NCBI GenBank assembly: GCA_035411585.1
Contig: DAONTI010000010.1
Location: 47,370 to 111,369, forward strand
Reading direction: 5' to 3'
From: Verrucomicrobiota bacterium
Lineage (GTDB): Bacteria; Verrucomicrobiota; Verrucomicrobiia; Limisphaerales; MWDV01
Length of the DNA: 64,000 bases
Position 1 is the stretch's first letter, and every line of letters begins with the position of its first letter. A model generated the notes under the pieces. It was not told the origin of the DNA and made no database searches. It worked only from the letters and a program-made list of their open reading frames with translations. The translations under genes and the position numbers were made by a program. Positions 1-64,000 of this stretch are shown one piece after another.

Positions 1-197
1 CGCGGCACGCGAAGTTATCAACCGAACCCGGTCCGACGCGGCGGTTTGCTTAGTCTAGGCACGAGGATCGGATGGGTTGCCGCCGCAAACGACCCTCCAG
101 CGTTTCGCCTGACCGGGGCCCGGTCTCCGGCACGATCAAGTCTGCCAGGCGCTGGTTTTCATTCTGGGTCTTTTTATTCAAAGCGATCTTGGTCTTG

Positions 198-712
198 GTT
201 CCCGTCCTCAGGCGGTCTGCTTCCCTTCACGCGTCAGCGCGCGCGGTTGGCCCATCCTTCCAATCGCCCCCACGAACCCCGCCAGTTCCCGCCCCAACGC
301 CGCCGCCGCCCACTTGCGACTTCTTCTTTCCCACGCCCGTCAGGTGTTTGTAGCGTGAATGCAATCGCGTTTGTGCGTTCCACGCCGCTTCCGTCACCGC
401 TTTGGGCAACCCGGCTTGCCGCGCCAGCACCGTGCGGCTCATGCGCGGGGCGCGGCTGTTGTTCCACGCCGCTTCGATCATCGTCTTGCGCGCCATCCCG
501 TGGCCCAGCTTGGTGATCCCGCCTTGCTTTCGCGTCGTCCCACGGGTGTGTTCGCTCGGGCACAACCCCAGGTAACTCATCAACGCCGGCGCACTCTCAA
601 ACCGATGGAGATCGCCCAACTCCGCCACCAGCGTCGCCCCCGTCAACTCCGCCACCCCGCGCCGACTCATCAACGCTTTGACCCCCGGCTGCCAGCGCCA
701 CCCTTCCCCCAC
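198..712 (-). pseudogene. IS110-family transposase remnant (C-terminal half only, frameshifted)
   Basis: ORF 227..712 reads ...GVAELTGATLVAELGDLHRFESAPALMSYLGLCPSEHTRG...AAWNAQTRLHSRYKHL, the conserved C-terminal region of IS110/IS116/IS902 transposases. The N-terminal DEDD catalytic half is missing; the DUF2726 gene ends only 46 nt away. After GKKKSQV the expected continuation VAAAALGRELAGFVGAI appears only in another frame (stop at 198..200), implying a frameshift near 300..310. Confidence 0.75.
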
Positions 713-757
713 GCGCCCGATCTGCTGCTCAGTTCGTCGCGCTCGATGAAGATTCCT

Positions 758-1342
758 TCAGAACGTCCGCTGTCCATGACTTGGCCCGTCTGCGGAACGG
801 GCGCCGACGTTGGGGGTGGCTCCCTCACCTGAACGAAATAAACCCTGCACCTGCGCTCGAATCTGCGGGGGCGAATACGACTGCCGCGCTGACACTCGCC
901 AGACGGGAATGCGCGCATCCGTCAACGCCGAATCCACAAGGCTGTCACGGATGCCGCGTTCCAATTTCTCGTGCGTCCGGTCATCCAACTCAATCACGGC
1001 CACAACGCCGAAGTGCGACGAATCACAGAGAACGAAATCAACGTGCTTCCCGGCGATGCGGTTGAAGGCCGTCTGCCAACCACTCCGGTTCGGATTGCGA
1101 ACCGGCTGGACAATGTCGGCCAGCCTGACCTTGGTGAAAATCTGATAATCAGAGGCGACTGCCTGCTGAAGCACGGCGAAGAACGACCGCTCTGCGGGGG
1201 TGAGCAAAGCCGGAACCGCTTCGTAGGTGTTCGCGCGGATCTGCGCGGTTCGTTGCCGGCCAATCAGACGAACAACAGACGCGGCAACCGCGAGCAGCAC
1301 CAGTATTACAACGGCAACAATCAACGGCGGGGGAATGGACAT
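758..1342 (-). CDS. DUF2726 domain-containing membrane-anchored protein (restriction-endonuclease-like fold)
   Basis: An N-terminal TM helix (PPLIVAVVILVLLAVAASVV) is followed by LLTPAERSFFAVLQQAV..YQIFTKVRLADIV..GKHVDFVLCD..AVIELDDRTH, which matches my memory of the DUF2726 family. The C-terminal tail (RSGEGATPNVGARSADGPSHGQRTF) runs toward the IS remnant and may be non-native. Confidence 0.7.
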   Translation of the reverse strand: MSIPPPLIVAVVILVLLAVAASVVRLIGRQRTAQIRANTYEAVPALLTPAERSFFAVLQQAVASDYQIFTKVRLADIVQPVRNPNRSGWQTAFNRIAGKHVDFVLCDSSHFGVVAVIELDDRTHEKLERGIRDSLVDSALTDARIPVWRVSARQSYSPPQIRAQVQGLFRSGEGATPNVGARSADGPSHGQRTF

Positions 1343-1358
1343 AATCGGCGAAGTGGTC

Positions 1359-1374
1359 TGGACAATCTGGCTTA
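1359..1374 (-). repeat. 16-nt leader element CTGGACAATCTGGCTT (copy 1), 17 nt upstream of the DUF2726 start codon
   Basis: Exact 16-nt match to 1879..1894. Both copies sit at nearly the same distance (16-17 nt) 5' of the ATG of consecutive minus-strand genes. Confidence 0.9.
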
Positions 1375-1467
1375 TGATGAAAACAAGAAATGGGGCGACT
1401 CTTCAGAATAAACATGGGTTGCGCCTGCACGCCAACGTGTCACCTTTGGCTTCACACTTGTCTCCGT

Positions 1468-1863
1468 TTAATCATGTGTCTCACACACTGTTGGAGCGAT
1501 GGCACTTTTTCTTCTGAATTTTGAACGAACCCAAACTCCTGCAAAAAAACCGGCGACACAGCCGCCGATGTTTGCGACGGCCAAGCCACCGACAAAAAGG
1601 AGGATAACGACTGGAGCCGCCGCTCCATTCATAATATCCGAGAGAATCTGATGTATGGGTTTCAGCATCAAGTTAACCAACCCCCACGCAACAAGCCAAA
1701 ATAGGATGTTTCCGAGGATAAAGCCTGGAATCGTGCCGGCCGCCCCACAGGCGATATACGAGCTCCAAGACCGTGTGCTTTTGATGAAGAAAAGCACTGC
1801 GGAGACCAGAAGCAAGCCCACGAAGAGCAGTGCATAAATTGGGCAGATAATAAAGTAAGGCAT
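1468..1863 (-). CDS. hypothetical small integral membrane protein (about 4 TM helices)
   Basis: 131-aa ORF with four clear hydrophobic helices (ALLFVGLLLVSAVLFFI, GTIPGFILGNILFWLVAWGLVNL, APVVILLFVGGLAVANIGG, VAGFFAGVWV). No competing ORF. Visibly more A/T-rich than the rest of the window. I recognise no family. Confidence 0.55.
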   Translation of the reverse strand: MPYFIICPIYALLFVGLLLVSAVLFFIKSTRSWSSYIACGAAGTIPGFILGNILFWLVAWGLVNLMLKPIHQILSDIMNGAAAPVVILLFVGGLAVANIGGCVAGFFAGVWVRSKFRRKSAIAPTVCETHD

Positions 1864-1878
1864 GGCGCTTAATGCGGG

Positions 1879-1894
1879 CTGGACAATCTGGCTT
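1879..1894 (-). repeat. 16-nt leader element CTGGACAATCTGGCTT (copy 2), 16 nt upstream of the 4-TM gene start codon
   Basis: Exact repeat of 1359..1374 in the same orientation and at the same spacing from the ATG. Confidence 0.9.
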
Positions 1895-2199
1895 TTATCG
1901 CCAGCGCCGGCCGCGCTGATCCGTCAGAGCAAACCGGCGTTGCCCAACGATGTTGGCCTCTACCGCGAGGCAGAATCAACGGGTCCACAATAGCAACTTC
2001 GCAGAACCGTGTCATGGATCGCATGAAGCCCTACATACGCTGTCCCAGCGGACCAGTCCAGCACCAAAGCCACAGAGTTGCGGACGCTGGCGCCAGCTCG
2101 ATCCGCACGTGCCGTTCACGGACCTTGTTTGATTGAGCTTTTGGCGGTTGAATTGCTCAAACGCCGACGAACAACCTCCGTCTTTCGATAGCGGCGATT

Positions 2200-3921
2200 T
2201 TATTTGATGCGGCGCAAAATGGCTTCGGCAAGCTGACGCCGCAACTTTGGCAACGCGTCGGGTGATTGCTGCCATTGTCCCCAGGTGGGTGCCGCAGTCC
2301 GCACCAGGTTGTCCACCAATGCTTTGCCTCCCAATTGCTCCAGCAGCACGAAATACTCGTAATCTTCCATCCCGTCGCGGAGGCATTTCAGCCGGACCGA
2401 CGCCACCGGGCCTTCAATGCCAGCCTCGTTGCCGGGATAAAACAACGCGCCTTCGCCGTTCCACTGCAATCGGAAGCCCGGCTCATCCCACGGATTCCGG
2501 TCGGGACTGCCCCAGTAAACCGTCGCCCAATAAAGCAGTCCGGTGATGTCGTAACGCCGGTTGAGCCAGGGCGCAATGCGATAAGCGGTCACGGGGAAAT
2601 CCAGTTCCCAATACGGCGGGTTGTCGTCCTTCACCTGTTCGTATTGCGGATGGTACGACGGCGCGGGTTGGACGAGCGCGGTATAGCTCCAGACGCTGTT
2701 GCCTTGAGCGCGCACACGCTCAATGCTGGCCGCGTCAATAAAGCCAAAAAGCGGACACCAAATATCCACCGCCCCGTCCAGCACGCCCCAAGCTGGATCT
2801 TCCGTGTATGGCTGCTCGACCACCAAGCGGCGTAACCTCGGCGCGGCTTCGTGAACCAGCGCGCCCAGTTGCCGCACCCGCTCGTAAGCCCTCGAATCGT
2901 TGGGTTCATCCAGCATGTAAAGGTAGGCGCGTTTGGCCCAACCATGCTTTTCGAGGTAGGCAAACACGGTACGATAGAAATTGATGGCTTGCGAACGGTG
3001 CTCCCCCAAGACGTCGCGGAACGGCGCGCGCGGCACGGGGAAATCAGTCACATGATAACGCGCCACAAACTCGGAGAACTTCTGGTCAGCCGCCGGATCG
3101 AAAACGACCGTTCCGTTGGCTTCTGGTTTCGGCCAAAGCCGATTGGGAAGCGGCGGGTTCAACCGATGCGCCGCCAGCATGGCGATATACCGTTCCTCCA
3201 AGCGGATGTATTTTTCGGGATCGTTTTCCAAGCGGTGATAAGCCCGCAACCGGCCAAAACCGCCGAAATGATTTTCGTGAGTCGGCCCTTCCGGCAAAGT
3301 GAAATCCCAGACGGTCAGTCGCACGGGAATCTTGGCGGGGCTGGCGTTCTTCGCGGTCACCCGCAGCACGCCCTCATAAACGCCGGGAGCGGCATCCCGC
3401 GGGATCCGCACATCCACCCACAACGCTTGATGATGGTCCGGCCATAAGGCAAAACCGGTTGCGCCAAAACGCGGCCCGTCCGGCTTGGCATCGGACCAAC
3501 GAGGTTCGCGCACTGGTTCACCGGTGTAAGGATCTTTGAATGGTATCAACGCATCCGCAATCAAGCCGGGCGCAACCGTGGCTCGCGGCGACGAATGGCG
3601 CACCGGCACCCATGCCACCCGGAAAAGCTCCAGGCTGGTTTCCGGCAGCGACGGCCCCCCGGCTTGGCGCAAAGGGTCGAGGGATGCCGTAACGCCTTCC
3701 AGTTTTTCGTCCACGCCGGTCACTACCACTTGAAACGATTCGGTTTCGCCCCGCGCCCCGGCAATCTCCACAGCGGACGTGCCTGCCAGCGGGCCGGTTG
3801 GCGTCGCGCGCATTGTTGCGGGCAGTGCCGTCAATTGGATGCGTGCCTCGGCGGCCTGCCCGGTCGCGGCCAGGTTCAGCAGGAGTGCTGCGCCCACGAC
3901 GGCAATCAAGATTCGATTCAT
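2200..3921 (-). CDS. secreted DUF4091 / glycoside hydrolase family 123-like protein
   Basis: Signal peptide MNRILIAVVGAALLLNLAATGQAAEA; the longer ORF start at 3951 is also possible. The C-terminal ...GEGALFYPGNEAGIEGPVASVRLKCLRDGMEDYEYFVLLEQL is the characteristic DUF4091/GH123 C-terminal signature as I recall it. Confidence 0.7.
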   Translation of the reverse strand: MNRILIAVVGAALLLNLAATGQAAEARIQLTALPATMRATPTGPLAGTSAVEIAGARGETESFQVVVTGVDEKLEGVTASLDPLRQAGGPSLPETSLELFRVAWVPVRHSSPRATVAPGLIADALIPFKDPYTGEPVREPRWSDAKPDGPRFGATGFALWPDHHQALWVDVRIPRDAAPGVYEGVLRVTAKNASPAKIPVRLTVWDFTLPEGPTHENHFGGFGRLRAYHRLENDPEKYIRLEERYIAMLAAHRLNPPLPNRLWPKPEANGTVVFDPAADQKFSEFVARYHVTDFPVPRAPFRDVLGEHRSQAINFYRTVFAYLEKHGWAKRAYLYMLDEPNDSRAYERVRQLGALVHEAAPRLRRLVVEQPYTEDPAWGVLDGAVDIWCPLFGFIDAASIERVRAQGNSVWSYTALVQPAPSYHPQYEQVKDDNPPYWELDFPVTAYRIAPWLNRRYDITGLLYWATVYWGSPDRNPWDEPGFRLQWNGEGALFYPGNEAGIEGPVASVRLKCLRDGMEDYEYFVLLEQLGGKALVDNLVRTAAPTWGQWQQSPDALPKLRRQLAEAILRRIK

Positions 3922-4288
3922 GGCAATAAATCTGATATTGACGGTTTTCACGGTTTCACATGTCTGACGCCAACAGATCGTGCGGAGTCAAAGGCGCGCC
4001 AAACGCTCATGTGACGGCAGAAAACACCAAACTGAATGTATCTTCCAACGCAGGAGTGGCCTAGAAGTAAATTTTAGAGAATGACAAAAGGAAGCACAAC
4101 GGGAACCTTTACTACTCAAAAAATCGTCCGATACCACGAGGTTGGAAAGACAGAACACGGATTAGTTTCGAGCAGTAAGGTGACATTGCACGACCACGCT
4201 CTGCTCGTCTGATACTACTGCTCACCGTCGCCACCCTTGTTATCTCGTCCTTCAACCTGTGCAGAAGCTCCGTCGAACTTGGGCGCAA

Positions 4289-7078
4289 CTATTGTGTAGC
4301 AATGCGGTAATAGGTTTCCGGTGCGGTCGTGGTCGGCAGGAAAAGTTGCATCGTGTTACCGTCGCCGATGAAGTTGGTGACGTTTATCCAGGGGGCAGTG
4401 GTGAGATTGGTGCGGGATTGCACAGTGTGGGTGCGTCCCGCCTGCGTGAGCAAAGAGAGGCTGAAGTTCGTCCCCGTGTGCCAGGGATTCAGAATCTGGA
4501 CCGGCGTTGCGGGCGGTTCAACAGCGCCAACGACGAAGCGGCGAATCTGACTGGAGGTCAAACTGACTTGAGCATACCAAGAGGAGAACGGCGTGGACGT
4601 TATTATATCCTCCGGATCGCTGATGGTCACTCCCGAAAAATCATTCAGGGTAAAATTAATATGGACCGCGTTGGTGCCAGGCATCAGCGGATTCGGCACG
4701 GTACTGCTCACCACATCATGTGCGAGATTTGTAAACCCGCCACTGACTGTCCTCGAGTCGGAGAGGTACGAACAAAGATAAAGCGAATCATAATTACCGG
4801 GACCGGTCCAGGTGAAGATGTGATCCGTGGAAACCCCAGTTTGCCATTCAGTGGGCGAGGTGACATTCACGGCCGGCAAATCGGACTCCACAAGCGTGTC
4901 AACGTTGACGTTGAATTTGTATTGTCGCTCGGACGGATGGCCCCGGTTGATGTAAATCGTCCAGTCGCCAGCTTCCAACGCCGTGATGAGTGTCGCCAGT
5001 GTGGGTTGGATGGAATAGGAAATCGAATCCTGACCACTGCCATCCCTTTGGGTGGTGAATGTGTTTCCAGGTGAGACAATCTCGTGCGAAGTAATCGGAT
5101 CGGGTTGGACGTAAGTAATTGAGGGATAGGCGAAAAAACCAGGATTGGTTGGATCCGACGACCGCTCGATGTGCAGCGTCATGATCATTTCAATTTCCGG
5201 GATGAATTGCACTTCATCAAGCCAGGCGGCGTCGGCTCCCGCGGTAAAGTCGCCATCCTTGTGATAGGTCCAGCGCAATGTATGCGTGCCAGCCGAAAGA
5301 TTGACTTCGTAAAATTCCCAGCCCGATTCACCGGAGAGCTCCGTTTCACTGTCGCCGTCCACTGTCAATTCGAGGTAGTCGTAGCTGTCAGAATCGTCAC
5401 TCGACACGTTCCACCAGAAGGTCAGTGTACCCGGCCCTTCCACGGTCGTTTCAATCCAGGACTCTTCGTCGTGGTCGATGGCGCCGCTCTGCGCTGCATC
5501 CATGCCATCGTGCGTTTCGTTGGTTTGTCGAAACCATGGAGCGTCTCCGCCGGTGATCCAGAGGAGGCTCGGTTGATCCACGGCATCGGCCAGTTCGCTA
5601 TCACCACCGACATCAGGAATGGTCGAGCCAGGGGCGTCGTAGAGCGCGGCGATTTCCGAGGCACTCAAGATGCCGGAATAAATTTGAACATCATCCAACA
5701 AACCGACATACGCGTGGAAATAATCCCCGCCGATTCGCAAATCTCCCACCTCGGTCAACGCATCCAGAGCGCCAAGGTAACCAACGGCGGCCCCCTCAAA
5801 GTCGCCGTTGACGTAAATCTTCTTTTCGCCGGTGATTTGGTTGCGGGTAACTGCCACATGAACATAGCTGCCAGTGCCTACTACATCCGTGCTCGAATGC
5901 AAAGTGTTGCCCGAGTAGGAGTTTGGATCGCCGGTGAAAAAGGCGGCTTTTGTTCCAGTCAAGGCCAGAGGCACAACATCCGCGGCCGCGCCGGCCAAGT
6001 CGCCCCAGAGGACGCCAGTGCCCACGAAACCGGGATCATCGTCTTCGCCAAACGTCTGTGTCGTTTTTATCCACGCCGACACGGTAAAACTGCCAGCCAG
6101 AACCGGAAACAGGTTTGTCGGCAGCCACAGAGTTGAATAGCCGTAAAGCTCAACGGCGCCCGAACCGGCGATGTTATCGGCGACGTAAGCATGCACGGGT
6201 TGGCCCCAGCTCGAAGAAACCATGATGTGATTTTCGCTCGGAGAAGAATCCCGTCCCAGAAAATCGTTATCGTCGAATTCGTAGTGAGCTTTCAGGCTGT
6301 GCGCCGCCATTCCACCGCCCGCAACACTGAAGTTTGAGATCTTGTAACTATACAACCCGCCAATGCCGGTCCAGTCGCTTATGGGCGCTCCCAAAGCGTT
6401 CGTTGGGGTGGAGAAACTGATTCCAGGGAAATCAAAACGGGAATAACGCACCAAAAGCAGGTTAGGTCCCGGGGTTAATGCAGCCGGACTCCACTCGGTG
6501 GCCGTGCCGGGCAAATAGGCCGACCAGAAGTTGCCAGACGTCTGGTGCGCGGTGTACGCGTAGATGGAAGATAAGGTATTGCTCGGGCCGCTCCAGTGGA
6601 ACGTTGGCGTGGTCGTCACTCCCGTACTGCCGTCCGCCGGAAAATCAATCGTCACCTCGCCTAATGTCTCCGTAGTGAGGTTGTTAATCGACATTGAAAA
6701 TTGATAGAGTTGTTCCGAGGGGTGACCGCGATTCAAATACAATTTCCAGAGGCCATTCGTGCATTCGTGGATGATATCGTTGAGATTGTTTTTCAAGAGG
6801 AAGTCGCTGGCACCATTGGTGTCACCAAATTGCCGCCACACCTGACCACTGGCCGATTCCAGCCAGTGAAAAGTCAGCGGTGGATTTGTGGCCGAGAGCC
6901 CCAACGAAACGGAGTAGAAGTCGAAGTAGAAGTCATGTCCGCGTTGAAGTGAAATTTCGGTGGTAACGTCCGCTTGGGCGAGGGTTGGGGAGCAGGCCGC
7001 GACGGCGCCGGCGATCAACCACCCGCGCCAAACTTGGGCAATCGTGGCCCGAAGGGAAGACAGAAACACGCAGTACAT
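4289..7078 (-). CDS. large secreted LamG-domain protein with bookend-duplicated module and C-terminal YYRI domain
   Basis: 929 aa with a signal peptide (..AACSPTLAQA). The central concanavalin-A-like/LamG segment reads SFTVSAWIKTTQ...YVHVAVTRNQITGEKKIYVNGDF...LRIGGDYFHAYVGLLDDVQIYSGILSASEIAALY. It is followed by a CUB/galactose-binding-like segment (GTLTFWWNVSSDDSDSYDYLELTVDG...GTHTLRWTYHKDGDFTAGADAAWLDEVQF). A roughly 190-aa module occurs twice (WKLYLNRGHPSEQLYQF / WTIYINRGHPSERQYKF). The protein ends ...ETYYRIATQ. Confidence 0.8.
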   Translation of the reverse strand: MYCVFLSSLRATIAQVWRGWLIAGAVAACSPTLAQADVTTEISLQRGHDFYFDFYSVSLGLSATNPPLTFHWLESASGQVWRQFGDTNGASDFLLKNNLNDIIHECTNGLWKLYLNRGHPSEQLYQFSMSINNLTTETLGEVTIDFPADGSTGVTTTPTFHWSGPSNTLSSIYAYTAHQTSGNFWSAYLPGTATEWSPAALTPGPNLLLVRYSRFDFPGISFSTPTNALGAPISDWTGIGGLYSYKISNFSVAGGGMAAHSLKAHYEFDDNDFLGRDSSPSENHIMVSSSWGQPVHAYVADNIAGSGAVELYGYSTLWLPTNLFPVLAGSFTVSAWIKTTQTFGEDDDPGFVGTGVLWGDLAGAAADVVPLALTGTKAAFFTGDPNSYSGNTLHSSTDVVGTGSYVHVAVTRNQITGEKKIYVNGDFEGAAVGYLGALDALTEVGDLRIGGDYFHAYVGLLDDVQIYSGILSASEIAALYDAPGSTIPDVGGDSELADAVDQPSLLWITGGDAPWFRQTNETHDGMDAAQSGAIDHDEESWIETTVEGPGTLTFWWNVSSDDSDSYDYLELTVDGDSETELSGESGWEFYEVNLSAGTHTLRWTYHKDGDFTAGADAAWLDEVQFIPEIEMIMTLHIERSSDPTNPGFFAYPSITYVQPDPITSHEIVSPGNTFTTQRDGSGQDSISYSIQPTLATLITALEAGDWTIYINRGHPSERQYKFNVNVDTLVESDLPAVNVTSPTEWQTGVSTDHIFTWTGPGNYDSLYLCSYLSDSRTVSGGFTNLAHDVVSSTVPNPLMPGTNAVHINFTLNDFSGVTISDPEDIITSTPFSSWYAQVSLTSSQIRRFVVGAVEPPATPVQILNPWHTGTNFSLSLLTQAGRTHTVQSRTNLTTAPWINVTNFIGDGNTMQLFLPTTTAPETYYRIATQ

Positions 7079-7741
7079 GGTATGTAATTCAGTTTGTTAG
7101 AATTTGGCAATATTCACACAGCCCCGCCACGGGGCATCAATGGGCGGAATGTAGATTGCTTTCCGGGCGAGCGCAAATGGGTGAAAATTTTGTCTCCCTT
7201 CCCCCCAAAGTTCCGGTCGGAAGCCGTTAAAAATGCTCTGTTGGGGGAGTCACGTTACCGTTCGATAAAATTTTTGAAGTTCGGTAAATCAACGGAGGAC
7301 GGCAAACTTGTTGGCTTTTCAGCGAGGCAATTGGCGATGAAATGTCTGGCTGGGAAACTCGCGCCGCCCGGAGATTACGGTGTGGTCAGTTAAGGGTAAA
7401 CAATGGCCCAACCCGGGGAGTGTCTGACCATCTCGGGGGTAGAAATCGCTGAGAAATTTCGTTAACGATATTCGAGTCCTCTTTGCCTGAATCCCGACAA
7501 GCGGGGGACGCGATACACAACGGATCTGACCGTTGACGCGTAGCCATGCATCCGTATTGCTTTCCCAAATCCAACTCGATGGGGTGACCGCACGAAACTT
7601 CGGCGGGTTGGGCGCGACTGGCGGCGAAGCCATCGTGATGACGAATCTCCAGCCGCAACGGACAAAGCGGCCGTGGATGTCACCCTGATGCCCCTCAGGC
7701 CGGCTCGCGGAGCCAGCCTTGAGGAGTTTTCAAATACGCCC

Positions 7742-9772
7742 TTATTCCTGAAGCCGGAAGAATCGTGCGGCACCGGTGACGGGAAGCGAAACGACTTTTC
7801 GTTCCCCCACTACGACCGGCGTTTCCGCGACTGGCTGCCACTCCGGTGTGTTGAGATCCGCCGTGGCCTTGAGTTGCCCCGCCGCGCTTGCCGGCCAGGA
7901 GATTTCGAGATTGCCCTCTTTCAAGGTGGCTTCCAAAGCAACGGCCGGGACGTAGGGCGCGGCGGTGATCGTAACCATGTCCATCCACATGGTCCCACTG
8001 GAGCCGCCATAGCTATAATCCGAATCCCGGGCCACGTAGGCATCCACCCCCGCTCCGGTGGCGGTCCTCTCAAATTCGCTCACTATCCGGAAGCCAAAGT
8101 TGGGATTGTTATCCACTCCCGGTAAACCGGCAAAATCGGCGGAAAACAGCAACCACCCATCCCAGGCATTCGAGCACACCACGTGATCCGTCCAAACGCT
8201 TCCGTTGGTCGTGTATTGAATCCGCCAAAACCGGCTGGCGGATACGTTGTTGTTATGTTCCCAGATCACCACGGGCTGTTGATAACCCACGGTGCTAAAC
8301 TGGTATTGCACGCCGCTGGTTTTGTTGTCGGCGTCCACGGCGGGATAATTACCGGTGCGCAGCGCGCTTTGGTCGGCCTTGTTTGGATCCGAATTGGCGC
8401 TGGCTTGGAACCGGTAAGTGGTGCTGCTGCCAATAATTTGGGCTTCGCCGGTGCCGATGCTGGGGAACAGGGTGCCAGTGCTTCCATCATTGTCCGGTAC
8501 GGGACTGTTAAAATCCCAGAAGGCGGCGATTTCGGAACGCTCCGCCCGGATCATGAACGTGGTTTCGCTCTCCAGTTCGCCATCACTCGCCACCACGGCC
8601 AGCCGGCCAATGCCCCCGCTGGTGGGGGTCAAATGCAAAGTTCGGTTCGCGCCGGTCCCCGTGAAGGTGGCGTCAAAGGTGAGAAAATTCGGCTGGACCG
8701 GCCGTACGCTGACCGAGATTCCTTCGGGGGCGGATTCGAGATCGCCGACCGTGAAGTTGAGGTCTGCCGTCGCGCCCGGGGGGAGGGTTTGGTCGGCGAA
8801 GGCGGAGATGGTCGGCGGGGTGTTGAGCGGCAGGATGTTCACGAGAAACATGCGCTCGGTGTAGCGACCGCCACCGTCGGTGACCCGCACGATAATGCGC
8901 GACGTCCCAAGGGCCCCGGTGGGTACCACAGTCACGGTGCGGCTGCTCCCGCTGCCGCCAAACGTGAGATCCTGGATGAGATTCGGATTGGAAAATTCCC
9001 CGGATACGTACAAATCCCCCGCGGGTGTTTCCGCATCGCCCACGGTGAACGAAATCGGCGGCAGCGAACTGCCGGCGCGCACGATTTGGTCGGGAATCGG
9101 TGAGATGCTGGGCCGGGTGTTGGCTGGATTCACGGGGTTGCCACTGACCGTGACCATGTCACTCCAGAACGTGCCGGCGGTGGCGTAATTGGCCGTGATG
9201 CCGACGTAGCGCTGGTTATCCCCCTCGCCGATGGCGGTGGCTTCAAATTCCGCCACGATCCGCACGCTAAAGTTGGGATTGTTGTCGGCCTCCGGCAAGC
9301 CGGCCAGGTCCACCGTGTGAAAATACCAGACGCTGGGGGTTAGATTAGTCAGGACAATGTAATCGGCCCAGGCGCTGCCATCCGCCGTGTACTGGATGCG
9401 CAAATACCGGCTCGGGGTCGAGTTGTTGTTGTGCTCCCAGCTCAAGGAAATGTCTTCATAGCCCGCCGTGCTGAACTGCAACTCCAGTCCGCTGGTCTTG
9501 TTGTGCTCGGTGGCGGGCGGGAACGAACTGATGCGCAGACAACTGTTGTCGAAGATCCACGGATCGGAACTGGTGCTGTTTTGGAACCGGTAGGCAATGG
9601 TGGGACCAATGACGTTGGCCATGCCGGTGCCGATCTTGGGCTGGAGCGTCCCGGTGGCGCCGTCGTTGTCCGGCTCGCCCTGGGTGTTGTAATCCCAAAA
9701 GGCCACTGTATCCGCCCGCAAAGCGCCGGCGGTGAGGATGAGGATCGCGAGGAAGTGCAATGCAATTTTCAT
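7742..9772 (-). CDS. secreted protein: duplicated uncharacterised ~185-aa domain flanking two Ig/cadherin-like domains, C-terminal FFRL domain
   Basis: 676 aa with signal peptide MKIALHFLAILILTAGALRA. Domain copies start at AFWDYNTQGEPDNDGATGTLQPKIGTG and AFWDFNSPVPDNDGSTGTLFPSIGTG, and both contain WEHNNN, R(I)QYT and NNPNF. Between them lie two Ig-like repeats (..ISFTVGDAETPAGDL.. / ..LNFTVGDLESAPEGI..). The protein ends ..GAARFFRLQE. Confidence 0.8.
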   Translation of the reverse strand: MKIALHFLAILILTAGALRADTVAFWDYNTQGEPDNDGATGTLQPKIGTGMANVIGPTIAYRFQNSTSSDPWIFDNSCLRISSFPPATEHNKTSGLELQFSTAGYEDISLSWEHNNNSTPSRYLRIQYTADGSAWADYIVLTNLTPSVWYFHTVDLAGLPEADNNPNFSVRIVAEFEATAIGEGDNQRYVGITANYATAGTFWSDMVTVSGNPVNPANTRPSISPIPDQIVRAGSSLPPISFTVGDAETPAGDLYVSGEFSNPNLIQDLTFGGSGSSRTVTVVPTGALGTSRIIVRVTDGGGRYTERMFLVNILPLNTPPTISAFADQTLPPGATADLNFTVGDLESAPEGISVSVRPVQPNFLTFDATFTGTGANRTLHLTPTSGGIGRLAVVASDGELESETTFMIRAERSEIAAFWDFNSPVPDNDGSTGTLFPSIGTGEAQIIGSSTTYRFQASANSDPNKADQSALRTGNYPAVDADNKTSGVQYQFSTVGYQQPVVIWEHNNNVSASRFWRIQYTTNGSVWTDHVVCSNAWDGWLLFSADFAGLPGVDNNPNFGFRIVSEFERTATGAGVDAYVARDSDYSYGGSSGTMWMDMVTITAAPYVPAVALEATLKEGNLEISWPASAAGQLKATADLNTPEWQPVAETPVVVGERKVVSLPVTGAARFFRLQE

Positions 9773-9811
9773 TTGATTTTGGAGGGTTTTAGCGCATTGA
9801 AGGCTCGGGGT

Positions 9812-10570
9812 TTAAGGCGCGACGTCGAGCCCAAATTTGAACACGTTATTCCATCGTTTTTGGGCCACCCATTCGGCGTGTCCGTCGCAAAAATTCATGT
9901 TCGCCCCGGCCGCGCCGTGGTTGTCTTCCGGCGAATCCGGGTAGTCGTTCAAATCCGTCGGTCCGTTGGCATCATCCCCGTCCAACATCAATAAGATTCC
10001 CGCGGGGCCGGGCTTTTCTCCGATCCGCGGCGTGTAGTGGGTGATGACGTAGCCCGCCACCGAGGCTTCGGTTTTCTTAATGCCCCGGATGTTGCCGGAA
10101 ACCTCGTAGCTGTGTCCTTCGTCCCCGCGTTTCTTGGCGATGAACACCAAGTGGCGGGGAACCATGGTCAGATCCGGCTTGTACACCAGGTTGCTGGGAT
10201 TGATGGTATGGCGTGCGCTAGGGCAGATGAAGCTGCGCACAGTGGACACGTAAGTCGGCCACAGCCAAGTCATATCGTCATCGGTGGAATCCCGATCCGT
10301 GGTGGTGCTGTTGACGGGCAAGCGCCAAGTGGGTGCGGTGTAATGGCCGCGGAAGTCGTGGGCGTACATTTGGCTGCCCAAACCCAGTTGCTTGAGATTA
10401 TTCAAACAGGACGTGCGGTTCGCCCGCTCCTTGGCTTTGCCCAGTGCCGGTAAAAGCATGGCTGCCAGGATGGCAATAATGGCGATGACCACCAAGAGCT
10501 CGATCAGAGTGAACGCCAAATTCCGCCGCCAGCCGCCGCTGCGGCCAGGGCCTGTGTGTCGCTGCGCCAT
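9812..10570 (-). CDS. prepilin-type N-terminal cleavage/methylation domain protein (pseudopilin-like, H-X9-DG-type family)
   Basis: [46 protein letters not shown] is the class III signal/pseudopilin N-terminus. The C-terminal [19 protein letters not shown] resembles the H-X9-DG tail, with one extra residue. It is a close paralog of 23848..24657. Confidence 0.9.
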
Positions 10571-10597
10571 TGGGGAAAGCCGGATGAAAATGACCTG

Positions 10598-11530
10598 CTA
10601 TTGGCTCCGTTGCCGCCGCCACCAGAGTAATCCGCCCAGCATCGAAAGCCCGAACAAGAAACCGGACGCCGGCTCGGGTACCGGAGCAACCGAGGCAAAG
10701 GAGGTGCCGATCCGGATTTCATCAAAATCGGTGGAGTACCGCCCCCTGACGCCCACTTGATCCCAGATCGAGTATTGCATCGTTCCTGAGAAGACCGGAG
10801 TGGACAGCGCGCTTTCATCGGTCAGATCGAGGGGATTCAGCCAGACGGAAACTCCGGTCTGCCCATCCACAGCGTCGGGAAACTCCAGTTTCATCACGAA
10901 AAAGGTCTGCAAATCCATCTTGGCGTCGTCGCCAAAATCCGCCGAAGTCACGGGCGCATTTTGCATTTGAATCCCCCAGTTGCCGGTGGTGTTCGGGGTT
11001 ACTTTCCCCAGCCAAAGCGGGTTGCTGGTCCCGCTGTTTTCCAACTCAACAAAGGCGTACCGCGGGCTGGCCGTGGCAATTCCATCGGATTGAGCTAGGA
11101 AACTGACCCAAATGGTGCTGCCCAGTTCACCAATGGGCTCCGACAACAGCCGCTGGTCCCAGGAATTATTGCCGAACGCCGTCCGAATTTGACTGCCTGA
11201 CGTTTGCAAGGTATGGCCAAATCCATCCGTGTACACCAGTGGCGCCACCCGACTACCCGCCGGATAATCGTCGGGATAAACCGGAATACCCGCGTTCTTG
11301 GACCCCCGTGAAGTCCACGCCCCGGCCCAACCGATGCCGCCCGCCAAACCGGCAATGCCTTCGCCCAGCACACTGTCGGAGGCGTACCATTGCACCCGGC
11401 CGTAATCGAACGGTTCATACGCGATCAACTCGGCCGCCGCGCGATCCACCGCCAAGGCCAGGCAGGGCAGGACGGCGAGTAAGAGGCGATACTTGCAGAA
11501 GTAATTTGTGTGGATTTTCATGAGTATCAA
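10598..11530 (-). CDS. PEP-CTERM sorting-domain protein with LamG-like jelly-roll N-domain
   Basis: Has a signal peptide. The N-domain begins LIAYEPFDY..GIGWAGAWT and ends VWLNPLDL...DFDEIRIGTSFASV. The C-terminus VPEPASGFLFGLSMLGGLLWWRRQRSQ has the three parts of a PEP-CTERM signal: PEP motif, TM helix and basic tail. Confidence 0.85.
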   Translation of the reverse strand: MILMKIHTNYFCKYRLLLAVLPCLALAVDRAAAELIAYEPFDYGRVQWYASDSVLGEGIAGLAGGIGWAGAWTSRGSKNAGIPVYPDDYPAGSRVAPLVYTDGFGHTLQTSGSQIRTAFGNNSWDQRLLSEPIGELGSTIWVSFLAQSDGIATASPRYAFVELENSGTSNPLWLGKVTPNTTGNWGIQMQNAPVTSADFGDDAKMDLQTFFVMKLEFPDAVDGQTGVSVWLNPLDLTDESALSTPVFSGTMQYSIWDQVGVRGRYSTDFDEIRIGTSFASVAPVPEPASGFLFGLSMLGGLLWWRRQRSQ

Positions 11531-11844
11531 CTGGGTAAATTCATTAAAACCTTGCCCACCCTAAGCGCATAATTTTTCGGCGTCAAGACAGTCAGTTTGA
11601 AAATTGAAAAATTTTTCCGAATTGTCACCTGCCCACCCTCGTCCCATCATTTGGTTGAAATGAGATGTGACCACTCGCCGCATGCCGGCTCTTTTGCTTT
11701 TCATCGTTGCCCCACTTCGGTTAACTGCTTGGAAATTTTGCGCGGGCGCATCGTCGGCAATCCGTGGCGCCGGGGGTACCGGAATCATTGAAGGCGGTCG
11801 GCAGTTTCAAAAGCGTTTTGCGGTTTAAGGAACTCAAGGATTGT

Positions 11845-12828
11845 ATGAAGCATTACTCGAAAATTTTCCTAATGACCGGCACTGTCGTGCTGGTCTTGGC
11901 CGCGAATGCGGTGGCGGTCGCTGAAACCACGAAACCGTTCCAGGGCATTACCCTGCGGCATGAAAGACTGACCGAGCCCCGGCAGATTGATGTCCACGTG
12001 GTCCGGGTGGATCTCCGGGCGCCGGGAATCCGGTTCAAGGTCACAGAATCATCACGGCCCGGGGAGAGCCGGCTGACCACGGTGCGGGATTCGCTCGCCA
12101 AGGAAAAAGCGCGGGACGCCGCCGCCTGCCTGGCGGTCAACGGCGCCTTCTTCACCTTCAGCCCCAAGACCGGCATCTACCCGCCCCACTGTTACATTGA
12201 GGGGATTGCCGCCAGCGAAGGCGAACTCTATTCGGCCTGGGAAGACATCGCCATTCCGTTCCCGGCTTTCAACCTTTCCAAAGACAATGTTCCCTCCATC
12301 CTCGACAAGCAGGAGGTGATTCCCAATGACCGCTACCGCTCCGTGCTCACCGATATGGAGCATCGCCAGACGTGGGAGGTGGCCTTGGGGCTTCTGGGCC
12401 GGTATTTGAGCAATTATCCGGAACTCCCCGATGACGATATTTCCGGGCACTTTTACAATGCCATCAGTGGATCGCACCGCCTTGTGCGCTCCGGCACCAA
12501 CACCATGGACATAACTTCCTATCCCAAGAACGACGAACCGCATCCCCGGACCGGGATCGGCTACGGCCCCGGGTTTCTCGTCATTGTGGTGGTGGACGGG
12601 CGTAATCCCGGCCACAGCCTCGGTGTCACCTGTCCCGAACTGGCTGATCTTCTGATCAAAGAGGGAGTGGTTGAAGCCGTGAATTGGGACGGGGGCGGCT
12701 CCACCACGCTGGCAATTGCCGATCCGATACCCCGGCTGCTCAATCGCCCCGTCGGCGTCAAAGGCCGGCCCGGCACCGAACGCCCGGTAGGCGCGAGTTT
12801 GATCATTTTTGCCAATCCGGGTAATTAA
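11845..12828 (+). CDS. phosphodiester glycosidase family protein (NAGPA/DUF2233-like)
   Basis: Signal peptide MKHYSKIFLMTGTVVLVLAANAVA (ATG at 11845; the ORF is open from 11764). Motifs AVNGAFF, AISGSHRLVRSG and PRTGIGYGPGFLVIVVVDGRNPGHSLGVTCPELADLLIKEGVVEAVNWDGGGSTTLAI are typical of the NAGPA 'uncovering enzyme' domain family. Confidence 0.85.
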   Translation: MKHYSKIFLMTGTVVLVLAANAVAVAETTKPFQGITLRHERLTEPRQIDVHVVRVDLRAPGIRFKVTESSRPGESRLTTVRDSLAKEKARDAAACLAVNGAFFTFSPKTGIYPPHCYIEGIAASEGELYSAWEDIAIPFPAFNLSKDNVPSILDKQEVIPNDRYRSVLTDMEHRQTWEVALGLLGRYLSNYPELPDDDISGHFYNAISGSHRLVRSGTNTMDITSYPKNDEPHPRTGIGYGPGFLVIVVVDGRNPGHSLGVTCPELADLLIKEGVVEAVNWDGGGSTTLAIADPIPRLLNRPVGVKGRPGTERPVGASLIIFANPGN

Positions 12829-12942
12829 GTCGGACACGAGCCCACCATGACGCGTCAGCACGCATCGCCACCGGCCCGTAGTTTTCGTCGCCCCACCCGC
12901 TCTTTGATGGGGCCGTTCACGCGATGGGGACCGCGGTTTTGG

Positions 12943-13752
12943 ATGGGTGACATAAAATCAATTTTCCGCGCCGCGTTTCTGCTCGGGGCGGCCCTCATTT
13001 TGTCCGGATGCGCATCCCCATCGGCCAAAGTCGGGCAGGTGCGGGTGTTGTGTTACAACATTCGTCACGGGCGCGGGATGGACGGCCGCATTGATCTGGA
13101 GCGCACCGCCCGGGTGATCAAGTCGGTGCAACCGGATTTGGTGGCCGTTTTGGAAATTGACCGGGCCACGCGCCGCTCCGCAGGTGTAGATCAAGTGGCG
13201 GAGCTCGCGCGGTTGACGGGGATGACATACTATTTCGGCAAGTGCCGGGATTATCAGGGCGGCGAGTTTGGGCAGGCGGTGCTTTCGAAATGGCCGTTGA
13301 CCAATGAAGTGTTGCCCTTGCCGGGGAGCCCCGAATTCGGCGCCCGGATTTTGCAAATCAACCGTGTGCAGCCGCCTTCTGGAATTCCCGATTTGATGTT
13401 CCTGAGCACCCACCTCAGTCACGGCGTCAGTCCCGCCGATCGCCTCGCCCAAATTGAATTCATCAATCAATGGTTGCAAACCCAGAGTCCGGACGCCCTG
13501 GCCATCCTCACCGGCGACTTCAACGCAACCCCGGAATCGGAGGAATTGCAACGTCTGTTGCCTCACTGGCGGGATGTCGGGGCGGTGAACTCCGCCGCGA
13601 CGTTCAAGGCTGATCAGCCGAGGATTCGCATTGATTACATCTTCGCCCGTCCCGCAAGCCGGTGGCGGATCATCCAGACGTACGTGCTGGACGATGCCGT
13701 AACTTCGGATCACCGGCCTGTCTTCGCGGTGCTGAAAGCGACGGCCCAATGA
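12943..13752 (+). CDS. endonuclease/exonuclease/phosphatase (EEP) family lipoprotein
   Basis: Lipobox in MGDIKSIFRAAFLLGAALILSGC; the ORF is also open from the ATG at 12847. EEP motifs present: VLCYNIRHG, DLVAVLEID, TGDFNATPES, IDYIFAR, SDHRPV. Confidence 0.85.
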   Translation: MGDIKSIFRAAFLLGAALILSGCASPSAKVGQVRVLCYNIRHGRGMDGRIDLERTARVIKSVQPDLVAVLEIDRATRRSAGVDQVAELARLTGMTYYFGKCRDYQGGEFGQAVLSKWPLTNEVLPLPGSPEFGARILQINRVQPPSGIPDLMFLSTHLSHGVSPADRLAQIEFINQWLQTQSPDALAILTGDFNATPESEELQRLLPHWRDVGAVNSAATFKADQPRIRIDYIFARPASRWRIIQTYVLDDAVTSDHRPVFAVLKATAQ

Positions 13753-15728
13753 ATCCCACTTTCAGGTCCGGTCCGATCATCAGGGCCCGGTTCATCTTGT
13801 TGTGTTTGGTGCTGGCCGCCATCCCGGGTCTGGCGCAGTTGCTGATTTATGAAGACTTCAATTACGAGCGCCGGCAGGGGTTTGTCAGCGCCGCCATTCC
13901 GGGCGAGGGCATAGATGGATTAAATGGCGGGGTGGGTTTCGCCGGTCCGTGGACCACCACCGGAAATTACTTTTCCGGCATCCCAGTTGGTCCCGGAGAT
14001 TACGGTGCGGGGGTCACTTACGGAAATCCGCTTGGCGCGCGCCTGGCCCCGCTGGCCTACAGTGACGGATTCGGCAACCATCTGGTCACCCGGGGACACC
14101 AACTGCGCACGGCCTTCGGCAACCATTCGCGCGAAGTCCGGCGCCTGGCGTCCCCTGTGGGCGGATGCGGAAACACGCTGTGGATGAGTTTTCTGGCGCA
14201 AGCCCACGGGCTGGCCGGCACCTCACGCTACGCCTTCGTGGAACTCGCCAACGCCGACGGCAACGCCATCCGTCTCGGCAACGTCACCCCCGTCTCCTCC
14301 GGGCAATGGGGAGTGCAGGTGTTGAACAGTGGCGGTGGTGCGCCATCGGCCGACTTGGGATTGCCCATGGACGTCCCGACCTTGTTCCTGGCCCGGTTGG
14401 CATATCCGCCAACGCCTGGCGATCCCGCCCGGCTCGCGGTTTGGCTCAACCCGCACAATCTGGTTCATGAAAAGGCGCTGCCCGCGCCGATCATTGAATG
14501 GGATTTTGCACCGGTCGCCTTTGACCAGTTGAGCGTGGCTGGGCGTTACTCCACAGATTTCGATGAGTTGCGTCTCGGCACCCGCTTTGACGCAGTGACG
14601 CCAACGCAACCCGCGCCGGTCGGCGATGCCTGCCTGACCACCGAACGCGACGGTCAGAATCTCCGGCTCAGTTGGCCCGAAGCCTACACCGATGGGTTGG
14701 TGCCACAGGTCTCCCTCGATTTGCAGGAATGGCAGCCGCTGCCCTTGCCGCTAGAGCGCACCAACGGCCAATGGCGGCTGACCGTGCCTCTCGATGGCCA
14801 GCAGCGGTTTTTCCGATTGCATTATCCCGCGCCGGGACCGTCGCGACCGCGGCTCGCCACCCTCGAAGCCACCGGCTGGCAGCCGCAGGAGGTCCGCGCC
14901 GGACTCGTGTATTACGAACGGCAGTTGACCAATTTGTTGGGCAGTCCACAGGTGGTGAACGTGCTGGCGCTCGACCTCGACCACCCCGGCTTGCGTCTCG
15001 AACTGACCGCGATGGATGTCTGGGGGCTTTCCCGCGTTACCGTGCCGGTGCTGGCCGAACATGCCGGCGCGGTCGCGGCTATCAACGGCGGGTTCGGCAC
15101 CGCCCGCACGTTTTCCGAAGTGGGTTACGGCATCATGATTTTTCGCGGGATTGTCTGGCCTTTCGTCAACGATCCCGATTTCCACGAACTCTACGAAGCG
15201 CATGGGCGCAATGCCGTGGGAATTGACGCCGCCGGGGAGTGGCACTTTGCCTCGCGCGGCGCGGAAGGTTGGGAAGTGGGCGCGCGTTGGCCGACGAACT
15301 GGCCGGGCATGGTGCAGGCCATGGCGGGCGGCAGCCAATTGGTGCGGGCCGGTGCGGTCCATCCGTTGGTGGTGCCGGCCACGACGCGCGGGGCGTACCT
15401 CTCGCACAGTGGTTTGCATGACTTGACCTTCAATCGAAATCCGCGTACCGCCATCGGCATCACCAATCATCGGATCGCGGTGCTGGTGACGGTGGCCGGC
15501 CGTTTTCCGGGCATTGCGGAGGGCATGACCTTGCAGGAGATGGCGGAATTGATGTTGTTCATGGGCTGCCGCGACGCCCTCGAACTCGACGGTGGGGGAT
15601 CCTCCACCATGTGGATCGGCCAGCCGCCTTTCGACGGAGTGGTGAATTACCCGACTGACAACGGCCAGTTTGATCACGATGGCCTGCGTTCCCTGCGCTT
15701 GGCCGTCTTAATCATGGAGACGGATTAA
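13749..15728 (+). CDS. fusion protein: LamG-like N-domain (paralog of 10598..11530) + internal FFRL beta-sandwich + phosphodiester glycosidase domain (paralog of 11845..12828)
   Basis: The start ATG at 13749 overlaps the EEP stop (ATGA). Signal peptide MNPTFRSGPIIRARFILLCLVLAAIPGLAQ. The N-domain LIYEDFNYE..GVGFAGPWT..AVWLNPHNL..DFDELRLGTRFDAV aligns along its length with the PEP-CTERM protein. The middle contains ..LRLSWPEAY..QQRFFRLHYP. The C-terminal part has AINGGFG, MAGGSQLVRAG and PRTAIGITNHRIAVLVTVAGR..ALELDGGGSSTMWI. Confidence 0.85.
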   Translation: MNPTFRSGPIIRARFILLCLVLAAIPGLAQLLIYEDFNYERRQGFVSAAIPGEGIDGLNGGVGFAGPWTTTGNYFSGIPVGPGDYGAGVTYGNPLGARLAPLAYSDGFGNHLVTRGHQLRTAFGNHSREVRRLASPVGGCGNTLWMSFLAQAHGLAGTSRYAFVELANADGNAIRLGNVTPVSSGQWGVQVLNSGGGAPSADLGLPMDVPTLFLARLAYPPTPGDPARLAVWLNPHNLVHEKALPAPIIEWDFAPVAFDQLSVAGRYSTDFDELRLGTRFDAVTPTQPAPVGDACLTTERDGQNLRLSWPEAYTDGLVPQVSLDLQEWQPLPLPLERTNGQWRLTVPLDGQQRFFRLHYPAPGPSRPRLATLEATGWQPQEVRAGLVYYERQLTNLLGSPQVVNVLALDLDHPGLRLELTAMDVWGLSRVTVPVLAEHAGAVAAINGGFGTARTFSEVGYGIMIFRGIVWPFVNDPDFHELYEAHGRNAVGIDAAGEWHFASRGAEGWEVGARWPTNWPGMVQAMAGGSQLVRAGAVHPLVVPATTRGAYLSHSGLHDLTFNRNPRTAIGITNHRIAVLVTVAGRFPGIAEGMTLQEMAELMLFMGCRDALELDGGGSSTMWIGQPPFDGVVNYPTDNGQFDHDGLRSLRLAVLIMETD

Positions 15729-15890
15729 GGCTCTTCTTCCCGGCGGAATTTTCGCGGACGAAAACTCGAAGGGTTCCTATCGTTCAACGAATTTGGATTG
15801 GCGGCGAGGATGGACGTTGTGATCCGGCGCCTGGGTCCACCTTACCGATCGCCCCGCAGTTCCCTTGCCGGCTTGCTTTGATCTGGCGGA

Positions 15891-16217
15891 ATGGTTTACT
15901 TCGCCGACGTGCCGTCAATTGCTGTTAGACGCCGCTGTTTCCCGCACGCCCTGGCCGTGTGGTTGCTGGTGGTTTTTGGCGTGATCCTGCTGCACTGGCT
16001 TTACGCTCAATCCTGCGGAGAACACGCGCATGGCCGGACGCATTATCCCTACTGCGCGCTCTGCCTGCTGGTGCACGGGCACGTCGCCCTGGCGGATTCG
16101 TTGCCGCCATTGCCTGTGGTAATCTGGCGGGTGGATGAGTCTTCACGGGAAATGGGGTGGCCGTTCCGCAGTTGGGGAACCTTGGCCGCGCCGAACCGGG
16201 GCCCGCCGGCGGCCTGA
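15891..16217 (+). CDS. possible small membrane protein with Cys/His-rich motif (DUF2946-like?)
   Basis: One TM helix (ALAVWLLVVFGVILLHWLY) is followed by CGEHAHGRTHYPYCALCLLVHGH. It lies just upstream of the metal-uptake operon. Coding status and start are uncertain, and the family assignment is from memory only. Confidence 0.3.
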   Translation: MVYFADVPSIAVRRRCFPHALAVWLLVVFGVILLHWLYAQSCGEHAHGRTHYPYCALCLLVHGHVALADSLPPLPVVIWRVDESSREMGWPFRSWGTLAAPNRGPPAA

Positions 16218-16322
16218 TCTGCTTTCCGTTTATCTTGCGTTGGGCCGGACGAATCTCCGGCAGAGTTGGTGATCTGAAAATCCGGGCGCGCTGGAAAGGG
16301 CCGCCGGGAAAACAAGTTTGGG

Positions 16323-17870
16323 ATGATTTCTATGAGATTAAGTTTAATGCGATGGCTGGGCATGCTCTGCATTGGAGGGGTGATGGCGGCGACAGCCCAG
16401 GGCGCCGGGGAGGTGGAGCAATTGCAACGGCAGTTGCGGGAGTTGCAGGAAAACTTTGAGCGGGTGATGCGCGAACAGCGGCAGCAGATCGAAGCCTTGC
16501 AACAGCAGGTGGAGCGGTTGCAAGCCCGCCAGCCGGCGCCGCCGGTCAAGGCTGAGTCTCCCCCGGTGGCGGAAGCTCCTGAAGAGTCCGATGCGGTCCG
16601 GCGCGGGTGGTCGCCCCCGGATCCCATCCGGATCGGACAAGGCGGGGCGTATATGGATATTGGATTGGTCGGGACGTTTGCGGTGGGCGGCTCCACCGCG
16701 CGGGATATTGAAGGCGGGACGCAATTGGGCGGGCACGATCCAAACCGGCGCGGGTTCACGGTGCAGGGGGTGGAAGTGGAATTCGAAGGGGCGGTGGATC
16801 CGTATTTCCGCGGCAGCGCCAATCTCAACTTTGCGATGGATGGGGAAGGGGAGTCGTTTGTCGAGTTGGAGGAGGCCTGGCTGGAAACGATGGCGTTGCC
16901 GGGGAATTTCCAATTGCGCGCGGGCCAGTTCCTGACGGATTTCGGCCGGTTGAATGGGCAGCACCCGCATCAATGGGCGTTTGTGGACGCGCCGCTGGTG
17001 ACGGCGCGTTTCCTCGGTCCGGATGGGTTGCGGAATCCCGGGGCCCGGGTCTCGTGGCTGATGCCAACGCCGTTTTACTCGGAACTATTTCTCGCCGTGC
17101 AAAACAGTCACGGTGCGGGTGCCGCCGGGTTTCGCGGTGGCGGACATCATCACCACGGCGGCCATGGTGATTCCACGGCGTTGCCGCTGGGCTACCGGCA
17201 CGCGGACAATGACCGTGGCATACGGGGCCTGGGGGATTTGCTATGGTCACCGCGGTATGCGGTGTCGTTCGATGTGACGGAAACCCAAACCGTGCTCTTG
17301 GGCGCCAGCGCCGCTTGGGGGCCGAATGCCAGCGGCGGGCGCGGAGACACCACCACCCAAATTTACGGATTGGATGGTTACTGGAAATGGAAGCCGGCCA
17401 ACGCGCACGGCGGTTTCCCTTTTGTCTCGTTCCAAACCGAAGGCCTGGTGCGTCGGTACGGACTGGGCGCGTTTGACTGGGCGGACGAAGCCCAGCCCCA
17501 AGTATTCACCGCGCCGCTGACCCCCGCCCGGTTGGGCCGCGAGACGGTCACGGATTACGGATTTTATGCGCAACTGCTCTATGGATTCCGCAAAGGCTGG
17601 GTCGCGGGACTGCGGTATGACGCGGTGACCGGCGAACGCGGGAAGTATGAAAAACTGGGGTTGACCGACGCCGACGGCGCCCCGTGGGGGCGCGACCCGC
17701 TCCGGCGCAAACGCTGGCGGCTCTCGCCCAACCTGACTTGGTATCCGAGTGAATACTCGAAAATCCGGCTGCAATATAATTACGATGAGCGCGCGGACCT
17801 CGGCGCGGATCATTCGTTATGGTTGCAGTGGGAACTCCTGCTGGGCGCGCATGGGGCGCATCGTTTTTAG
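16323..17870 (+). CDS. putative outer-membrane beta-barrel/porin with N-terminal coiled coil and His-rich loop
   Basis: Has a signal peptide. The coiled coil reads EVEQLQRQLRELQENFERVMREQRQQIEALQQQVERLQARQ. The long region after it has the alternating/aromatic pattern of beta strands and ends in ...LWLQWELLLGAHGAHRF (terminal aromatic). The His-rich loop GGGHHHHGGHGDS is encoded at about 17137..17175. The gene is directly upstream of the metal ABC genes. Confidence 0.65.
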   Translation: MISMRLSLMRWLGMLCIGGVMAATAQGAGEVEQLQRQLRELQENFERVMREQRQQIEALQQQVERLQARQPAPPVKAESPPVAEAPEESDAVRRGWSPPDPIRIGQGGAYMDIGLVGTFAVGGSTARDIEGGTQLGGHDPNRRGFTVQGVEVEFEGAVDPYFRGSANLNFAMDGEGESFVELEEAWLETMALPGNFQLRAGQFLTDFGRLNGQHPHQWAFVDAPLVTARFLGPDGLRNPGARVSWLMPTPFYSELFLAVQNSHGAGAAGFRGGGHHHHGGHGDSTALPLGYRHADNDRGIRGLGDLLWSPRYAVSFDVTETQTVLLGASAAWGPNASGGRGDTTTQIYGLDGYWKWKPANAHGGFPFVSFQTEGLVRRYGLGAFDWADEAQPQVFTAPLTPARLGRETVTDYGFYAQLLYGFRKGWVAGLRYDAVTGERGKYEKLGLTDADGAPWGRDPLRRKRWRLSPNLTWYPSEYSKIRLQYNYDERADLGADHSLWLQWELLLGAHGAHRF

Positions 17871-17976
17871 TGCGGGTATGAATGGCAACAATCACCAAGC
17901 AAACATCGCCGATGAGAGGCGACCCGGCCATCGCATCCCCGGTTCCCAATCTGAATTTCGGGAAGACGATCCACCA

Positions 17977-18972
17977 ATGAAACCGGCCAAACGCAGAGCG
18001 GGTATCCCCGGCGGATCGCACCTGCTTCGGTTTCGTGCGGTCGCGGGGAGCGTGCTGCTGCTGGCGGCGACGATTGTCCACGCCAAACTCAACATTGTGG
18101 CGACCACCGCCGATCTGGCCGCGCTGGCGCAGGCCATCGGCGGCCAGGAGGTTGCGATCACCGCGCTGGCGCGGCCCACGGAAGATCCGCATTTTGTGGA
18201 CGCCAAACCGAGCTTCATCGTCAAACTGTCCCGGGCCGATGCGCTGATTCACGGCGGGGCGGAGTTGGAATCCGCCTGGCTCGCGCCGTTGCTGGCCGGC
18301 GCGCGGAACGCAAAAATCCTCCCCGGCGCCCCCGGCAACATCCGGGCCTGTCAAGGCGTGCAAATGCTCGAAGTGCCGGATGCGTTGGACCGTTCCCACG
18401 GCGACATCCACGCGGCAGGCAACCCCCATTTTCTGGTGGCTCCGGAGAATGCCCGGATCGTGGCGACGCACCTCGCGGAGGTGTTCGGACAATTGGATCC
18501 GCCATCCGCCGCGTTGTATGCCGCGAACCGCAAGGCGTTCACCGAACAGCTCGAGGCGCGACGGCGGGTTTGGCGGAACGCATTGGCGCCGTTCAAAGGC
18601 GCGCGGTTGGTGGCGTATCACAATTCCTGGCCCTATTTTGCCCGCGAGTTTGGTTTGGAAATCAGTTTGTTCCTCGAACCCAAGCCGGGCATCCCGCCGT
18701 CGGCCGCGCATCTGGCGATGGTGATGGCCCGGATGAAAGAGCAACAGGTGCGGGTGATTTTGCACGATCCGTATCTGGACCGGCGCACCGCGGAAACGGT
18801 GGCCCGGACCACCGGGGCGCGTGTGGTGAATGTCACCCAGTATCCCGGCGGCGTGAAAGGCAGCGAGGGCGGCTATCTGGAAATGATGGATTACCTGGTC
18901 AACACACTGGCTCAAGCTCTGGCCGCCGCTTCCCCAGCGCCGCCGGCGGCGCCGGGCGCGCAACCGAAATGA
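17977..18972 (+). CDS. metal ABC transporter substrate-binding protein (ZnuA/TroA cluster-9 family)
   Basis: Signal peptide followed by KLNIVATTADLAALAQAIGGQEVAITALARPTEDPHFVDAKPSFIVKLSRADALIHGGAELE...GNPHF...YHNSWPYFAREFGLE, typical of ZnuA/TroA-type binding proteins. ATG 17977 was chosen; 17878 is also possible. The listed ORF from 17749 overlaps the preceding gene. Confidence 0.85.
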   Translation: MKPAKRRAGIPGGSHLLRFRAVAGSVLLLAATIVHAKLNIVATTADLAALAQAIGGQEVAITALARPTEDPHFVDAKPSFIVKLSRADALIHGGAELESAWLAPLLAGARNAKILPGAPGNIRACQGVQMLEVPDALDRSHGDIHAAGNPHFLVAPENARIVATHLAEVFGQLDPPSAALYAANRKAFTEQLEARRRVWRNALAPFKGARLVAYHNSWPYFAREFGLEISLFLEPKPGIPPSAAHLAMVMARMKEQQVRVILHDPYLDRRTAETVARTTGARVVNVTQYPGGVKGSEGGYLEMMDYLVNTLAQALAAASPAPPAAPGAQPK

Positions 18973-19844
18973 TTATGGACGTCAACGTGCCGTTGAGCTG
19001 GTCGGAAATCCTGGCGGTCATGCACCGGCCACTGGTGGCCTGTTTGTTGTTGCCGGGAATGCTCGTGTATTACGGGCTGCACATTGTGCGGCGGGGCATC
19101 ATCTTTGTGGACCTGGCCCTGGCGCAGATTGCCACGCTGGGCACGTGCGTCTGCCTTTTGCTGGGCCACGAAGCCACGGATCTGCATACCTATTATTGGT
19201 CGCTGGGATTCACCCTGGGCGGGGCGCTGATCTTTACGTTCACGCGACCGCCCCGGCACGCGCGGGTGCCGTTGGAAGCGTTGGTGGGCATTGTGTACGT
19301 CGTCGCGGCAGCGGCGGGCATCCTGCTGCTCAGCAAGAGCGCCCACGGAAAGGAGGAACTCCAGAAAACGCTGGTGGGGGATTTGCTGACCGTGAGCTGG
19401 TCGCGCATCTGGATTACCGCCGGGTTGTACGCGGTCATCGGCGCGACGCATTGGACGTTCCGCCGGATTTTCATTGCCCTTTCCTTTCAGCCGGATTCGG
19501 CGCGGGCGCGCGGCCTGAAAGTGCGGCTGTGGGACTTCGTGTTCTACGCGCTGTTTGGGTTGGTGGTGACCAGTTTTGTCCACGTGGGCGGGGTGTTGCT
19601 CGTGTTCTCGTATCTGATTGTCCCGGCGGTCTGCGGCAATTATTTGACGGCGTCGCTGCGGGCGGCGTTGGGGATCGGCTGGCTGGTGGCCACCGTTTCG
19701 AGCGGGGCGGGATTGTATGCGTCTTATCGTTGGGATGTGCCGACCGGCGCGGCGGTGGTCTGCGCGTTGGGGGTGGCGCTGTTGTTGGCGGTGATCCTGG
19801 CCGGCTGGCGCGAGCGAAAAAGCCGTATCGCCGCAGCCAAGTAA
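18969..19844 (+). CDS. metal ABC transporter permease (ABC-3/ZnuB-like)
   Basis: ATG 18969 overlaps the stop of the binding-protein gene (ATGA). 291 aa and polytopic, with a pattern typical of ABC-3 permeases (GIIFVDLALAQIATLG..., LLVFSYLIVPAV). The ORF-track start at 18570 is an in-frame upstream extension inside the previous gene. Confidence 0.85.
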   Translation: MIMDVNVPLSWSEILAVMHRPLVACLLLPGMLVYYGLHIVRRGIIFVDLALAQIATLGTCVCLLLGHEATDLHTYYWSLGFTLGGALIFTFTRPPRHARVPLEALVGIVYVVAAAAGILLLSKSAHGKEELQKTLVGDLLTVSWSRIWITAGLYAVIGATHWTFRRIFIALSFQPDSARARGLKVRLWDFVFYALFGLVVTSFVHVGGVLLVFSYLIVPAVCGNYLTASLRAALGIGWLVATVSSGAGLYASYRWDVPTGAAVVCALGVALLLAVILAGWRERKSRIAAAK

Positions 19845-20070
19845 AACCCGTCTCCCGGGCGCCGGAAATCTTTGCCGCTTTGGCCTCGCGCCCGGCGCAT
19901 TTGCGGGAAAGCACTTTCATCAACCGGCCACGGTCGTTGGTCCTTGGTGAGTTCACGGCCAACGAATGTTCGCTGCCGTGCGTCGCATGGTCCAGGCACA
20001 CGGCCGCCACAGGGAATGAACCCTCGGAGGTCTTGCGAGCGGTGGTTTTGGTGTTCGCGTCGGAAAAAAT

Positions 20071-21063
20071 CTAACGCGATGAGGCCCGGGCGGTTTTTAT
20101 CGGACTTCGCCGGCGGGTTGGCGGCGTTTTTGCCGAACAACTTGGTGTGGCGAGTAGGCGCTCGATTTCCCGACGCCGGGGGATGGAGGTTTGAGCCCCG
20201 ACCCGCGTCACGGAAATCGCCGCCGCCGCGCAGGCAAAGCGCGCCGCTTCCGCCAATGTCCGGCGTTCGGCCAGAGCCACCGCCAACGTGCCGTTGAAAA
20301 CATCGCCCGCCGCGGTGGTGTCCACCGGTTTGACTTTGAAGGCCGGGATCAAGGCGTGGCCCTCTGACCCGGCGATCAACGCACCCCGCGCGCCCAGCGT
20401 GATGATGACATGGCGCACCCCCCGGGCGAGCAGTTTCCCGGCGGCCTTAACGGCGGTGGCCGGGCTGGTGACCGTCATTCCCGTGAGCAGTCCCGCTTCG
20501 CTTTCATTGGGCGTCAGCAGATACACTTGGCGGAGCAACTTGTCCGGGAGCGGCCGGGCGGGGGCGGGATTCAAAATGACCCGCGCGCCGGCGGCCACCG
20601 CCAGGTCCGCGGCGGCTTGAACCGTGTTCAGGGGCGTTTCCAGTTGGAGCAGTAACACGCTCGCCCCGCGCAAGGCGCTTTTGGCTTTGACCACATCCGC
20701 CGGCGTCAGTTTCCCATTGGCGCCGGAGGCCACCGCGATGCTGTTTTCGCCGTCCTTGCCCACAAAGATCAGGGCCACACCCGAGGGGTGGGTCCGGTCG
20801 CGGATCACGTGCTTGACGTTGAGGCCGTCCGCCCGGAAGCCGGCCAGGGCACGATCGCCAAACATATCCCGGCCCACGCGCGCGACGAACGTGACCGCGC
20901 CGCCGGCGCGCGCGGCGGCCACGGCTTGATTGGCCCCCTTGCCGCCGGCGGCGATGGCGAATTCGCCGCCCAACAACGTCTCGCCCGGTTTGGGGATGCG
21001 GTCCAGTTTGATGATCATGTCGGTGTTGGAACTGCCGACCACCACGAGGGAAGGCTTGCTCAT
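20071..21063 (-). CDS. rbsK: ribokinase
   Basis: VVVGSSNTDMIIKLDRIPKPGETLLGGEFAIAAGGKGANQAVAAAR..., LTPNESEA and DTTAAGDVFNGTLAVAL (the PfkB anion-hole/DTxGAGD motif) fit ribokinase. Confidence 0.9.
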   Translation of the reverse strand: MSKPSLVVVGSSNTDMIIKLDRIPKPGETLLGGEFAIAAGGKGANQAVAAARAGGAVTFVARVGRDMFGDRALAGFRADGLNVKHVIRDRTHPSGVALIFVGKDGENSIAVASGANGKLTPADVVKAKSALRGASVLLLQLETPLNTVQAAADLAVAAGARVILNPAPARPLPDKLLRQVYLLTPNESEAGLLTGMTVTSPATAVKAAGKLLARGVRHVIITLGARGALIAGSEGHALIPAFKVKPVDTTAAGDVFNGTLAVALAERRTLAEAARFACAAAAISVTRVGAQTSIPRRREIERLLATPSCSAKTPPTRRRSPIKTARASSR

Positions 21064-21123
21064 AATCGGAAATCAAGTGCGTTGGTTCAACGGGATGGAA
21101 ACGATGGCTGCATCCGGCGGACC

Positions 21124-22134
21124 TCAGAGTTTGGACGCGATCAGGATCCCCAGACCCAGCAGGTAGAAGAAAAACATCGCGCCCAGAAGCGAGTTGGTGC
21201 CGCGCGGCGCGCCCTTGAATTCCTTCCAGATGAAGACGCCCCAAAACGCGCCAATCATGGTGGCGCCCTGGCCCAGTCCGTAGGCCAGCGCGGGATCGGC
21301 GGCGTTGGCGGCAATGATGCTGAAGCTCATGCCCAGGTTCCAAATCATGCCGCCCAAAATGCCGATCAAATGCAGGCGGACGTTGCCTTTGCGAAAATAA
21401 TCGCCAAAAGCCACCGGGGCGCCGGAGAGCGGTTTGACCATCATCACGCTGTTCCAGATGAAATTGGACAGCAACACGCCGGCGGAAAAGGCCACGATGG
21501 CGGTGTAGGGACTCAGTTTGCCCGCTTCCAACATCTGGGTTTCGCCCTCCATGCGCCCCATGGCTTGCGCGACAAAGGCGTAGAACCACCCCATCAGCAA
21601 GCCGGCCACCACGGAAATGACAATGCCCTTGGTGGGCGTTTTTTGGCTGGTGCTGGCCAGGCGTTTGTAAGCCAGTCCGTCCAGAATGATGGCGATCACC
21701 ACGCCCGCCACTCCCAGGGCCAGCATGGGGACGTTGCCTTGTCCGGTGACGACGTAGGTTGTAATGACCCCCAAAACCAGGGCCAGGCCGACGCCGACCG
21801 GGAAAGCCACCGCCATGCCCGCAATGTCAATGGCCGCGACGAGCAGGATGTTGGAGAGATTGAAGACCACTCCGCCCAGAAAAGCCGAGCCCAGCCATTT
21901 GGCGTCGGCCTGCTGCAAATCCGCCAGGAACCCGCGCCCCCCGGCGCCGGTACTGCCCATGGTAAACGCGAGAATGAGCGCCAGCAAAAGGACGCCGATG
22001 GCGTAGTCCCAATAAAACAATTGGAAGCGCCACTCCCGGGTGGCCAGCTTTTGGGTGTTCGCCCACGATCCCCAGCACAGCATGGTGATCACACACATGA
22101 AAACCGCGAGCGGATAGGATTCGACAATGACCAT
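21124..22134 (-). CDS. GRP-family (GlcU/RbsU-like, DMT superfamily) sugar transporter
   Basis: Ten-TM-type protein starting MVIVESYPLAVFMCVITMLCWGSWANTQK (ATG at 22134). It lies immediately upstream of rbsK on the same strand. The family call is from general resemblance to glucose/ribose uptake proteins. Confidence 0.7.
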   Translation of the reverse strand: MVIVESYPLAVFMCVITMLCWGSWANTQKLATREWRFQLFYWDYAIGVLLLALILAFTMGSTGAGGRGFLADLQQADAKWLGSAFLGGVVFNLSNILLVAAIDIAGMAVAFPVGVGLALVLGVITTYVVTGQGNVPMLALGVAGVVIAIILDGLAYKRLASTSQKTPTKGIVISVVAGLLMGWFYAFVAQAMGRMEGETQMLEAGKLSPYTAIVAFSAGVLLSNFIWNSVMMVKPLSGAPVAFGDYFRKGNVRLHLIGILGGMIWNLGMSFSIIAANAADPALAYGLGQGATMIGAFWGVFIWKEFKGAPRGTNSLLGAMFFFYLLGLGILIASKL

Positions 22135-22389
22135 ACGTTGACCTTTCTCTTCGGATGTTGGGTGGTTGTTTTGGTGCGATTTCGCTTCCACCGCAGTCTG
22201 AGGCAGCCCGGGCCGTTCTGTCAAATCCTGACTCGCCCTCCGACTGCCGCTCCGGCAGCACCGGCGGGGGCAAGGGCCGTCACGCGCATTATTGTGGTTG
22301 CCGTCGGGAAATCGGATTGACCGTGGTCAGTTCCGGCGGCAGGCTGCGCGTATGACGATGATTGATTTTGGCAACCTCCTCCCGCTCCC

Positions 22390-23616
22390 ATGACCTCGCG
22401 CGAACGCATCCTCACGGCTTTGAACCACCAGGTCCCCGACCGGGTGCCGGTGGATTTCTCAGGACACCGGTCCTCCGGCATCGCCGCCATGGCGTACGCG
22501 CGGTTGCGCGAATTTCTCGGTCTGCCCCGGAAACCGATCCGGGTTTATGATCCGGTGCAGCAACTGGCCATTGTGGACGAGGATGTGTTGACGCGCTTCC
22601 GCGTGGATACCATCGAACTGGGCCGCGCGTTCGCCCGTGAAGATCATTGGTGGACCGAATGGACATTGCCCGACGGGACGCCGTGTCTCATGCCCGTCTG
22701 GGCGAAACCCGAGTGGGTGGCGGACGAATGGGTGTTGCGCTCCGCCCGCACGGGACGCGTCATTGCGCAGATGCCCGATGGCGTCTGGTATTTCGAGCAG
22801 GCGCATTTTCCGTTCCTGGAACACGAAGACTTGGACCAGCTCGAAGCCGAATTCTCCGAGTGCATGTGGTCGGCGGTGGCTTCGCCGCCCGGGCCCATCG
22901 TCGCCGGGCCGGACGGCGCTGAACGCCTGTCCGCGGGGGCGCGGCAATTGCGGGCGGAAACCGATCGCGCCATCATCGGCTTGTTCGGTGGCAACCTGCT
23001 CGAACTGGGCCAGTGGTTCTATCGCAACGACCAATTTTTCATGCTGCTCGCCGCCGAGCCGGAGCGGGCGCACGCGTTTCTGGAACGGCTCACCGAAATT
23101 CACCTGCGCCAACTGGAACGCTTCGCCCGCGCGGTCGGGGGACACATTGACCTCATCCTGTTCGGCGACGATCTGGGCATGCAAAAAGGTCCGCAGATTT
23201 CACCGGCGATGTATCGCGAATTTTTCCAACCGCGCCAGCAACGTCTCTGGCGGCGCGCCCGGGAACTGATCCCCGCCCGCATCATGCTGCATTGCTGCGG
23301 CGGGGTGCGGGAGTTGTTGGACGGGTTGATTGAAGCCGGGTTGGAGGCCATCAATCCCGTGCAAATCACCTGTCGCGGCATGGACCCCGCCGGGTTGAAA
23401 CGCGACTTTGGCCACCGGTTGACGTTTTGGGGCGGGGGCTGTGACACGCGGGACATGCTCAGTCACGGCACGCCGGCGCAAATCCGGGAGCATGTCCGCC
23501 GGTTGGTGGACCTGTGGCGCCCCGGCGGAGGCTTCGTTTTCCAGCAGGTCCACAACATCCTGGCGGATGTGCCTCCGGAAAACATCGTGGCCATGTTCGA
23601 TGCCGTGAATGAGTGA
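22390..23616 (+). CDS. uroporphyrinogen decarboxylase (URO-D) family protein
   Basis: N-terminal MTSRERILTALNHQVPDRVPVDF, and C-terminal ...IMLHCCGGVRELLDGLIEAGLEAINPVQ...FWGGGCDT...PGGGFVFQQVHNI. Both are typical of URO-D/MtaA-like TIM-barrel proteins often found in PVC carbohydrate loci. Confidence 0.8.
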   Translation: MTSRERILTALNHQVPDRVPVDFSGHRSSGIAAMAYARLREFLGLPRKPIRVYDPVQQLAIVDEDVLTRFRVDTIELGRAFAREDHWWTEWTLPDGTPCLMPVWAKPEWVADEWVLRSARTGRVIAQMPDGVWYFEQAHFPFLEHEDLDQLEAEFSECMWSAVASPPGPIVAGPDGAERLSAGARQLRAETDRAIIGLFGGNLLELGQWFYRNDQFFMLLAAEPERAHAFLERLTEIHLRQLERFARAVGGHIDLILFGDDLGMQKGPQISPAMYREFFQPRQQRLWRRARELIPARIMLHCCGGVRELLDGLIEAGLEAINPVQITCRGMDPAGLKRDFGHRLTFWGGGCDTRDMLSHGTPAQIREHVRRLVDLWRPGGGFVFQQVHNILADVPPENIVAMFDAVNE

Positions 23617-23847
23617 ACCCCGGACCGCCGGCCCAGGAAAGTATCCAATCACCCGGCAAGCTAGGCATTGCTTGATGAATAAATATGCGGCATGTTGCCC
23701 TTGACGGAAAACGATTTTCCGGGCAGGATGGGCCGCGAACATGAACAAATTTTTTGTCCGTGAACAACCAAAACACAGTGTAACCAGCACGTAATCACAT
23801 CGTTGAATCCGATCTTCCAGACACAACCGCAACCATACTCATACCAC

Positions 23848-24657
23848 ATGACCTGTTCTCCCTACTTACGTCGGCGCCGGTCGGCGTTCACCTTGATTGA
23901 ATTACTAGTGGTCATTGCGATTATTGCCATCCTGGCGGCCATGCTGTTGCCCGCCTTGGCCAAGGCCAAGGAAAAGGCCAAACGGCTGGGTTGCTTGAAC
24001 AACTGCAAACAACTCGGCTTGGGCAGCCTGTTGTACGCGGCGGACAATGAGGGGCATCTGGCCGGCCACACGTGGAATTGGAATTCCGGGTATTATAATA
24101 CCGCCTTGGGACAGATCAGGAGCGGTCTAAGTGACCGGGACGGGCGGGACGATGACATGAACTGGCTGTGGCCGACCTATGTGAAGAATGGCGTGGGCGG
24201 CGCGGGGCAGAGCAGTTATGTCTGTCCGGCCACGCGGAATGCGGTATCCACCAACCTCATACGGGATACGGTGGCCGGAGTGGATAAATTGCAACAACTC
24301 TGTGACAATGCCCGGACGCCCAAGGACACCCGGGGCCATAGTTATGAGTGTTTCGGGAATCTGACCGGCTCCCGGAAAAAGACCGAGCAAGCGGTGGCCG
24401 GCTGGACGATCATCAACTACAGGCAGGCGCTGGGCATCAAGCCGGGGGCCTCGCAGATTTTCCTGATCACCGACGCGGATGATGTCCCGGAGCCCGGCAT
24501 CGGCGACAACGAGAATTATCCGGATCCAATGGACAACCACGGTGCGCTCGGCCAGAATGTGGTGTTTTGTGACGGCCATGCCGAATTTGTGAAGCAGAAC
24601 CGCTGGCTCCACGTTTGGAACCTTTCCCACGACTCCAACCATACCAAGGGCGATTAA
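23848..24657 (+). CDS. prepilin-type N-terminal cleavage/methylation domain protein (pseudopilin-like)
   Basis: [52 protein letters not shown]. Shares [26 protein letters not shown] and [19 protein letters not shown] with 9812..10570. The ORF is open from 23803. Confidence 0.9.
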
Positions 24658-24714
24658 ACCATAACCACGGCAATCGAAATTACACCAAAAACCAAACACA
24701 AACCCCAAGGACCA

Positions 24715-27700
24715 ATGAAGAACACCAAGAACACACTCCTCACGCGCCTCCGCCGAGGCGCTCGTCTGTCATCCGGGTTGCTCCGGGTTCCGGCCGTGCT
24801 CACGGCTGTAGCGATGGCGCTGACCCTGCTCTGGCCGGCCGCCACCCAGGCGGCGCGGGTCCATCACGGCGTTGCCGCCGCAAATCTCCAAGTGGATCAG
24901 ATCTATTACCCGGATGAAAACGGGCAATGGCCGGATCCGCTGACCAACGAAAACACCAACGCCCTGGTAACCACGCTGTTGAGCATCAATGATTTCCGGG
25001 CGATTACCTCGGATTGGTACACCAACGCGGTGGACGAGTTTGGCGTCCCGACTTCCTGGCATCAATGGTGGAACCGGGCCGATTATCAAATTCAAATCGG
25101 CCCCACCCGGGGCGACGATATCACGGGGGGCGTCATGATGGCCGCCGTGGCGCAGAACGGGCGGAACAACTACGGCGTCACCCGTTATCCGGTTTGCGCC
25201 GTCCATGATGGCTGGCGCATTTGCACGTTCGCCAACAATCACGATGATCCCCTGATCAAGGCGGGCGACGGCTATGAATACAACGTCAACGTGGCGGGCG
25301 CGTGGTTCCCGTATCCAGATTACATCGGGGCCCTCGTGCGCAACAGCGAACGTAAAAACGGGCAGACCAATGACATGTTGATTGGCCACTCGAGCTTGGT
25401 GCTGGGCCAGCATTTCTATTGGTGGGCGAACGGACGGTTCATCGTGGACTTGCGCGACTTGGGTTTTGACTCGCGGACTGACGGGGTCATGATCACCACC
25501 CACGGCAAAGACGAGCAAAACTTCGCGCTGAGTCAGATCAACACCACCAACGGCACATGGACGCTCTACACGAAGGACATGTCGCAGCCGACCTACGGCA
25601 ATTTTGAGCAGGATCCGGTGGCGTTTGTGTTCATTCCCAAGACCAACACCATGCTGATTTCAGGCATGTTCAATGGCGACGGGAGCATCGTGATACACAG
25701 CGGCGACACCCCGCAATTCACCGTACGCCCCAAGAGCGACGTCGGCGCGGGACGCTGGGAGTTGAAAATCCCGGGTCATTCCCCGGCCTCCGGTGTGCTG
25801 ATTATTTCCGCCTGCGCGGGGGGTACCCTGAACACGGATAACATCGTCAGTTACGAACCGGACGGCGACGGTTGGGAAATCCAATCGCGGGACACGCCGG
25901 GCATGGGCTTGCAAACGCCGAAAGGAAATCTGGGCGAACCGGAACCGGTGTGCACGTTTGTCTTTATTCCGGCACCGACGCCCGGAATCACGGTCACGCC
26001 GACCAATAACCTCGTGACCAGCGAGGATGGTGGGACGGCGCAGTTCACGGTGGAATTGGACTTCAAACCGACGGCGGACGTGACGATTGGCGTCAGTTCC
26101 AGCAACCCCGCCGAAGGCGTGGTGGACGTGACTTCCCTGACCTTCACCCCGAATAATTGGAACATCCCGCAAGTGGTGACCATTACCGGACAGGATGATG
26201 CGGTGGCCGACGGCCAGGTGGCGTACACCATCGTTCTGGCCAAGGCGGTGAGCGCGGATCCCCAGTATCATGACATGAAACCGGCCGATGTGGCGGTTCT
26301 CAACGCGGACAACGAAGCCGGGATTACCGTCAGCAAGAACTGGTTGGTGACGACCGAAGCGGGCGGCACGGACAGTTTCACCGTGGTGTTGAATACCGCG
26401 CCCACGGCGGACGTAACGATTGGCCTGGCCTCCAGTGATGTGGGCGAAGGCACCGTCTTCCCGGCCAGCCTGGTCTTCACGCCAGACAATTGGAACATTC
26501 CCCAAACCGTCACCGTGACCGGCGTGGACGATGTGGTGGACGACGGCGATGCGCCCTACGCCATTGTTTTTGCGGCGGCCGTGAGCGCCGACGCGGCGTA
26601 TAACGGGGTGAAAGGCGCGGACGTGCCCGCCCTCAATCTGGATAACGACGAGGCGGGTATTATTGTTACACCGCAAGAGTTGACGGTGAGCGAAACGGGC
26701 ACGACGGCCAACTTCACGGTGGTGCTCGGGACGCGGCCGACGGCGGATGTGGTGATCAGCTATGTTTCCGGCGATCCGACCGAAGGCGTGGTGACACCGG
26801 CCAGCCGGACGTTCACCCCCGATAACTGGAATACGCCTCAAACCTTTACGGTGACCGGCGTGGATGACGCTGAAAATGACGGCGACATCACCTACAACCT
26901 GCAAGGGTCGGTGACGTCGAGCGACGCCGTTTATGCGGCGATGATTCCGGCCCCGATCTTGGTGACCACCTTGGACGACGAGGCGGAACTGGCGCTCCCG
27001 TCCGGCCCGGTTCAATACGGCATTGGCACGACCGGGATTGGCCTGGATGGCTGGGCCACTCTGACGGATTCCGTCGCCAATTACAACGGCGGCAATCTGA
27101 CGGTGGTGGTGACCAACAATGGCTCCGCCGATGACCGGTTGACTCTGCGGAATGAAGGCGTGGAGGAAGGCCAGGTGGGCGTCTCCGGCGCCAATGTCAC
27201 CTACAGTGGCATCCCGGTTGGCACCCTGGCGGGCGGCGAAGGTTTGACGCCGCTGGTGGTGACCTTCAACAACGCGGTGACGCCGGCGGTGGCGCAGGCG
27301 CTCGTCCGGGCGGTCACCTTTAGCAACGTGGCCGAGGAACCGTCGCTGGCGGACCGGACGGTCACCGTCATCGTCAACCGGGGCGCCGGTTCGAGCGCCG
27401 CGGAGAAACTGGTGCATGTGGGCTTGGTCCGGGTCACCCATTTCCAAGAGGGCGCGGACCATGGTTACGGCGTGTACACCGGCGCGCAGAATAACAACCT
27501 GTGGGCGCTCAATGAGGGGACGGCCTATCCGGAAGGATCTCATGCGGATGGACTGGCCATTGGCTTCGCGGGAGTGCAAATGTTGGATCGCGCCATCCTG
27601 TTGCGGTTTGACGATATCATCGGGGAGGGCCCCGGCCAGATTCCGCCCAACGCCACGATTGTTTATGCGGAGTTTCAGTTCTTCGTGTCCAACAACGGTG

Positions 27701-28887
27701 ACGGCAGCCCGATGTACCGGATGTTGATTCCGTGGACGGCGGAATGGGAAAGCTGGGGCTCCTTGGGGGATGGGGTGCAGTTGGATGACTCCGAGGCGCG
27801 CAGCACTTGGGATTCCGCCATTGGCGTTCCCAATCTCACCGGTTCGACTGGCACCGGCCGCAAATCCGTTGCGGTGACGGCCGACGTGCAAGCTTGGGCG
27901 AACGGCGAAGACAACTACGGCTGGTACCTGCCTGGCTGGGATCCTTCCGGCTGGAGCGGAAACTGGGACTTCTGGGCGATTGCCCCGTCCCAGCATGAGG
28001 ACATCACCCGGCGGCCTTCGCTGCTGGTGAAGTGGGTACCGGAAGGCACGTTGGCAACCAGCTTCCGCTACGGTGTCAACGATTACACGGCCACCTACGA
28101 CAGCCGGGTCCGGAGTGGGCGTTATGCCGATGAAGACGGATCTACAGCGATCGCGCTCTTCCCGGATTGGGAAATCAACACCGAGGCCGATGACCGGGAT
28201 ATCGGCTTGATCCGGTTCGAGGAGATCATTGGTGAGGAAGCCGATCAGGTGCCGCCGGGGGCGACGATTCACTCGGCGCAGTTGGACATCGCCGCCTTCC
28301 AGTCGAACTCGCCGGGCAACGGGTTCTATCTGCATTACATGCTCCAGCCGTGGAATGACACGGATACGTGGAACATGCTGGGCGATGGCGTGCAAGCCGA
28401 CGGCGTGAAGGCGGCGGTCACGCCGACCGCAATCCTGCGGGACTTCAGCACCGCCATTATACCTTACGTGCCGGGTGGGTATCACTCGCTGGAGGTGAGG
28501 CCGGATGTGCAGGCCTGGGCCTACAAACAACGGCCGAACTATGGTTGGGTCGTTCTGCCGTTCGAGTTCGGACGGGATGGATTCGGCTTCGGAACGGCGG
28601 AACACACTGATGTGGAACGGCGGCCGCAACTGCGGGTGTTCTACTCGCCGGGCGAAATTCCCGAGCCGGAAGACATCACGTTGACCCTGCCGGTGTGGAG
28701 CCCGTCGCAAGTGGTGGTCGGCTTCAACGCCAAGGCCAACACCACCTACACGGTACAACGGGTGGGGCAACTGGGTGATGCCTGGCAAACCATTGGCCAG
28801 GCGATGACCGACGGCGATGGCCACGGGAATTACGAAGACAAGTCGCCCTTGGCGGGTGCGGCGTTCTATCGCGTCGTATTGCCGTAA
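24715..28887 (+). CDS. giant secreted protein (1390 aa): novel N-domain + 3 Calx-beta-like repeats + 2 DNRLRE-like modules + C-terminal FYRV domain
   Basis: Has a signal peptide. The N-terminal roughly 380 aa are paralogous to those of 29205..32288 and 41889..45296 (HHGVAA..., AWFPYP, DPVAFVFIPKTN, WEIQSRDTPGMGLQTP, CTFVFIPAP). Three ~110-aa repeats follow (GITVTPTNNLVTSEDGGTAQFTV...). The protein ends AAFYRVVLP. Confidence 0.9.
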   Translation: MKNTKNTLLTRLRRGARLSSGLLRVPAVLTAVAMALTLLWPAATQAARVHHGVAAANLQVDQIYYPDENGQWPDPLTNENTNALVTTLLSINDFRAITSDWYTNAVDEFGVPTSWHQWWNRADYQIQIGPTRGDDITGGVMMAAVAQNGRNNYGVTRYPVCAVHDGWRICTFANNHDDPLIKAGDGYEYNVNVAGAWFPYPDYIGALVRNSERKNGQTNDMLIGHSSLVLGQHFYWWANGRFIVDLRDLGFDSRTDGVMITTHGKDEQNFALSQINTTNGTWTLYTKDMSQPTYGNFEQDPVAFVFIPKTNTMLISGMFNGDGSIVIHSGDTPQFTVRPKSDVGAGRWELKIPGHSPASGVLIISACAGGTLNTDNIVSYEPDGDGWEIQSRDTPGMGLQTPKGNLGEPEPVCTFVFIPAPTPGITVTPTNNLVTSEDGGTAQFTVELDFKPTADVTIGVSSSNPAEGVVDVTSLTFTPNNWNIPQVVTITGQDDAVADGQVAYTIVLAKAVSADPQYHDMKPADVAVLNADNEAGITVSKNWLVTTEAGGTDSFTVVLNTAPTADVTIGLASSDVGEGTVFPASLVFTPDNWNIPQTVTVTGVDDVVDDGDAPYAIVFAAAVSADAAYNGVKGADVPALNLDNDEAGIIVTPQELTVSETGTTANFTVVLGTRPTADVVISYVSGDPTEGVVTPASRTFTPDNWNTPQTFTVTGVDDAENDGDITYNLQGSVTSSDAVYAAMIPAPILVTTLDDEAELALPSGPVQYGIGTTGIGLDGWATLTDSVANYNGGNLTVVVTNNGSADDRLTLRNEGVEEGQVGVSGANVTYSGIPVGTLAGGEGLTPLVVTFNNAVTPAVAQALVRAVTFSNVAEEPSLADRTVTVIVNRGAGSSAAEKLVHVGLVRVTHFQEGADHGYGVYTGAQNNNLWALNEGTAYPEGSHADGLAIGFAGVQMLDRAILLRFDDIIGEGPGQIPPNATIVYAEFQFFVSNNGDGSPMYRMLIPWTAEWESWGSLGDGVQLDDSEARSTWDSAIGVPNLTGSTGTGRKSVAVTADVQAWANGEDNYGWYLPGWDPSGWSGNWDFWAIAPSQHEDITRRPSLLVKWVPEGTLATSFRYGVNDYTATYDSRVRSGRYADEDGSTAIALFPDWEINTEADDRDIGLIRFEEIIGEEADQVPPGATIHSAQLDIAAFQSNSPGNGFYLHYMLQPWNDTDTWNMLGDGVQADGVKAAVTPTAILRDFSTAIIPYVPGGYHSLEVRPDVQAWAYKQRPNYGWVVLPFEFGRDGFGFGTAEHTDVERRPQLRVFYSPGEIPEPEDITLTLPVWSPSQVVVGFNAKANTTYTVQRVGQLGDAWQTIGQAMTDGDGHGNYEDKSPLAGAAFYRVVLP
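25984..26985 (+). repeat. three tandem coding repeats (336+336+330 nt) of a Calx-beta-like adhesin module
   Basis: The repeats start at 25984 (GITVTPTNN), 26320 (GITVSKNWL) and 26656 (GIIVTPQEL). Each contains TADVTIG/TADVVIS, (L/R)TFTP(N/D)NWN(I/T)PQ.(V/F)T(I/V)TG.DD and a ..Y.. acidic end. Confidence 0.85.
27421..28655 (+). repeat. two tandem ~205-aa coding modules resembling DNRLRE-type carbohydrate-binding/accessory domains
   Basis: Matched motif pairs: LLRFDDIIGEGPGQIPPNATI / LIRFEEIIGEEADQVPPGATI; YRMLIPWTAEWESWGSLGDGVQ / HYMLQPWNDTDTWNMLGDGVQ; ADVQAWANGEDNYGW / PDVQAWAYKQRPNYGW; RRPSLLVKW / RRPQLRVFY. Confidence 0.7.
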
Positions 28888-28921
28888 TCATCATCCGATT
28901 GGGTAATATGGGTTGGTTCAA

Positions 28922-28951
28922 GTGCGGGACGGCGTCACGGCCGTCCCGCAC
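28922..28951 (+). terminator. hairpin terminator candidate downstream of the 1390-aa gene
   Basis: Perfect 12-bp stem GTGCGGGACGGC / GCCGTCCCGCAC with a 6-nt loop, 35 nt after the stop. It is followed by CCTTCTC, which is only a weak U-tract. Confidence 0.5.
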
Positions 28952-29204
28952 CCTTCTCGGGAAGCGAGGCGTCCGGCCTCGGGCGCCTCACAGAATCGCG
29001 AACCGTAGGGCGGTTGGTTCGCGTCTCCACTCATGACCGACCGGCGATTCTCGCTCCCCCGCACCGGGCTGTGCGCCAAAGCGCAAAGGAGCGGGCGTTG
29101 GATTCAAAAAGGCCCCTTGGGGCGGTTGGGCTGGAGGGTTCCCGTCGGCCCGGATTGAATGAGGGGCGATGAAGGACGGGTGATGTTTGCTTCGGTTCTT
29201 CCAG

Positions 29205-32200
29205 ATGACAGATATGCAAAAAGTTGATTTGAGTTGCCGGCGCTTGGGCAGTCGGTGCGCAGGTAGATTTCCGCATTTTTGGGGTTGGATGATCCTGGCC
29301 GCTTTGGCGGTGGGAGGTATCCCGTCCGCCGCCCAGGCGGGGCACGGCGTGGCTGCCGGGCATTTGCGCGTTATTCAGTTGGACGTGGGCGACACCACCA
29401 ATTCGGTGCGCGTCATTCCCACCCTGCGGATCAATGATTTTCGGCTGCGCGACGGCTCGAACCGCGGCGATTACCCGGTGCAGATCGGCCTGGCGGCGGC
29501 GGACGATGTGGCGACCGGAGTCTTGATTTCTTCCGTGGCCGAGAATGGGCGCTACAACTTTGGCACGAACAATTTTCCCATCAGCGCGGTTCACGTGGGG
29601 GCGACGGATTATCGGATTTCCACGTTTGTGCGGACAGCGGCGGTCGCCGATGCGGGGGCGGAGTATAACGTCAACGTGGCGGCGGCGTGGTTTCCCTACG
29701 ACCGCTTTTGGGGCGGCACCGCCCGCAACGCCTCCGGGTTGGATGGCGGTACCAACAATTTACTGGTCGCCTCGCCGGGATTGGTTTTGGGCCACCATTT
29801 CAAAGGGGTGGCCGCCGGGCGGTCGGTGGTGGATTTGCGGAGCTTCGGCATTGACGCGCGCACGGACGGCGTGTTGCTCGTCAATGGCGGCAAGGACGAG
29901 AACAACTTCGCGCTGTCGCAGGTCAACACCAACGACGGCACCTGGAACGTGTTCGTCAAAGATAACGCGACGCCGACGGCGAGCCAGTATGAACAGGATC
30001 CGGTGGCGTTCGTGTTCATTCCCAAGACCAACACGGCGTTGATTTCCGGGCGGTTCAACGGGGATGGCAGCATTGCCCTGTTCAGCGGCGCGGCGCCGGC
30101 GTTTACGGTCAGCAACCTGGCCGCGGGCCGCTGGGACCTCCGGATTCCCGGCCATTCCCCCCGGGCGGGCATTTTGATTATTTCCGCCGAGGGGGGCGGG
30201 CATTACAACCTGGATAACATCGTCAGTTATCAAATCAACGAGGCGGGCAACGGCTGGGAAATCCAATCCCGGGACACGCCCAACAACGGCTTGCAGACGC
30301 CCGTGGGATCGGGTGGGGAACCGGAGGCGGTTTGCTCGTTTGTCTTTATTCCCGCGGCGGCGCCGTTGTTGGTGTCGCCGGCCAATGGCGCGCCGAATCA
30401 GGCGTTGCCCCAGTTGCAAACGGTGCTGTTCAACGCGGCGCCGGGGGACCTGACCGTGACGGTTTACGGCGGCGAAGCGGCCACGCCGCCGGCCGGGCCG
30501 GACTTCACGGTGGTCGTGCTGCCGGATTCGCAAAACTACACGGATGAACGCAACGGCGCGAAGAAAGAGATGTGGTTTGCCCAGTGCGAATGGATTATCA
30601 CCAACCGGCTCTCCCGCAACATCGCTTACGTCGCCCACCTGGGGGACATCAGCCAGACGGGCGACGTCAAAGGTGGTCGCCCCAATCTCGCCGAATGGCG
30701 CAATGCGACCAACGCAATGTATCGCCTGGAAAACCGGGTGCGGACCGAACTGGCCGAAGGCGTCCCCTATGGCCTGGCGGTGGGTAATCATGATCAGACC
30801 CCGCGCGGAGATCCCTTGGGGACCACGATTTTCTACAACCAATACTTTGGCATCTCCCATTTTCTGGGGCGCACCTATTACGGCGGATATTACGGCACGA
30901 ACAACAACAATCATTATGATTTGTTCAGCGCCAGCGGCTTGGATTTCATTGTGTTGTATTTCGAATACGACATGGACGCCAACCCGGCGGTGCTGGCCTG
31001 GGGCAACGAGGTCCTGCAGGCCTATGCCGACCGGCAGGCCATTGTGGTCACGCACTACATGGGCAGCGCCACGACCCCCAGCACCTTCAGCGCGCAGGGG
31101 GCCGCCATTTACAATACGCTCAAAGGCAATCCGAATCTGGCCTTGTTGCTCGGCGGCCACGTTGCTGGTCCGGGAGGCATCGGTGAAGGTTCCCGCGAGG
31201 ATCATTACGGCGGCAACACTGTTCGCACATTGATCTCGAATTATCAATTCCGCACCAACGGCGGCAACGGCATGTTGCGGCTCATGGAATTTTCGCCCAG
31301 CAACAACACGGTGGTCGTGCAGACCTATTCGCCCTGGTCGGATGAATACGAAACCGACGAGGACAGCGAGTTCTTTTTCACGCGCAACCTGCAGCCGCCG
31401 GGCGGCACGGGTTCCCCCGGCACACCGTTCACCGTGTTGACGACGCAAACAGGAGTGGCGCCCGGCAGCCTGGTGAATCTGACTTGGCCGGGGTTGCGGC
31501 CCGATCGCACCTATCAATGGTATGTCACCGTCACCGATGCAGCGGGGAATACGACCGTGGGGGAAACCTGGCGTTTTACCACCGTGCCCAACTCCCCGCC
31601 ACGGGCCAGCAACCAACTGGTGACCATTGAAGGCGACGCGCCGGCCCCCCTGACGTTGCGCGGATCGGATCCCAACGGCGACGCCATCACTTTTGGTTTG
31701 TTCGCACCGCCCTCCCAAGGGGCGATCACCGAGTTGAATACCAACGCCGGGACTTTGACTTACTATCCCGTCCGGGGCTACCGGGGCCCTGACCGGTTTA
31801 CCTACCGGGCGTATGACGGGCGCACCAACAGCAGCATCGCCACGTTCAACCTCATCATCACCGCGCCGGCGGATACCAACGCCAATGGCTTGCCGGATGC
31901 CTGGGAGGCCGCGTACGGCATCACCGATCCGGACGCCGATGACGATCGCGACGGGCACTCTAATCGCGACGAATACCGGGCCAACACCAATCCCACCAAC
32001 GCCGCTTCGGCTTTGCGGATTACCGGGATGACCCGGCAACCCGACGGACATTTTGACTTTGCGTGGGCGTCCGTGGGCGGCACCCGGTACCGGGTGCAGT
32101 TCACCGATGCGCCTGACCCCGCGGGGCTGGCGGGTGGATTCACTGATGTCGTTCGGGCCCTGACCAACGAGATGGATTTGGGGCCGTACGGAATCATGAG

Positions 32201-32288
32201 CACCCAAAGGTTTACGGATGATTTCACCCTGACCGGGGGCGCGCCCACGAATCAAAGCCGGTATTACCGGGTCCGGGTGGTGCCGTGA
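29205..32288 (+). CDS. giant secreted metallophosphoesterase: novel N-domain + calcineurin-like phosphoesterase + cadherin/Ig-like + TSP3-like Ca-binding segment + C-terminal YYRV domain
   Basis: The N-domain is paralogous to the other two giants. MPE motifs: VVVLPDSQ, HLGDIS, VGNHDQ, VVTHY, LGGHVAG. The acidic segment reads NGLPDAWEAAYGITDPDADDDRDGHSNRDEYRANTNP. The protein ends SRYYRVRVVP. ATG 29205 was chosen; TTG 29187 and ATG 29289 are alternatives. Confidence 0.9.
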   Translation: MTDMQKVDLSCRRLGSRCAGRFPHFWGWMILAALAVGGIPSAAQAGHGVAAGHLRVIQLDVGDTTNSVRVIPTLRINDFRLRDGSNRGDYPVQIGLAAADDVATGVLISSVAENGRYNFGTNNFPISAVHVGATDYRISTFVRTAAVADAGAEYNVNVAAAWFPYDRFWGGTARNASGLDGGTNNLLVASPGLVLGHHFKGVAAGRSVVDLRSFGIDARTDGVLLVNGGKDENNFALSQVNTNDGTWNVFVKDNATPTASQYEQDPVAFVFIPKTNTALISGRFNGDGSIALFSGAAPAFTVSNLAAGRWDLRIPGHSPRAGILIISAEGGGHYNLDNIVSYQINEAGNGWEIQSRDTPNNGLQTPVGSGGEPEAVCSFVFIPAAAPLLVSPANGAPNQALPQLQTVLFNAAPGDLTVTVYGGEAATPPAGPDFTVVVLPDSQNYTDERNGAKKEMWFAQCEWIITNRLSRNIAYVAHLGDISQTGDVKGGRPNLAEWRNATNAMYRLENRVRTELAEGVPYGLAVGNHDQTPRGDPLGTTIFYNQYFGISHFLGRTYYGGYYGTNNNNHYDLFSASGLDFIVLYFEYDMDANPAVLAWGNEVLQAYADRQAIVVTHYMGSATTPSTFSAQGAAIYNTLKGNPNLALLLGGHVAGPGGIGEGSREDHYGGNTVRTLISNYQFRTNGGNGMLRLMEFSPSNNTVVVQTYSPWSDEYETDEDSEFFFTRNLQPPGGTGSPGTPFTVLTTQTGVAPGSLVNLTWPGLRPDRTYQWYVTVTDAAGNTTVGETWRFTTVPNSPPRASNQLVTIEGDAPAPLTLRGSDPNGDAITFGLFAPPSQGAITELNTNAGTLTYYPVRGYRGPDRFTYRAYDGRTNSSIATFNLIITAPADTNANGLPDAWEAAYGITDPDADDDRDGHSNRDEYRANTNPTNAASALRITGMTRQPDGHFDFAWASVGGTRYRVQFTDAPDPAGLAGGFTDVVRALTNEMDLGPYGIMSTQRFTDDFTLTGGAPTNQSRYYRVRVVP

Positions 32289-32405
32289 GGCGCTGAAATA
32301 GATTGGGTGGCGGCCCCGGGTGCTGCACAGCAAACCCTTGCGCCGAATGACGCGCGACGGGACCGATGAATTTACAAGTGACAAATTAAAACTGGGAGAC
32401 AAACG

Positions 32406-33905
32406 ATGAAAACAGGCGAACCGAAGAAACGAGCAGACGCCGTGGGGGCGTTGACGGATGGCGTGTATGACGTGTTGGTGGTGGGCGGCGGCATTGTGGG
32501 CGCCGGGGTGGTGCGCGACGCGGCGCTCCGCGGGCTGAAGGTGGCGTTGGTGGAGCAGCGGGATTTTGCGTTTGGCACGAGCAGCCGGTCGAGCCGGTTG
32601 TTGCACGGCGGCTTGCGGTATCTGGCGCAAGGCCGGGTGGGCTTGGTGCATGAGGCGAGCGTGGAGAAAAAGGTGGTCCACCGCATCGCGCCGCACCTGG
32701 CGGACCCGTTGCCGTTCATCTTCCCGACCTACCGGGGCAACCGGCATTGGGTGCTTTGGCAGTTGAAGATCGGCGTCAAAATTTACGACCTGCTGTGCGG
32801 CGGACGGAATCTGGGGAAATCAACGTGGTTGAGCCGGGCGGAGGTGCTGAAGACGGTGCCGGAGTTGTCGCCGGTGAACTTGAACGGGGCGGTGCGGTAT
32901 TACGATGGCCTGACCAATGACGCGCGCCTGACCCTGGATACGCTGCGGTCGGCGGCGAAGGGCGGAGCGGTGGTGGTCAACTACTGCCGGTTTGTGGATG
33001 CGACCCGGGGGGAACACTGGACCTGCACGGTAACCGACCAATTGACGGGGCGGAACCTGACCGTGAAGACGCGGGCGGTGGTGAATGCCACCGGGCCGTG
33101 GGCGGACGGGTTGCCGCACAGCCGGGTCAAACTGCGGGCGACCAAGGGAATCCACCTGGTGGTGGACCGGGCCCGCGTGCCGGTGCCGGACACGGTGGTG
33201 ATGACGGAGGAGAAACGAATCCTGTTTGCGATTCCGTGGGGTGAACGGACGATTTTGGGCACCACCGACACGGATTACCACGGCTCACTGGACCGGGTCC
33301 TGGCGGACGCGGAGGACATCCGTTATGTGCTGGGGGTGACGAACCAGTTTTTCCCGGGCGCGAAATTGCAGGCCGGGGACGTGATCAGCGCATGGGCCGG
33401 GTTGCGGCCGTTGATCGCGGATCCGAAGGGCAAACCCTCGGACATCTCGCGCTCGCACGAGATCAAAAATCCCGAACCGGGCTGGTGGGATGTGGCCGGC
33501 GGCAAGCTGACCACGTACCGGCTGATGGCGGAGCAGACGGTGGATCGGATCGTGCGTGAGCAAAAGCTGACTGCGCGGAAATGTGTGACGGCGACGGAAG
33601 CCTTGTTGCCGGAGGCGGAGGTGCGCGAGGTGAGCGGGATTTTGCCGCCGCCCATGGACCCGGCGGCCGTGAAGCATTATTGCGCGCAGGAATGGGCGGT
33701 GCATTTGGACGATGTCTTGTTGCGCCGGACCAGTTGGCACTATTACCAGACCGACATGGAAACCCAGGCCCCCCGGGTGGCGGAATGGATGGGCGAGGAA
33801 CTGGGATGGACGGCGGAACAGCGGGCGGCGGAACTGGCGGATTACCGCGTTGCCGTCGGTTTGGTGGAACCGCCCGCGAAGGCACCGGCTGGAGGCGCAG
33901 CTTGA
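32406..33905 (+). CDS. glpD: FAD-dependent sn-glycerol-3-phosphate dehydrogenase
   Basis: YDVLVVGGGIVGAGVVRDAALRGLKVALVEQRDFAFGTSSRSSRLLHGGLRYL is the GlpD N-terminal FAD fold and signature. At 499 aa the length fits. Confidence 0.9.
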   Translation: MKTGEPKKRADAVGALTDGVYDVLVVGGGIVGAGVVRDAALRGLKVALVEQRDFAFGTSSRSSRLLHGGLRYLAQGRVGLVHEASVEKKVVHRIAPHLADPLPFIFPTYRGNRHWVLWQLKIGVKIYDLLCGGRNLGKSTWLSRAEVLKTVPELSPVNLNGAVRYYDGLTNDARLTLDTLRSAAKGGAVVVNYCRFVDATRGEHWTCTVTDQLTGRNLTVKTRAVVNATGPWADGLPHSRVKLRATKGIHLVVDRARVPVPDTVVMTEEKRILFAIPWGERTILGTTDTDYHGSLDRVLADAEDIRYVLGVTNQFFPGAKLQAGDVISAWAGLRPLIADPKGKPSDISRSHEIKNPEPGWWDVAGGKLTTYRLMAEQTVDRIVREQKLTARKCVTATEALLPEAEVREVSGILPPPMDPAAVKHYCAQEWAVHLDDVLLRRTSWHYYQTDMETQAPRVAEWMGEELGWTAEQRAAELADYRVAVGLVEPPAKAPAGGAA

Positions 33906-33944
33906 TCCGGTTGTGAACGCGCGTTTACCCCCCGAAGACTGCCT

Positions 33945-35054
33945 GTGAGTCAGACCCGAGCTTCCACGGTTTCCTTCCTGGACAACTCCGCCCCTGCGGC
34001 GGAGCGGTCGGCGCGGTCCGAACCCGGGGCGATGATCGCCCGCCCGCCCCAGCGACCTTGGACGGACATCCCGGTGCGTTACTCGGATGAACAACTGCGT
34101 CTGGCGGCGCGCTTGTATTATCTGGATGGCCTGGGGCAAACCGAGGTGGCGAAATTCGTCAAAGTGTCCCAAGCGAAAGTGTCGCGGTTGCTGGCGTTGG
34201 CGCGGGAGCGCGGCATTGTGCGCATCTCGGTGGCGGAATATGAACCGCGCAACCTGGAGCTGGAACAGCAGATCTGCCAGAGATTCGGCCTGGCCGCCGC
34301 CGCTGTTTTCAAGACCGTGCCCGAAGCCACGCCGGAGGAAGCCCGACGGGCCGTCGGCCATTTTGGCGCGGCCTTTGCCGCCTCGTTGATCGCGCCCAAC
34401 AGCGTCGTGGCCATTGCCGGCGGCCGCACGATTCGGGAGTTGGTCTTGGGATTGCCCGAGGACAAGGCGCGACAGGTCACGGTGGTGCAGGCCATGGGGA
34501 GCATTGATTCCACCGTCAGCGCGGTGGACGCGCTGGAATTGGGCCGCACCCTCGCCTGGCGGATGGGCGGTTATTTTCTGACGTTGAACACGCCGGCATT
34601 CGTGCCGGACAAACGCACGCGCGACGCGTTTCTGGCGCTCCAGCAAATCCGTTCCGTCTGGCAACGTTTGGACGCGACGGATGTGGCCTTGGTGGGGATC
34701 GGCTCCTTGGACAACTCAGTGTTCGTGGATCGCGGGGTGCTGAGCGCCAACGATCTGGGCACCCTCAAGCGTTTGGGCGCGGTGGGCGAGATTTGCGGAC
34801 ACTTTTTTGACGCGGAAGGGTGCGAGTGTGATTCGCCGTGGCGCGACCGGGTGTTGAGCGTGGATTTGAATCAAGTGCGGCGCATTCCCCATGTGGTGGG
34901 CGTGGTGGTGGGCGCGGATCGCGCCGCGGCCATCGCCGCCGCCATCCGGGGTGGGTTGGTCAAGTCCTTGATCCTGGACGATGCCGGCGCCCGCTCGCTG
35001 CTCGCGCTTCCCAACGCGGTGTCCGGGGGAAAGCCGAATGGAATCTCGAAATGA
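33945..35054 (+). CDS. SorC/DeoR-type sugar-binding transcriptional regulator
   Basis: HTH segment LRLAARLYYLDGLGQTEVAKFVKVSQAKVSRLLALARERGIVRISV, followed by a sugar-phosphate-binding domain (AIAGGRTI..., VVGVVVGADRAAAIAAAIRGGLVKSLILD). The ORF starts at a GTG; ATG 34032 is an alternative. Confidence 0.85.
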   Translation: MSQTRASTVSFLDNSAPAAERSARSEPGAMIARPPQRPWTDIPVRYSDEQLRLAARLYYLDGLGQTEVAKFVKVSQAKVSRLLALARERGIVRISVAEYEPRNLELEQQICQRFGLAAAAVFKTVPEATPEEARRAVGHFGAAFAASLIAPNSVVAIAGGRTIRELVLGLPEDKARQVTVVQAMGSIDSTVSAVDALELGRTLAWRMGGYFLTLNTPAFVPDKRTRDAFLALQQIRSVWQRLDATDVALVGIGSLDNSVFVDRGVLSANDLGTLKRLGAVGEICGHFFDAEGCECDSPWRDRVLSVDLNQVRRIPHVVGVVVGADRAAAIAAAIRGGLVKSLILDDAGARSLLALPNAVSGGKPNGISK

Positions 35055-36061
35055 AAGGCCTTGCTGCAACACCGCGTAGTCGGACGCGCCCCCAGCGCTT
35101 GGTCCGGCTGGGATGGAGTGCCGGCATGGCCGGCGCGGCCCTGTTGCTCTACGCCTGCGCGGCGCCGACCCGGTCCGCACGCCAGACATCCGGGGAATGG
35201 ACGGTGCGCGGGCATCTGCCACGCCAGCAGTTTGTGGTGCAAAGCCATCGCGGCGCCGGTTTTTTGGCACCGGAGAACACGCTTGAGGCTTTTGAATTGG
35301 GATGGAAACTGGGCGCGTGGCCGGAAGCCGACGTGCGCACGACCAAGGACGGGGTGATCGTCGCTTTCCACGATGGCAATTTCAAACGGACGGTGAAAAA
35401 TCCCCCGCCGGAATTGGCCCGGAAAGGCGTGAAGGATGTCACCTTTGCCGAATTGTCCACACTCGACGTGGGCGGTTGGAAAGGCGACGCCTTTGTGGGC
35501 CGCCGGGTTTCCCGGCTCGCGGAGATATTCCAGCTCATGACCGGCCGGCCGGAGCGCATGTTGTATCTCGACATCAAACAGGTGAACCTGGCGCAATTGG
35601 CCGCCGAGGTGCGGGCCGAACGGGTGGTCAGCCAGGTGGTATTCACCAGTCCGAATTACCCGTTGATCCGCGAGTGGAAACGGCTGGTGCCGGAATCCAA
35701 GACCTTGTGCTGGTTGCGGGGACCGGAAACCAACATGACCCATCGCCTCGCGGAAATGCGGGCGTTGAACTACGCGGATTTAACCCAGGTGCAATTGCAT
35801 CTCCGGGCCAACACCAACCGCGCGTCGAGCGAACCGTTTGACATCTCCCGCGCCTTTGTGCGCGCGACCGGCGAGGAACTTCGCCGCTACGGAGTGACCT
35901 TCCAAGTGCTGCCGTGGGACCTGGCGGCGCCGGAAATTTACTGGCAATTGATGGACCTTGGCGTGATGGCTTTCGCCACGGATTATCCCGATATTGCCCT
36001 GCAAGCCGTGCGCGACTACTACGCCGGCCGCAACCGCAGCCCTGTTGATACCCGACCATGA
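35051..36061 (+). CDS. glycerophosphodiester phosphodiesterase (GDPD family), probable lipoprotein
   Basis: ATG 35051 overlaps the regulator stop (ATGA). Possible lipobox in AALLLYAC. The GDPD signature is VQSHRGAGFLAPENTLEAFELGWKLGAWPEADVRTTKDGVIVAFHD. Confidence 0.85.
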   Translation: MKGLAATPRSRTRPQRLVRLGWSAGMAGAALLLYACAAPTRSARQTSGEWTVRGHLPRQQFVVQSHRGAGFLAPENTLEAFELGWKLGAWPEADVRTTKDGVIVAFHDGNFKRTVKNPPPELARKGVKDVTFAELSTLDVGGWKGDAFVGRRVSRLAEIFQLMTGRPERMLYLDIKQVNLAQLAAEVRAERVVSQVVFTSPNYPLIREWKRLVPESKTLCWLRGPETNMTHRLAEMRALNYADLTQVQLHLRANTNRASSEPFDISRAFVRATGEELRRYGVTFQVLPWDLAAPEIYWQLMDLGVMAFATDYPDIALQAVRDYYAGRNRSPVDTRP

Positions 36062-37422
36062 TACCGCCCCCCCGCTCCCTCACTCTCGCGGAAGCCCTGC
36101 AATCCGCCCGTGAAACCCGCGCCCTGGAAATTGGGTCGGGAATCCTCGAGCAAACCCTGCGTCTGTATCGCGACCACTTCGGCGACCGCCCGGCGATGTT
36201 GGTGGCGGACGGCAACACCTACGCCGCCGCCGGACAACGGGTGGTCGAAGCCTTCCGCAAGGCGGGCCACCCGTTGCAGGATGCCTTCATCTTCCGGGCG
36301 CCCGATTTGTACGCGGAACATCGGTTCGTGACCGAACTGGAAGCCGCCTTGCAACCGCACCAGGCCATTCCCATCGCCGTGGGGAGCGGCACGATCAACG
36401 ACCTGACCAAGCTGGCGTCGCACCGCACCGGCCGTCCGTATCTGTGTGTGGCGAGCGCCGCTTCGATGGACGGATACACCGCGTTCGGCGCTTCGATCAC
36501 GTATCAAGGCGCGAAGCAAACCTTCCTGTGCCCGGCGCCGACTGCGGTGTTGGCGGACTTGGAGGTCATCTGCGCCGCACCGGGATTGATGAACGCGTGG
36601 GGTTACACTGATTTGCTCGCCAAAGTCACGGCGGGCGCTGATTGGATCGTGGCGGACGCGCTGGGCATTGAGCCGATTGACCCGCCGGCCTGGGCGATTG
36701 TGCAAGGCCGGTTGCGAGAAATGGTGGCGGATCCCGCCGGGGTGGCGGCGCGCAATCCCGAGGCGGTGGGACGGTTGGTGGAAGGGTTGATGCTCGGCGG
36801 TTTTGGCATGCAATCCTCCCGCTCCAGCCGGCCGGCTTCCGGCGCGGAACATCAGTTCAGTCATTTGTGGGACATGCAGCATCACACCCACAACGGAAAG
36901 ACCCCTTCCCACGGCTTCAAAGTCGGCATCGGCACGCTGGCGGTGGCGGCGCTGTATGAGTATCTGTTGGCGCAACCGTTGGACCAACTGGACGCGGCCG
37001 CGTGCGGCCGGCAATGGCCCGATGCGGAAACGTGGTGCCAACGCGCGCGGGAATGGCTGGGCGAGGGGGAACTGGCCGCCGGCGCGGCGAAGGAATTGCG
37101 CGCCAAGCACAGTCCGCCGGAGGCGCTCCAGGCGCAGATGGAACAGTTGCGTTCGCTCTGGCCGGAGTTGCGCGAGCAGTTGCGCGCCCAATTGATGCCG
37201 TTGGCGACGCTGCGGGAGATGTTGCGCACCGTGGGCGCGCCCACCGCGCCGGAGGAGATCGGCATCACCCGGGAACGATTGCGGCGAAGCTACTGGCAGG
37301 CGTATTGCATCCGGCGCCGGTTCACGGCGCTGGATCTGGCGGTCCGCACCGGATTGCTGGAGGCTGCGTTGGACCACATTTTTGGTCCCGCCGGCGTCTG
37401 GCCGATTGACGCGCGCGGTTAA
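36058..37422 (+). CDS. iron-containing alcohol dehydrogenase superfamily protein, sn-glycerol-1-phosphate dehydrogenase-like (AraM/EgsA clade)
   Basis: ATG 36058 overlaps the GDPD stop (ATGA). VGSGTINDLTK (nucleotide-binding glycine motif), SMDGY and SGAEHQFSHLWDM resemble the G1PDH/Fe-ADH_2 metal-site motifs as I remember them. At 454 aa it is longer than classical EgsA. Confidence 0.6.
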   Translation: MIPPPRSLTLAEALQSARETRALEIGSGILEQTLRLYRDHFGDRPAMLVADGNTYAAAGQRVVEAFRKAGHPLQDAFIFRAPDLYAEHRFVTELEAALQPHQAIPIAVGSGTINDLTKLASHRTGRPYLCVASAASMDGYTAFGASITYQGAKQTFLCPAPTAVLADLEVICAAPGLMNAWGYTDLLAKVTAGADWIVADALGIEPIDPPAWAIVQGRLREMVADPAGVAARNPEAVGRLVEGLMLGGFGMQSSRSSRPASGAEHQFSHLWDMQHHTHNGKTPSHGFKVGIGTLAVAALYEYLLAQPLDQLDAAACGRQWPDAETWCQRAREWLGEGELAAGAAKELRAKHSPPEALQAQMEQLRSLWPELREQLRAQLMPLATLREMLRTVGAPTAPEEIGITRERLRRSYWQAYCIRRRFTALDLAVRTGLLEAALDHIFGPAGVWPIDARG

Positions 37423-37451
37423 TCTCCAGCCCATGTTGCAACCCCTTAAAT

Positions 37452-38819
37452 TTGCCGAGGTGTTTTTTGTTTAAGTCATTTCTCCAATTCTTCCTGACGG
37501 GGCCGGATGCGACCCCATTGACCGACACGGCGGAGATCCAGCGGCGCTACCGGCGCGGCCGGATTTCGGTGTTTTTATCCATCACCCTCGGCTACGCCAT
37601 GTATTATGTCGTCCGCCAGGGCTTCGCGGTGGTCAAAAAACCGCTGCTCGAGGCGGGGATCTTCGACGCCTTGCAGATCGGCAAGATCGGTTCGGTGTTT
37701 TTCCTCACCTACATGATCGGGAAGTGCGTCAACGGCTTTCTCGCCGACCGGTTGAACATCAAACGGTTTCTGGCGTTGGGGTTGCTGGCCTCCTCGACGT
37801 TGCTGGTGGTCTTGGGGTTCTGTTCCAGCTTCTATCTGTTTGCCGTGTTATGGGGGCTGTGCGGCTGGTTTCAAACCTTTGGCGCGGCACCGTGCATCGT
37901 GTCCCTGAACCAATGGTTCTCGAACAAGGAACGGGGCACTTTGTACGGCATCTGGTTTTCCGCGCACAACATCGGCACCGGCCTGACCTACATCATCACG
38001 GCCTATATCGTCGGCGCCTTTGGCTGGCAGATGGGGTTCTTCGCGCCGGGATTGCTGGGGATTACCGCGGCGGTGTTTCTGTATTTGTTCATGTATGACC
38101 GGCCCCAGGTGTACGGGTTGCCGCCGATCGCGGTGTATTCCGGCGAACAAACGCACGCCGAACACCAGGCCAAGGAAAAATCCGTGCTCCGGGCGCAATG
38201 GGCGGTCATCATCCGGCCGGCCGTCTGGATTCTAGGGTTGTCTTCCGCCGCCTGTTACATCACCCGCTATGCGTTCGAATCCTGGGGGGTTGTGTTCCTG
38301 ACCGAGGCCAAGGGATACACCTTGACCAAGGCCAGCGCCATCATCTCCATCTCCCAGTTCGCCGGCATTGCCGGGGCCATCACCTGCGGCTGGATCTCGG
38401 ATAAATTTTTTCAGCACCGCCGCAACGTGCCCTGTCTGTTATTCGGCATTTTCTTCCTGCTGTCCACGGCGACATTCGTCTATGTGCCGGCCGGTTATCC
38501 GTGGAGCGATTATGTGAGCATGGTGTTCTTTGGCTACACCGTGTACGCGTTGGTGACTTATCTGGGCGGGTTGATGGCGGTGGACATCTGTTCCAAGAAA
38601 GCCACCGGCGCCGCCATGGGGGTCATTGGTTTGTTTAGCTACGCCGGCGCGTCGCTGCAGGAAGGCGTGGGCGGTTATTTATTAAACAGCCACAAAATCA
38701 TCGGTCCGGATGGCCAAATTCTTTACGATTTCACCGCCGCCGGTCATTTTTGGGTGATCGCCTCGGCCTTTGCTCTGTTGCTTCCCTTGTTGGTCTGGAA
38801 CGCCAAACCTGAAGATTAA
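37452..38819 (+). CDS. MFS organophosphate:Pi antiporter (GlpT/UhpC family), copy 1
   Basis: EIQRRYRRGRISVFLSITLGYAMYYVVRQGF..., LADRLNIKRF, GWFQTFGAAPC and WFSNKERGT align with GlpT/UhpC landmarks. The only in-frame start upstream of the conserved N-terminus is non-ATG (TTG 37452), so the start is uncertain. Confidence 0.8.
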   Translation: MPRCFLFKSFLQFFLTGPDATPLTDTAEIQRRYRRGRISVFLSITLGYAMYYVVRQGFAVVKKPLLEAGIFDALQIGKIGSVFFLTYMIGKCVNGFLADRLNIKRFLALGLLASSTLLVVLGFCSSFYLFAVLWGLCGWFQTFGAAPCIVSLNQWFSNKERGTLYGIWFSAHNIGTGLTYIITAYIVGAFGWQMGFFAPGLLGITAAVFLYLFMYDRPQVYGLPPIAVYSGEQTHAEHQAKEKSVLRAQWAVIIRPAVWILGLSSAACYITRYAFESWGVVFLTEAKGYTLTKASAIISISQFAGIAGAITCGWISDKFFQHRRNVPCLLFGIFFLLSTATFVYVPAGYPWSDYVSMVFFGYTVYALVTYLGGLMAVDICSKKATGAAMGVIGLFSYAGASLQEGVGGYLLNSHKIIGPDGQILYDFTAAGHFWVIASAFALLLPLLVWNAKPED

Positions 38820-38843
38820 ACCAATTCCCATCCCTCTCCGTAT

Positions 38844-40223
38844 TTGAATCACATGACGCATTCGCCCGGTTCCGCTCCCGCCCCCGCCCCCCGTTTTCCC
38901 TGGCCCTTTCGTGTCTTCGAACCGGCGCCGCCCGCCCCGGTGATGCTGACCGATCCGACCGAGATCAAGCAACACTACCGCCGCTGGCAACGCCGGGTGC
39001 TCATCGCTTCGATCATCGGCTATGCCATGTTCTATTTCGTGCGCAAGAACCTCAGTATTGCGATGCCGGTGATGGAGAAGAGCCTGGGCATTACCAAGAC
39101 CGATCTGGGGTTGTTTCTCACGCTGCACGGGTTGCTCTATGGGCTGTCCAAGTTCGGCAATGGTTTTCTGGGCGACCGCTGCAATGCGCGCACGTTCATG
39201 GCGTTTGGCCTGGCGCTCTCGGCCGTCGTGAACATCTTTTTCGGATTGAGTTCCGCCGTGTTGACCCTCGGGTTGTTGTGGATGTTCAACGGCTTGGTGC
39301 AGGGCATCGGGTTTCCGCCCTGCGCCCGGTTGATGACCCACTGGTTTTCCCCCAAGGAACTGGCCACCAATTTTTCCATCTGGAACACGTCGCATTCCAT
39401 CGGAGCGGCGTTGGTGGTGGTGCTGTGCGGGTATCTGGTGAGCACGTGGGGGGATTGGCGGCTTTGTTTCTTCGTGCCCGCCGGCCTGGCCATTCTCTGT
39501 TCCATTTACCTGCTCTTTGCGTTGCCGGATACCCCGCCCTCTGTGGGGCTGCCGGAAGTGGAGGGCACCGCGCAACCGGAAGCCGGGACGAAAGGGTTTT
39601 CCACCGCGCTCCTCAAACAGGCGTTCACCAACAAATACATTTGGTTTCTCTGCCTGGCGAATTTCTTTGTCTATACCGTGCGGTATGGCGTCTTTGACTG
39701 GGGCCCGACGATGCTCACGGAAATGAAGGGGGTCAAACTCACCCACGCCGGCTGGATGGTGTTCGCCTTCGAGGGCGCCGGGGTGGTGGGCATGTTGATC
39801 AGCGGCTGGTTGACCGACCGGATTTTCGGCGGACGCGGCGCGCGGGTGTGTTTGATTTCCATGTGTCTGGCCGGCATTTCCATGCTCCTGTTCTGGAAGC
39901 TGCCGGGACAATCCATCTGGCTGGGCACGCTCCTGTTGTGCGCGGCGGGATTTTTCATTTATGGCCCGCAGGCGTTGGTGGGGACGGTGGTCGCCAATCT
40001 GGCCACCAAACAAGTGGCGGCCACCGCCATTGGTTTCACCGGGGTCTTCGCCTACGCCAGCACGTTGATCTCCGGTTGGGGACTGGGCGCGCTGGTGCAA
40101 CATTACGGTTGGGAAGCCGGGTTGGCCGGACTGACCGGGATGGCGGCCATCGGGATGATCTTGTTTGCCTTTGCCTGGCCGGCGCAGGCGCACGGTTATG
40201 GCGAAAACCATTCCGCGAAATGA
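38844..40223 (+). CDS. glpT: MFS glycerol-3-phosphate:Pi antiporter (GlpT-like), copy 2
   Basis: IIGYAMFYFVRKNLSIAMP, LGDRCNARTF, GLVQGIGFPPCARLMTHWFSPKE, FVYTVRYGVFDWGPT and GFTGVFAY match E. coli GlpT landmarks closely from memory. An alternative start is at 38943 (MLTDPTEIK). Confidence 0.8.
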   Translation: MNHMTHSPGSAPAPAPRFPWPFRVFEPAPPAPVMLTDPTEIKQHYRRWQRRVLIASIIGYAMFYFVRKNLSIAMPVMEKSLGITKTDLGLFLTLHGLLYGLSKFGNGFLGDRCNARTFMAFGLALSAVVNIFFGLSSAVLTLGLLWMFNGLVQGIGFPPCARLMTHWFSPKELATNFSIWNTSHSIGAALVVVLCGYLVSTWGDWRLCFFVPAGLAILCSIYLLFALPDTPPSVGLPEVEGTAQPEAGTKGFSTALLKQAFTNKYIWFLCLANFFVYTVRYGVFDWGPTMLTEMKGVKLTHAGWMVFAFEGAGVVGMLISGWLTDRIFGGRGARVCLISMCLAGISMLLFWKLPGQSIWLGTLLLCAAGFFIYGPQALVGTVVANLATKQVAATAIGFTGVFAYASTLISGWGLGALVQHYGWEAGLAGLTGMAAIGMILFAFAWPAQAHGYGENHSAK

Positions 40224-40270
40224 CACACGACCGCGCATGCTGTTCCCAGCAAACCTGAGGATGACGAACC

Positions 40271-40726
40271 ATGCGAATTGCCATTGATTGTGACGAGGCG
40301 GGATTGCCGCTCAAACCGGTGCTCGCGGATCATTTGCGCGCCCAGGGCGTGGCGGTGACGGATTTGAATTATCAGCAGGATCATCCGGTGGATTATCCGG
40401 ATGTCGGATATCACTTGGCCCGGCGGGTGGCGGCGGGGGAATTTGACCGGGGCATCCTGATTTGCGGCACCGGTCTGGGCATGGCGATGATTGCCAACAA
40501 AGTGCCGGGCGTCTGGGCGGGCACCTGTCACGACACCTTTTCCGCCGAGCGACTCAAGAAAAGCAACGATGCCAACGTGCTGACGCTGGGGGCGCGTGTG
40601 ATTGGGCCAGAGCTGGCCAAAACCATCGTCACCGCCTGGGTGCAATCCGAATTTGCCGGCGGTGGGTCAACGGCCAAAGTCCAGCGTCTGCGTGAACTGG
40701 AACGGACCGAATGCGGGCGGGCGTGA
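40271..40726 (+). CDS. rpiB: RpiB/LacA/LacB family sugar-phosphate isomerase
   Basis: MRIAIDCDEAG..., GILICGTGLGMAMIANKVPGVWAG and DANVLTLGARVIG are the RpiB family signatures. 151 aa. Confidence 0.85.
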   Translation: MRIAIDCDEAGLPLKPVLADHLRAQGVAVTDLNYQQDHPVDYPDVGYHLARRVAAGEFDRGILICGTGLGMAMIANKVPGVWAGTCHDTFSAERLKKSNDANVLTLGARVIGPELAKTIVTAWVQSEFAGGGSTAKVQRLRELERTECGRA

Positions 40727-40772
40727 AGCGCGGTGCCAACGCGCCTGCCTTTCCGGCCCCGGCCTTTTACCG

Positions 40773-41759
40773 ATGACAGCATTTCGCGGCTCCATTTCCG
40801 ACGCGACGCCGAAACAGCATGTCTTGGCGTCGGCGTTGCCGGGGACGGAGAAGCGGGGTCGCCCCAAGTTGCCGCATTCGCGTGGGCAAAATTGGCTTGG
40901 CGGGGTAATCGGTGGGATCCTGGGGTTGATCATCTTGAGCCCGGCAATCGGCTGGGCGCATGGGGAATTATTGATCCGCATTGACGAAGTCACGCAACGT
41001 ATCGTCGCCGCCACAAACACCCCGGAACGATTGGCCCCGCTTTACGTGGAACGCGGCGATCTGTATCGCGAAGATGAGAATTGGGAGGAGGCGGAAGCCG
41101 ATTTCAACCGGGCGGCGGCGTTGGCGCCGCATTGGGCCGCTGTGGATTTTTTCCGGGGAAAACTGCGCGCCGCCACGGACCAACTGGAGGCCGCCCGGGC
41201 GTTGTTCGACAAAGTGTTGGCCCGCGACGCCAATGACGGCGCCGCGCGGGTGGAACGGGCGCGGGTGCTCGTCCGGCTGAAGGAACTCCCGTTGGCCGAG
41301 GCGGATTTTCAACGGGGCGCCACCCTGTTGGCGGAGCCGGAACCGGAAGTATTCGTGGAATGGGCGCAGGTGTTGATAACGGAGGGCCGCACCAACGATG
41401 CCTTGCGCGCGCTGGATATGGGCATCCAAAAGCTGGGCGTGTTGCCGCCGTTGCAAACCCTGGCGCTGGATTTGGAGGTGGGTCGCCGTAATTACCCCCA
41501 GGCGTTGAAACGCTTGGAAACGCTCCATGCGCGGGCCATGCGCAAGGAAGGTTGGCAGGCGCGGCGGGGCGATATTCTCCGGGCCATGGGGCGGGACGCG
41601 GAAGCGAAGACATCGTATGCCGCCGCTTTGGTTACGATCAAAGCGCTGCCGCCGCGCATCCAACAAGGCCCGGCCATGACTGATTTGCGCGCGCGCGTTC
41701 AAGCGGCGTTGGCGGAATTGGGCGAACCGCCCGCCCACAATGCCCCGGCTCCGCCGTGA
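40773..41759 (+). CDS. membrane-anchored tetratricopeptide (TPR) repeat protein
   Basis: One TM helix (WLGGVIGGILGLIILSPAIGWA) followed by TPR-like helices (LYVERGDLYREDENWEEAEADFNRAAALAP..., ARALFDKVLARDANDGAARVERARVLVRL...). The ORF-track start at 40602 overlaps rpiB, so ATG 40773 was chosen. Confidence 0.65.
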   Translation: MTAFRGSISDATPKQHVLASALPGTEKRGRPKLPHSRGQNWLGGVIGGILGLIILSPAIGWAHGELLIRIDEVTQRIVAATNTPERLAPLYVERGDLYREDENWEEAEADFNRAAALAPHWAAVDFFRGKLRAATDQLEAARALFDKVLARDANDGAARVERARVLVRLKELPLAEADFQRGATLLAEPEPEVFVEWAQVLITEGRTNDALRALDMGIQKLGVLPPLQTLALDLEVGRRNYPQALKRLETLHARAMRKEGWQARRGDILRAMGRDAEAKTSYAAALVTIKALPPRIQQGPAMTDLRARVQAALAELGEPPAHNAPAPP

Positions 41760-41888
41760 CACCGGGAGGATGATCGTGCTTCGTCGAGCCAAGTTGTCGT
41801 CAATGAGCGAACCGGTAAGGCTGGATATTTATTTGGTCCCCTCAATTGACGGAGGGCGCGCGATGCCTTAACCAGTTTATTTGCGGAT

Positions 41889-44800
41889 ATGAAGTGCGTT
41901 TCAAGCTTGGAGCAAACGGCGGCTGGCCGGGCCGCCGGGTTTTTGTTTTTCCGACCGGGAAGATCTCGAGGATGGCTGGCGGCCATGATAGCGGCGGCGC
42001 TCAGCTTTTCTCCCCAGGCCGTCGCCGAGCCGGTTCATCATGGCGTGGCGGCCGGGCGGCTGGTGGTTTCCCAGGTACCGGGCTTGGATGATAACACCAA
42101 CGCCGTCGTCACCCTGGCGCAATCCATCAACAATTTCCAAATCGGCAGTTACAACCGGGGCGATTACGCTGTGCGCATCGGCGTGGGGATGCTGGCTGCG
42201 GAGGACAGCGCCCGCGGGGTTTTGATGGCGTCGGTGGCCGAGAACGGACGGAATAACTTCGGGACCAACGGTTATCCGACCTGTTCCATGGAAGGGAATT
42301 CGGCCGGCGCGTTGCGGATCTCAACCGCGTTGGGCGGCAGCGGCGGGGAATACAACGTCAATGTCGCCGGAGCGTGGTTTCCTTATGACCGCTATCTGGC
42401 CGGTTGGGCGCGCAACGCGAACGCCATCAATGGCGGGACCAATGACCTGCTCACCGCGTCGCCCGGAATCGTGTTGGGCACGCATTTTCGAGGCGTGGCG
42501 AGTGGCCGGTCGGTGGTGGATTTGCGGAGTTTCGGCGTGGATGCGCGCCAGGACGGAGTCTTGTTGGTGACGCATGGGAAGGACGAAGGCAATTTTGCGC
42601 TCTCGCAGGTCAACCCCGTGAATGGGACCTGGAATGTTTTTGTCCGCGACAACGCCCAAGCCACATACAGCAAATACGAGCAGGATCCGGTCGCGTTTGT
42701 GTTCATTCCCAAAACCAATGCCGCGCTCATTTCCGGCCGCTTCAACGGCGACGGCAGCATTGACCTGTTCAGCGGCGTGAGCCCGCGGTTCTCGGTCACC
42801 AACATCGGGACGGGCCGCTGGCTCTTGCGGATGCGGGGCTACACGCCGGCTGAGGGTGTGCTGATCATCTCGGCCGAGGGCGGCGGCAGTCTGAACGGCG
42901 ACAACGTCGTCAGCTACGAGATCACGCCGGACGGGGAGGCGTGGGAAATCCAATCGCGCGACACCCCGGGCATGGGCTTGCAAACTCCGGTGGGTGCGGC
43001 GGGACAACCGGAGGCGGTGGCTTCGTTTGTCTTTATTCCCGCGCCGACTCCCGGAGTGACCGTGACGCCCACCAACAACCTGGTGACCCGGGGCGATGGC
43101 GGCACGGCGACGTTCGCCGTGGTGTTGCATTCGTCGCCGGCCACCAATGTTCACATTCAACTGACATCGAGCGATCCCGCGTTGGGCCGGCCGACCCCGG
43201 CGACGCTGACGTTCCGCTCCACCGATTGGCATTTGCCCCAAACCGTCACCGTCACGGGCGGGGACGCGCTCACGCCCGGCGCGGTGCCGTACCATATTTT
43301 ATTATCGCCGGCAGCCAGCGGGGATGCGGCCTATCGGGGATTGAAACCGGAGGATGTCGCCGTGGTTTATCTTCCCGCGCCGGTGGCGGTGATTACGCCT
43401 CCCCCCGGCGCGCTGAATATCAGTCCTTCGCCCATGCTGACCGTGGTGGCCACCAATCCCGCGCCCGAGGCTCTGACGGTGACGTTTTATGGGCGGGAAG
43501 TGACGGAGACCTTCCCTGGCCCGGATTTCTGCATCGTCGCTTTGCCGGACACGCAAGTTTACGTGGCGGAAAAACGGGGGGCGAAGAAAGAGATGTTCAT
43601 CGCCCAGACGGAATGGATTGTCACCAACCGGATCGCGCGCAATATCGCCTACGTCGCCCAGTTGGGGGATATCGTGAACGACGGTGATATTTATCAGGGC
43701 CAGCCCAATCTCACGCAGTGGCGCAATGCGACGAATGCCATGTATCGCCTTGAGAATCCCGTGCGCACCCTCCTGACCCACGGCATTCCCTATGGCGTGG
43801 CGGTGGGAAACCACGAACAACAGCCGCGCGGCGACCCCACCGGCACCACCTATTTTTACAATCTCTTTTTCGGCCTGCCGCATTTCAGCGGACGGCCGTA
43901 CCACGCCGGGCATTACGGGACCAACAACAACAATCACTTCGATTTTTTCAGCGCCAGCGGCTTGGATTTTGTGGTCCTGTATTTCGAGTACGACCAGGGC
44001 GCGAATCCCGCCGTGCTGGCTTGGGGGAGCGAGGTGCTCCGCACCAACGCCCATCGCCGCGCCATTGTGGTAACCCATCATGTGGGCAATTCCCAGACCC
44101 CCAGCAGCTTCAGCCTGCAGGGCAGCGCGATCTATAACGCGCTCAAGGGCCACACCAACCTGTTTCTCATGCTGGGCGGGCACATCACCGGCCAGGGCTC
44201 GCGGCAGGACATCCACAACGGCAATATCGTGCGCTCGCTGGTGGCGGATTACCAGGGGTGGGCCAACGGTGGCAACGGGTTCATGCGGATCATGGAATTC
44301 TCGCCCAGCAACAATCTGGTGGTCGTGCAAACCTATTCCCCGTGGACCAAAGAATACCTGACCGACGAACACAGCGAGTTTTGGTTCGATTACCCGATGC
44401 AGCCGGCGGGGACGGGTCCGGCGGGCACGGCTTTTGTCCCGCTGGGTACGAACACGAATGTGACGCCGGGCAGCCGGACCAGCCTCGCCTGGCCCAGTCG
44501 GCGCCCCAATCAGAATTACGAGTGGTTTGTGACGGTCACCGATGCCGCCCAGAACACTTGGACGAGCCGTCTCTGGAGGTTCACCACCACCGTGACGAAT
44601 ACGCCGCCGGTGTTGACGAACCGCAGCCTGACCCTCCAGGGGGACACGCCGACCCGTTTGCTGTTTCAGGCGATGGATGTGAATCAGGACCCACTCACGT
44701 ACCACGTGATCGTCGCCCCCACGCGGGGTTTGATGCAGGATTTTGATCCGGTGACGGGGTCGTTTCTCTATGTGCCCGCGCGCGGCTTTCGCGGGATGGA

Positions 44801-45296
44801 CCGCATCACCTATCGGGCGCGCGATGGCCAGGCCTTCAGCGGCATAGCCACGTTGAACCTGAATGTCATCGCGCCGCCGGACGCCAATGGCAACGGCTTG
44901 CCGGACGCCTGGGAATTGTATTACGGCATCACCGATCCCGAGGCTGATGACGATGACGACGGCCTCAGTAATCGTCAGGAGTATTGGGCCCATACCAATC
45001 CCACGAATGCCGCTTCCGCTTTCCGGATTCTTAACGCCGCGTGGCAGCCCAGCGGGCACTTTGCGTTGACCTGGGCCTCCGTGGGCGGCGTGCGGTATCG
45101 GGTGCAATACACCGATGCGACTCATCCGGCCGGTGTGGCCGGGACCTTTACGGACCTGCAACGGGGTATTGAGCTCGAGATGGACGCGGGCCCGGCGGGG
45201 GTGGAGTCCACGCAAACTTTTGCCGATGATTTCACCCACACCGGCGGCCCGCCCGCGCGTGGCGCCCGCTATTATCGCGTGCGGATTGCTCCGTGA
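41889..45296 (+). CDS. giant secreted metallophosphoesterase, paralog of 29205..32288 (with one extra Calx-beta-like repeat)
   Basis: 1135 aa. It has the same N-domain and one Calx-beta-like repeat (GVTVTPTNNLVTRGDGGTATFAV...). MPE motifs: IVALPDTQ, QLGDIV, VGNHEQ, VVTHH, LGGHITG. The acidic segment reads NGLPDAWELYYGITDPEADDDDDGLSNRQEYWAHTNP. It ends ARYYRVRIAP. By eye, well over half of aligned residues are identical to the 29205 protein. Confidence 0.9.
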   Translation: MKCVSSLEQTAAGRAAGFLFFRPGRSRGWLAAMIAAALSFSPQAVAEPVHHGVAAGRLVVSQVPGLDDNTNAVVTLAQSINNFQIGSYNRGDYAVRIGVGMLAAEDSARGVLMASVAENGRNNFGTNGYPTCSMEGNSAGALRISTALGGSGGEYNVNVAGAWFPYDRYLAGWARNANAINGGTNDLLTASPGIVLGTHFRGVASGRSVVDLRSFGVDARQDGVLLVTHGKDEGNFALSQVNPVNGTWNVFVRDNAQATYSKYEQDPVAFVFIPKTNAALISGRFNGDGSIDLFSGVSPRFSVTNIGTGRWLLRMRGYTPAEGVLIISAEGGGSLNGDNVVSYEITPDGEAWEIQSRDTPGMGLQTPVGAAGQPEAVASFVFIPAPTPGVTVTPTNNLVTRGDGGTATFAVVLHSSPATNVHIQLTSSDPALGRPTPATLTFRSTDWHLPQTVTVTGGDALTPGAVPYHILLSPAASGDAAYRGLKPEDVAVVYLPAPVAVITPPPGALNISPSPMLTVVATNPAPEALTVTFYGREVTETFPGPDFCIVALPDTQVYVAEKRGAKKEMFIAQTEWIVTNRIARNIAYVAQLGDIVNDGDIYQGQPNLTQWRNATNAMYRLENPVRTLLTHGIPYGVAVGNHEQQPRGDPTGTTYFYNLFFGLPHFSGRPYHAGHYGTNNNNHFDFFSASGLDFVVLYFEYDQGANPAVLAWGSEVLRTNAHRRAIVVTHHVGNSQTPSSFSLQGSAIYNALKGHTNLFLMLGGHITGQGSRQDIHNGNIVRSLVADYQGWANGGNGFMRIMEFSPSNNLVVVQTYSPWTKEYLTDEHSEFWFDYPMQPAGTGPAGTAFVPLGTNTNVTPGSRTSLAWPSRRPNQNYEWFVTVTDAAQNTWTSRLWRFTTTVTNTPPVLTNRSLTLQGDTPTRLLFQAMDVNQDPLTYHVIVAPTRGLMQDFDPVTGSFLYVPARGFRGMDRITYRARDGQAFSGIATLNLNVIAPPDANGNGLPDAWELYYGITDPEADDDDDGLSNRQEYWAHTNPTNAASAFRILNAAWQPSGHFALTWASVGGVRYRVQYTDATHPAGVAGTFTDLQRGIELEMDAGPAGVESTQTFADDFTHTGGPPARGARYYRVRIAP

Positions 45297-45345
45297 TTCC
45301 GCCGGTTGATCTGGATTCAGCCGCGGCGTTGATCGGCGGACCGGT

Positions 45346-45888
45346 TCAAGGTTGGTTCAGAATCCAGTGCGCGGCACGGGGTAAATCGTCCACCACGATC
45401 GCGGGCGATCCGGCGGGCAGTTGCGCGGCTTCCTGTTGTCCGTAACCGGTGCGAACCAGCAGGCACGCTTTCACCCCTGCCCGCCAACCGCACTCCAAGT
45501 CAATCCGTTTGTCGCCAATCAAGTAACTGCGCGCGAGGTCCACGCCGAATTCATCGCGCGCGTCGAACAGGAACTGTGGCGAGGGTTTGCGTCCGCGGCT
45601 CGGCTGATCCGGCGCTTCGGGCGCGACATACACGTGGGTGAACCGCACTCCGTGGCGCGCAAATTCTTCGGCAACCCGGCGGTTGACGCGTTCCACGTCC
45701 GCGAGGGTGAAATATCCGCGACCCACGCCGGATTGATTCGTCACCTGGATCAAATGAAATCCGGCATCCTGTAATTGCCGCAGCGCCCCGCCCGCGCCGG
45801 GCAGGAGCGCCACGTCTTCGGGGCGGTGCAGATAATGGCGTTCCTCGATGAGGGTGCCGTCGCGATCAAGAAACACGGCGCGTATCAT
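45346..45888 (-). CDS. gmhB: HAD-IIIA phosphatase, D-glycero-D-manno-heptose-1,7-bisphosphate 7-phosphatase-like
   Basis: AVFLDRDGTLIEE (DxDGT), VTNQSGVGRGYF, GRKPSP and LIGDKRIDLECG are GmhB/histidinol-phosphatase-type HAD motifs. ATG 45888 was chosen; the ORF is open to 45921. Confidence 0.75.
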   Translation of the reverse strand: MIRAVFLDRDGTLIEERHYLHRPEDVALLPGAGGALRQLQDAGFHLIQVTNQSGVGRGYFTLADVERVNRRVAEEFARHGVRFTHVYVAPEAPDQPSRGRKPSPQFLFDARDEFGVDLARSYLIGDKRIDLECGWRAGVKACLLVRTGYGQQEAAQLPAGSPAIVVDDLPRAAHWILNQP

Positions 45889-46095
45889 GGTCGTATCGGT
45901 GGGGATTCTGGGGAAGCGCACCGGAATGAAAACTCTTTTCTCCCGTTATCCGAGACCGCGTACGGCGGGAAATGTGTTTTCCCCACCCACCGAAGCGCAG
46001 CCGCAAGGGCCATCTCGGAAACGGCCTGTGGCTGGTTTTCCCGTTCAGGCGATTGTTTTCACCCGGGGTGGGCGGTCCAAAATCCGAACAACGAA

Positions 46096-46121
46096 GAAGG
46101 GCGGCTGGAAAGCCGCCCTTC
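46096..46121 (-). terminator. rho-independent terminator candidate for the 46161..48281 gene
   Basis: Perfect 10-bp stem GAAGGGCGGC / GCCGCCCTTC with a 6-nt loop, 40 nt downstream of the stop on the minus strand. On that strand it is followed by the T-rich TTCGTTGTTCGGATTTTGG. Confidence 0.6.
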
Positions 46122-46160
46122 GCTGGATTCAACTGACCATCGCTGTTGGGCGAGGGCCGG

Positions 46161-48281
46161 TTACGGCGCAGGTGACCAGAACAACCGGAAATAGCGCTGG
46201 CTGTCGGAAGGCGACACTGTATATCCCGTGTTCGACGCTTCCGGCACTTCCGTGAACGGTCCGTTGACGGTCGGCGCGGCCTCCAAGATGAAGACGGGAT
46301 TGCCCCAGCTCAAGGTCAACTGGCCTGCGGCATAGGTCGCAACCAACGCCTCGGCTGCGGGGGTGCTGGGCTCCCACACATCGCTCCATTGCGAGCCGAT
46401 CTTGAGATCGTCCACCCAGAGCGTGGGCGTGCTGGGGCCGTCCGCCTGGCGGAAGCTGTACCAATAAAGCGTGATGGGCGTGGTATTATCAACGGCGGTG
46501 ACGCCGCCGACGGCTTCGGCGGTCGGATTAACCCAGAGAGTGCTTTCCGCCGTATCCACGTTATAGCGGGTCAGCACCAGGTAGGTGGTGTTCAACTCCA
46601 GGTCCTGCGGCACGCCGGCCAGCACGAACCCGCCGTTGGAGATGTGGAACCGGAATTTGCCGGGCGCCGCGCCGTTGGTAGCGGCAAACACCCGCGCGCG
46701 GAAGCCGGTGCCAATATCGCGGTAATGGGCAAAGTAATTGCCGTTGTTTCCGGTCGGCAAAGTGGCCAGGTTCACTTTGAACGCGCTGTAAAGCACGATG
46801 CCGTTGTCCACCGGCTGATAGAAGTTTGAGAAACCCCGGCTGATGTCTTCCGAATCCCCCGCTTTCAGATGCAGCCGGCCTTCCACCACCTGCGTTTGTC
46901 CCGTTGCGCCCGTGCCGGCACTGTGGGTGAACCAGCGGTTGAAGGAATTTTCGATGATGCTGCCGTCGTCGTAGGAGAAATCCTCGTCCAACACGAGGCC
47001 GAACTTGGGATGGAACGTCACCTTGAAACTCGTGGGAATGTCCCAGGTGCCGTCGCTCACGGTCAGGGTGATGGTCGCGGTGCCCGCCATGTCGGGCTGG
47101 GGCGTGATCGTCACCGTGCGGTTGGCGCCGCTGCCCTGGACCTTGATGTTGCTGCTGGGAATGACGGCTTCATTCGAGGAGGTGGGCGTCACCACCAGAC
47201 TGCCCGGCGTTTCGACGTCGGTCACGGTGAAGGCCAGCGGCCCAATGACCGTGTTTGTGGGACCAAACTGGTTGGCCAGCGCGGAAATGGCCGGCTCGCC
47301 CACATAAACCTTGAAGCTGTTGGTCGCGGTTTCATTGTTGCCGTCGGTGACGACCACTTCGATTTGCGCCAGACCCTGCTGGCCGGTGGCGGGAGTGACC
47401 GTGAGCGTGCGGTTTTCGCCCGCGCCGCCAAAGGTGAGATTGGCCGGATTGTTCGGCACCAGGGCGGGATTGTCCGAGGTGGCGGTGACCACCAAATCAC
47501 CGGCGGGCGTCTCGACATCGCTCACCAGGAAAGCCAGCGGCTCGGTGGCGGTGTTCCACGGCAGGTGAACGTCCACCAGACCGGAAATGGACGGCGGACC
47601 GCCAATGGTTTGCACGTCGGCGAACGTCGTGCCGATCCGGAGATCGTCCAAAGTCAGCGTCCCCATCCCATTCCCGCTGGAGAGTGACTGGCGCAGGCAT
47701 ACCGAATGAAGAGGAACGGCTGAGGTGTTATCGTTGGCGTCGGCGCGGTTCGCGCTGCTGGCCTCGGAGGTCGGGTTAATCCACAAAGTGGAGTTGGTGC
47801 CGTTGATGATCCGCACCACCAATTTGACATCCGTATTCAAATCCAGATCCGTGGGGATGACGACCGGCGCATTGCCGCCGTTGGCGATGCCCACGCGGTA
47901 CGTGCTTCCGTTGGGGACCGCGAATACGCGCGCCCGAAACATCGTCGTTCCCGTGTCCCGATAATGCCAAAAATAGCCGCCCGTTCCCACCGGCGGCATG
48001 GAGAAATTCACCACGAAACTGGCAAAAAGGACCCCTTCGCCGGAGTACGGTCCGCCGGGCAGCCCCGCACTGACATCCTCGGCTTCTGACTGGGTGAGAT
48101 TTACCTTGCCCGAGGCAACGTCAACTTGTTCGGGTGCTCCGCTATGGTTGGTCCACACCCCGCCCGAAACTAAAATGAGACTGCCGTCGGGGTAATCAAA
48201 AGGTTCATTCCAGATTAACGCGCCCGGCGCCAGCGAAGCCGCGCCCACCAAGGCCATCAGAGGAAGAAATATGCGTTTCAT
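46161..48281 (-). CDS. secreted protein: two LamG-like jelly-roll domains flanking two Ig/cadherin-like domains, C-terminal YFRL domain
   Basis: 706 aa with signal peptide MKRIFLPLMALVGAASLAPGA. D1 (aa ~21-224) spans LIWNEPFDYPDGS...STLWINPTSEA...LDDLRIGTTFADV. D2 (aa ~428-636) spans LVLDEDFSYDDGS...STLWVNPTAEA...VDDLKIGSQWSDV. Ig-like repeats with FLVSDVETPAGDL / FTVTDVETPGSL lie between them. The protein ends SQRYFRLFWSPAP. Confidence 0.85.
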   Translation of the reverse strand: MKRIFLPLMALVGAASLAPGALIWNEPFDYPDGSLILVSGGVWTNHSGAPEQVDVASGKVNLTQSEAEDVSAGLPGGPYSGEGVLFASFVVNFSMPPVGTGGYFWHYRDTGTTMFRARVFAVPNGSTYRVGIANGGNAPVVIPTDLDLNTDVKLVVRIINGTNSTLWINPTSEASSANRADANDNTSAVPLHSVCLRQSLSSGNGMGTLTLDDLRIGTTFADVQTIGGPPSISGLVDVHLPWNTATEPLAFLVSDVETPAGDLVVTATSDNPALVPNNPANLTFGGAGENRTLTVTPATGQQGLAQIEVVVTDGNNETATNSFKVYVGEPAISALANQFGPTNTVIGPLAFTVTDVETPGSLVVTPTSSNEAVIPSSNIKVQGSGANRTVTITPQPDMAGTATITLTVSDGTWDIPTSFKVTFHPKFGLVLDEDFSYDDGSIIENSFNRWFTHSAGTGATGQTQVVEGRLHLKAGDSEDISRGFSNFYQPVDNGIVLYSAFKVNLATLPTGNNGNYFAHYRDIGTGFRARVFAATNGAAPGKFRFHISNGGFVLAGVPQDLELNTTYLVLTRYNVDTAESTLWVNPTAEAVGGVTAVDNTTPITLYWYSFRQADGPSTPTLWVDDLKIGSQWSDVWEPSTPAAEALVATYAAGQLTLSWGNPVFILEAAPTVNGPFTEVPEASNTGYTVSPSDSQRYFRLFWSPAP

Positions 48282-48434
48282 AAATGTTTTAGAGTATCAG
48301 AGCGTGTTTGGAGTTGCGGTTTAATTTGGATCAATGTTGCGCCTATTATGCGGGCGGCGACGGGGCTGGCAAGGAGAACCTATTCACATTTCCCCCTACG
48401 CCGGCCGGGGCCGGTCGCGCGCGCGCGGCGGATG

Positions 48435-49259
48435 TCAGTTGGGCGTGTTTGCGGTGGGATACCAATACATCCGCCGCTCAATGGCCCATTCCGTGCTGGC
48501 GCTGTTGGATTCCGCCGTCGTGCGCAGGAAATCGTTGGTGCGCGCCACGCGGCCGCTGCCGTCGGCCATGGCGAAGTTGCCGCGCAGATCGTGCCGCGCC
48601 ACGGCGTACTGGCCGGTGACATTGGATTGGGCGGGCGAGGCGTTCTGCGGGGAATTCGGGTCCACTTCCGCCACGAGGACGGTGTCCACCGGTTTCTGGA
48701 TGTTGACGAACTTGGTATTGCTGATGCCCAAAGTGGCACGGGTCGAGCGGTTGATGCAAAGCCGGCCATTCTCGCCGTACATGAACACCGCCCGGCTGAA
48801 ATTGGGCGGATTGGGGTAGGGCATCGCCGCGCGGTTGAGATCCGGCGTGCTGGGACAGGAGAACACGCTGCGCGTGGTGGGCACCGGCGGTTCGGGCGGC
48901 GTGCGCATGTACAAATCTTTGAGACGGGGCTGGCTGATATAAGAGGCCACGGTGTTGTACCAGGCTTCCTCATTTTGGGGGTCAATGATCGGCACCACCG
49001 TGTTGCCTTCCTCGGGGACAAAATCGTTGTGGTCATCGGCATACATGCGAAACCCGAGCGACCATTGCCGCATGTTACTAAGGCAACTGGTGGCCTGGGC
49101 TTTGCTCTTGGCCTTGGACAACGCGGGGAGCAGCATCGCGGCCAGGATGGCGATGATCGCAATGACCACGAGCAATTCAATCAGCGTAAACGCCCGCCCC
49201 GGGCGGGAATAACGCGTCGGCATACAGCGGACGAGTGGCATAGTCGAACTTGTTTGCAT
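48435..49259 (-). CDS. prepilin-type N-terminal cleavage/methylation domain protein with canonical H-X9-DG tail
   Basis: [46 protein letters not shown], and C-terminal [16 protein letters not shown] (H, nine residues, DG). The start is one of ATG 49259/49241/49223; the listed ORF is open to 49520. Confidence 0.9.
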
Positions 49260-49582
49260 TTCCCGGTGCGCATCGCCGCGTCCCGGCAACGTCACCAAAG
49301 TCGTCCGTAGCATAGGGGAGGCGTCCACCCAAAGCAAGCGGCGCGGGTTGTCGTAAGCCAGACGGACGGTCACCGACGAAAGGTTGGGCCGGGAAGCCGC
49401 ATTTGGCGGCTCCAGACGGGGCAAATGCCGGCTGCGCAGCCGCGGCTTGACTTGTCGGTGGGGGCAACTCTTAATGCTCCCGCGCGCGGCGGGTTGGATT
49501 GCGTTTGGTCCCGTCGCCACCCAGTGATGAAGCGAATTTGCATTGAAACATCAGCTCTCCCCATCCCGGGCCGCTCACTGCC

Positions 49583-52018
49583 ATGATTTATCGAAATTTC
49601 TTCCGGACGTTGCCGCTGCTGGTGGTTTGTGCCGTGGCGGCCGGGGCGCGTGATTATCCCATTCAACCCGTGCCGCTGAACGCGGTTCAGGTGCGGGATG
49701 ATTTTTGGACGCTGCGGTTTGAAACCAACCGGGTGGTCACGGTCTGGTATGACTTCCACAAGTGCGAGGAGACCGGGCGCATAGATAATTTCGCCAAAGC
49801 CGGCAAACTGATGCCCGGCGAGTTTCAAGGCACGCCGTTTGATGATTCGGATGTGTTCAAGGTCATGGAAGGCGCCGCCTACATTCTGGCGATGCACCCG
49901 GATCCGAAGCTCGATCAATATCTGGACGAACTCATCGTCAAAATCGCGGCGGCGCAGGAGCCGGACGGGTATCTCTACACCGCGCGCACGATTGATCCGC
50001 AATGCCGGGTGAAATTTTTCGGGCCAACCCGCTGGTCCAATCTCTCCGTCAGCCATGAACTTTACAACGTCGGGCATCTCTACGAGGCGGCGGTGGCGCA
50101 TTTCCAGGCCACCGGCAAGCGGTCGCTGTTGCAGGTCGCGCTCAAGAACGCCGATCTGTTGTGCGACACGTTTGGTCCGGGCAAAGTGCAGGAACCGCCG
50201 GGGCATCAGGAAATCGAGATCGGTTTGGTGAAGCTCTATCGCGTCACCGGGGAGGAAAAGTATCTGCGGTTAGCCCGGTTCTTTGTGGACCTGCGCGGCC
50301 GGGCGGACACGCACGCATTGCGGGGTCCCTATCAACAGGATCACGCGCCCATTTTTGAGCAGACCGAGGCCGTGGGGCACGCGGTGCGGGCGGCTTATTT
50401 TTACAGCGGCGTGGCGGACGTGGCGGCCCTGACCGGCGACGCCCGCTACACGGCGGCGATTGACCGGCTGTGGACCGACGTGGTGGATCACAAACTGCAT
50501 CTCACCGGCGGCATCGGCGCCCGGCGATCGGGCGAGGCCTTTGGCGCGGCCTACGAGTTGCCCAATCGAACCGCCTACCTCGAAACCTGCGCGGCCATCG
50601 CCAACGTGTTTTGGAATCATCGCCTGTTCCTGCTGCACGGGCGGGCGGCATACGTGGATGTCCTGGAACGGGTGCTTTACAACGGCTTCCTCAGCGGCGT
50701 GGCGTTGAGTGGCGATCGTTTTTTCTATCCCAATCCGCTCGAAACCGACGGGCGCACGAAATTCAATCAAGGCGGGACCGAACGCGCGCCGTGGTTTGGG
50801 TGCTCCTGTTGTCCGGTGAATGTGGTGCGGTTCATCCCGTCCATCGCGGGATATATTTACGCCACGCGCGGGGAGACGCTGTACGTGAACCTGTTCATCG
50901 GGAGCCGCGCGACCGCCCGGGTGGGGGAGCGTACGGTGCGGTTGACGCAACAGACGCGGTATCCGTGGGCGGGGAGCGTGCGCTTGGGGATTGATCCGGA
51001 TCAAGCGGGCGAATTCACGGTCAACCTGCGCATTCCTGGCTGGGTGTTGGGCCAGCCCGTGCCCAGTGATTTGTACCGATACGCCGCTACGGCGCCGACG
51101 GAGAAGCAGACTACAACCGCGTTCCAAATCCATATCAACGGACGTGAATTCGAGGGCGGTCCGGTGCGGGACGGTTTTCTGGCGCTCCGACGCGTGTGGC
51201 AACCGGGTGACGAAGTGACGATCAATCTGCCGATGCCGGTGCGTCGGGTGATCGCGCATGAGGCGGTCAAGGATAACCTCGGCCGCATTGCCATCGAGCG
51301 CGGGCCGCTGGTGTATTGCGCCGAAGGCGCGGATAACGCCGGGGCGGTATTGAACGCCGTGTTGCCGGATGAGACGATACTGACGCCGGAGCATCACGCG
51401 GATTTGTTGGGCGGGGTGACGATGTTGCGGGGGCGCGCGTTGCGGGTGCAAAGAACGGATGATGGGCAACGTCAAACCCAGTCTGCCGAACTGAAATTGA
51501 TTCCGTATTACGCTTGGAACCATCGCGGCGCGAATGAGATGGCGGTCTGGCTGGCGCGCACGCCTGAGAGTGTGCCTTTGGCGTCCTTGATCCGGCCCCG
51601 TTACTCGGCGAGCGCATCACATTGTTTCGAGCACGACTCCGTGGAGGCGTTGTGCGACGGCATCGAGCCGGTCAGTTCGAACGATCATGACCTCCCCCGT
51701 TTCACCTGGTGGCCGCGCACGGGCAGTGCGGAGTGGGTGCAATACGATTTTGCTGCGCCCCGCAAGGTGTCGGGCATGGCGGTGTATTGGTTCGATGACA
51801 CTGGCGCGGGCAGTTGCCGGGTGCCGCAGTCGGCGCGGTTGCTCCATGCGGTGGGCGGGGAGTGGAAAACCGTGCCCGGCGCGGCGGCGGTGGGCGTCAA
51901 AAAAGACGCGTGGAATCATCTCCAGTTTCCCGCTCTCGAAGTTTCCCGCCTGCGTCTCGAAGCGCAACTGCAACCGAAATTCTCCGGCGGAATCTTGGAA
52001 TGGAAAATCACTGAATAA
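49583..52018 (+). CDS. glycoside hydrolase family 127 (beta-L-arabinofuranosidase-like, DUF1680) with C-terminal discoidin/F5-8-type-C-like domain
   Basis: Has a signal peptide. SHELYNVGHLYEAAVAH, PGHQEIEIGLVKLY, YLETCAAIAN and WFGCSCCPVNVVRF (the Glu/Cys3 Zn-site pattern of HypBA1-type GH127). The C-terminal ~150 aa (..EWVQYDF..VYWFDD..) look like a galactose-binding domain. Confidence 0.85.
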   Translation: MIYRNFFRTLPLLVVCAVAAGARDYPIQPVPLNAVQVRDDFWTLRFETNRVVTVWYDFHKCEETGRIDNFAKAGKLMPGEFQGTPFDDSDVFKVMEGAAYILAMHPDPKLDQYLDELIVKIAAAQEPDGYLYTARTIDPQCRVKFFGPTRWSNLSVSHELYNVGHLYEAAVAHFQATGKRSLLQVALKNADLLCDTFGPGKVQEPPGHQEIEIGLVKLYRVTGEEKYLRLARFFVDLRGRADTHALRGPYQQDHAPIFEQTEAVGHAVRAAYFYSGVADVAALTGDARYTAAIDRLWTDVVDHKLHLTGGIGARRSGEAFGAAYELPNRTAYLETCAAIANVFWNHRLFLLHGRAAYVDVLERVLYNGFLSGVALSGDRFFYPNPLETDGRTKFNQGGTERAPWFGCSCCPVNVVRFIPSIAGYIYATRGETLYVNLFIGSRATARVGERTVRLTQQTRYPWAGSVRLGIDPDQAGEFTVNLRIPGWVLGQPVPSDLYRYAATAPTEKQTTTAFQIHINGREFEGGPVRDGFLALRRVWQPGDEVTINLPMPVRRVIAHEAVKDNLGRIAIERGPLVYCAEGADNAGAVLNAVLPDETILTPEHHADLLGGVTMLRGRALRVQRTDDGQRQTQSAELKLIPYYAWNHRGANEMAVWLARTPESVPLASLIRPRYSASASHCFEHDSVEALCDGIEPVSSNDHDLPRFTWWPRTGSAEWVQYDFAAPRKVSGMAVYWFDDTGAGSCRVPQSARLLHAVGGEWKTVPGAAAVGVKKDAWNHLQFPALEVSRLRLEAQLQPKFSGGILEWKITE

Positions 52019-52038
52019 TCCTCACGTCAACCACCTTT

Positions 52039-53916
52039 ATGAAACAAATCCTGCAACGTCTTGTCCTTCTCGTTTTGGTAAGCGGTATGCCCGCGCTGGC
52101 GGCCTCAAAAACCTGGCAACCCGCCCAAGGGCCGTTGATGACCCGCTGGGCGGCGGAGGTCTCGCCCCGGAACGCGCATCCGGAATATCCGCGGCCGCAG
52201 ATGGTCCGCGCGGACTGGCAAAATCTGAACGGGCTTTGGGCCTACGCGGTCACCGATCGGGCTGCGGCGGCGCCGACGCACTGGGACGGTCAAATCCTCG
52301 TACCTTTTCCCATTGAATCCGCGCTTTCCGGTGTGATGCGGCGGGTGTACGAAACAAACCGCCTGTGGTACCGCCGCACGTTTACGATTCCGCGCGGCTG
52401 GCGGGGCCGGAATGTCCTGCTCCACTTTGGCGCCGTGGATTGGGAGACGACGGTTTACGTGAACGGCCAGGAGGTCGGCACTCATCGCGGCGGGTACGAC
52501 GCGTTTAACTTCGACATTACCGCCGCCCTCAAACCGCGCGGGCAACAGGAGATCCTGGTGGCGGTTTGGGATCCGACCGATGCCGGACCGCAACCGCGCG
52601 GCAAACAGGTCCGCAATCCCCACGGGATTTGGTACACCCCCACCAGCGGCATCTGGCAGACGGTGTGGCTAGAGCCGGTGTCGCGGGCGCATCTCCAAGA
52701 CTTGAAGATCACCCCCAATCTCGATGAATCCTCGGTGACCATCGAGGCGCGGGGCCTTGGCGATCGCGGGCGTCCCACAGTAAAGGTGCAGGTGTTGGAA
52801 GGCGCGGAAGTCGTGCGGGAAGGCATGATTGAGCAAATGATTTCCACCCGTTCCATTCCCCCGCAGATTCGCCCGTCAATCACGCTCTCCGTGCCAAACG
52901 CCCGGTCGTGGTCGCCGGACGCGCCCTTCCTTTACGGGCTCCGCGTGACCCTGCTGGAGAACGGCCGGAAGGTGGACGAAGTGGAGAGCTATTTCGGCCT
53001 GCGCAAAATTTCCCTGGCCCCGGACGCCTACGGCAACCTGCGTCTGCATCTGAACAATCAACCCTATTTCCAATTCGGTCCGCTGGATCAAGGGTTCTGG
53101 CCCGATGGCCTTTATACCGCGCCCACCGATGCCGCGTTGCGGTACGACATCGAAATGACCAAGAAGCTCGGGTTCAACATGGCGCGCAAGCATGTGAAGA
53201 TCGAGCCCGCCCGCTGGTATTACTGGTGCGACAAACTCGGCCTGCTGGTCTGGCAGGACCTGCCCAGCGGCGACCGCAGCGCCAAATGGAAAGGGCCCAG
53301 CGGCATTGACGGCGAAGAAATGCAACGCACACCTGAATCCACCGCCATTTTCGAGCACGAATTGCGCGCCATGATCGCCGGGTTGTACAATCATCCCTCC
53401 ATTGTCATCTGGGTGCCGTTCAACGAAGGCTGGGGTCAGTTCGACACCGTGCGGATTCTGAATCTGACCAAGCAACTCGATCCCACGCGGCTCGTGAATG
53501 GTGCGAGCGGCGGCAATCATTTCCCGGCGGGCGACATCATTGACCATCATCAATATCCGGGTCCGGGATTGCCGCCGCGGGTGACCGATCGCGCCATGGT
53601 GCTGGGCGAGTTCGGCGGGCTGGGGTTGCCGCTCAAGGGCCACACCTGGCAGGACGAAAAAAATTGGGGCTACAAGAGCTTCACCAACGCCCAGGACCTG
53701 ACCCGGGCCTACGTGGAACTGCTGGAGAAATTGCATCCGTTGACCGGACGCGACGGACTCAGCGCCGCCATTTACACGCAGACCACCGACGTGGAAATCG
53801 AGGTCAACGGGTTGATGACCTATGATCGCGCGGAAGTGAAAATGGATGTGGAACGCATCGCGACGGCGAACCGGAAAGTTTACACGCCGCCGCCCCAACC
53901 CGCCTCGACGGAGTAG
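52039..53916 (+). CDS. glycoside hydrolase family 2 protein
   Basis: Has a signal peptide. HPEYPRPQMVRADWQNLNGLW..., the sugar-binding beta-sandwich, and the TIM-barrel motifs FNMARKH and IVIWVPFNEGWGQ (acid/base NE) are typical of GH2. Confidence 0.85.
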   Translation: MKQILQRLVLLVLVSGMPALAASKTWQPAQGPLMTRWAAEVSPRNAHPEYPRPQMVRADWQNLNGLWAYAVTDRAAAAPTHWDGQILVPFPIESALSGVMRRVYETNRLWYRRTFTIPRGWRGRNVLLHFGAVDWETTVYVNGQEVGTHRGGYDAFNFDITAALKPRGQQEILVAVWDPTDAGPQPRGKQVRNPHGIWYTPTSGIWQTVWLEPVSRAHLQDLKITPNLDESSVTIEARGLGDRGRPTVKVQVLEGAEVVREGMIEQMISTRSIPPQIRPSITLSVPNARSWSPDAPFLYGLRVTLLENGRKVDEVESYFGLRKISLAPDAYGNLRLHLNNQPYFQFGPLDQGFWPDGLYTAPTDAALRYDIEMTKKLGFNMARKHVKIEPARWYYWCDKLGLLVWQDLPSGDRSAKWKGPSGIDGEEMQRTPESTAIFEHELRAMIAGLYNHPSIVIWVPFNEGWGQFDTVRILNLTKQLDPTRLVNGASGGNHFPAGDIIDHHQYPGPGLPPRVTDRAMVLGEFGGLGLPLKGHTWQDEKNWGYKSFTNAQDLTRAYVELLEKLHPLTGRDGLSAAIYTQTTDVEIEVNGLMTYDRAEVKMDVERIATANRKVYTPPPQPASTE

Positions 53917-53930
53917 CAAGGAGACCGAAC

Positions 53931-56576
53931 ATGGAAACTGATGTGCGGTTGGTTGATGGCAAATCGCCCGCCGGACCGTCCGGTGTTGGCGCGGTCAAGG
54001 TCACAGCGGCAGAGGACTGCCGCACGCTCGGACGCCGCCGGGTTGTTGGCGTCGTGGGGCTGTTCGTTGCTTTGGTAATTCAGGCCGTGTTGGGCGCCGT
54101 CGCGCAAGAGCCGCCCCCTTTGCGCCCACCCGCCGTGCCGCTGGTGACCTGCGATCCTTATTTCAGCATCTGGTCGCCGGCGGACAAACTGACCGACGCG
54201 GACACCGCCCACTGGACCAGCAAACCGCAGCGGCTCACCAGTCTCGTGCGGATTGACGGCCGACCGTTTCGCGTAATGGGCAAAACTCCCGCCGACGCGC
54301 CCGCGTTGCCCCAAACCAAACTCGAAGTGCTGCCGACCCGCACGATCTATTCCTTCGAAGGCGCCGGTGTGCAACTGACACTCACATTCATGACGGCCGC
54401 GTTGCCAGACGATCTGGATTTGCTCGCCCGACCGGTCACATATCTGACTTGGAAAGTTAAATCCGCCGATGGAAAAAAACACGAAGTTGAAATCAGCCAG
54501 AATGCTTCGGCGGAAATCGCGGCTAACATACCCAGTCAAATCGTCGCTCCCAGCCACGAAAAGATCGGAAATCTGGAGGTCTTAAAAGTCGGCACGGTCG
54601 AACAACCCGTCCTGGCGAAGAAAGGAGACGACCTGCGAATTGATTGGGGCTATTTCTACGTGGCCGCCCCGGCAGCGTCGGTGCGTCGAGCAGGAATTGT
54701 CGCCAAGAATTCCGGTCAAGGCAACCCTCCGCCAACCGGCCCCGCCGACGCTTTTCAAACCGAAGTTTTGTTTCAGCCTCTGTCCGTTACGTCGCAACCC
54801 GTGTCCTGCTGGCTCATGCTCGCCTATGATGACGAGTATTCCATCCAATACATGAAGAAGAACCTGCGCCCGTATTGGCGGCGCAATGGGGATGACGCCG
54901 CGGCGCTTTTGCGAAAGGCGGCGGCCGATTACGCTTCACTGCAACAACGCTGCGAAAAATTCGACGCCGAATTGATGACGGATTTGCGACAGGCGGGTGG
55001 CGAGAAATACGCGCGACTCGCGGCCCTGGCGTACCGGCAATGTTTCGCCGCGGGCAAATTCGTGGCCGACGCCAACGGGCAACCGCTGCAATTCAGCAAG
55101 GAAAATCATTCCAACGGTTGCATCGGCACGAGCGACATCTTTTATCCGATGTCACCGCAGTTTCTGCTATTCGGCCCCACCCTGCCCAAAACGTTTCTGG
55201 TGCCGTTCATGAATTACGCGTCCAGCGAGCATTGGAAATTTCCGTTTGCGCCGCACGACCTCGGCACGTATCCGCAGGCGAACGGGCAGGTCTATGGCGG
55301 CGGCGAGCGTTCCGAAGAAAACCAGATGCCGGTCGAAGAAAGCGGCAACGTGCTCATCGTCATGACGGCAATTGCCGAAATCGAGGGGAACGCCGATTTT
55401 GCCGGGCAGTGGTGGCCCACACTTGAAAAATGGGCTGAGTATCTCAAGGCCCGCGGCTTCGATCCGGAGAATCAGTTGTGCACGGACGATTTTGCCGGAC
55501 ACCTGGCGCACAATGTCAATCTGAGTGCGAAGGCCATTGTCGGCCTGGGCGCGTTTGCCAAATTATGTGAACTGCGCGGGGATCACGCCAAGGCCGGCGA
55601 ATACCGGGAGCTCGCGCGCGCCTTCGCCCAACGCTGGATGAAGGAAGCCGATGACGGCGATCATTTCCGACTGGCGTTCGACAAACCCGGCACGTGGAGT
55701 CAGAAATACAATCTCATCTGGGATCGCATTCTCGGTCTGAACCTGTTCCCCGCGGAAGTGGCGCAAAAGGAAATGGCTTATTACAAAAAGAAGCAAAATC
55801 GCTACGGCCTGCCCTTGGACAATCGCAAGGATTACACCAAGCTCGATTGGATTACATGGAGCGCCACGCTCACGCAAAACCGGACGGATTTCGAGACGCT
55901 GATTGATCCGGTCTATCGGTTTTTGAACGAAGCGCCGGATCGCGCACCGCTGACGGATTGGTATGATTCCAAAACGGCGAAGAAAGTCGGCTTCACTGGG
56001 CGGCCCGTGGTGGGCGGCGTGTTCGCTCGGCTGCTCTACGACAAACCCGTATGGCGTAAATGGGCGAGTCGCGACCGGACGCATGCCGCAGGTTGGGCGC
56101 CGATTCCAATCCCGCCAAAAATCACGCCAGTGGTGCCAGCCGCCGATACCGCCGCTGTCGTCTGGCGTTACACGACAACCAAACCCGCCGACGGATGGAC
56201 GGCTCCCGGTTTTAATGATTCGGCCTGGAAAGAAGGCAAAAGCGGTTTCGGCACGCGCGGCACACCGGGCGCAATCATTGGCACGGAATGGAACACCGCG
56301 GACATCTGGCTGCGGCGGACGATTGATATTCCAGCCGCCCAACTGGCGAACATTCAACTCTGGCTGCATCACGATGAAGATGCCGAAGTTTATTTCAATG
56401 GCGTGCTGGTGTTTCGCACCACGGGTTGGACCACCAGCTACGACGCGTTTCCCCTAAGCGCGCAAGGCAAGTCGGCACTCAAAGCGGGCCGTAACGTGGT
56501 GGCGATCCATTGCCATCAAACCGGTGGCGGCCAGTACATTGATTTGGGCCTCATCACCGTCGAAGCCGCGCCGTAA
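53931..56576 (+). CDS. glutaminase-A-like DUF4964/DUF5127/DUF4965/DUF1793 family putative glycoside hydrolase with C-terminal galactose-binding-like module
   Basis: PPAVPLVTCDPYFSIWSPADKLTD..WTSKPQRLTSLVRIDGRPFRVMG is the typical N-terminus of this family. An (alpha/alpha)6-like middle region follows. The C-terminal module is WRYTTTKPADGWTAPGFNDSAWKEGKSGFG...IWLRRTIDIP...EVYFNGVLV. Confidence 0.8.
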   Translation: METDVRLVDGKSPAGPSGVGAVKVTAAEDCRTLGRRRVVGVVGLFVALVIQAVLGAVAQEPPPLRPPAVPLVTCDPYFSIWSPADKLTDADTAHWTSKPQRLTSLVRIDGRPFRVMGKTPADAPALPQTKLEVLPTRTIYSFEGAGVQLTLTFMTAALPDDLDLLARPVTYLTWKVKSADGKKHEVEISQNASAEIAANIPSQIVAPSHEKIGNLEVLKVGTVEQPVLAKKGDDLRIDWGYFYVAAPAASVRRAGIVAKNSGQGNPPPTGPADAFQTEVLFQPLSVTSQPVSCWLMLAYDDEYSIQYMKKNLRPYWRRNGDDAAALLRKAAADYASLQQRCEKFDAELMTDLRQAGGEKYARLAALAYRQCFAAGKFVADANGQPLQFSKENHSNGCIGTSDIFYPMSPQFLLFGPTLPKTFLVPFMNYASSEHWKFPFAPHDLGTYPQANGQVYGGGERSEENQMPVEESGNVLIVMTAIAEIEGNADFAGQWWPTLEKWAEYLKARGFDPENQLCTDDFAGHLAHNVNLSAKAIVGLGAFAKLCELRGDHAKAGEYRELARAFAQRWMKEADDGDHFRLAFDKPGTWSQKYNLIWDRILGLNLFPAEVAQKEMAYYKKKQNRYGLPLDNRKDYTKLDWITWSATLTQNRTDFETLIDPVYRFLNEAPDRAPLTDWYDSKTAKKVGFTGRPVVGGVFARLLYDKPVWRKWASRDRTHAAGWAPIPIPPKITPVVPAADTAAVVWRYTTTKPADGWTAPGFNDSAWKEGKSGFGTRGTPGAIIGTEWNTADIWLRRTIDIPAAQLANIQLWLHHDEDAEVYFNGVLVFRTTGWTTSYDAFPLSAQGKSALKAGRNVVAIHCHQTGGGQYIDLGLITVEAAP

Positions 56577-56585
56577 CCGTTATTC

Positions 56586-57896
56586 ATGCACAACTCATTG
56601 CTTAAACTCCTGGCGATTCCTTGCGGAGTCGTTCTGTTGACAACTTTCACCGTGGCGGCGGGGGCCGGCCCTTTGGTCGTGACAGATTTCGGTGCCAAAG
56701 GCGACGGTCAAACCGATGACACGGCCGCCTTCCAGAAAGCGTTGGAAGCCGCGGGCGACGCGGGCGGCGGGGTGGTGTTTGCGCCGCGGGGTAACTATTT
56801 TTTTGCCGGACACCTCACGGTACCGCCTGCCGTCACACTGAAAGGTATTTGGGAATCCGTGCCCGCGCACAACGGCATTCGCAATCCCGGATTGCCCAAA
56901 CCCACCGAGGACGGCACCACGTTTCTCGTCACCGCCGACGCCGGGCGGGAGGAGGGGCCGGCGTTCATCACCCTGAACCATAACAGCACGCTGAAAGGGG
57001 TGGTCATTTATTATCCAGAACAGCGCGTGGATGCGCCACCGCAGCCCTATCCCTACGCCATCGCCATGCGCGGCAAAAACCCCGCCGTGCTGGCGGTGGA
57101 ATTGCTGAATCCGTACAACGGCATTGATGCCTCGCGTAATGAACGCCACTTGATTCGCGATGTCCACGGGCAGCCGTTGCGCCGCGGTATTTTCGTGGAC
57201 GTCATCTACGACATCGGCCGCATTGAAAACGTGCATTTTAATCCGTGGTGGAGCATGAAACCCAAATTGTTTCAGTGGCAGATGCAGCACGGGGAGGCGT
57301 TCATCTTTGGCAAGAGCGACTGGCAATATGTCCTCAACACCTTCTGTTTCGGTTACAACGTGGGGTACAAATTCATTCAAACCAAGACCGGTGTCTGCAA
57401 CGGCAACTTCCTCGGCATCGGCGCGGACGACTGTTTTACGGCGCTTGAAGTCGAACAATGTTCGCGCATCGGTTTGCTGATTACCAACGGCGAATTTGTT
57501 TCCTTTCATGGTCCCGATCCCACCATGGTGCGCGTGGGTGCCAACAATGTGGGCAGCGTGCGATTCGTCAATTGCGCGTTTTGGGGCCCGTGCCATCAAA
57601 TTGCCCGGGTGAGCGGCGCCGGCACGGTGGGGTTTGGGGATTGCACCTTCATGCAGTGGGATCATCGCGGAGAAGGCCGCGCGGCGCTCCAGGCGGAAAG
57701 CGGCGATCTCTTGGTGCGCGGCTGTGAGTTCCAAGAGGACAAACTTCAGGTGACCTTGGGGGCGTCTGTCCAGCGGGCCGTGATTACGGGCAATATCATC
57801 AAAGGAAAATTGAACATCGCCAACCAAAGCAAGGGCAGCGTCATCGTGAAGGATAATGCCAGCGATGATCGGAAAGCGGACGCCCCGGGGAATTAG
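56586..57896 (+). CDS. pectate-lyase-superfamily (right-handed beta-helix, GH28/GH55-related) protein
   Basis: Has a signal peptide. VVTDFGAKGDGQTDDTAAFQKALEAAGDAGGGVVFAPRGNYFF is the Pectate_lyase_3-type N-terminal signature. Confidence 0.75.
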   Translation: MHNSLLKLLAIPCGVVLLTTFTVAAGAGPLVVTDFGAKGDGQTDDTAAFQKALEAAGDAGGGVVFAPRGNYFFAGHLTVPPAVTLKGIWESVPAHNGIRNPGLPKPTEDGTTFLVTADAGREEGPAFITLNHNSTLKGVVIYYPEQRVDAPPQPYPYAIAMRGKNPAVLAVELLNPYNGIDASRNERHLIRDVHGQPLRRGIFVDVIYDIGRIENVHFNPWWSMKPKLFQWQMQHGEAFIFGKSDWQYVLNTFCFGYNVGYKFIQTKTGVCNGNFLGIGADDCFTALEVEQCSRIGLLITNGEFVSFHGPDPTMVRVGANNVGSVRFVNCAFWGPCHQIARVSGAGTVGFGDCTFMQWDHRGEGRAALQAESGDLLVRGCEFQEDKLQVTLGASVQRAVITGNIIKGKLNIANQSKGSVIVKDNASDDRKADAPGN

Positions 57897-57962
57897 CGCG
57901 TTGACCGGACGATTGTTGCTCCACAAAACCCCGTTCCTCCTCGGCGTCGAGACACTCCTTCC

Positions 57963-60161
57963 ATGAACTCCCTTATACCTCCTTCTTCCCCGTCTGCTGT
58001 TATGCATCGTGCGGGATTGTTTTTTCTCCTCACGCTGGCGGTGATGTTGGGGGGGTGCCGTGCGTGGCCGCGTGCCTCCGCGCATCGTCCAGCGCAACCG
58101 CAAACCGGCCCGGGCATTTTTTTTGTCGCGACTAACGGCAATGATGCCTGGTCAGGCCGGAGGGCAGTCCCGAATTGGCGCAAGACAGACGGGCCCTTCG
58201 CGACCCTGCCACGCGCCTTGACCGCAGTGCGCGAATACAAAGCAGGGCAGGGGAGCAGTGAGCCGAACGGGGCGACGATTTGGGTCCGCGATGGCACGTA
58301 TTTCCTTTCCGCTCCCCTGACGCTCACGCCGGACGATTCCCAATTGACCCTGGCGGCTTATCCGGAAGAACACCCCGTGCTCAGTGGCGGGCGGCGCATC
58401 GCGAACTGGCGTGAATCCCAAGTTAACGGGCGTCCGGTTTGGGTGGCGGAAGTGCCGGCCGCGCGTGGCGGGCGCTGGTCCTTTCGTGAACTTTGGGTGA
58501 ATGGGCAACGGGCCGTGCGCGCTCGGCGGCCCAATTGGGGATACTACCAAGTGGCCGGGTTGCCCGATCGCACGCCTAATTGGACTGACGGCCACGCGCG
58601 GTTCCGCTTCCAGGCGGATGATCTGCAGGCATGGCCCACCTGCACAAACGCCGATGTAGTCGTCATGACCCGCTGGGTGGAATCGCGATTGCCGGTGGTG
58701 GCGGTGGATGCGGCGGCGCGGGAGGTCCGGTTTGCCAAACGGTCGGTGTTTCAACTCCAGCCCGGTGATTATTACTACATCGAAGGCGCCTTGGAATTAT
58801 TGGATTTGGAAGGCGAATGGTATCTCGATCCCAATGCCGGTCGGTTGTTTTACGCTCCGCGATCCGGGGAAACGCCGGAGCGTGCTGAAGTCATTGCTCC
58901 GGTGTTGCAATTTGTTGTGCGTCTGGCGGGACAGCCTGAGGCAGAGCGATTTGTGGAACGGGTCAATTTTCGCGGGCTGACGTTTGCTCACGCGGAATGG
59001 ACGTTTCCGTCCGACGAAGCCACCGCCCGTCGTGCGGCCACGATCTGGCCGGCCCCGTCCACCCAGATCGGAGGCTTTGCCCAGGCCGCCGTCGGGGTGA
59101 CTGGTGCGGTGTGGGGGGAAGGCGCGCGGGAATGTGTCTTTAAGGAATGTCAATTCACGCATCTCGGTGCGTATGGTCTGGAACTGGGCCGCGGCTGCCA
59201 GAGCAATTTGATTTCACGGTGCGAATTCGCAGACCTGGGCGCCGGCGGGATCAAGATTGGCGAAACACACATCCGGGAGAATCTGGCCGAGCTGGCCCGC
59301 GCCAACGAGATCACGGATTGCTGGCTGCACCACGGCGGCCGGACGTTTCACAGCGGGATCGCGATTTGGATCGGGCAATCGCCGGATAATTGCGCCCAGC
59401 ACAATTTGATTCATGATTTCTACTACACCGGCATCTCCATTGGCTGGACTTGGGGTTACGATCCGCGCGCACGGGCGACTAATAACTGGGTCGCGTTCAA
59501 TCATGTTCATCACATTGGGGTGCAGTCGGATGGCGACGGGCCGATTCTGAGTGACATGGGCGGCATTTACACCTTGGGAATGCAACCGGGCACACGCATC
59601 GTGAACAATCTGTGGCACGACATCGCGGGCCTGCGCTACGGCGGCTGGGGCATCTACACCGATGAAGGCAGCAGCAGGGTTCTTATCGAAAGCAATCTAG
59701 TGTATCGCACAACCCACGGCGGTTTCCATCAGCATTACGGGGCGACCAATATCGTGCGGAACAATATCTTCGCCTTTGCCCGCGCCCATCAACTCCAGCG
59801 CACCCGGGACGAGCCGCATCCCAGCTTCAGCTTCAGCAACAACGTTGTGGTGTTCAACCACGGGGTGGTGTTGGGCGGAAGCTGGCGGAACGATCGGTTC
59901 ATCCTGGACCGCAACCTGTATTGGGACTACCGGGCCGCGGCCACGCCCGATGACCTGACCTTCGCCGGCGGGACATTCGATCATTGGCGCAAGCGCGGGC
60001 ACGACATGCACTCACTCTTTGCCGATCCACTGTTTATCGCCCCGGAGCAGGATGATTTCCGGTTGCTCCCGGCGTCGCCGGCTTTCCGACTGGGCTTTCA
60101 ACCGATTGAAATCAGCCGGGTTGGTCCACGCGGAGACCCCGGTTCGGTGGGAATAAAATGA
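57963..60161 (+). CDS. right-handed parallel beta-helix repeat protein (probable polysaccharide lyase/hydrolase), lipoprotein-like
   Basis: Possible lipobox in LTLAVMLGGC. FFVATNGNDAWSG...GPFATLPRAL...IWVRDGTY is the usual N-terminus of beta-helix enzymes. Repeated G-x-Y/I-x-D/N beta-helix turns are present (GIAIW, GISIGW, GGIYT, WGIYTDEGSS). Confidence 0.75.
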   Translation: MNSLIPPSSPSAVMHRAGLFFLLTLAVMLGGCRAWPRASAHRPAQPQTGPGIFFVATNGNDAWSGRRAVPNWRKTDGPFATLPRALTAVREYKAGQGSSEPNGATIWVRDGTYFLSAPLTLTPDDSQLTLAAYPEEHPVLSGGRRIANWRESQVNGRPVWVAEVPAARGGRWSFRELWVNGQRAVRARRPNWGYYQVAGLPDRTPNWTDGHARFRFQADDLQAWPTCTNADVVVMTRWVESRLPVVAVDAAAREVRFAKRSVFQLQPGDYYYIEGALELLDLEGEWYLDPNAGRLFYAPRSGETPERAEVIAPVLQFVVRLAGQPEAERFVERVNFRGLTFAHAEWTFPSDEATARRAATIWPAPSTQIGGFAQAAVGVTGAVWGEGARECVFKECQFTHLGAYGLELGRGCQSNLISRCEFADLGAGGIKIGETHIRENLAELARANEITDCWLHHGGRTFHSGIAIWIGQSPDNCAQHNLIHDFYYTGISIGWTWGYDPRARATNNWVAFNHVHHIGVQSDGDGPILSDMGGIYTLGMQPGTRIVNNLWHDIAGLRYGGWGIYTDEGSSRVLIESNLVYRTTHGGFHQHYGATNIVRNNIFAFARAHQLQRTRDEPHPSFSFSNNVVVFNHGVVLGGSWRNDRFILDRNLYWDYRAAATPDDLTFAGGTFDHWRKRGHDMHSLFADPLFIAPEQDDFRLLPASPAFRLGFQPIEISRVGPRGDPGSVGIK

Positions 60162-61612
60162 AAAGCACACTCGCAAGCCTCGGCCTCGGAATTGCCGTGC
60201 TGGCGATTGATTCGGGAACCGCTGTTGCCGCGTCATCCGCTTCATTCGCTCCCAACATTCTGTGGTTGATCGCCGAGGATTTTGGGCCGCACCTCGGTTG
60301 TTATGGCACCCGCGAGGTGTGGACGCCTCATCTTGATGAACTGGCCGCCCAAGGCGTGCGTTACACGCGGTTCTTCACCACCGCCCCCGTGTGTTCGCCG
60401 AGTCGCTCGGCGTTCATGACCGGGATGTATCAGACGACCATCGGCGCGCACAACCATCGGTCGCATCGCGACGACGGCTACACGTTGCCCGCGGGCGTAC
60501 GCCTGCTGACGGACTGGCTGCGTGAGGCGGGCTATTTCACCGCCAACGTGAGGGAGCTGCCGCCGGCGGTGGGGTTCAAAGGTACTGGCAAAACGGATTG
60601 GAATTTCGCTTACGCGGGTTCGCCCTTTGATTCGGACCGGTGGGATGATTTGCGCCGGCAACAGCCTTTCTACGCGCAGATCAATTTTTCCGAAACCCAT
60701 CGCCGCTTTCGCGCGCCCCGCCGCGCGGATCCCGCCCGTGTGGAACTGCCCGCCTGGACTCCTGATCATCCAGTGGCGCGCGAAGACTGGGCAAAATATC
60801 TCGACGCTGCGAGCGCGTTGGATCGCAAGGTCGGGCGCGTACTGGAACAACTTGAGGCTGACGGATTGGCGGACAATACGGTGGTGGTATTTTTCGGGGA
60901 CAACGGCGCCGCCCATGTGCGGAGCAAGCAATTCTGTTACGATTCCGGCCTGCATGTGCCTCTGATTATTCGTTGGCCCAAAAATTTCCCCACGCCCCGG
61001 CATTTCCGGGCCGGCACGGTGGACAGCCGGTTGTTGATGGCGATTGATCTCGCGCCCACGATGCTGGCCATCGCGGGGGCGAAGAAACCCGCCCGGATGG
61101 AAGGCGAAATTTTCCTGGGCGACAACGCGGCGAAACCGCGCACCTATGTCTTTGGCGCGCGGGACCGTTGCGATGAAACCGTCTTCCGTTTCCGCACCGT
61201 GCGCGATTCGCGGTATCGCTACATCCGCAACTTCACGCCCGGGCGGCCGTTTCTGCAGGATAACGCCTACAAGGAGCGCGCTTATCCGGTGTGGAATTTA
61301 CTCAAAGAACTTCACGCGGAGGGAAAGCTGACGCCGGCCCAGGCGTTCCTGTGCGCGCCGGCGATGCCGGTGGAGGAATTGTACGATTTGCAGGCGGACC
61401 CGGACGAAGTCCACAACTTGGCGGCGTCATCCGCGCATCAGGCCGTGCTGATGCGTATGCGCGCGGTTCTCGCAGATTGGATTGCGGCCACGCACGATCA
61501 AGGCGCCCAACTTGAACCGGCGGACGTGGCCGCTCGCGGCGGGACAACGAAACCGAATTCCAACCCCAACGCGCCCGCTCAACCGCCTCCCGCCAACCCG
61601 GGGCGACGTTGA
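60158..61612 (+). CDS. sulfatase (formylglycine-dependent, arylsulfatase A family)
   Basis: ATG 60158 overlaps the previous stop (ATGA). PNILWLIAEDFG...FTTAPVCSPSRSAFMTGMY carries the C-x-P-x-R formylglycine motif. The middle contains GDNGA. Confidence 0.9.
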   Translation: MKSTLASLGLGIAVLAIDSGTAVAASSASFAPNILWLIAEDFGPHLGCYGTREVWTPHLDELAAQGVRYTRFFTTAPVCSPSRSAFMTGMYQTTIGAHNHRSHRDDGYTLPAGVRLLTDWLREAGYFTANVRELPPAVGFKGTGKTDWNFAYAGSPFDSDRWDDLRRQQPFYAQINFSETHRRFRAPRRADPARVELPAWTPDHPVAREDWAKYLDAASALDRKVGRVLEQLEADGLADNTVVVFFGDNGAAHVRSKQFCYDSGLHVPLIIRWPKNFPTPRHFRAGTVDSRLLMAIDLAPTMLAIAGAKKPARMEGEIFLGDNAAKPRTYVFGARDRCDETVFRFRTVRDSRYRYIRNFTPGRPFLQDNAYKERAYPVWNLLKELHAEGKLTPAQAFLCAPAMPVEELYDLQADPDEVHNLAASSAHQAVLMRMRAVLADWIAATHDQGAQLEPADVAARGGTTKPNSNPNAPAQPPPANPGRR

Positions 61613-61992
61613 ATGTTCAGCCCGTAGTTGAGCCCGGGCTCCCGTATTCAACTTTCCCACGGACTGGCTGGGGGATCGTCAAAGCGAATTTGGACGCGTC
61701 ACATCCCCGGATTGGCCGTTTCGGTTGCGCGTAAGTTTTTTGGTACGGTCTTCGAACATCCGGCCTGAAGTAGTCAAATGCGAGTAGCTGTGGAGGGCAA
61801 TCACGATGGCTGACCGAAATCGCGCGATTTTTCCAGGGTCGAAGGCGTTTTCCTCTTTCTCTATGAGTTACGCTCGCGTCCGTTCATCTTCGTTCACTCC
61901 GGAATAATCGAGACCATATCAAGTCGCGTTCCGGTTGCGGCTCACATGCTTTGTCCTTGTGCGTATTGGATTTTAATGAAAGAGTGAAGAGC

Positions 61993-64000
61993 ATGTTGTT
62001 TGGCGGTTTTCTGCGTGCGTTTTGGTTGTCGGTGATTTTGGGAGGGACGATCCAGCTTGCCTGGGGGCAGGTGATCATCAATGAATTGGTGGCCACTTCG
62101 TCGGACCGGTTGCTGCAACGGGTGCCGGGTGCTTATCCCCGCGTTGGAAACACCACGCCGTGGCAGGACATTGCTTACGACGATTCGCGGTGGGGTCTTG
62201 CGGCCGGGCCCTTTGGCTTTGGCACCTTCAGCGGCGTAACCATCGCCACCGATCTCGCGGCGCAACTCCAGTATCGCGCCGCCTCACTCTACTTACGCAA
62301 GACGTTTGTGGCCACGCCGGAGCAAGCCGCCAGCGGCGCGGCGATGGAGTTACGCGTCCGTTACAACGATGGCTTTATCGCCTTCCTTAACGGCGTCGAA
62401 ATTGCGCGACGCAACATGGGTAATCCCGGGATGTTTGCCTTTCACGATCAGGACGCCCTCAACCCCAATCTCAATACCCTCAATATGGAAACTATTCCGG
62501 TAGGGAATGCGAACACGCGGTTAGTGGCGGGGGACAACGTGCTTTGTCTCCAAGTGCATAATCACAGTGCGTCGGGGGCCAATTTTTTAATCCAAGCCGA
62601 TCTCCAAATGGCGGGCGGCGAAACCTTGGCGGATCATCAATCGTTCTGGAAGTATTTTCCGGGCTTGAGTGAGCCGTCCGGCGGGCTCCTGGACTATGGG
62701 CTGTATTATGCTTTTGTCCATCAACTGAGCGCGGTGGCATGGACGACGCGGGGATTCGATGACGCCGACTGGCCGGTCAGTCCCGGGCCCGTCGGGATTG
62801 AAGGGGCCAATCCGCCGGATTATCTCCTCGGCACCAATTTGTACCAGCAGGTGTATAACATAACGCCGACCATCTATTCACGGCTTGTGTTTTCCCTGTC
62901 CCCGGAGGAAGCGGCAGCGGAAGCCCCCTTGCGGTTGACGCTGGATTATGACGACGGGGTGATTGTTTATTTGAACGGCCGTGAAGTTGCGCGGCGTAAC
63001 GTGGGCAAGCCCGGAGTGCCGACCGCACGCACGGCGGTTGCGACGTCCATTCACGACGCCAACGGAGACCAGAATGGCGCGGTTACCGGGCGGGAGGAGA
63101 TTCTGCTGTTGGGGTCGCCCAAGAGTCTGTTGGTGGCCGGGGACAACGTGCTGGCGGTGCAGTTGCACAACGCCGCCAAGAAAGATGAGGACGCCATTGT
63201 GCGCGTTACGCTGGAAACGACCGGGTCCAATGGCCGGGTGCTTTGTCAGCCTACGGATATCGTGCGTTTTTTTGTTGGCACCCAGGAGCCGTCGCCCGCA
63301 CCGCCGCAAAGCGACATCGGGCCAATCGCATCGGTGCCGGACGGGAAAAACGATTGGATCGAACTGCACAATTCGGGGAGTGCGGAAGTTTCCTTTGATG
63401 GATGGGCGTTAACCGACAACGCATCCAATCCGCAAAAGTGGCTGTTTCCCGGCGGCACAACCATTCCTGGCGGTGGATTTCTTCTCGTGTTGGCCACGGG
63501 GTTGGATATCGGGCCCGCAGATGGCGCCACGTATTTGCACGCGAACTTTAGCTTGTCTGCCAGCGGCGAATATCTGGCCTTGATCAATGCCGAGGGGCAA
63601 GTGGTGAGTGAATTGTCCCCGACCTATCCCGTCCAAAACGTCTTCCATTCGTACGGGCGAGATACGAACGGGAATTGGGGTTTTCTGGCGGAGGCCACTC
63701 CCGGCGCACCTAACGTCGGACCGGCGTTGGCTGCGGCACCGTCGGCTCCCGAATTCAGCATTTCCGGCGGCTTTCATGACGCACCGGTGTCCTTGGTAAT
63801 CACCTCAACGACCGCCGGCGCTGATATATATTATACACTGGACGGCAGCGAGCCAAATCCAGGTCTTCGCTACACCGGACCCATTTTGATTTCGACCAAT
63901 CAGGTTGTCCGAGCGCGGGCGGTTCAGGACGGAGCCATTCCATCAGCAACGTTGACGCACACTTATTTGATCGGCGTATCAGCCGCCAAAAAATCGCTGC
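61993..64000 (+). CDS. partial (3'-truncated by window) secreted lamin-tail-domain / CotH-type protein
   Basis: This frame is open from the stop at 61864..61866 to the window end and is absent from the ORF track because it has no stop. It starts at ATG 61993 with signal peptide MLFGGFLRAFWLSVILGGTIQLAWG. Two galactose-binding-like modules follow (..RVRYNDGFIAFLNGVEIARRNMG.. / ..TLDYDDGVIVYLNGREVARRNVG..). Then a lamin tail domain (NDWIELHNSGSAEVSFDGWALTD...ANFSLSASGEYLALIN), and finally a chitobiase/FN3-associated-type segment (FSISGGFHDAPVSLVITSTTAGADIYYTLDGSEP). Confidence 0.75.
   Translation, partial: MLFGGFLRAFWLSVILGGTIQLAWGQVIINELVATSSDRLLQRVPGAYPRVGNTTPWQDIAYDDSRWGLAAGPFGFGTFSGVTIATDLAAQLQYRAASLYLRKTFVATPEQAASGAAMELRVRYNDGFIAFLNGVEIARRNMGNPGMFAFHDQDALNPNLNTLNMETIPVGNANTRLVAGDNVLCLQVHNHSASGANFLIQADLQMAGGETLADHQSFWKYFPGLSEPSGGLLDYGLYYAFVHQLSAVAWTTRGFDDADWPVSPGPVGIEGANPPDYLLGTNLYQQVYNITPTIYSRLVFSLSPEEAAAEAPLRLTLDYDDGVIVYLNGREVARRNVGKPGVPTARTAVATSIHDANGDQNGAVTGREEILLLGSPKSLLVAGDNVLAVQLHNAAKKDEDAIVRVTLETTGSNGRVLCQPTDIVRFFVGTQEPSPAPPQSDIGPIASVPDGKNDWIELHNSGSAEVSFDGWALTDNASNPQKWLFPGGTTIPGGGFLLVLATGLDIGPADGATYLHANFSLSASGEYLALINAEGQVVSELSPTYPVQNVFHSYGRDTNGNWGFLAEATPGAPNVGPALAAAPSAPEFSISGGFHDAPVSLVITSTTAGADIYYTLDGSEPNPGLRYTGPILISTNQVVRARAVQDGAIPSATLTHTYLIGVSAAKKSL

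Follow-up and report, generated by a model that had tools for sequence, protein, structure and literature searches.

A seven-gene cluster of a Verrucomicrobiota bacterium encodes a long-form dehydrogenase that, by sequence comparison and predicted structure, is a member of the sn-glycerol-1-phosphate (G1P) dehydrogenase (AraM/EgsA) clade, and not of GldA or DHQS. The whole cluster may constitute a SorC-regulated operon, which would catabolise glycerol phosphates from environmental glycerophosphodiesters by a five-step scheme (GDPD, OPA antiporter, GlpD, dehydrogenase, isomerase); we give this reading about an even chance of being right. As an operon it is of a soil or freshwater Verrucomicrobial type, and its dehydrogenase probably lets the cell burn G1P. 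This compound is the mirror image of sn-glycerol-3-phosphate (G3P) and is contained in archaeal lipids and lipoteichoic acid. Bacteria were shown to grow on G1P as a sole carbon source in one study, the only one of its kind in the literature searched, which named transporters and not an intracellular enzyme (PMC12718374). In the literature searched we found no paper naming a bacterial enzyme for G1P catabolism, and bacterial G1P dehydrogenase (G1PDH) is treated there as biosynthetic only (PMC6431249; PMC13400652), which agrees with the initial annotation, where a catabolic role was regarded as not established. The operon supplies a candidate intracellular G1P-oxidising enzyme.

Organization of the Gene Cluster

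The window, i.e., the whole analysed stretch of 64,000 nucleotides, contains at positions 32406-40726 seven co-directional open reading frames, in the order and at the coordinates given by the initial annotation:

32406..33905, + strand: GlpD-like protein, 499 aa; first gene of the cluster
33945..35054, + strand: SorC regulator, 369 aa from GTG; alternative ATG at 34032
35051..35054, + strand: ATGA stop/start overlap of SorC and GDPD genes, read from the sequence
35051..36061, + strand: GDPD, 336 aa
36058..36061, + strand: ATGA stop/start overlap of GDPD and dehydrogenase genes, read from the sequence
36058..37422, + strand: long-form Fe-ADH_2 dehydrogenase (AraM/EgsA clade), 454 aa
37452..38819, + strand: OPA antiporter 1, divergent paralogue, 455 aa
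38844..40223, + strand: OPA antiporter 2, GlpT-like, 459 aa; further ATG at 38853
40271..40726, + strand: RpiB/LacAB-family isomerase, DerI-like, 151 aa

Both ATGA overlaps, reported earlier at 35051 and 36058, are present, and the remaining intergenic gaps are 39, 29, 24, and 47 bp (maximum 47 bp). A terminator scan returned no more sites than shuffled sequence did. The seven genes are presumably co-transcribed. At the family level the earlier gene labels are supported by Pfam and NCBIfam; the labels GlpT and rpiB proved too specific.

The first gene encodes a homologue of FAD-dependent glycerol-3-phosphate dehydrogenase/oxidase, as judged from the Pfam domains DAO (178 bits) and DAO_C, from a score of 319.7 with the NCBIfam G3P dehydrogenase model PRK12266, which is under the cut-off of 360, and from the top PDB matches, namely G3P dehydrogenase 3da1 (291 bits), GlpO 2rgh, and E. 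coli GlpD 2qcu. The SorC regulator contains an HTH and a sugar-phosphate-binding domain (Pfam Sugar-bind, 206 bits) and is matched by NCBIfam DeoR/LsrR-type models under their cut-offs. The GDPD has a full-length Pfam GDPD domain (79 bits) with the HRG..E.D..HD motifs kept, and its relation to GlpQ and UgpQ is distant. Its N-terminus, positively charged and with a hydrophobic segment plus Cys (..AALLLYAC..; a possible lipobox), would fit a lipoprotein signal, and the protein is probably exported and lipid-anchored.

Two antiporters follow the dehydrogenase gene, sharing 31% identity. Both are GlpT-like OPA-type MFS_1 proteins, yet they score below the GlpT equivalog cut-offs, hence the "two GlpT paralogs" described before stand as two GlpT-like OPA genes and not as assigned GlpT proteins. 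Antiporter 1 (Pfam MFS_1) reaches ~250-258 bits with the NCBIfam UhpC, PgtP-subfamily, and GlpT models, all under cut-offs; E. coli GlpT (1pw4) is its top PDB match (217 bits), and equivalents of GlpT R45, K80, H165, and R269 are kept, with K46 replaced by Q and N162 by F. Antiporter 2, for which 1pw4 is also the top PDB match (269 bits), keeps equivalents of R45, K80, H165, R269, Y38, Y42, Y76, N162, and Y266. It is the best match for 37 of the 38 OPA genes neighbouring long-form dehydrogenase genes, i.e., this type is kept beside the dehydrogenase in other phyla. The substrate specificity of both antiporters is presumed from their sequences.

The Long-Form Dehydrogenase

The 454-aa enzyme belongs to Pfam Fe-ADH_2, and its top NCBIfam model is G1P dehydrogenase. 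Set against EgsA, AraM, GldA, and DHQS, the comparison left open by the initial annotation, it groups with the G1PDHs by profile, PDB match, identity and Foldseek. The long-form family profile scores 280 bits with AraM, 157 with archaeal G1PDH (EgsA), at most 87 with GldA and at most 39 with DHQS, and a PDB sequence search places B. subtilis AraM (9h4x) first (1.4e-41), followed by archaeal G1PDH (1.9e-21) and GldA (1e-5). When the AF2 model (pLDDT 94) was searched with Foldseek, AraM was ranked top (target-normalised TM 0.84). The window enzyme has the same fold and metal-ligand triad as AraM (9h4x) and EgsA/G1PDH (4rgq, 5fb3), and also shares with them the motifs GSG..D, TAxSxDG, SRPxSGxEH, and RxR. 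Within the long-form family the metal ligands D185/H265/H285 are invariant, as are the SRPASGxEH and RxR motifs, which are common to all G1PDHs aligned.

Long-form members (~450 aa) form a separate monophyletic clade that is tightly conserved in at least six phyla; the window protein is ~60 residues longer than AraM or archaeal G1PDH, with a conserved insertion of ~50 residues that contains an invariant Lys (K350) and is missing from AraM. Core identity is 30% to archaeal G1PDH. Three properties of the protein count against a catabolic G1P pathway: its core identity with AraM reaches no more than 34%, the K350 insertion is foreign to AraM, and the NCBIfam G1PDH equivalog gives 155, below its cut-off of 413. 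The substrate and its sn-G1P stereochemistry are suggested by homology, and the oxidative direction of the reaction is presumed.

The Isomerase

The last gene product matches Pfam LacAB_rpiB (168 bits). In comparison with E. coli RpiB the catalytic CGTG is kept; H10 is replaced by E, the ring-opening H99 by S, and GGRH..R by GGGS..K. The missing ring-opening His and R5P phosphate site rule out the canonical ribose-5-phosphate isomerase that the label "rpiB" implied. The protein resembles a DerI-like, short-chain type, as its signature HDxxSAER with SN[ND] is common to Rhizobium etli DerI and C. immitis 3qd5, and a shorter-chain substrate was proposed for this type when the C. immitis structure was described (PMC3212906). 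The NCBIfam DerI equivalog (cut-off 240) gives 257.9 for Rhizobium etli DerI, whose gene lies beside a TIM-like gene and OiaX, and 158.8 for the window isomerase. All RpiB-family genes adjoining long-form genes have the DerI-type signature, and neither the ring-opening His nor the R5P phosphate site is kept in any of them. DHAP needs no added isomerase, yet a DerI-like gene adjoins long-form genes in three phyla and is fused to one in P0124, an observation that speaks against the catabolic pathway.

Neighbourhoods of Long-Form Genes

Neighbours of long-form genes were surveyed at 80 loci in 80 genomes of six phyla. The commonest were GlpT-like OPA (30), AraL-like HAD-IIA phosphatase (29; absent from the window cluster), GDPD (20), and FGGY kinase (16) genes, followed by GlpD (15, in three phyla), SorC (13), GlpR-like DeoR (11), and GpsA-like (4) genes. 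At loci L001-L006, and at others, the dehydrogenase gene is preceded by a SorC gene. Most GDPDs adjoining long-form genes carry signal or lipoprotein peptides, and GDPD::dehydrogenase fusions form four 50%-identity clusters; in fusion P0122 the GDPD domain shares 43% identity with the window GDPD, and locus L090 is ordered DeoR, GDPD::dehydrogenase, GDPD, HAD-IIA, GDPD. The linkage to GDPD, GlpT-like antiporters, GlpD and sugar-phosphate regulators across phyla, together with the GDPD fusions, fits catabolism better than lipid biosynthesis.

In Actinobacteria the start of the long-form gene is overlapped by a GpsA-like NAD-G3P dehydrogenase gene, a link to the metabolism of G3P that favours the catabolic pathway. 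FGGY kinase is found at 8 of 9 Actinobacterial loci and DerI-like isomerase at 7 of 9; HAD-IIA is a further partner, some loci contain transketolase or a dihydroxyacetone-kinase-family protein, and neither OPA nor GDPD genes are among the partners. A Rubrobacter plasmid with a long-form gene also carries Zn-ADH, DAK-family kinase and GlpD genes. RpiB-like neighbours occur in Verrucomicrobiota, Chloroflexota, and Actinomycetota, are not found at the loci of Opitutaceae, Bacteroidota, and Planctomycetota, and are missing within 10 kb in most OPA/GDPD loci. The RpiB::dehydrogenase fusion P0124, found on two assemblies, stands alone in its locus. The Actinobacterial kinase contexts, HAD-IIA at 29/80 loci and the lack of GlpD beside the dehydrogenase in all five close-relative loci examined weigh against the pathway.

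Proposed Pathway and Alternatives

In the proposed pathway, the exported, probably lipid-anchored GDPD would split diesters outside the cytoplasm, e.g., deacylated phosphatidylglycerol, lipoteichoic acid fragments or archaeal lipid head groups. Glycerol phosphates would be imported in exchange for phosphate by one or both GlpT-like OPA antiporters. The cytoplasmic FAD enzyme GlpD would convert G3P to DHAP, and beside it the metal- and NAD(P)-dependent, AraM-like dehydrogenase would most likely convert sn-G1P to DHAP, so that both mirror forms reach glycolysis. The DerI-like isomerase may interconvert DHAP and glyceraldehyde-3-phosphate, or act on a four-carbon side substrate. Catabolism of both enantiomers, as suggested by the initial annotation, gains from the clade, the cross-phylum linkage and the fusions, and is weakened by a stereochemistry drawn from homology (34%) and by the isomerase, for which it does not account.

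This isomerase, which lay outside the earlier model, opens the alternative of a four-carbon (or longer) polyol-phosphate route, in which the long-form enzyme would convert a tetritol phosphate to erythrulose phosphate and the DerI-like enzyme would convert the latter to D-erythrose-4-phosphate, feeding the pentose-phosphate pathway. The substrate would be erythritol or threitol phosphate, imported or kinase-made, with D "sn-1-like" configuration next to CH2OP, and the genes would map on the Brucella erythritol system (GlpD-like as EryB, SorC as EryD, RpiB-like as EryI). We consider this route unlikely, even if it draws on the DerI-type signature of every RpiB-family neighbour, shared with Rhizobium etli DerI (257.9), on the shorter-chain substrate suggested for it (PMC3212906), on the Actinobacterial FGGY and DerI-like partners and the Rubrobacter plasmid, and on the isolated RpiB::dehydrogenase fusion, since a triose isomerase would be redundant with TIM and an erythrulose-4-P isomerase would not. 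However, GDPD (20/80 and fusions), GlpT-like (30/80), and GpsA-like partners are without known tetritol counterpart, most OPA/GDPD loci have no DerI-like gene within 10 kb, the window isomerase stays under the DerI cut-off, homologues of EryA, EryC, and TpiA2 are absent from the cluster (ORF list, Pfam), and the metal and phosphate motifs are identical to those of true G1PDHs. Moreover, tetritol phosphates and their diesters are not known to have an abundant source in the environment.

An anabolic role, with G1P made from DHAP for archaeal-type ether lipid or a G1P polymer and the glp-like position reflecting shared regulation only, appears very improbable. The reaction (EC 1.1.1.261) is reversible, and the AraL-like HAD-IIA/AraM-like pairing is kept in 29/80 loci. 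AraM, the only characterised bacterial homologue, is biosynthetic, according to the passages in which Guldan 2008 is cited (PMC5059525; PMC13400652). Nevertheless, no prenyltransferase (PcrB/GGGPS-like) was found in the Pfam-scanned part of the window ORFs or among recurrent neighbour families, the enzyme is accompanied by importers, a hydrolase that is exported, and GlpD, which acts oxidatively, and fusion to a degradative GDPD fits synthesis poorly. Slightly less credible still is chance adjacency of the RpiB-family gene, and possibly glpD, to a unit of SorC, GDPD, dehydrogenase and OPA genes: GlpD is absent at the five close-relative loci and RpiB-like genes from Opitutaceae, Bacteroidota and Planctomycetota, yet an RpiB-like neighbour is repeated across three phyla and also occurs fused to the dehydrogenase, GlpD is present at 15/80 loci in three phyla, and the cluster gaps do not exceed 47 bp. 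Least probable is action on the unphosphorylated alcohol that GDPD frees, e.g., glycerol from glycerophosphoglycerol oxidised to dihydroxyacetone, because, despite the superfamily shared with GldA, the profile favours G1PDH (AraM, 280 bits) over GldA (at most 87), the enzyme keeps two motifs, SRPxSGxEH and RxR, that the members of an alignment of G1PDHs have in common, the exported GDPD would free the alcohol outside the cell, and dihydroxyacetone kinase is absent from the cluster.

Comparison with Known Systems

The proposed glycerol phosphate operon resembles the E. coli glp regulon (glpT-glpQ, glpD, GlpR) in having an exported glycerophosphodiesterase, a GlpT-type antiporter with counterparts of the substrate-binding residues of GlpT, an FAD-dependent GlpD and a sugar-phosphate-sensing repressor. 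It differs in that all genes are in one operon, SorC replaces DeoR/GlpR, the antiporter has two paralogues, the GDPD is distant from GlpQ/UgpQ, and the E. coli system has neither the G1PDH-like enzyme nor the DerI-like isomerase. The ery genes of Brucella/Rhizobium and the Mycobacterium threitol/erythritol pathways share the GlpD-like (EryB), SorC (EryD) and DerI-type isomerase (EryI/DerI) components, whereas the window cluster lacks EryA kinase, EryC racemase and TpiA2/LerI isomerase, has GDPD, OPA and G1PDH-like genes, and encodes an isomerase below the DerI equivalog cut-off. AraM is an Ni2+-dependent sn-glycerol-1-phosphate dehydrogenase adjoined by araL (HAD-IIA), a pairing that recurs at the 29 long-form loci; AraM itself is tied to the ara operon and to the lipid pathway of PcrB, in contrast to the uptake and degradation genes (GDPD, OPA, GlpD) around the window enzyme. 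The GpxB/UgpB ABC transporters, which serve G1P/G3P uptake in marine bacteria, meet the same ecological need, G1P as carbon source (PMC12718374), but are unrelated binding-protein systems, while the window locus combines MFS antiporters with a candidate oxidising enzyme.

Organization of the Gene Cluster

Positions 32406-40726 of the window are filled by seven open reading frames, all on the forward strand, whose gene families were confirmed by Pfam and NCBIfam:

32406-33905, + strand, GlpD-like protein, 499 aa (Pfam DAO and DAO_C)
33945-35054, + strand, SorC regulator, 369 aa when read from GTG, with an ATG at 34032 (Pfam Sugar-bind)
35051-36061, + strand, GDPD, 336 aa (Pfam GDPD)
36058-37422, + strand, G1PDH-like dehydrogenase, 454 aa (Pfam Fe-ADH_2)
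37452-38819, + strand, OPA antiporter 1, 455 aa (Pfam MFS_1, OPA type)
38844-40223, + strand, OPA antiporter 2, 459 aa (Pfam MFS_1, OPA type)
40271-40726, + strand, RpiB/LacAB-family protein, 151 aa (Pfam LacAB_rpiB)

The seven genes are borne out by the open reading frames at the positions where the initial annotation had placed them, and so are both ATGA overlaps (at 35051 and 36058), which are legible in the sequence itself; the remaining intergenic gaps measure 24-47 bp. Co-transcription of the seven genes is plausible. In a consensus scan of 32000-42000 promoter and terminator sites were no more frequent than in shuffled sequence, thus the scan is uninformative on operon structure. No HAD-IIA, FGGY kinase, TIM or prenyltransferase was found among that part of the window ORFs to which the Pfam scan was applied, and the cluster itself is devoid of a HAD-IIA gene.

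The Dehydrogenase and Its Clade

The product of 36058-37422, annotated initially as G1P-dehydrogenase-like, falls into the G1P dehydrogenase (G1PDH) clade, nearest to AraM and outside GldA and DHQS, as indicated by profile, PDB, Foldseek and tree comparisons. It scores 105 bits on Pfam PF13685 (DHQS-like/Fe-ADH_2 fold), and its closest PDB sequence is 9h4x (E 1.4e-41), an entry that Foldseek identifies as AraM, a G1P dehydrogenase from Bacillus subtilis that depends on Ni2+, while archaeal G1PDHs reach 1.9e-21 and glycerol dehydrogenases about 1e-5. A family profile, built from 19 diverse full-length relatives of this long-form dehydrogenase (A1), gave 280 bits for AraM, 153-157 for archaeal G1PDHs, 147 for 3ce9, at most 87 for GldA and at most 39 for dehydroquinate synthases; on these scores, assignment as a GldA-like glycerol dehydrogenase or a DHQS-like cyclase was rejected. 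The AlphaFold (AF2) model of the enzyme (pLDDT 94.2) retrieved AraM 9h4x as the top Foldseek match (E 4.9e-22, target-normalised TM 0.84), the next ones being 3ce9 and Methanocaldococcus jannaschii G1PDH, and in a neighbor-joining tree, which contained no GldA/DHQS outgroup, the long-form clade grouped with AraM, archaeal G1PDHs and 3ce9. Eight residues, D185, H265, H285, R258, S261, G262, R419 and R421, are invariant across the 19 diverse long-form sequences and align with identical positions in AraM and M. jannaschii G1PDH; D185, H265 and H285 are presumably the metal ligands, by homology to GldA and G1PDH structures. The motifs GSG..D, TAxSxDG, SRPASGxEH and RxR are likewise invariant in the long-form set and common to AraM and archaeal G1PDH.

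Judged by its sequence, the window enzyme is not a plain AraM orthologue and is assigned to a distinct long-form clade, since it shares 34% core identity with AraM and 30% with the archaeal enzymes, the long-form proteins of six phyla constitute one neighbor-joining clade (54-85% core identity among themselves), these proteins carry an insertion of about 50 residues that includes an invariant Lys (K350) and is missing from AraM, and its score of 155 bits on the NCBIfam G1PDH equivalog NF002022 lies below the cut-off of 413. The nearest homologues (67-75% identical) come from Verrucomicrobiota metagenome bins and are labelled 'sn-glycerol-1-phosphate dehydrogenase' by their sources. At 50% identity the family (E < 1e-30) falls into 952 clusters, and at least 591 long-form loci were confirmed in the species-representative genome set. 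No characterised long-form member was found in the literature searched, and a literature search for 9H4X returned nothing relevant. The contacts of G1PDH with the substrate phosphate are not given in a review of archaeal lipid synthesis.

Gene Neighborhoods and Fusions across Phyla

In five loci of close relatives the core of the cluster consists of SorC, an optional GDPD, the dehydrogenase, one or two OPA antiporters and an RpiB-like gene; none of the five has GlpD adjacent to the dehydrogenase. The survey was extended to 80 genomes, all from different species and spread over six phyla (Verrucomicrobiota, Bacteroidota, Planctomycetota, Acidobacteriota, Chloroflexota and Actinomycetota), in which neighbors located up to 5 kb from the long-form gene were clustered and annotated.

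Gene families neighboring the long-form gene in the 80 surveyed loci (counts are lower bounds, since many of the loci run into contig ends)
OPA antiporter: 30/80
HAD-IIA phosphatase (Hydrolase_6 and Hydrolase_like, AraL type): 29/80, five phyla
GDPD: 20/80
FGGY kinase: 16/80
GlpD: 15/80
SorC: 13/80
DeoR (GlpR-like) regulator: 11/80
RpiB-like: 10/80
another MFS: 9/80
GpsA-like NAD-G3P dehydrogenase: 4/80

Two contexts can be distinguished. The Glp-like one, present in Verrucomicrobiota, Planctomycetota, Bacteroidota and Acidobacteriota, includes a regulator, GDPD, the dehydrogenase and OPA, often with HAD-IIA and often with GlpD. The kinase context is that of Actinomycetota, where FGGY occurs in 8/9, RpiB-like in 7/9, HAD-IIA in 5/9 and GpsA-like in 4/9 loci, the 3′ end of the latter gene overlapping the dehydrogenase start; neither OPA nor GDPD was found in these nine loci. 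On a plasmid of Rubrobacter radiotolerans the long-form gene (annotated as 'sn-glycerol-1-phosphate dehydrogenase') is preceded by FGGY, 2-hydroxyacid dehydrogenase, FGGY, Zn-ADH, dihydroxyacetone-kinase-family and HAD-IIA genes, and is followed by rpiB, FGGY, GpsA-like and GlpD. This twelve-gene polyol/DHAP cluster is located on plasmid 2 (NZ_CP007516.1, 60.8-81.2 kb; locus L088), and the strain is cultured, which would make it a good experimental entry point.

The AraL-like HAD-IIA is about as frequent a neighbor as the OPA antiporter, and its spread over five phyla implies that the AraL/AraM pairing of the B. subtilis arabinose operon is ancient and widespread. Tandem long-form duplicates were observed in Bacteroides sp. 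CAG:709 (L049, 9983-12987) and Apibacter muscae (L053, 9989-12887), in the latter followed by an FGGY kinase, HAD-IIA, an AraD-like epimerase and a second FGGY kinase, in an ara-operon-like order. One contig labelled 'uncultured Bifidobacteriaceae' (L006, CAYWCK010000352.1) is probably mis-binned; its SorC-GDPD-dehydrogenase-RpiB-like cluster shares 71% identity with that of the window.

Gene fusions were found among the 50%-identity cluster representatives. GDPD is fused to the dehydrogenase in four clusters (P0122, P0126, P0128 and P0135); the window GDPD is 43% identical to the P0122 GDPD domain over its entire length, and the P0126 locus reads DeoR, GDPD::dehydrogenase, GDPD, HAD-IIA, GDPD. 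Single-cluster fusions are RpiB::dehydrogenase (P0124), whose sequence is identical on an NCBI MAG and a JGI contig, where it is a stand-alone gene, DUF1667::dehydrogenase (P0137) and dehydrogenase::SorC (P0188), the last two of which may be gene-calling merges. A cytidylyltransferase-like::dehydrogenase fusion (P0150) was considered as TagD-like, that is, as pointing to a glycerol-phosphate product, but NCBIfam assigns its N-terminal domain as NadD-like, so this fusion is uninformative. P0124, P0137 and P0150 score 149-166 bits on NF002022.

The RpiB-Family Product

The last gene had been named rpiB. Its product belongs to the LacAB_rpiB family (Pfam, 168 bits; NCBIfam RpiB subfamily model, 166.4 against a cut-off of 135) and retains the catalytic Cys-Gly-Thr-Gly (ICGTGLG), but the ring-opening His and the residues of the ribose-5-phosphate phosphate site are absent. 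In RpiB, H99 serves ring opening and the phosphate site is formed by His10, Arg133, His134 and Arg137 (PMC3212906); relative to the Escherichia coli (1nn4) and Clostridium thermocellum (3he8) enzymes, the window protein has Glu in place of His10, Ser in place of His99 and GGGS..K in place of GGRH..R. On account of these losses a housekeeping RpiB was rejected. The same losses were described for Coccidioides immitis 3qd5, in which the ring-opening His and the basic phosphate site are missing, and a shorter-chain substrate was proposed (PMC3212906).

The window protein contains a CHDTFSAER motif, and alignment revealed that the signature of HDxxSAER, SN[ND] and His10/His99 loss is common to it, to Rhizobium etli DerI, to the Rubrobacter neighbor and to 3qd5. 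Every RpiB-family gene adjoining a long-form gene carries this signature, except for the one in a Chloroflexota locus (L047), which keeps His10. The R. etli p42f protein passes the equivalog of DerI, D-erythrulose-4-phosphate isomerase (257.9 against a cut-off of 240), and the neighbors of its gene are a TIM-like gene, one for a four-carbon acid-sugar kinase, and OiaX. The window and Rubrobacter proteins do not pass this equivalog (NF051858; 158.8 and 186.1, respectively, against 240). Since the window protein scores 158.8 there and 166.4 on the RpiB subfamily model, its predicted identity is DerI-like, neither DerI itself nor a canonical RpiB.

GDPD, Antiporters and the GlpD-Like Protein

The window GDPD is distant from GDPDs of solved structure (61 bits), though the HRG..E.D..HD catalytic motifs are retained. 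Its N-terminus is signal-like and ends in LLLYAC; signal or lipoprotein peptides are also found on most GDPDs adjoining long-form genes elsewhere, whereas the fused GDPDs are without them.

The two OPA antiporters share only 31% identity, and the top PDB match of each is E. coli GlpT 1pw4 (217 bits for antiporter 1, 269 bits for antiporter 2). Equivalents of GlpT R45, K80, H165 and R269 are present in both; antiporter 2 has in addition the equivalents of Y38, Y42, Y76, N162 and Y266, while antiporter 1 carries K46Q and N162F. The initial description of two GlpT paralogs holds as regards the OPA family and these four substrate-site residues, but not at the level of equivalog thresholds: TIGR00712 for GlpT was not passed (252 and 316 bits against 633), all NCBIfam equivalog cut-offs were missed by both proteins, and the GlpT, UhpC and PgtP-subfamily models scored about equally. 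Antiporter 2 is the type kept beside the dehydrogenase elsewhere, and second OPA genes occur in several loci.

In the GlpD-like protein both the DAO FAD domain and the alpha-glycerophosphate oxidase C-terminal domain were found. The PRK12266 score is 319.7 against a cut-off of 360, and the top PDB matches are all G3P dehydrogenases or oxidases; its specificity may yet be EryB-like.

A Putative Route for sn-Glycerol-1-Phosphate

In the pathway that we consider, the probably exported GDPD would free glycerol phosphates from environmental diesters, the GlpT-like antiporters would import them, and two dehydrogenases would deliver DHAP, GlpD from sn-G3P and the long-form AraM-like enzyme from sn-G1P. 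This is the best-supported reading, to which we give about an even chance, because the enzyme falls within the G1PDH clade and has kept all of its metal and phosphate motifs, because nearly all recurrent neighbor families have classical glycerol phosphate/DHAP members (GDPD, GlpT, GlpD, GpsA, GlpR-type DeoR and dihydroxyacetone kinase), and because GDPD fusions occur and G1P-yielding substrates are plentiful. Archaeal lipids are G1P-based, and in phosphatidylglycerol it is the sn-1 position through which the head-group glycerol is attached. Lipoteichoic acid is poly(sn-Gro1P) and resists the stereospecific GlpQ (PMC7086022). In Phaeobacter, G1P suffices as a sole carbon source; only the transporters were identified, the enzyme leading from G1P to central metabolism was not named, and G1P dehydrogenase is absent from the table of G1P-regulated proteins (PMC12718374, 2025). 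Recent papers still regard bacterial G1PDH as purely biosynthetic (PMC13400652, PMC6431249). The catabolic proposal of the initial annotation remains the best supported, with modifications, but the DerI-like isomerase and HAD-IIA lie outside its scheme.

These misfits support a four-carbon alternative. There, the long-form enzyme would act on a tetritol phosphate and make erythrulose phosphate, which the DerI-like isomerase would convert into erythrose-4-phosphate. DHAP requires no extra isomerase, yet a DerI-like gene adjoins the dehydrogenase in three phyla and is fused to it in P0124; HAD-IIA, as frequent as the antiporter although absent from the cluster of the window, has no assigned role; and the entry step in Actinobacteria is seemingly a kinase acting on a free polyol. 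Moreover, the stereochemistry would be compatible, as sn-G1P is D-glycerol-3-phosphate, from which we infer that the configuration next to CH2OP would be that of D-erythrulose-4-phosphate and D-erythrose-4-phosphate. The families can also be mapped onto the Brucella erythritol pathway, where we take the GlpD-like protein to correspond to EryB, SorC/DeoR to EryD/EryR, FGGY to EryA and RpiB-like to EryI. However, the seven genes do not make up a Brucella-type erythritol operon: EryA, EryC and TpiA2/EryH were not found, there being no FGGY, xylose-isomerase-like or TIM gene among the seven. Furthermore, no tetritol counterpart is known for GDPD, the GlpT-like antiporters or the GpsA-like genes, the isomerase is not nearby in most OPA/GDPD loci, and a plentiful source of tetritol phosphate is not known to us, all of which make this alternative unlikely. 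Anabolic supply of G1P, a glycerol-dehydrogenase-like role and partly chance adjacency jointly take up the probability that these two readings leave.

Returning to G1P catabolism, we tentatively suggest, at somewhat less than even odds, that long-form AraM-like enzymes are mainly catabolic and constitute, together with exported GDPD, GlpT-like antiporters and, in some lineages, the DerI-like protein, the missing bacterial system for recycling of sn-1 polyol phosphates, with G1P as the main substrate and C4 analogues as possible ones, in parallel to GlpD on the sn-3 side. Both models could be unified if the dehydrogenase were one for D-configured polyol 1-phosphates and took C3 as well as C4 substrates.

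Implications for Bacterial G1P Metabolism

All archaeal lipids, as well as lipoteichoic acid, have a backbone of G1P, which therefore represents a large pool of carbon and phosphorus. The locus and its relatives across phyla are a concrete candidate for the entry of bacterial G1P into central metabolism. None of the gene families is new, and the protein already bears the name G1P dehydrogenase in databases; not found in the searchable literature were the long-form clade, its systematic embedding in uptake/degradation operons of several phyla, the fusions with GDPD and with the isomerase, and the DerI-like partner. Together, the DerI-like isomerase and the conservation of AraL/AraM-type pairs hint at a wider, undescribed metabolic module, which the presence of araL and araM in the arabinose operon of B. 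subtilis would reflect. In the debate on the lipid divide, bacterial G1PDH homologues are taken as lipid-biosynthetic and used for reconstruction of the LUCA membrane (PMC5059525, PMC6431249, PMC13400652); this inference becomes weaker if the majority are in truth catabolic.

Other Genes in the Window

Three adjacent genes at 11764-15728 (+) encode two phosphodiester glycosidase (NAGPA, PF09992) proteins of 354 and 688 aa and a 301-aa member of the endonuclease/exonuclease/phosphatase family. They suggest an attack on glycopolymers joined by phosphodiester bonds, for instance phosphoglycans or material resembling teichoic acid, and such an activity would be in keeping with an operon for glycerol-phosphate salvage some 17 kb distant. 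At 20071-22224 (-) a ribokinase-like sugar kinase of the PfkB family (330 aa) adjoins a ureide-permease-like membrane protein; no link of these genes to the glycerol-phosphate cluster was found.

The operon is flanked, at 29187-32288 and 41889-45296 (+), by two secreted proteins (1,033 and 1,135 aa) that are visibly paralogs of each other and have only Big_9/cadherin-like Pfam matches and a C-terminal TSP3-like region. No Pfam phosphoesterase was found in them, and a metallophosphoesterase-like motif (GNHD/GNHE) was seen by eye only. A TPR protein lies at about 40602-41759, and two related loci (L002 and L003) have large Big_9 proteins and a TPR protein upstream of the orthologous operon.

Proteins with prepilin-type N-terminal methylation motifs, one of them with a DUF1559 domain, are encoded at 9812-10570, 23803-24657 and 48435-49520, interspersed with glycoside hydrolases (GH123, GH127, GH2 and GH141-like) and a sulfatase, a setting typical of polysaccharide-degrading Verrucomicrobiota and Planctomycetota.
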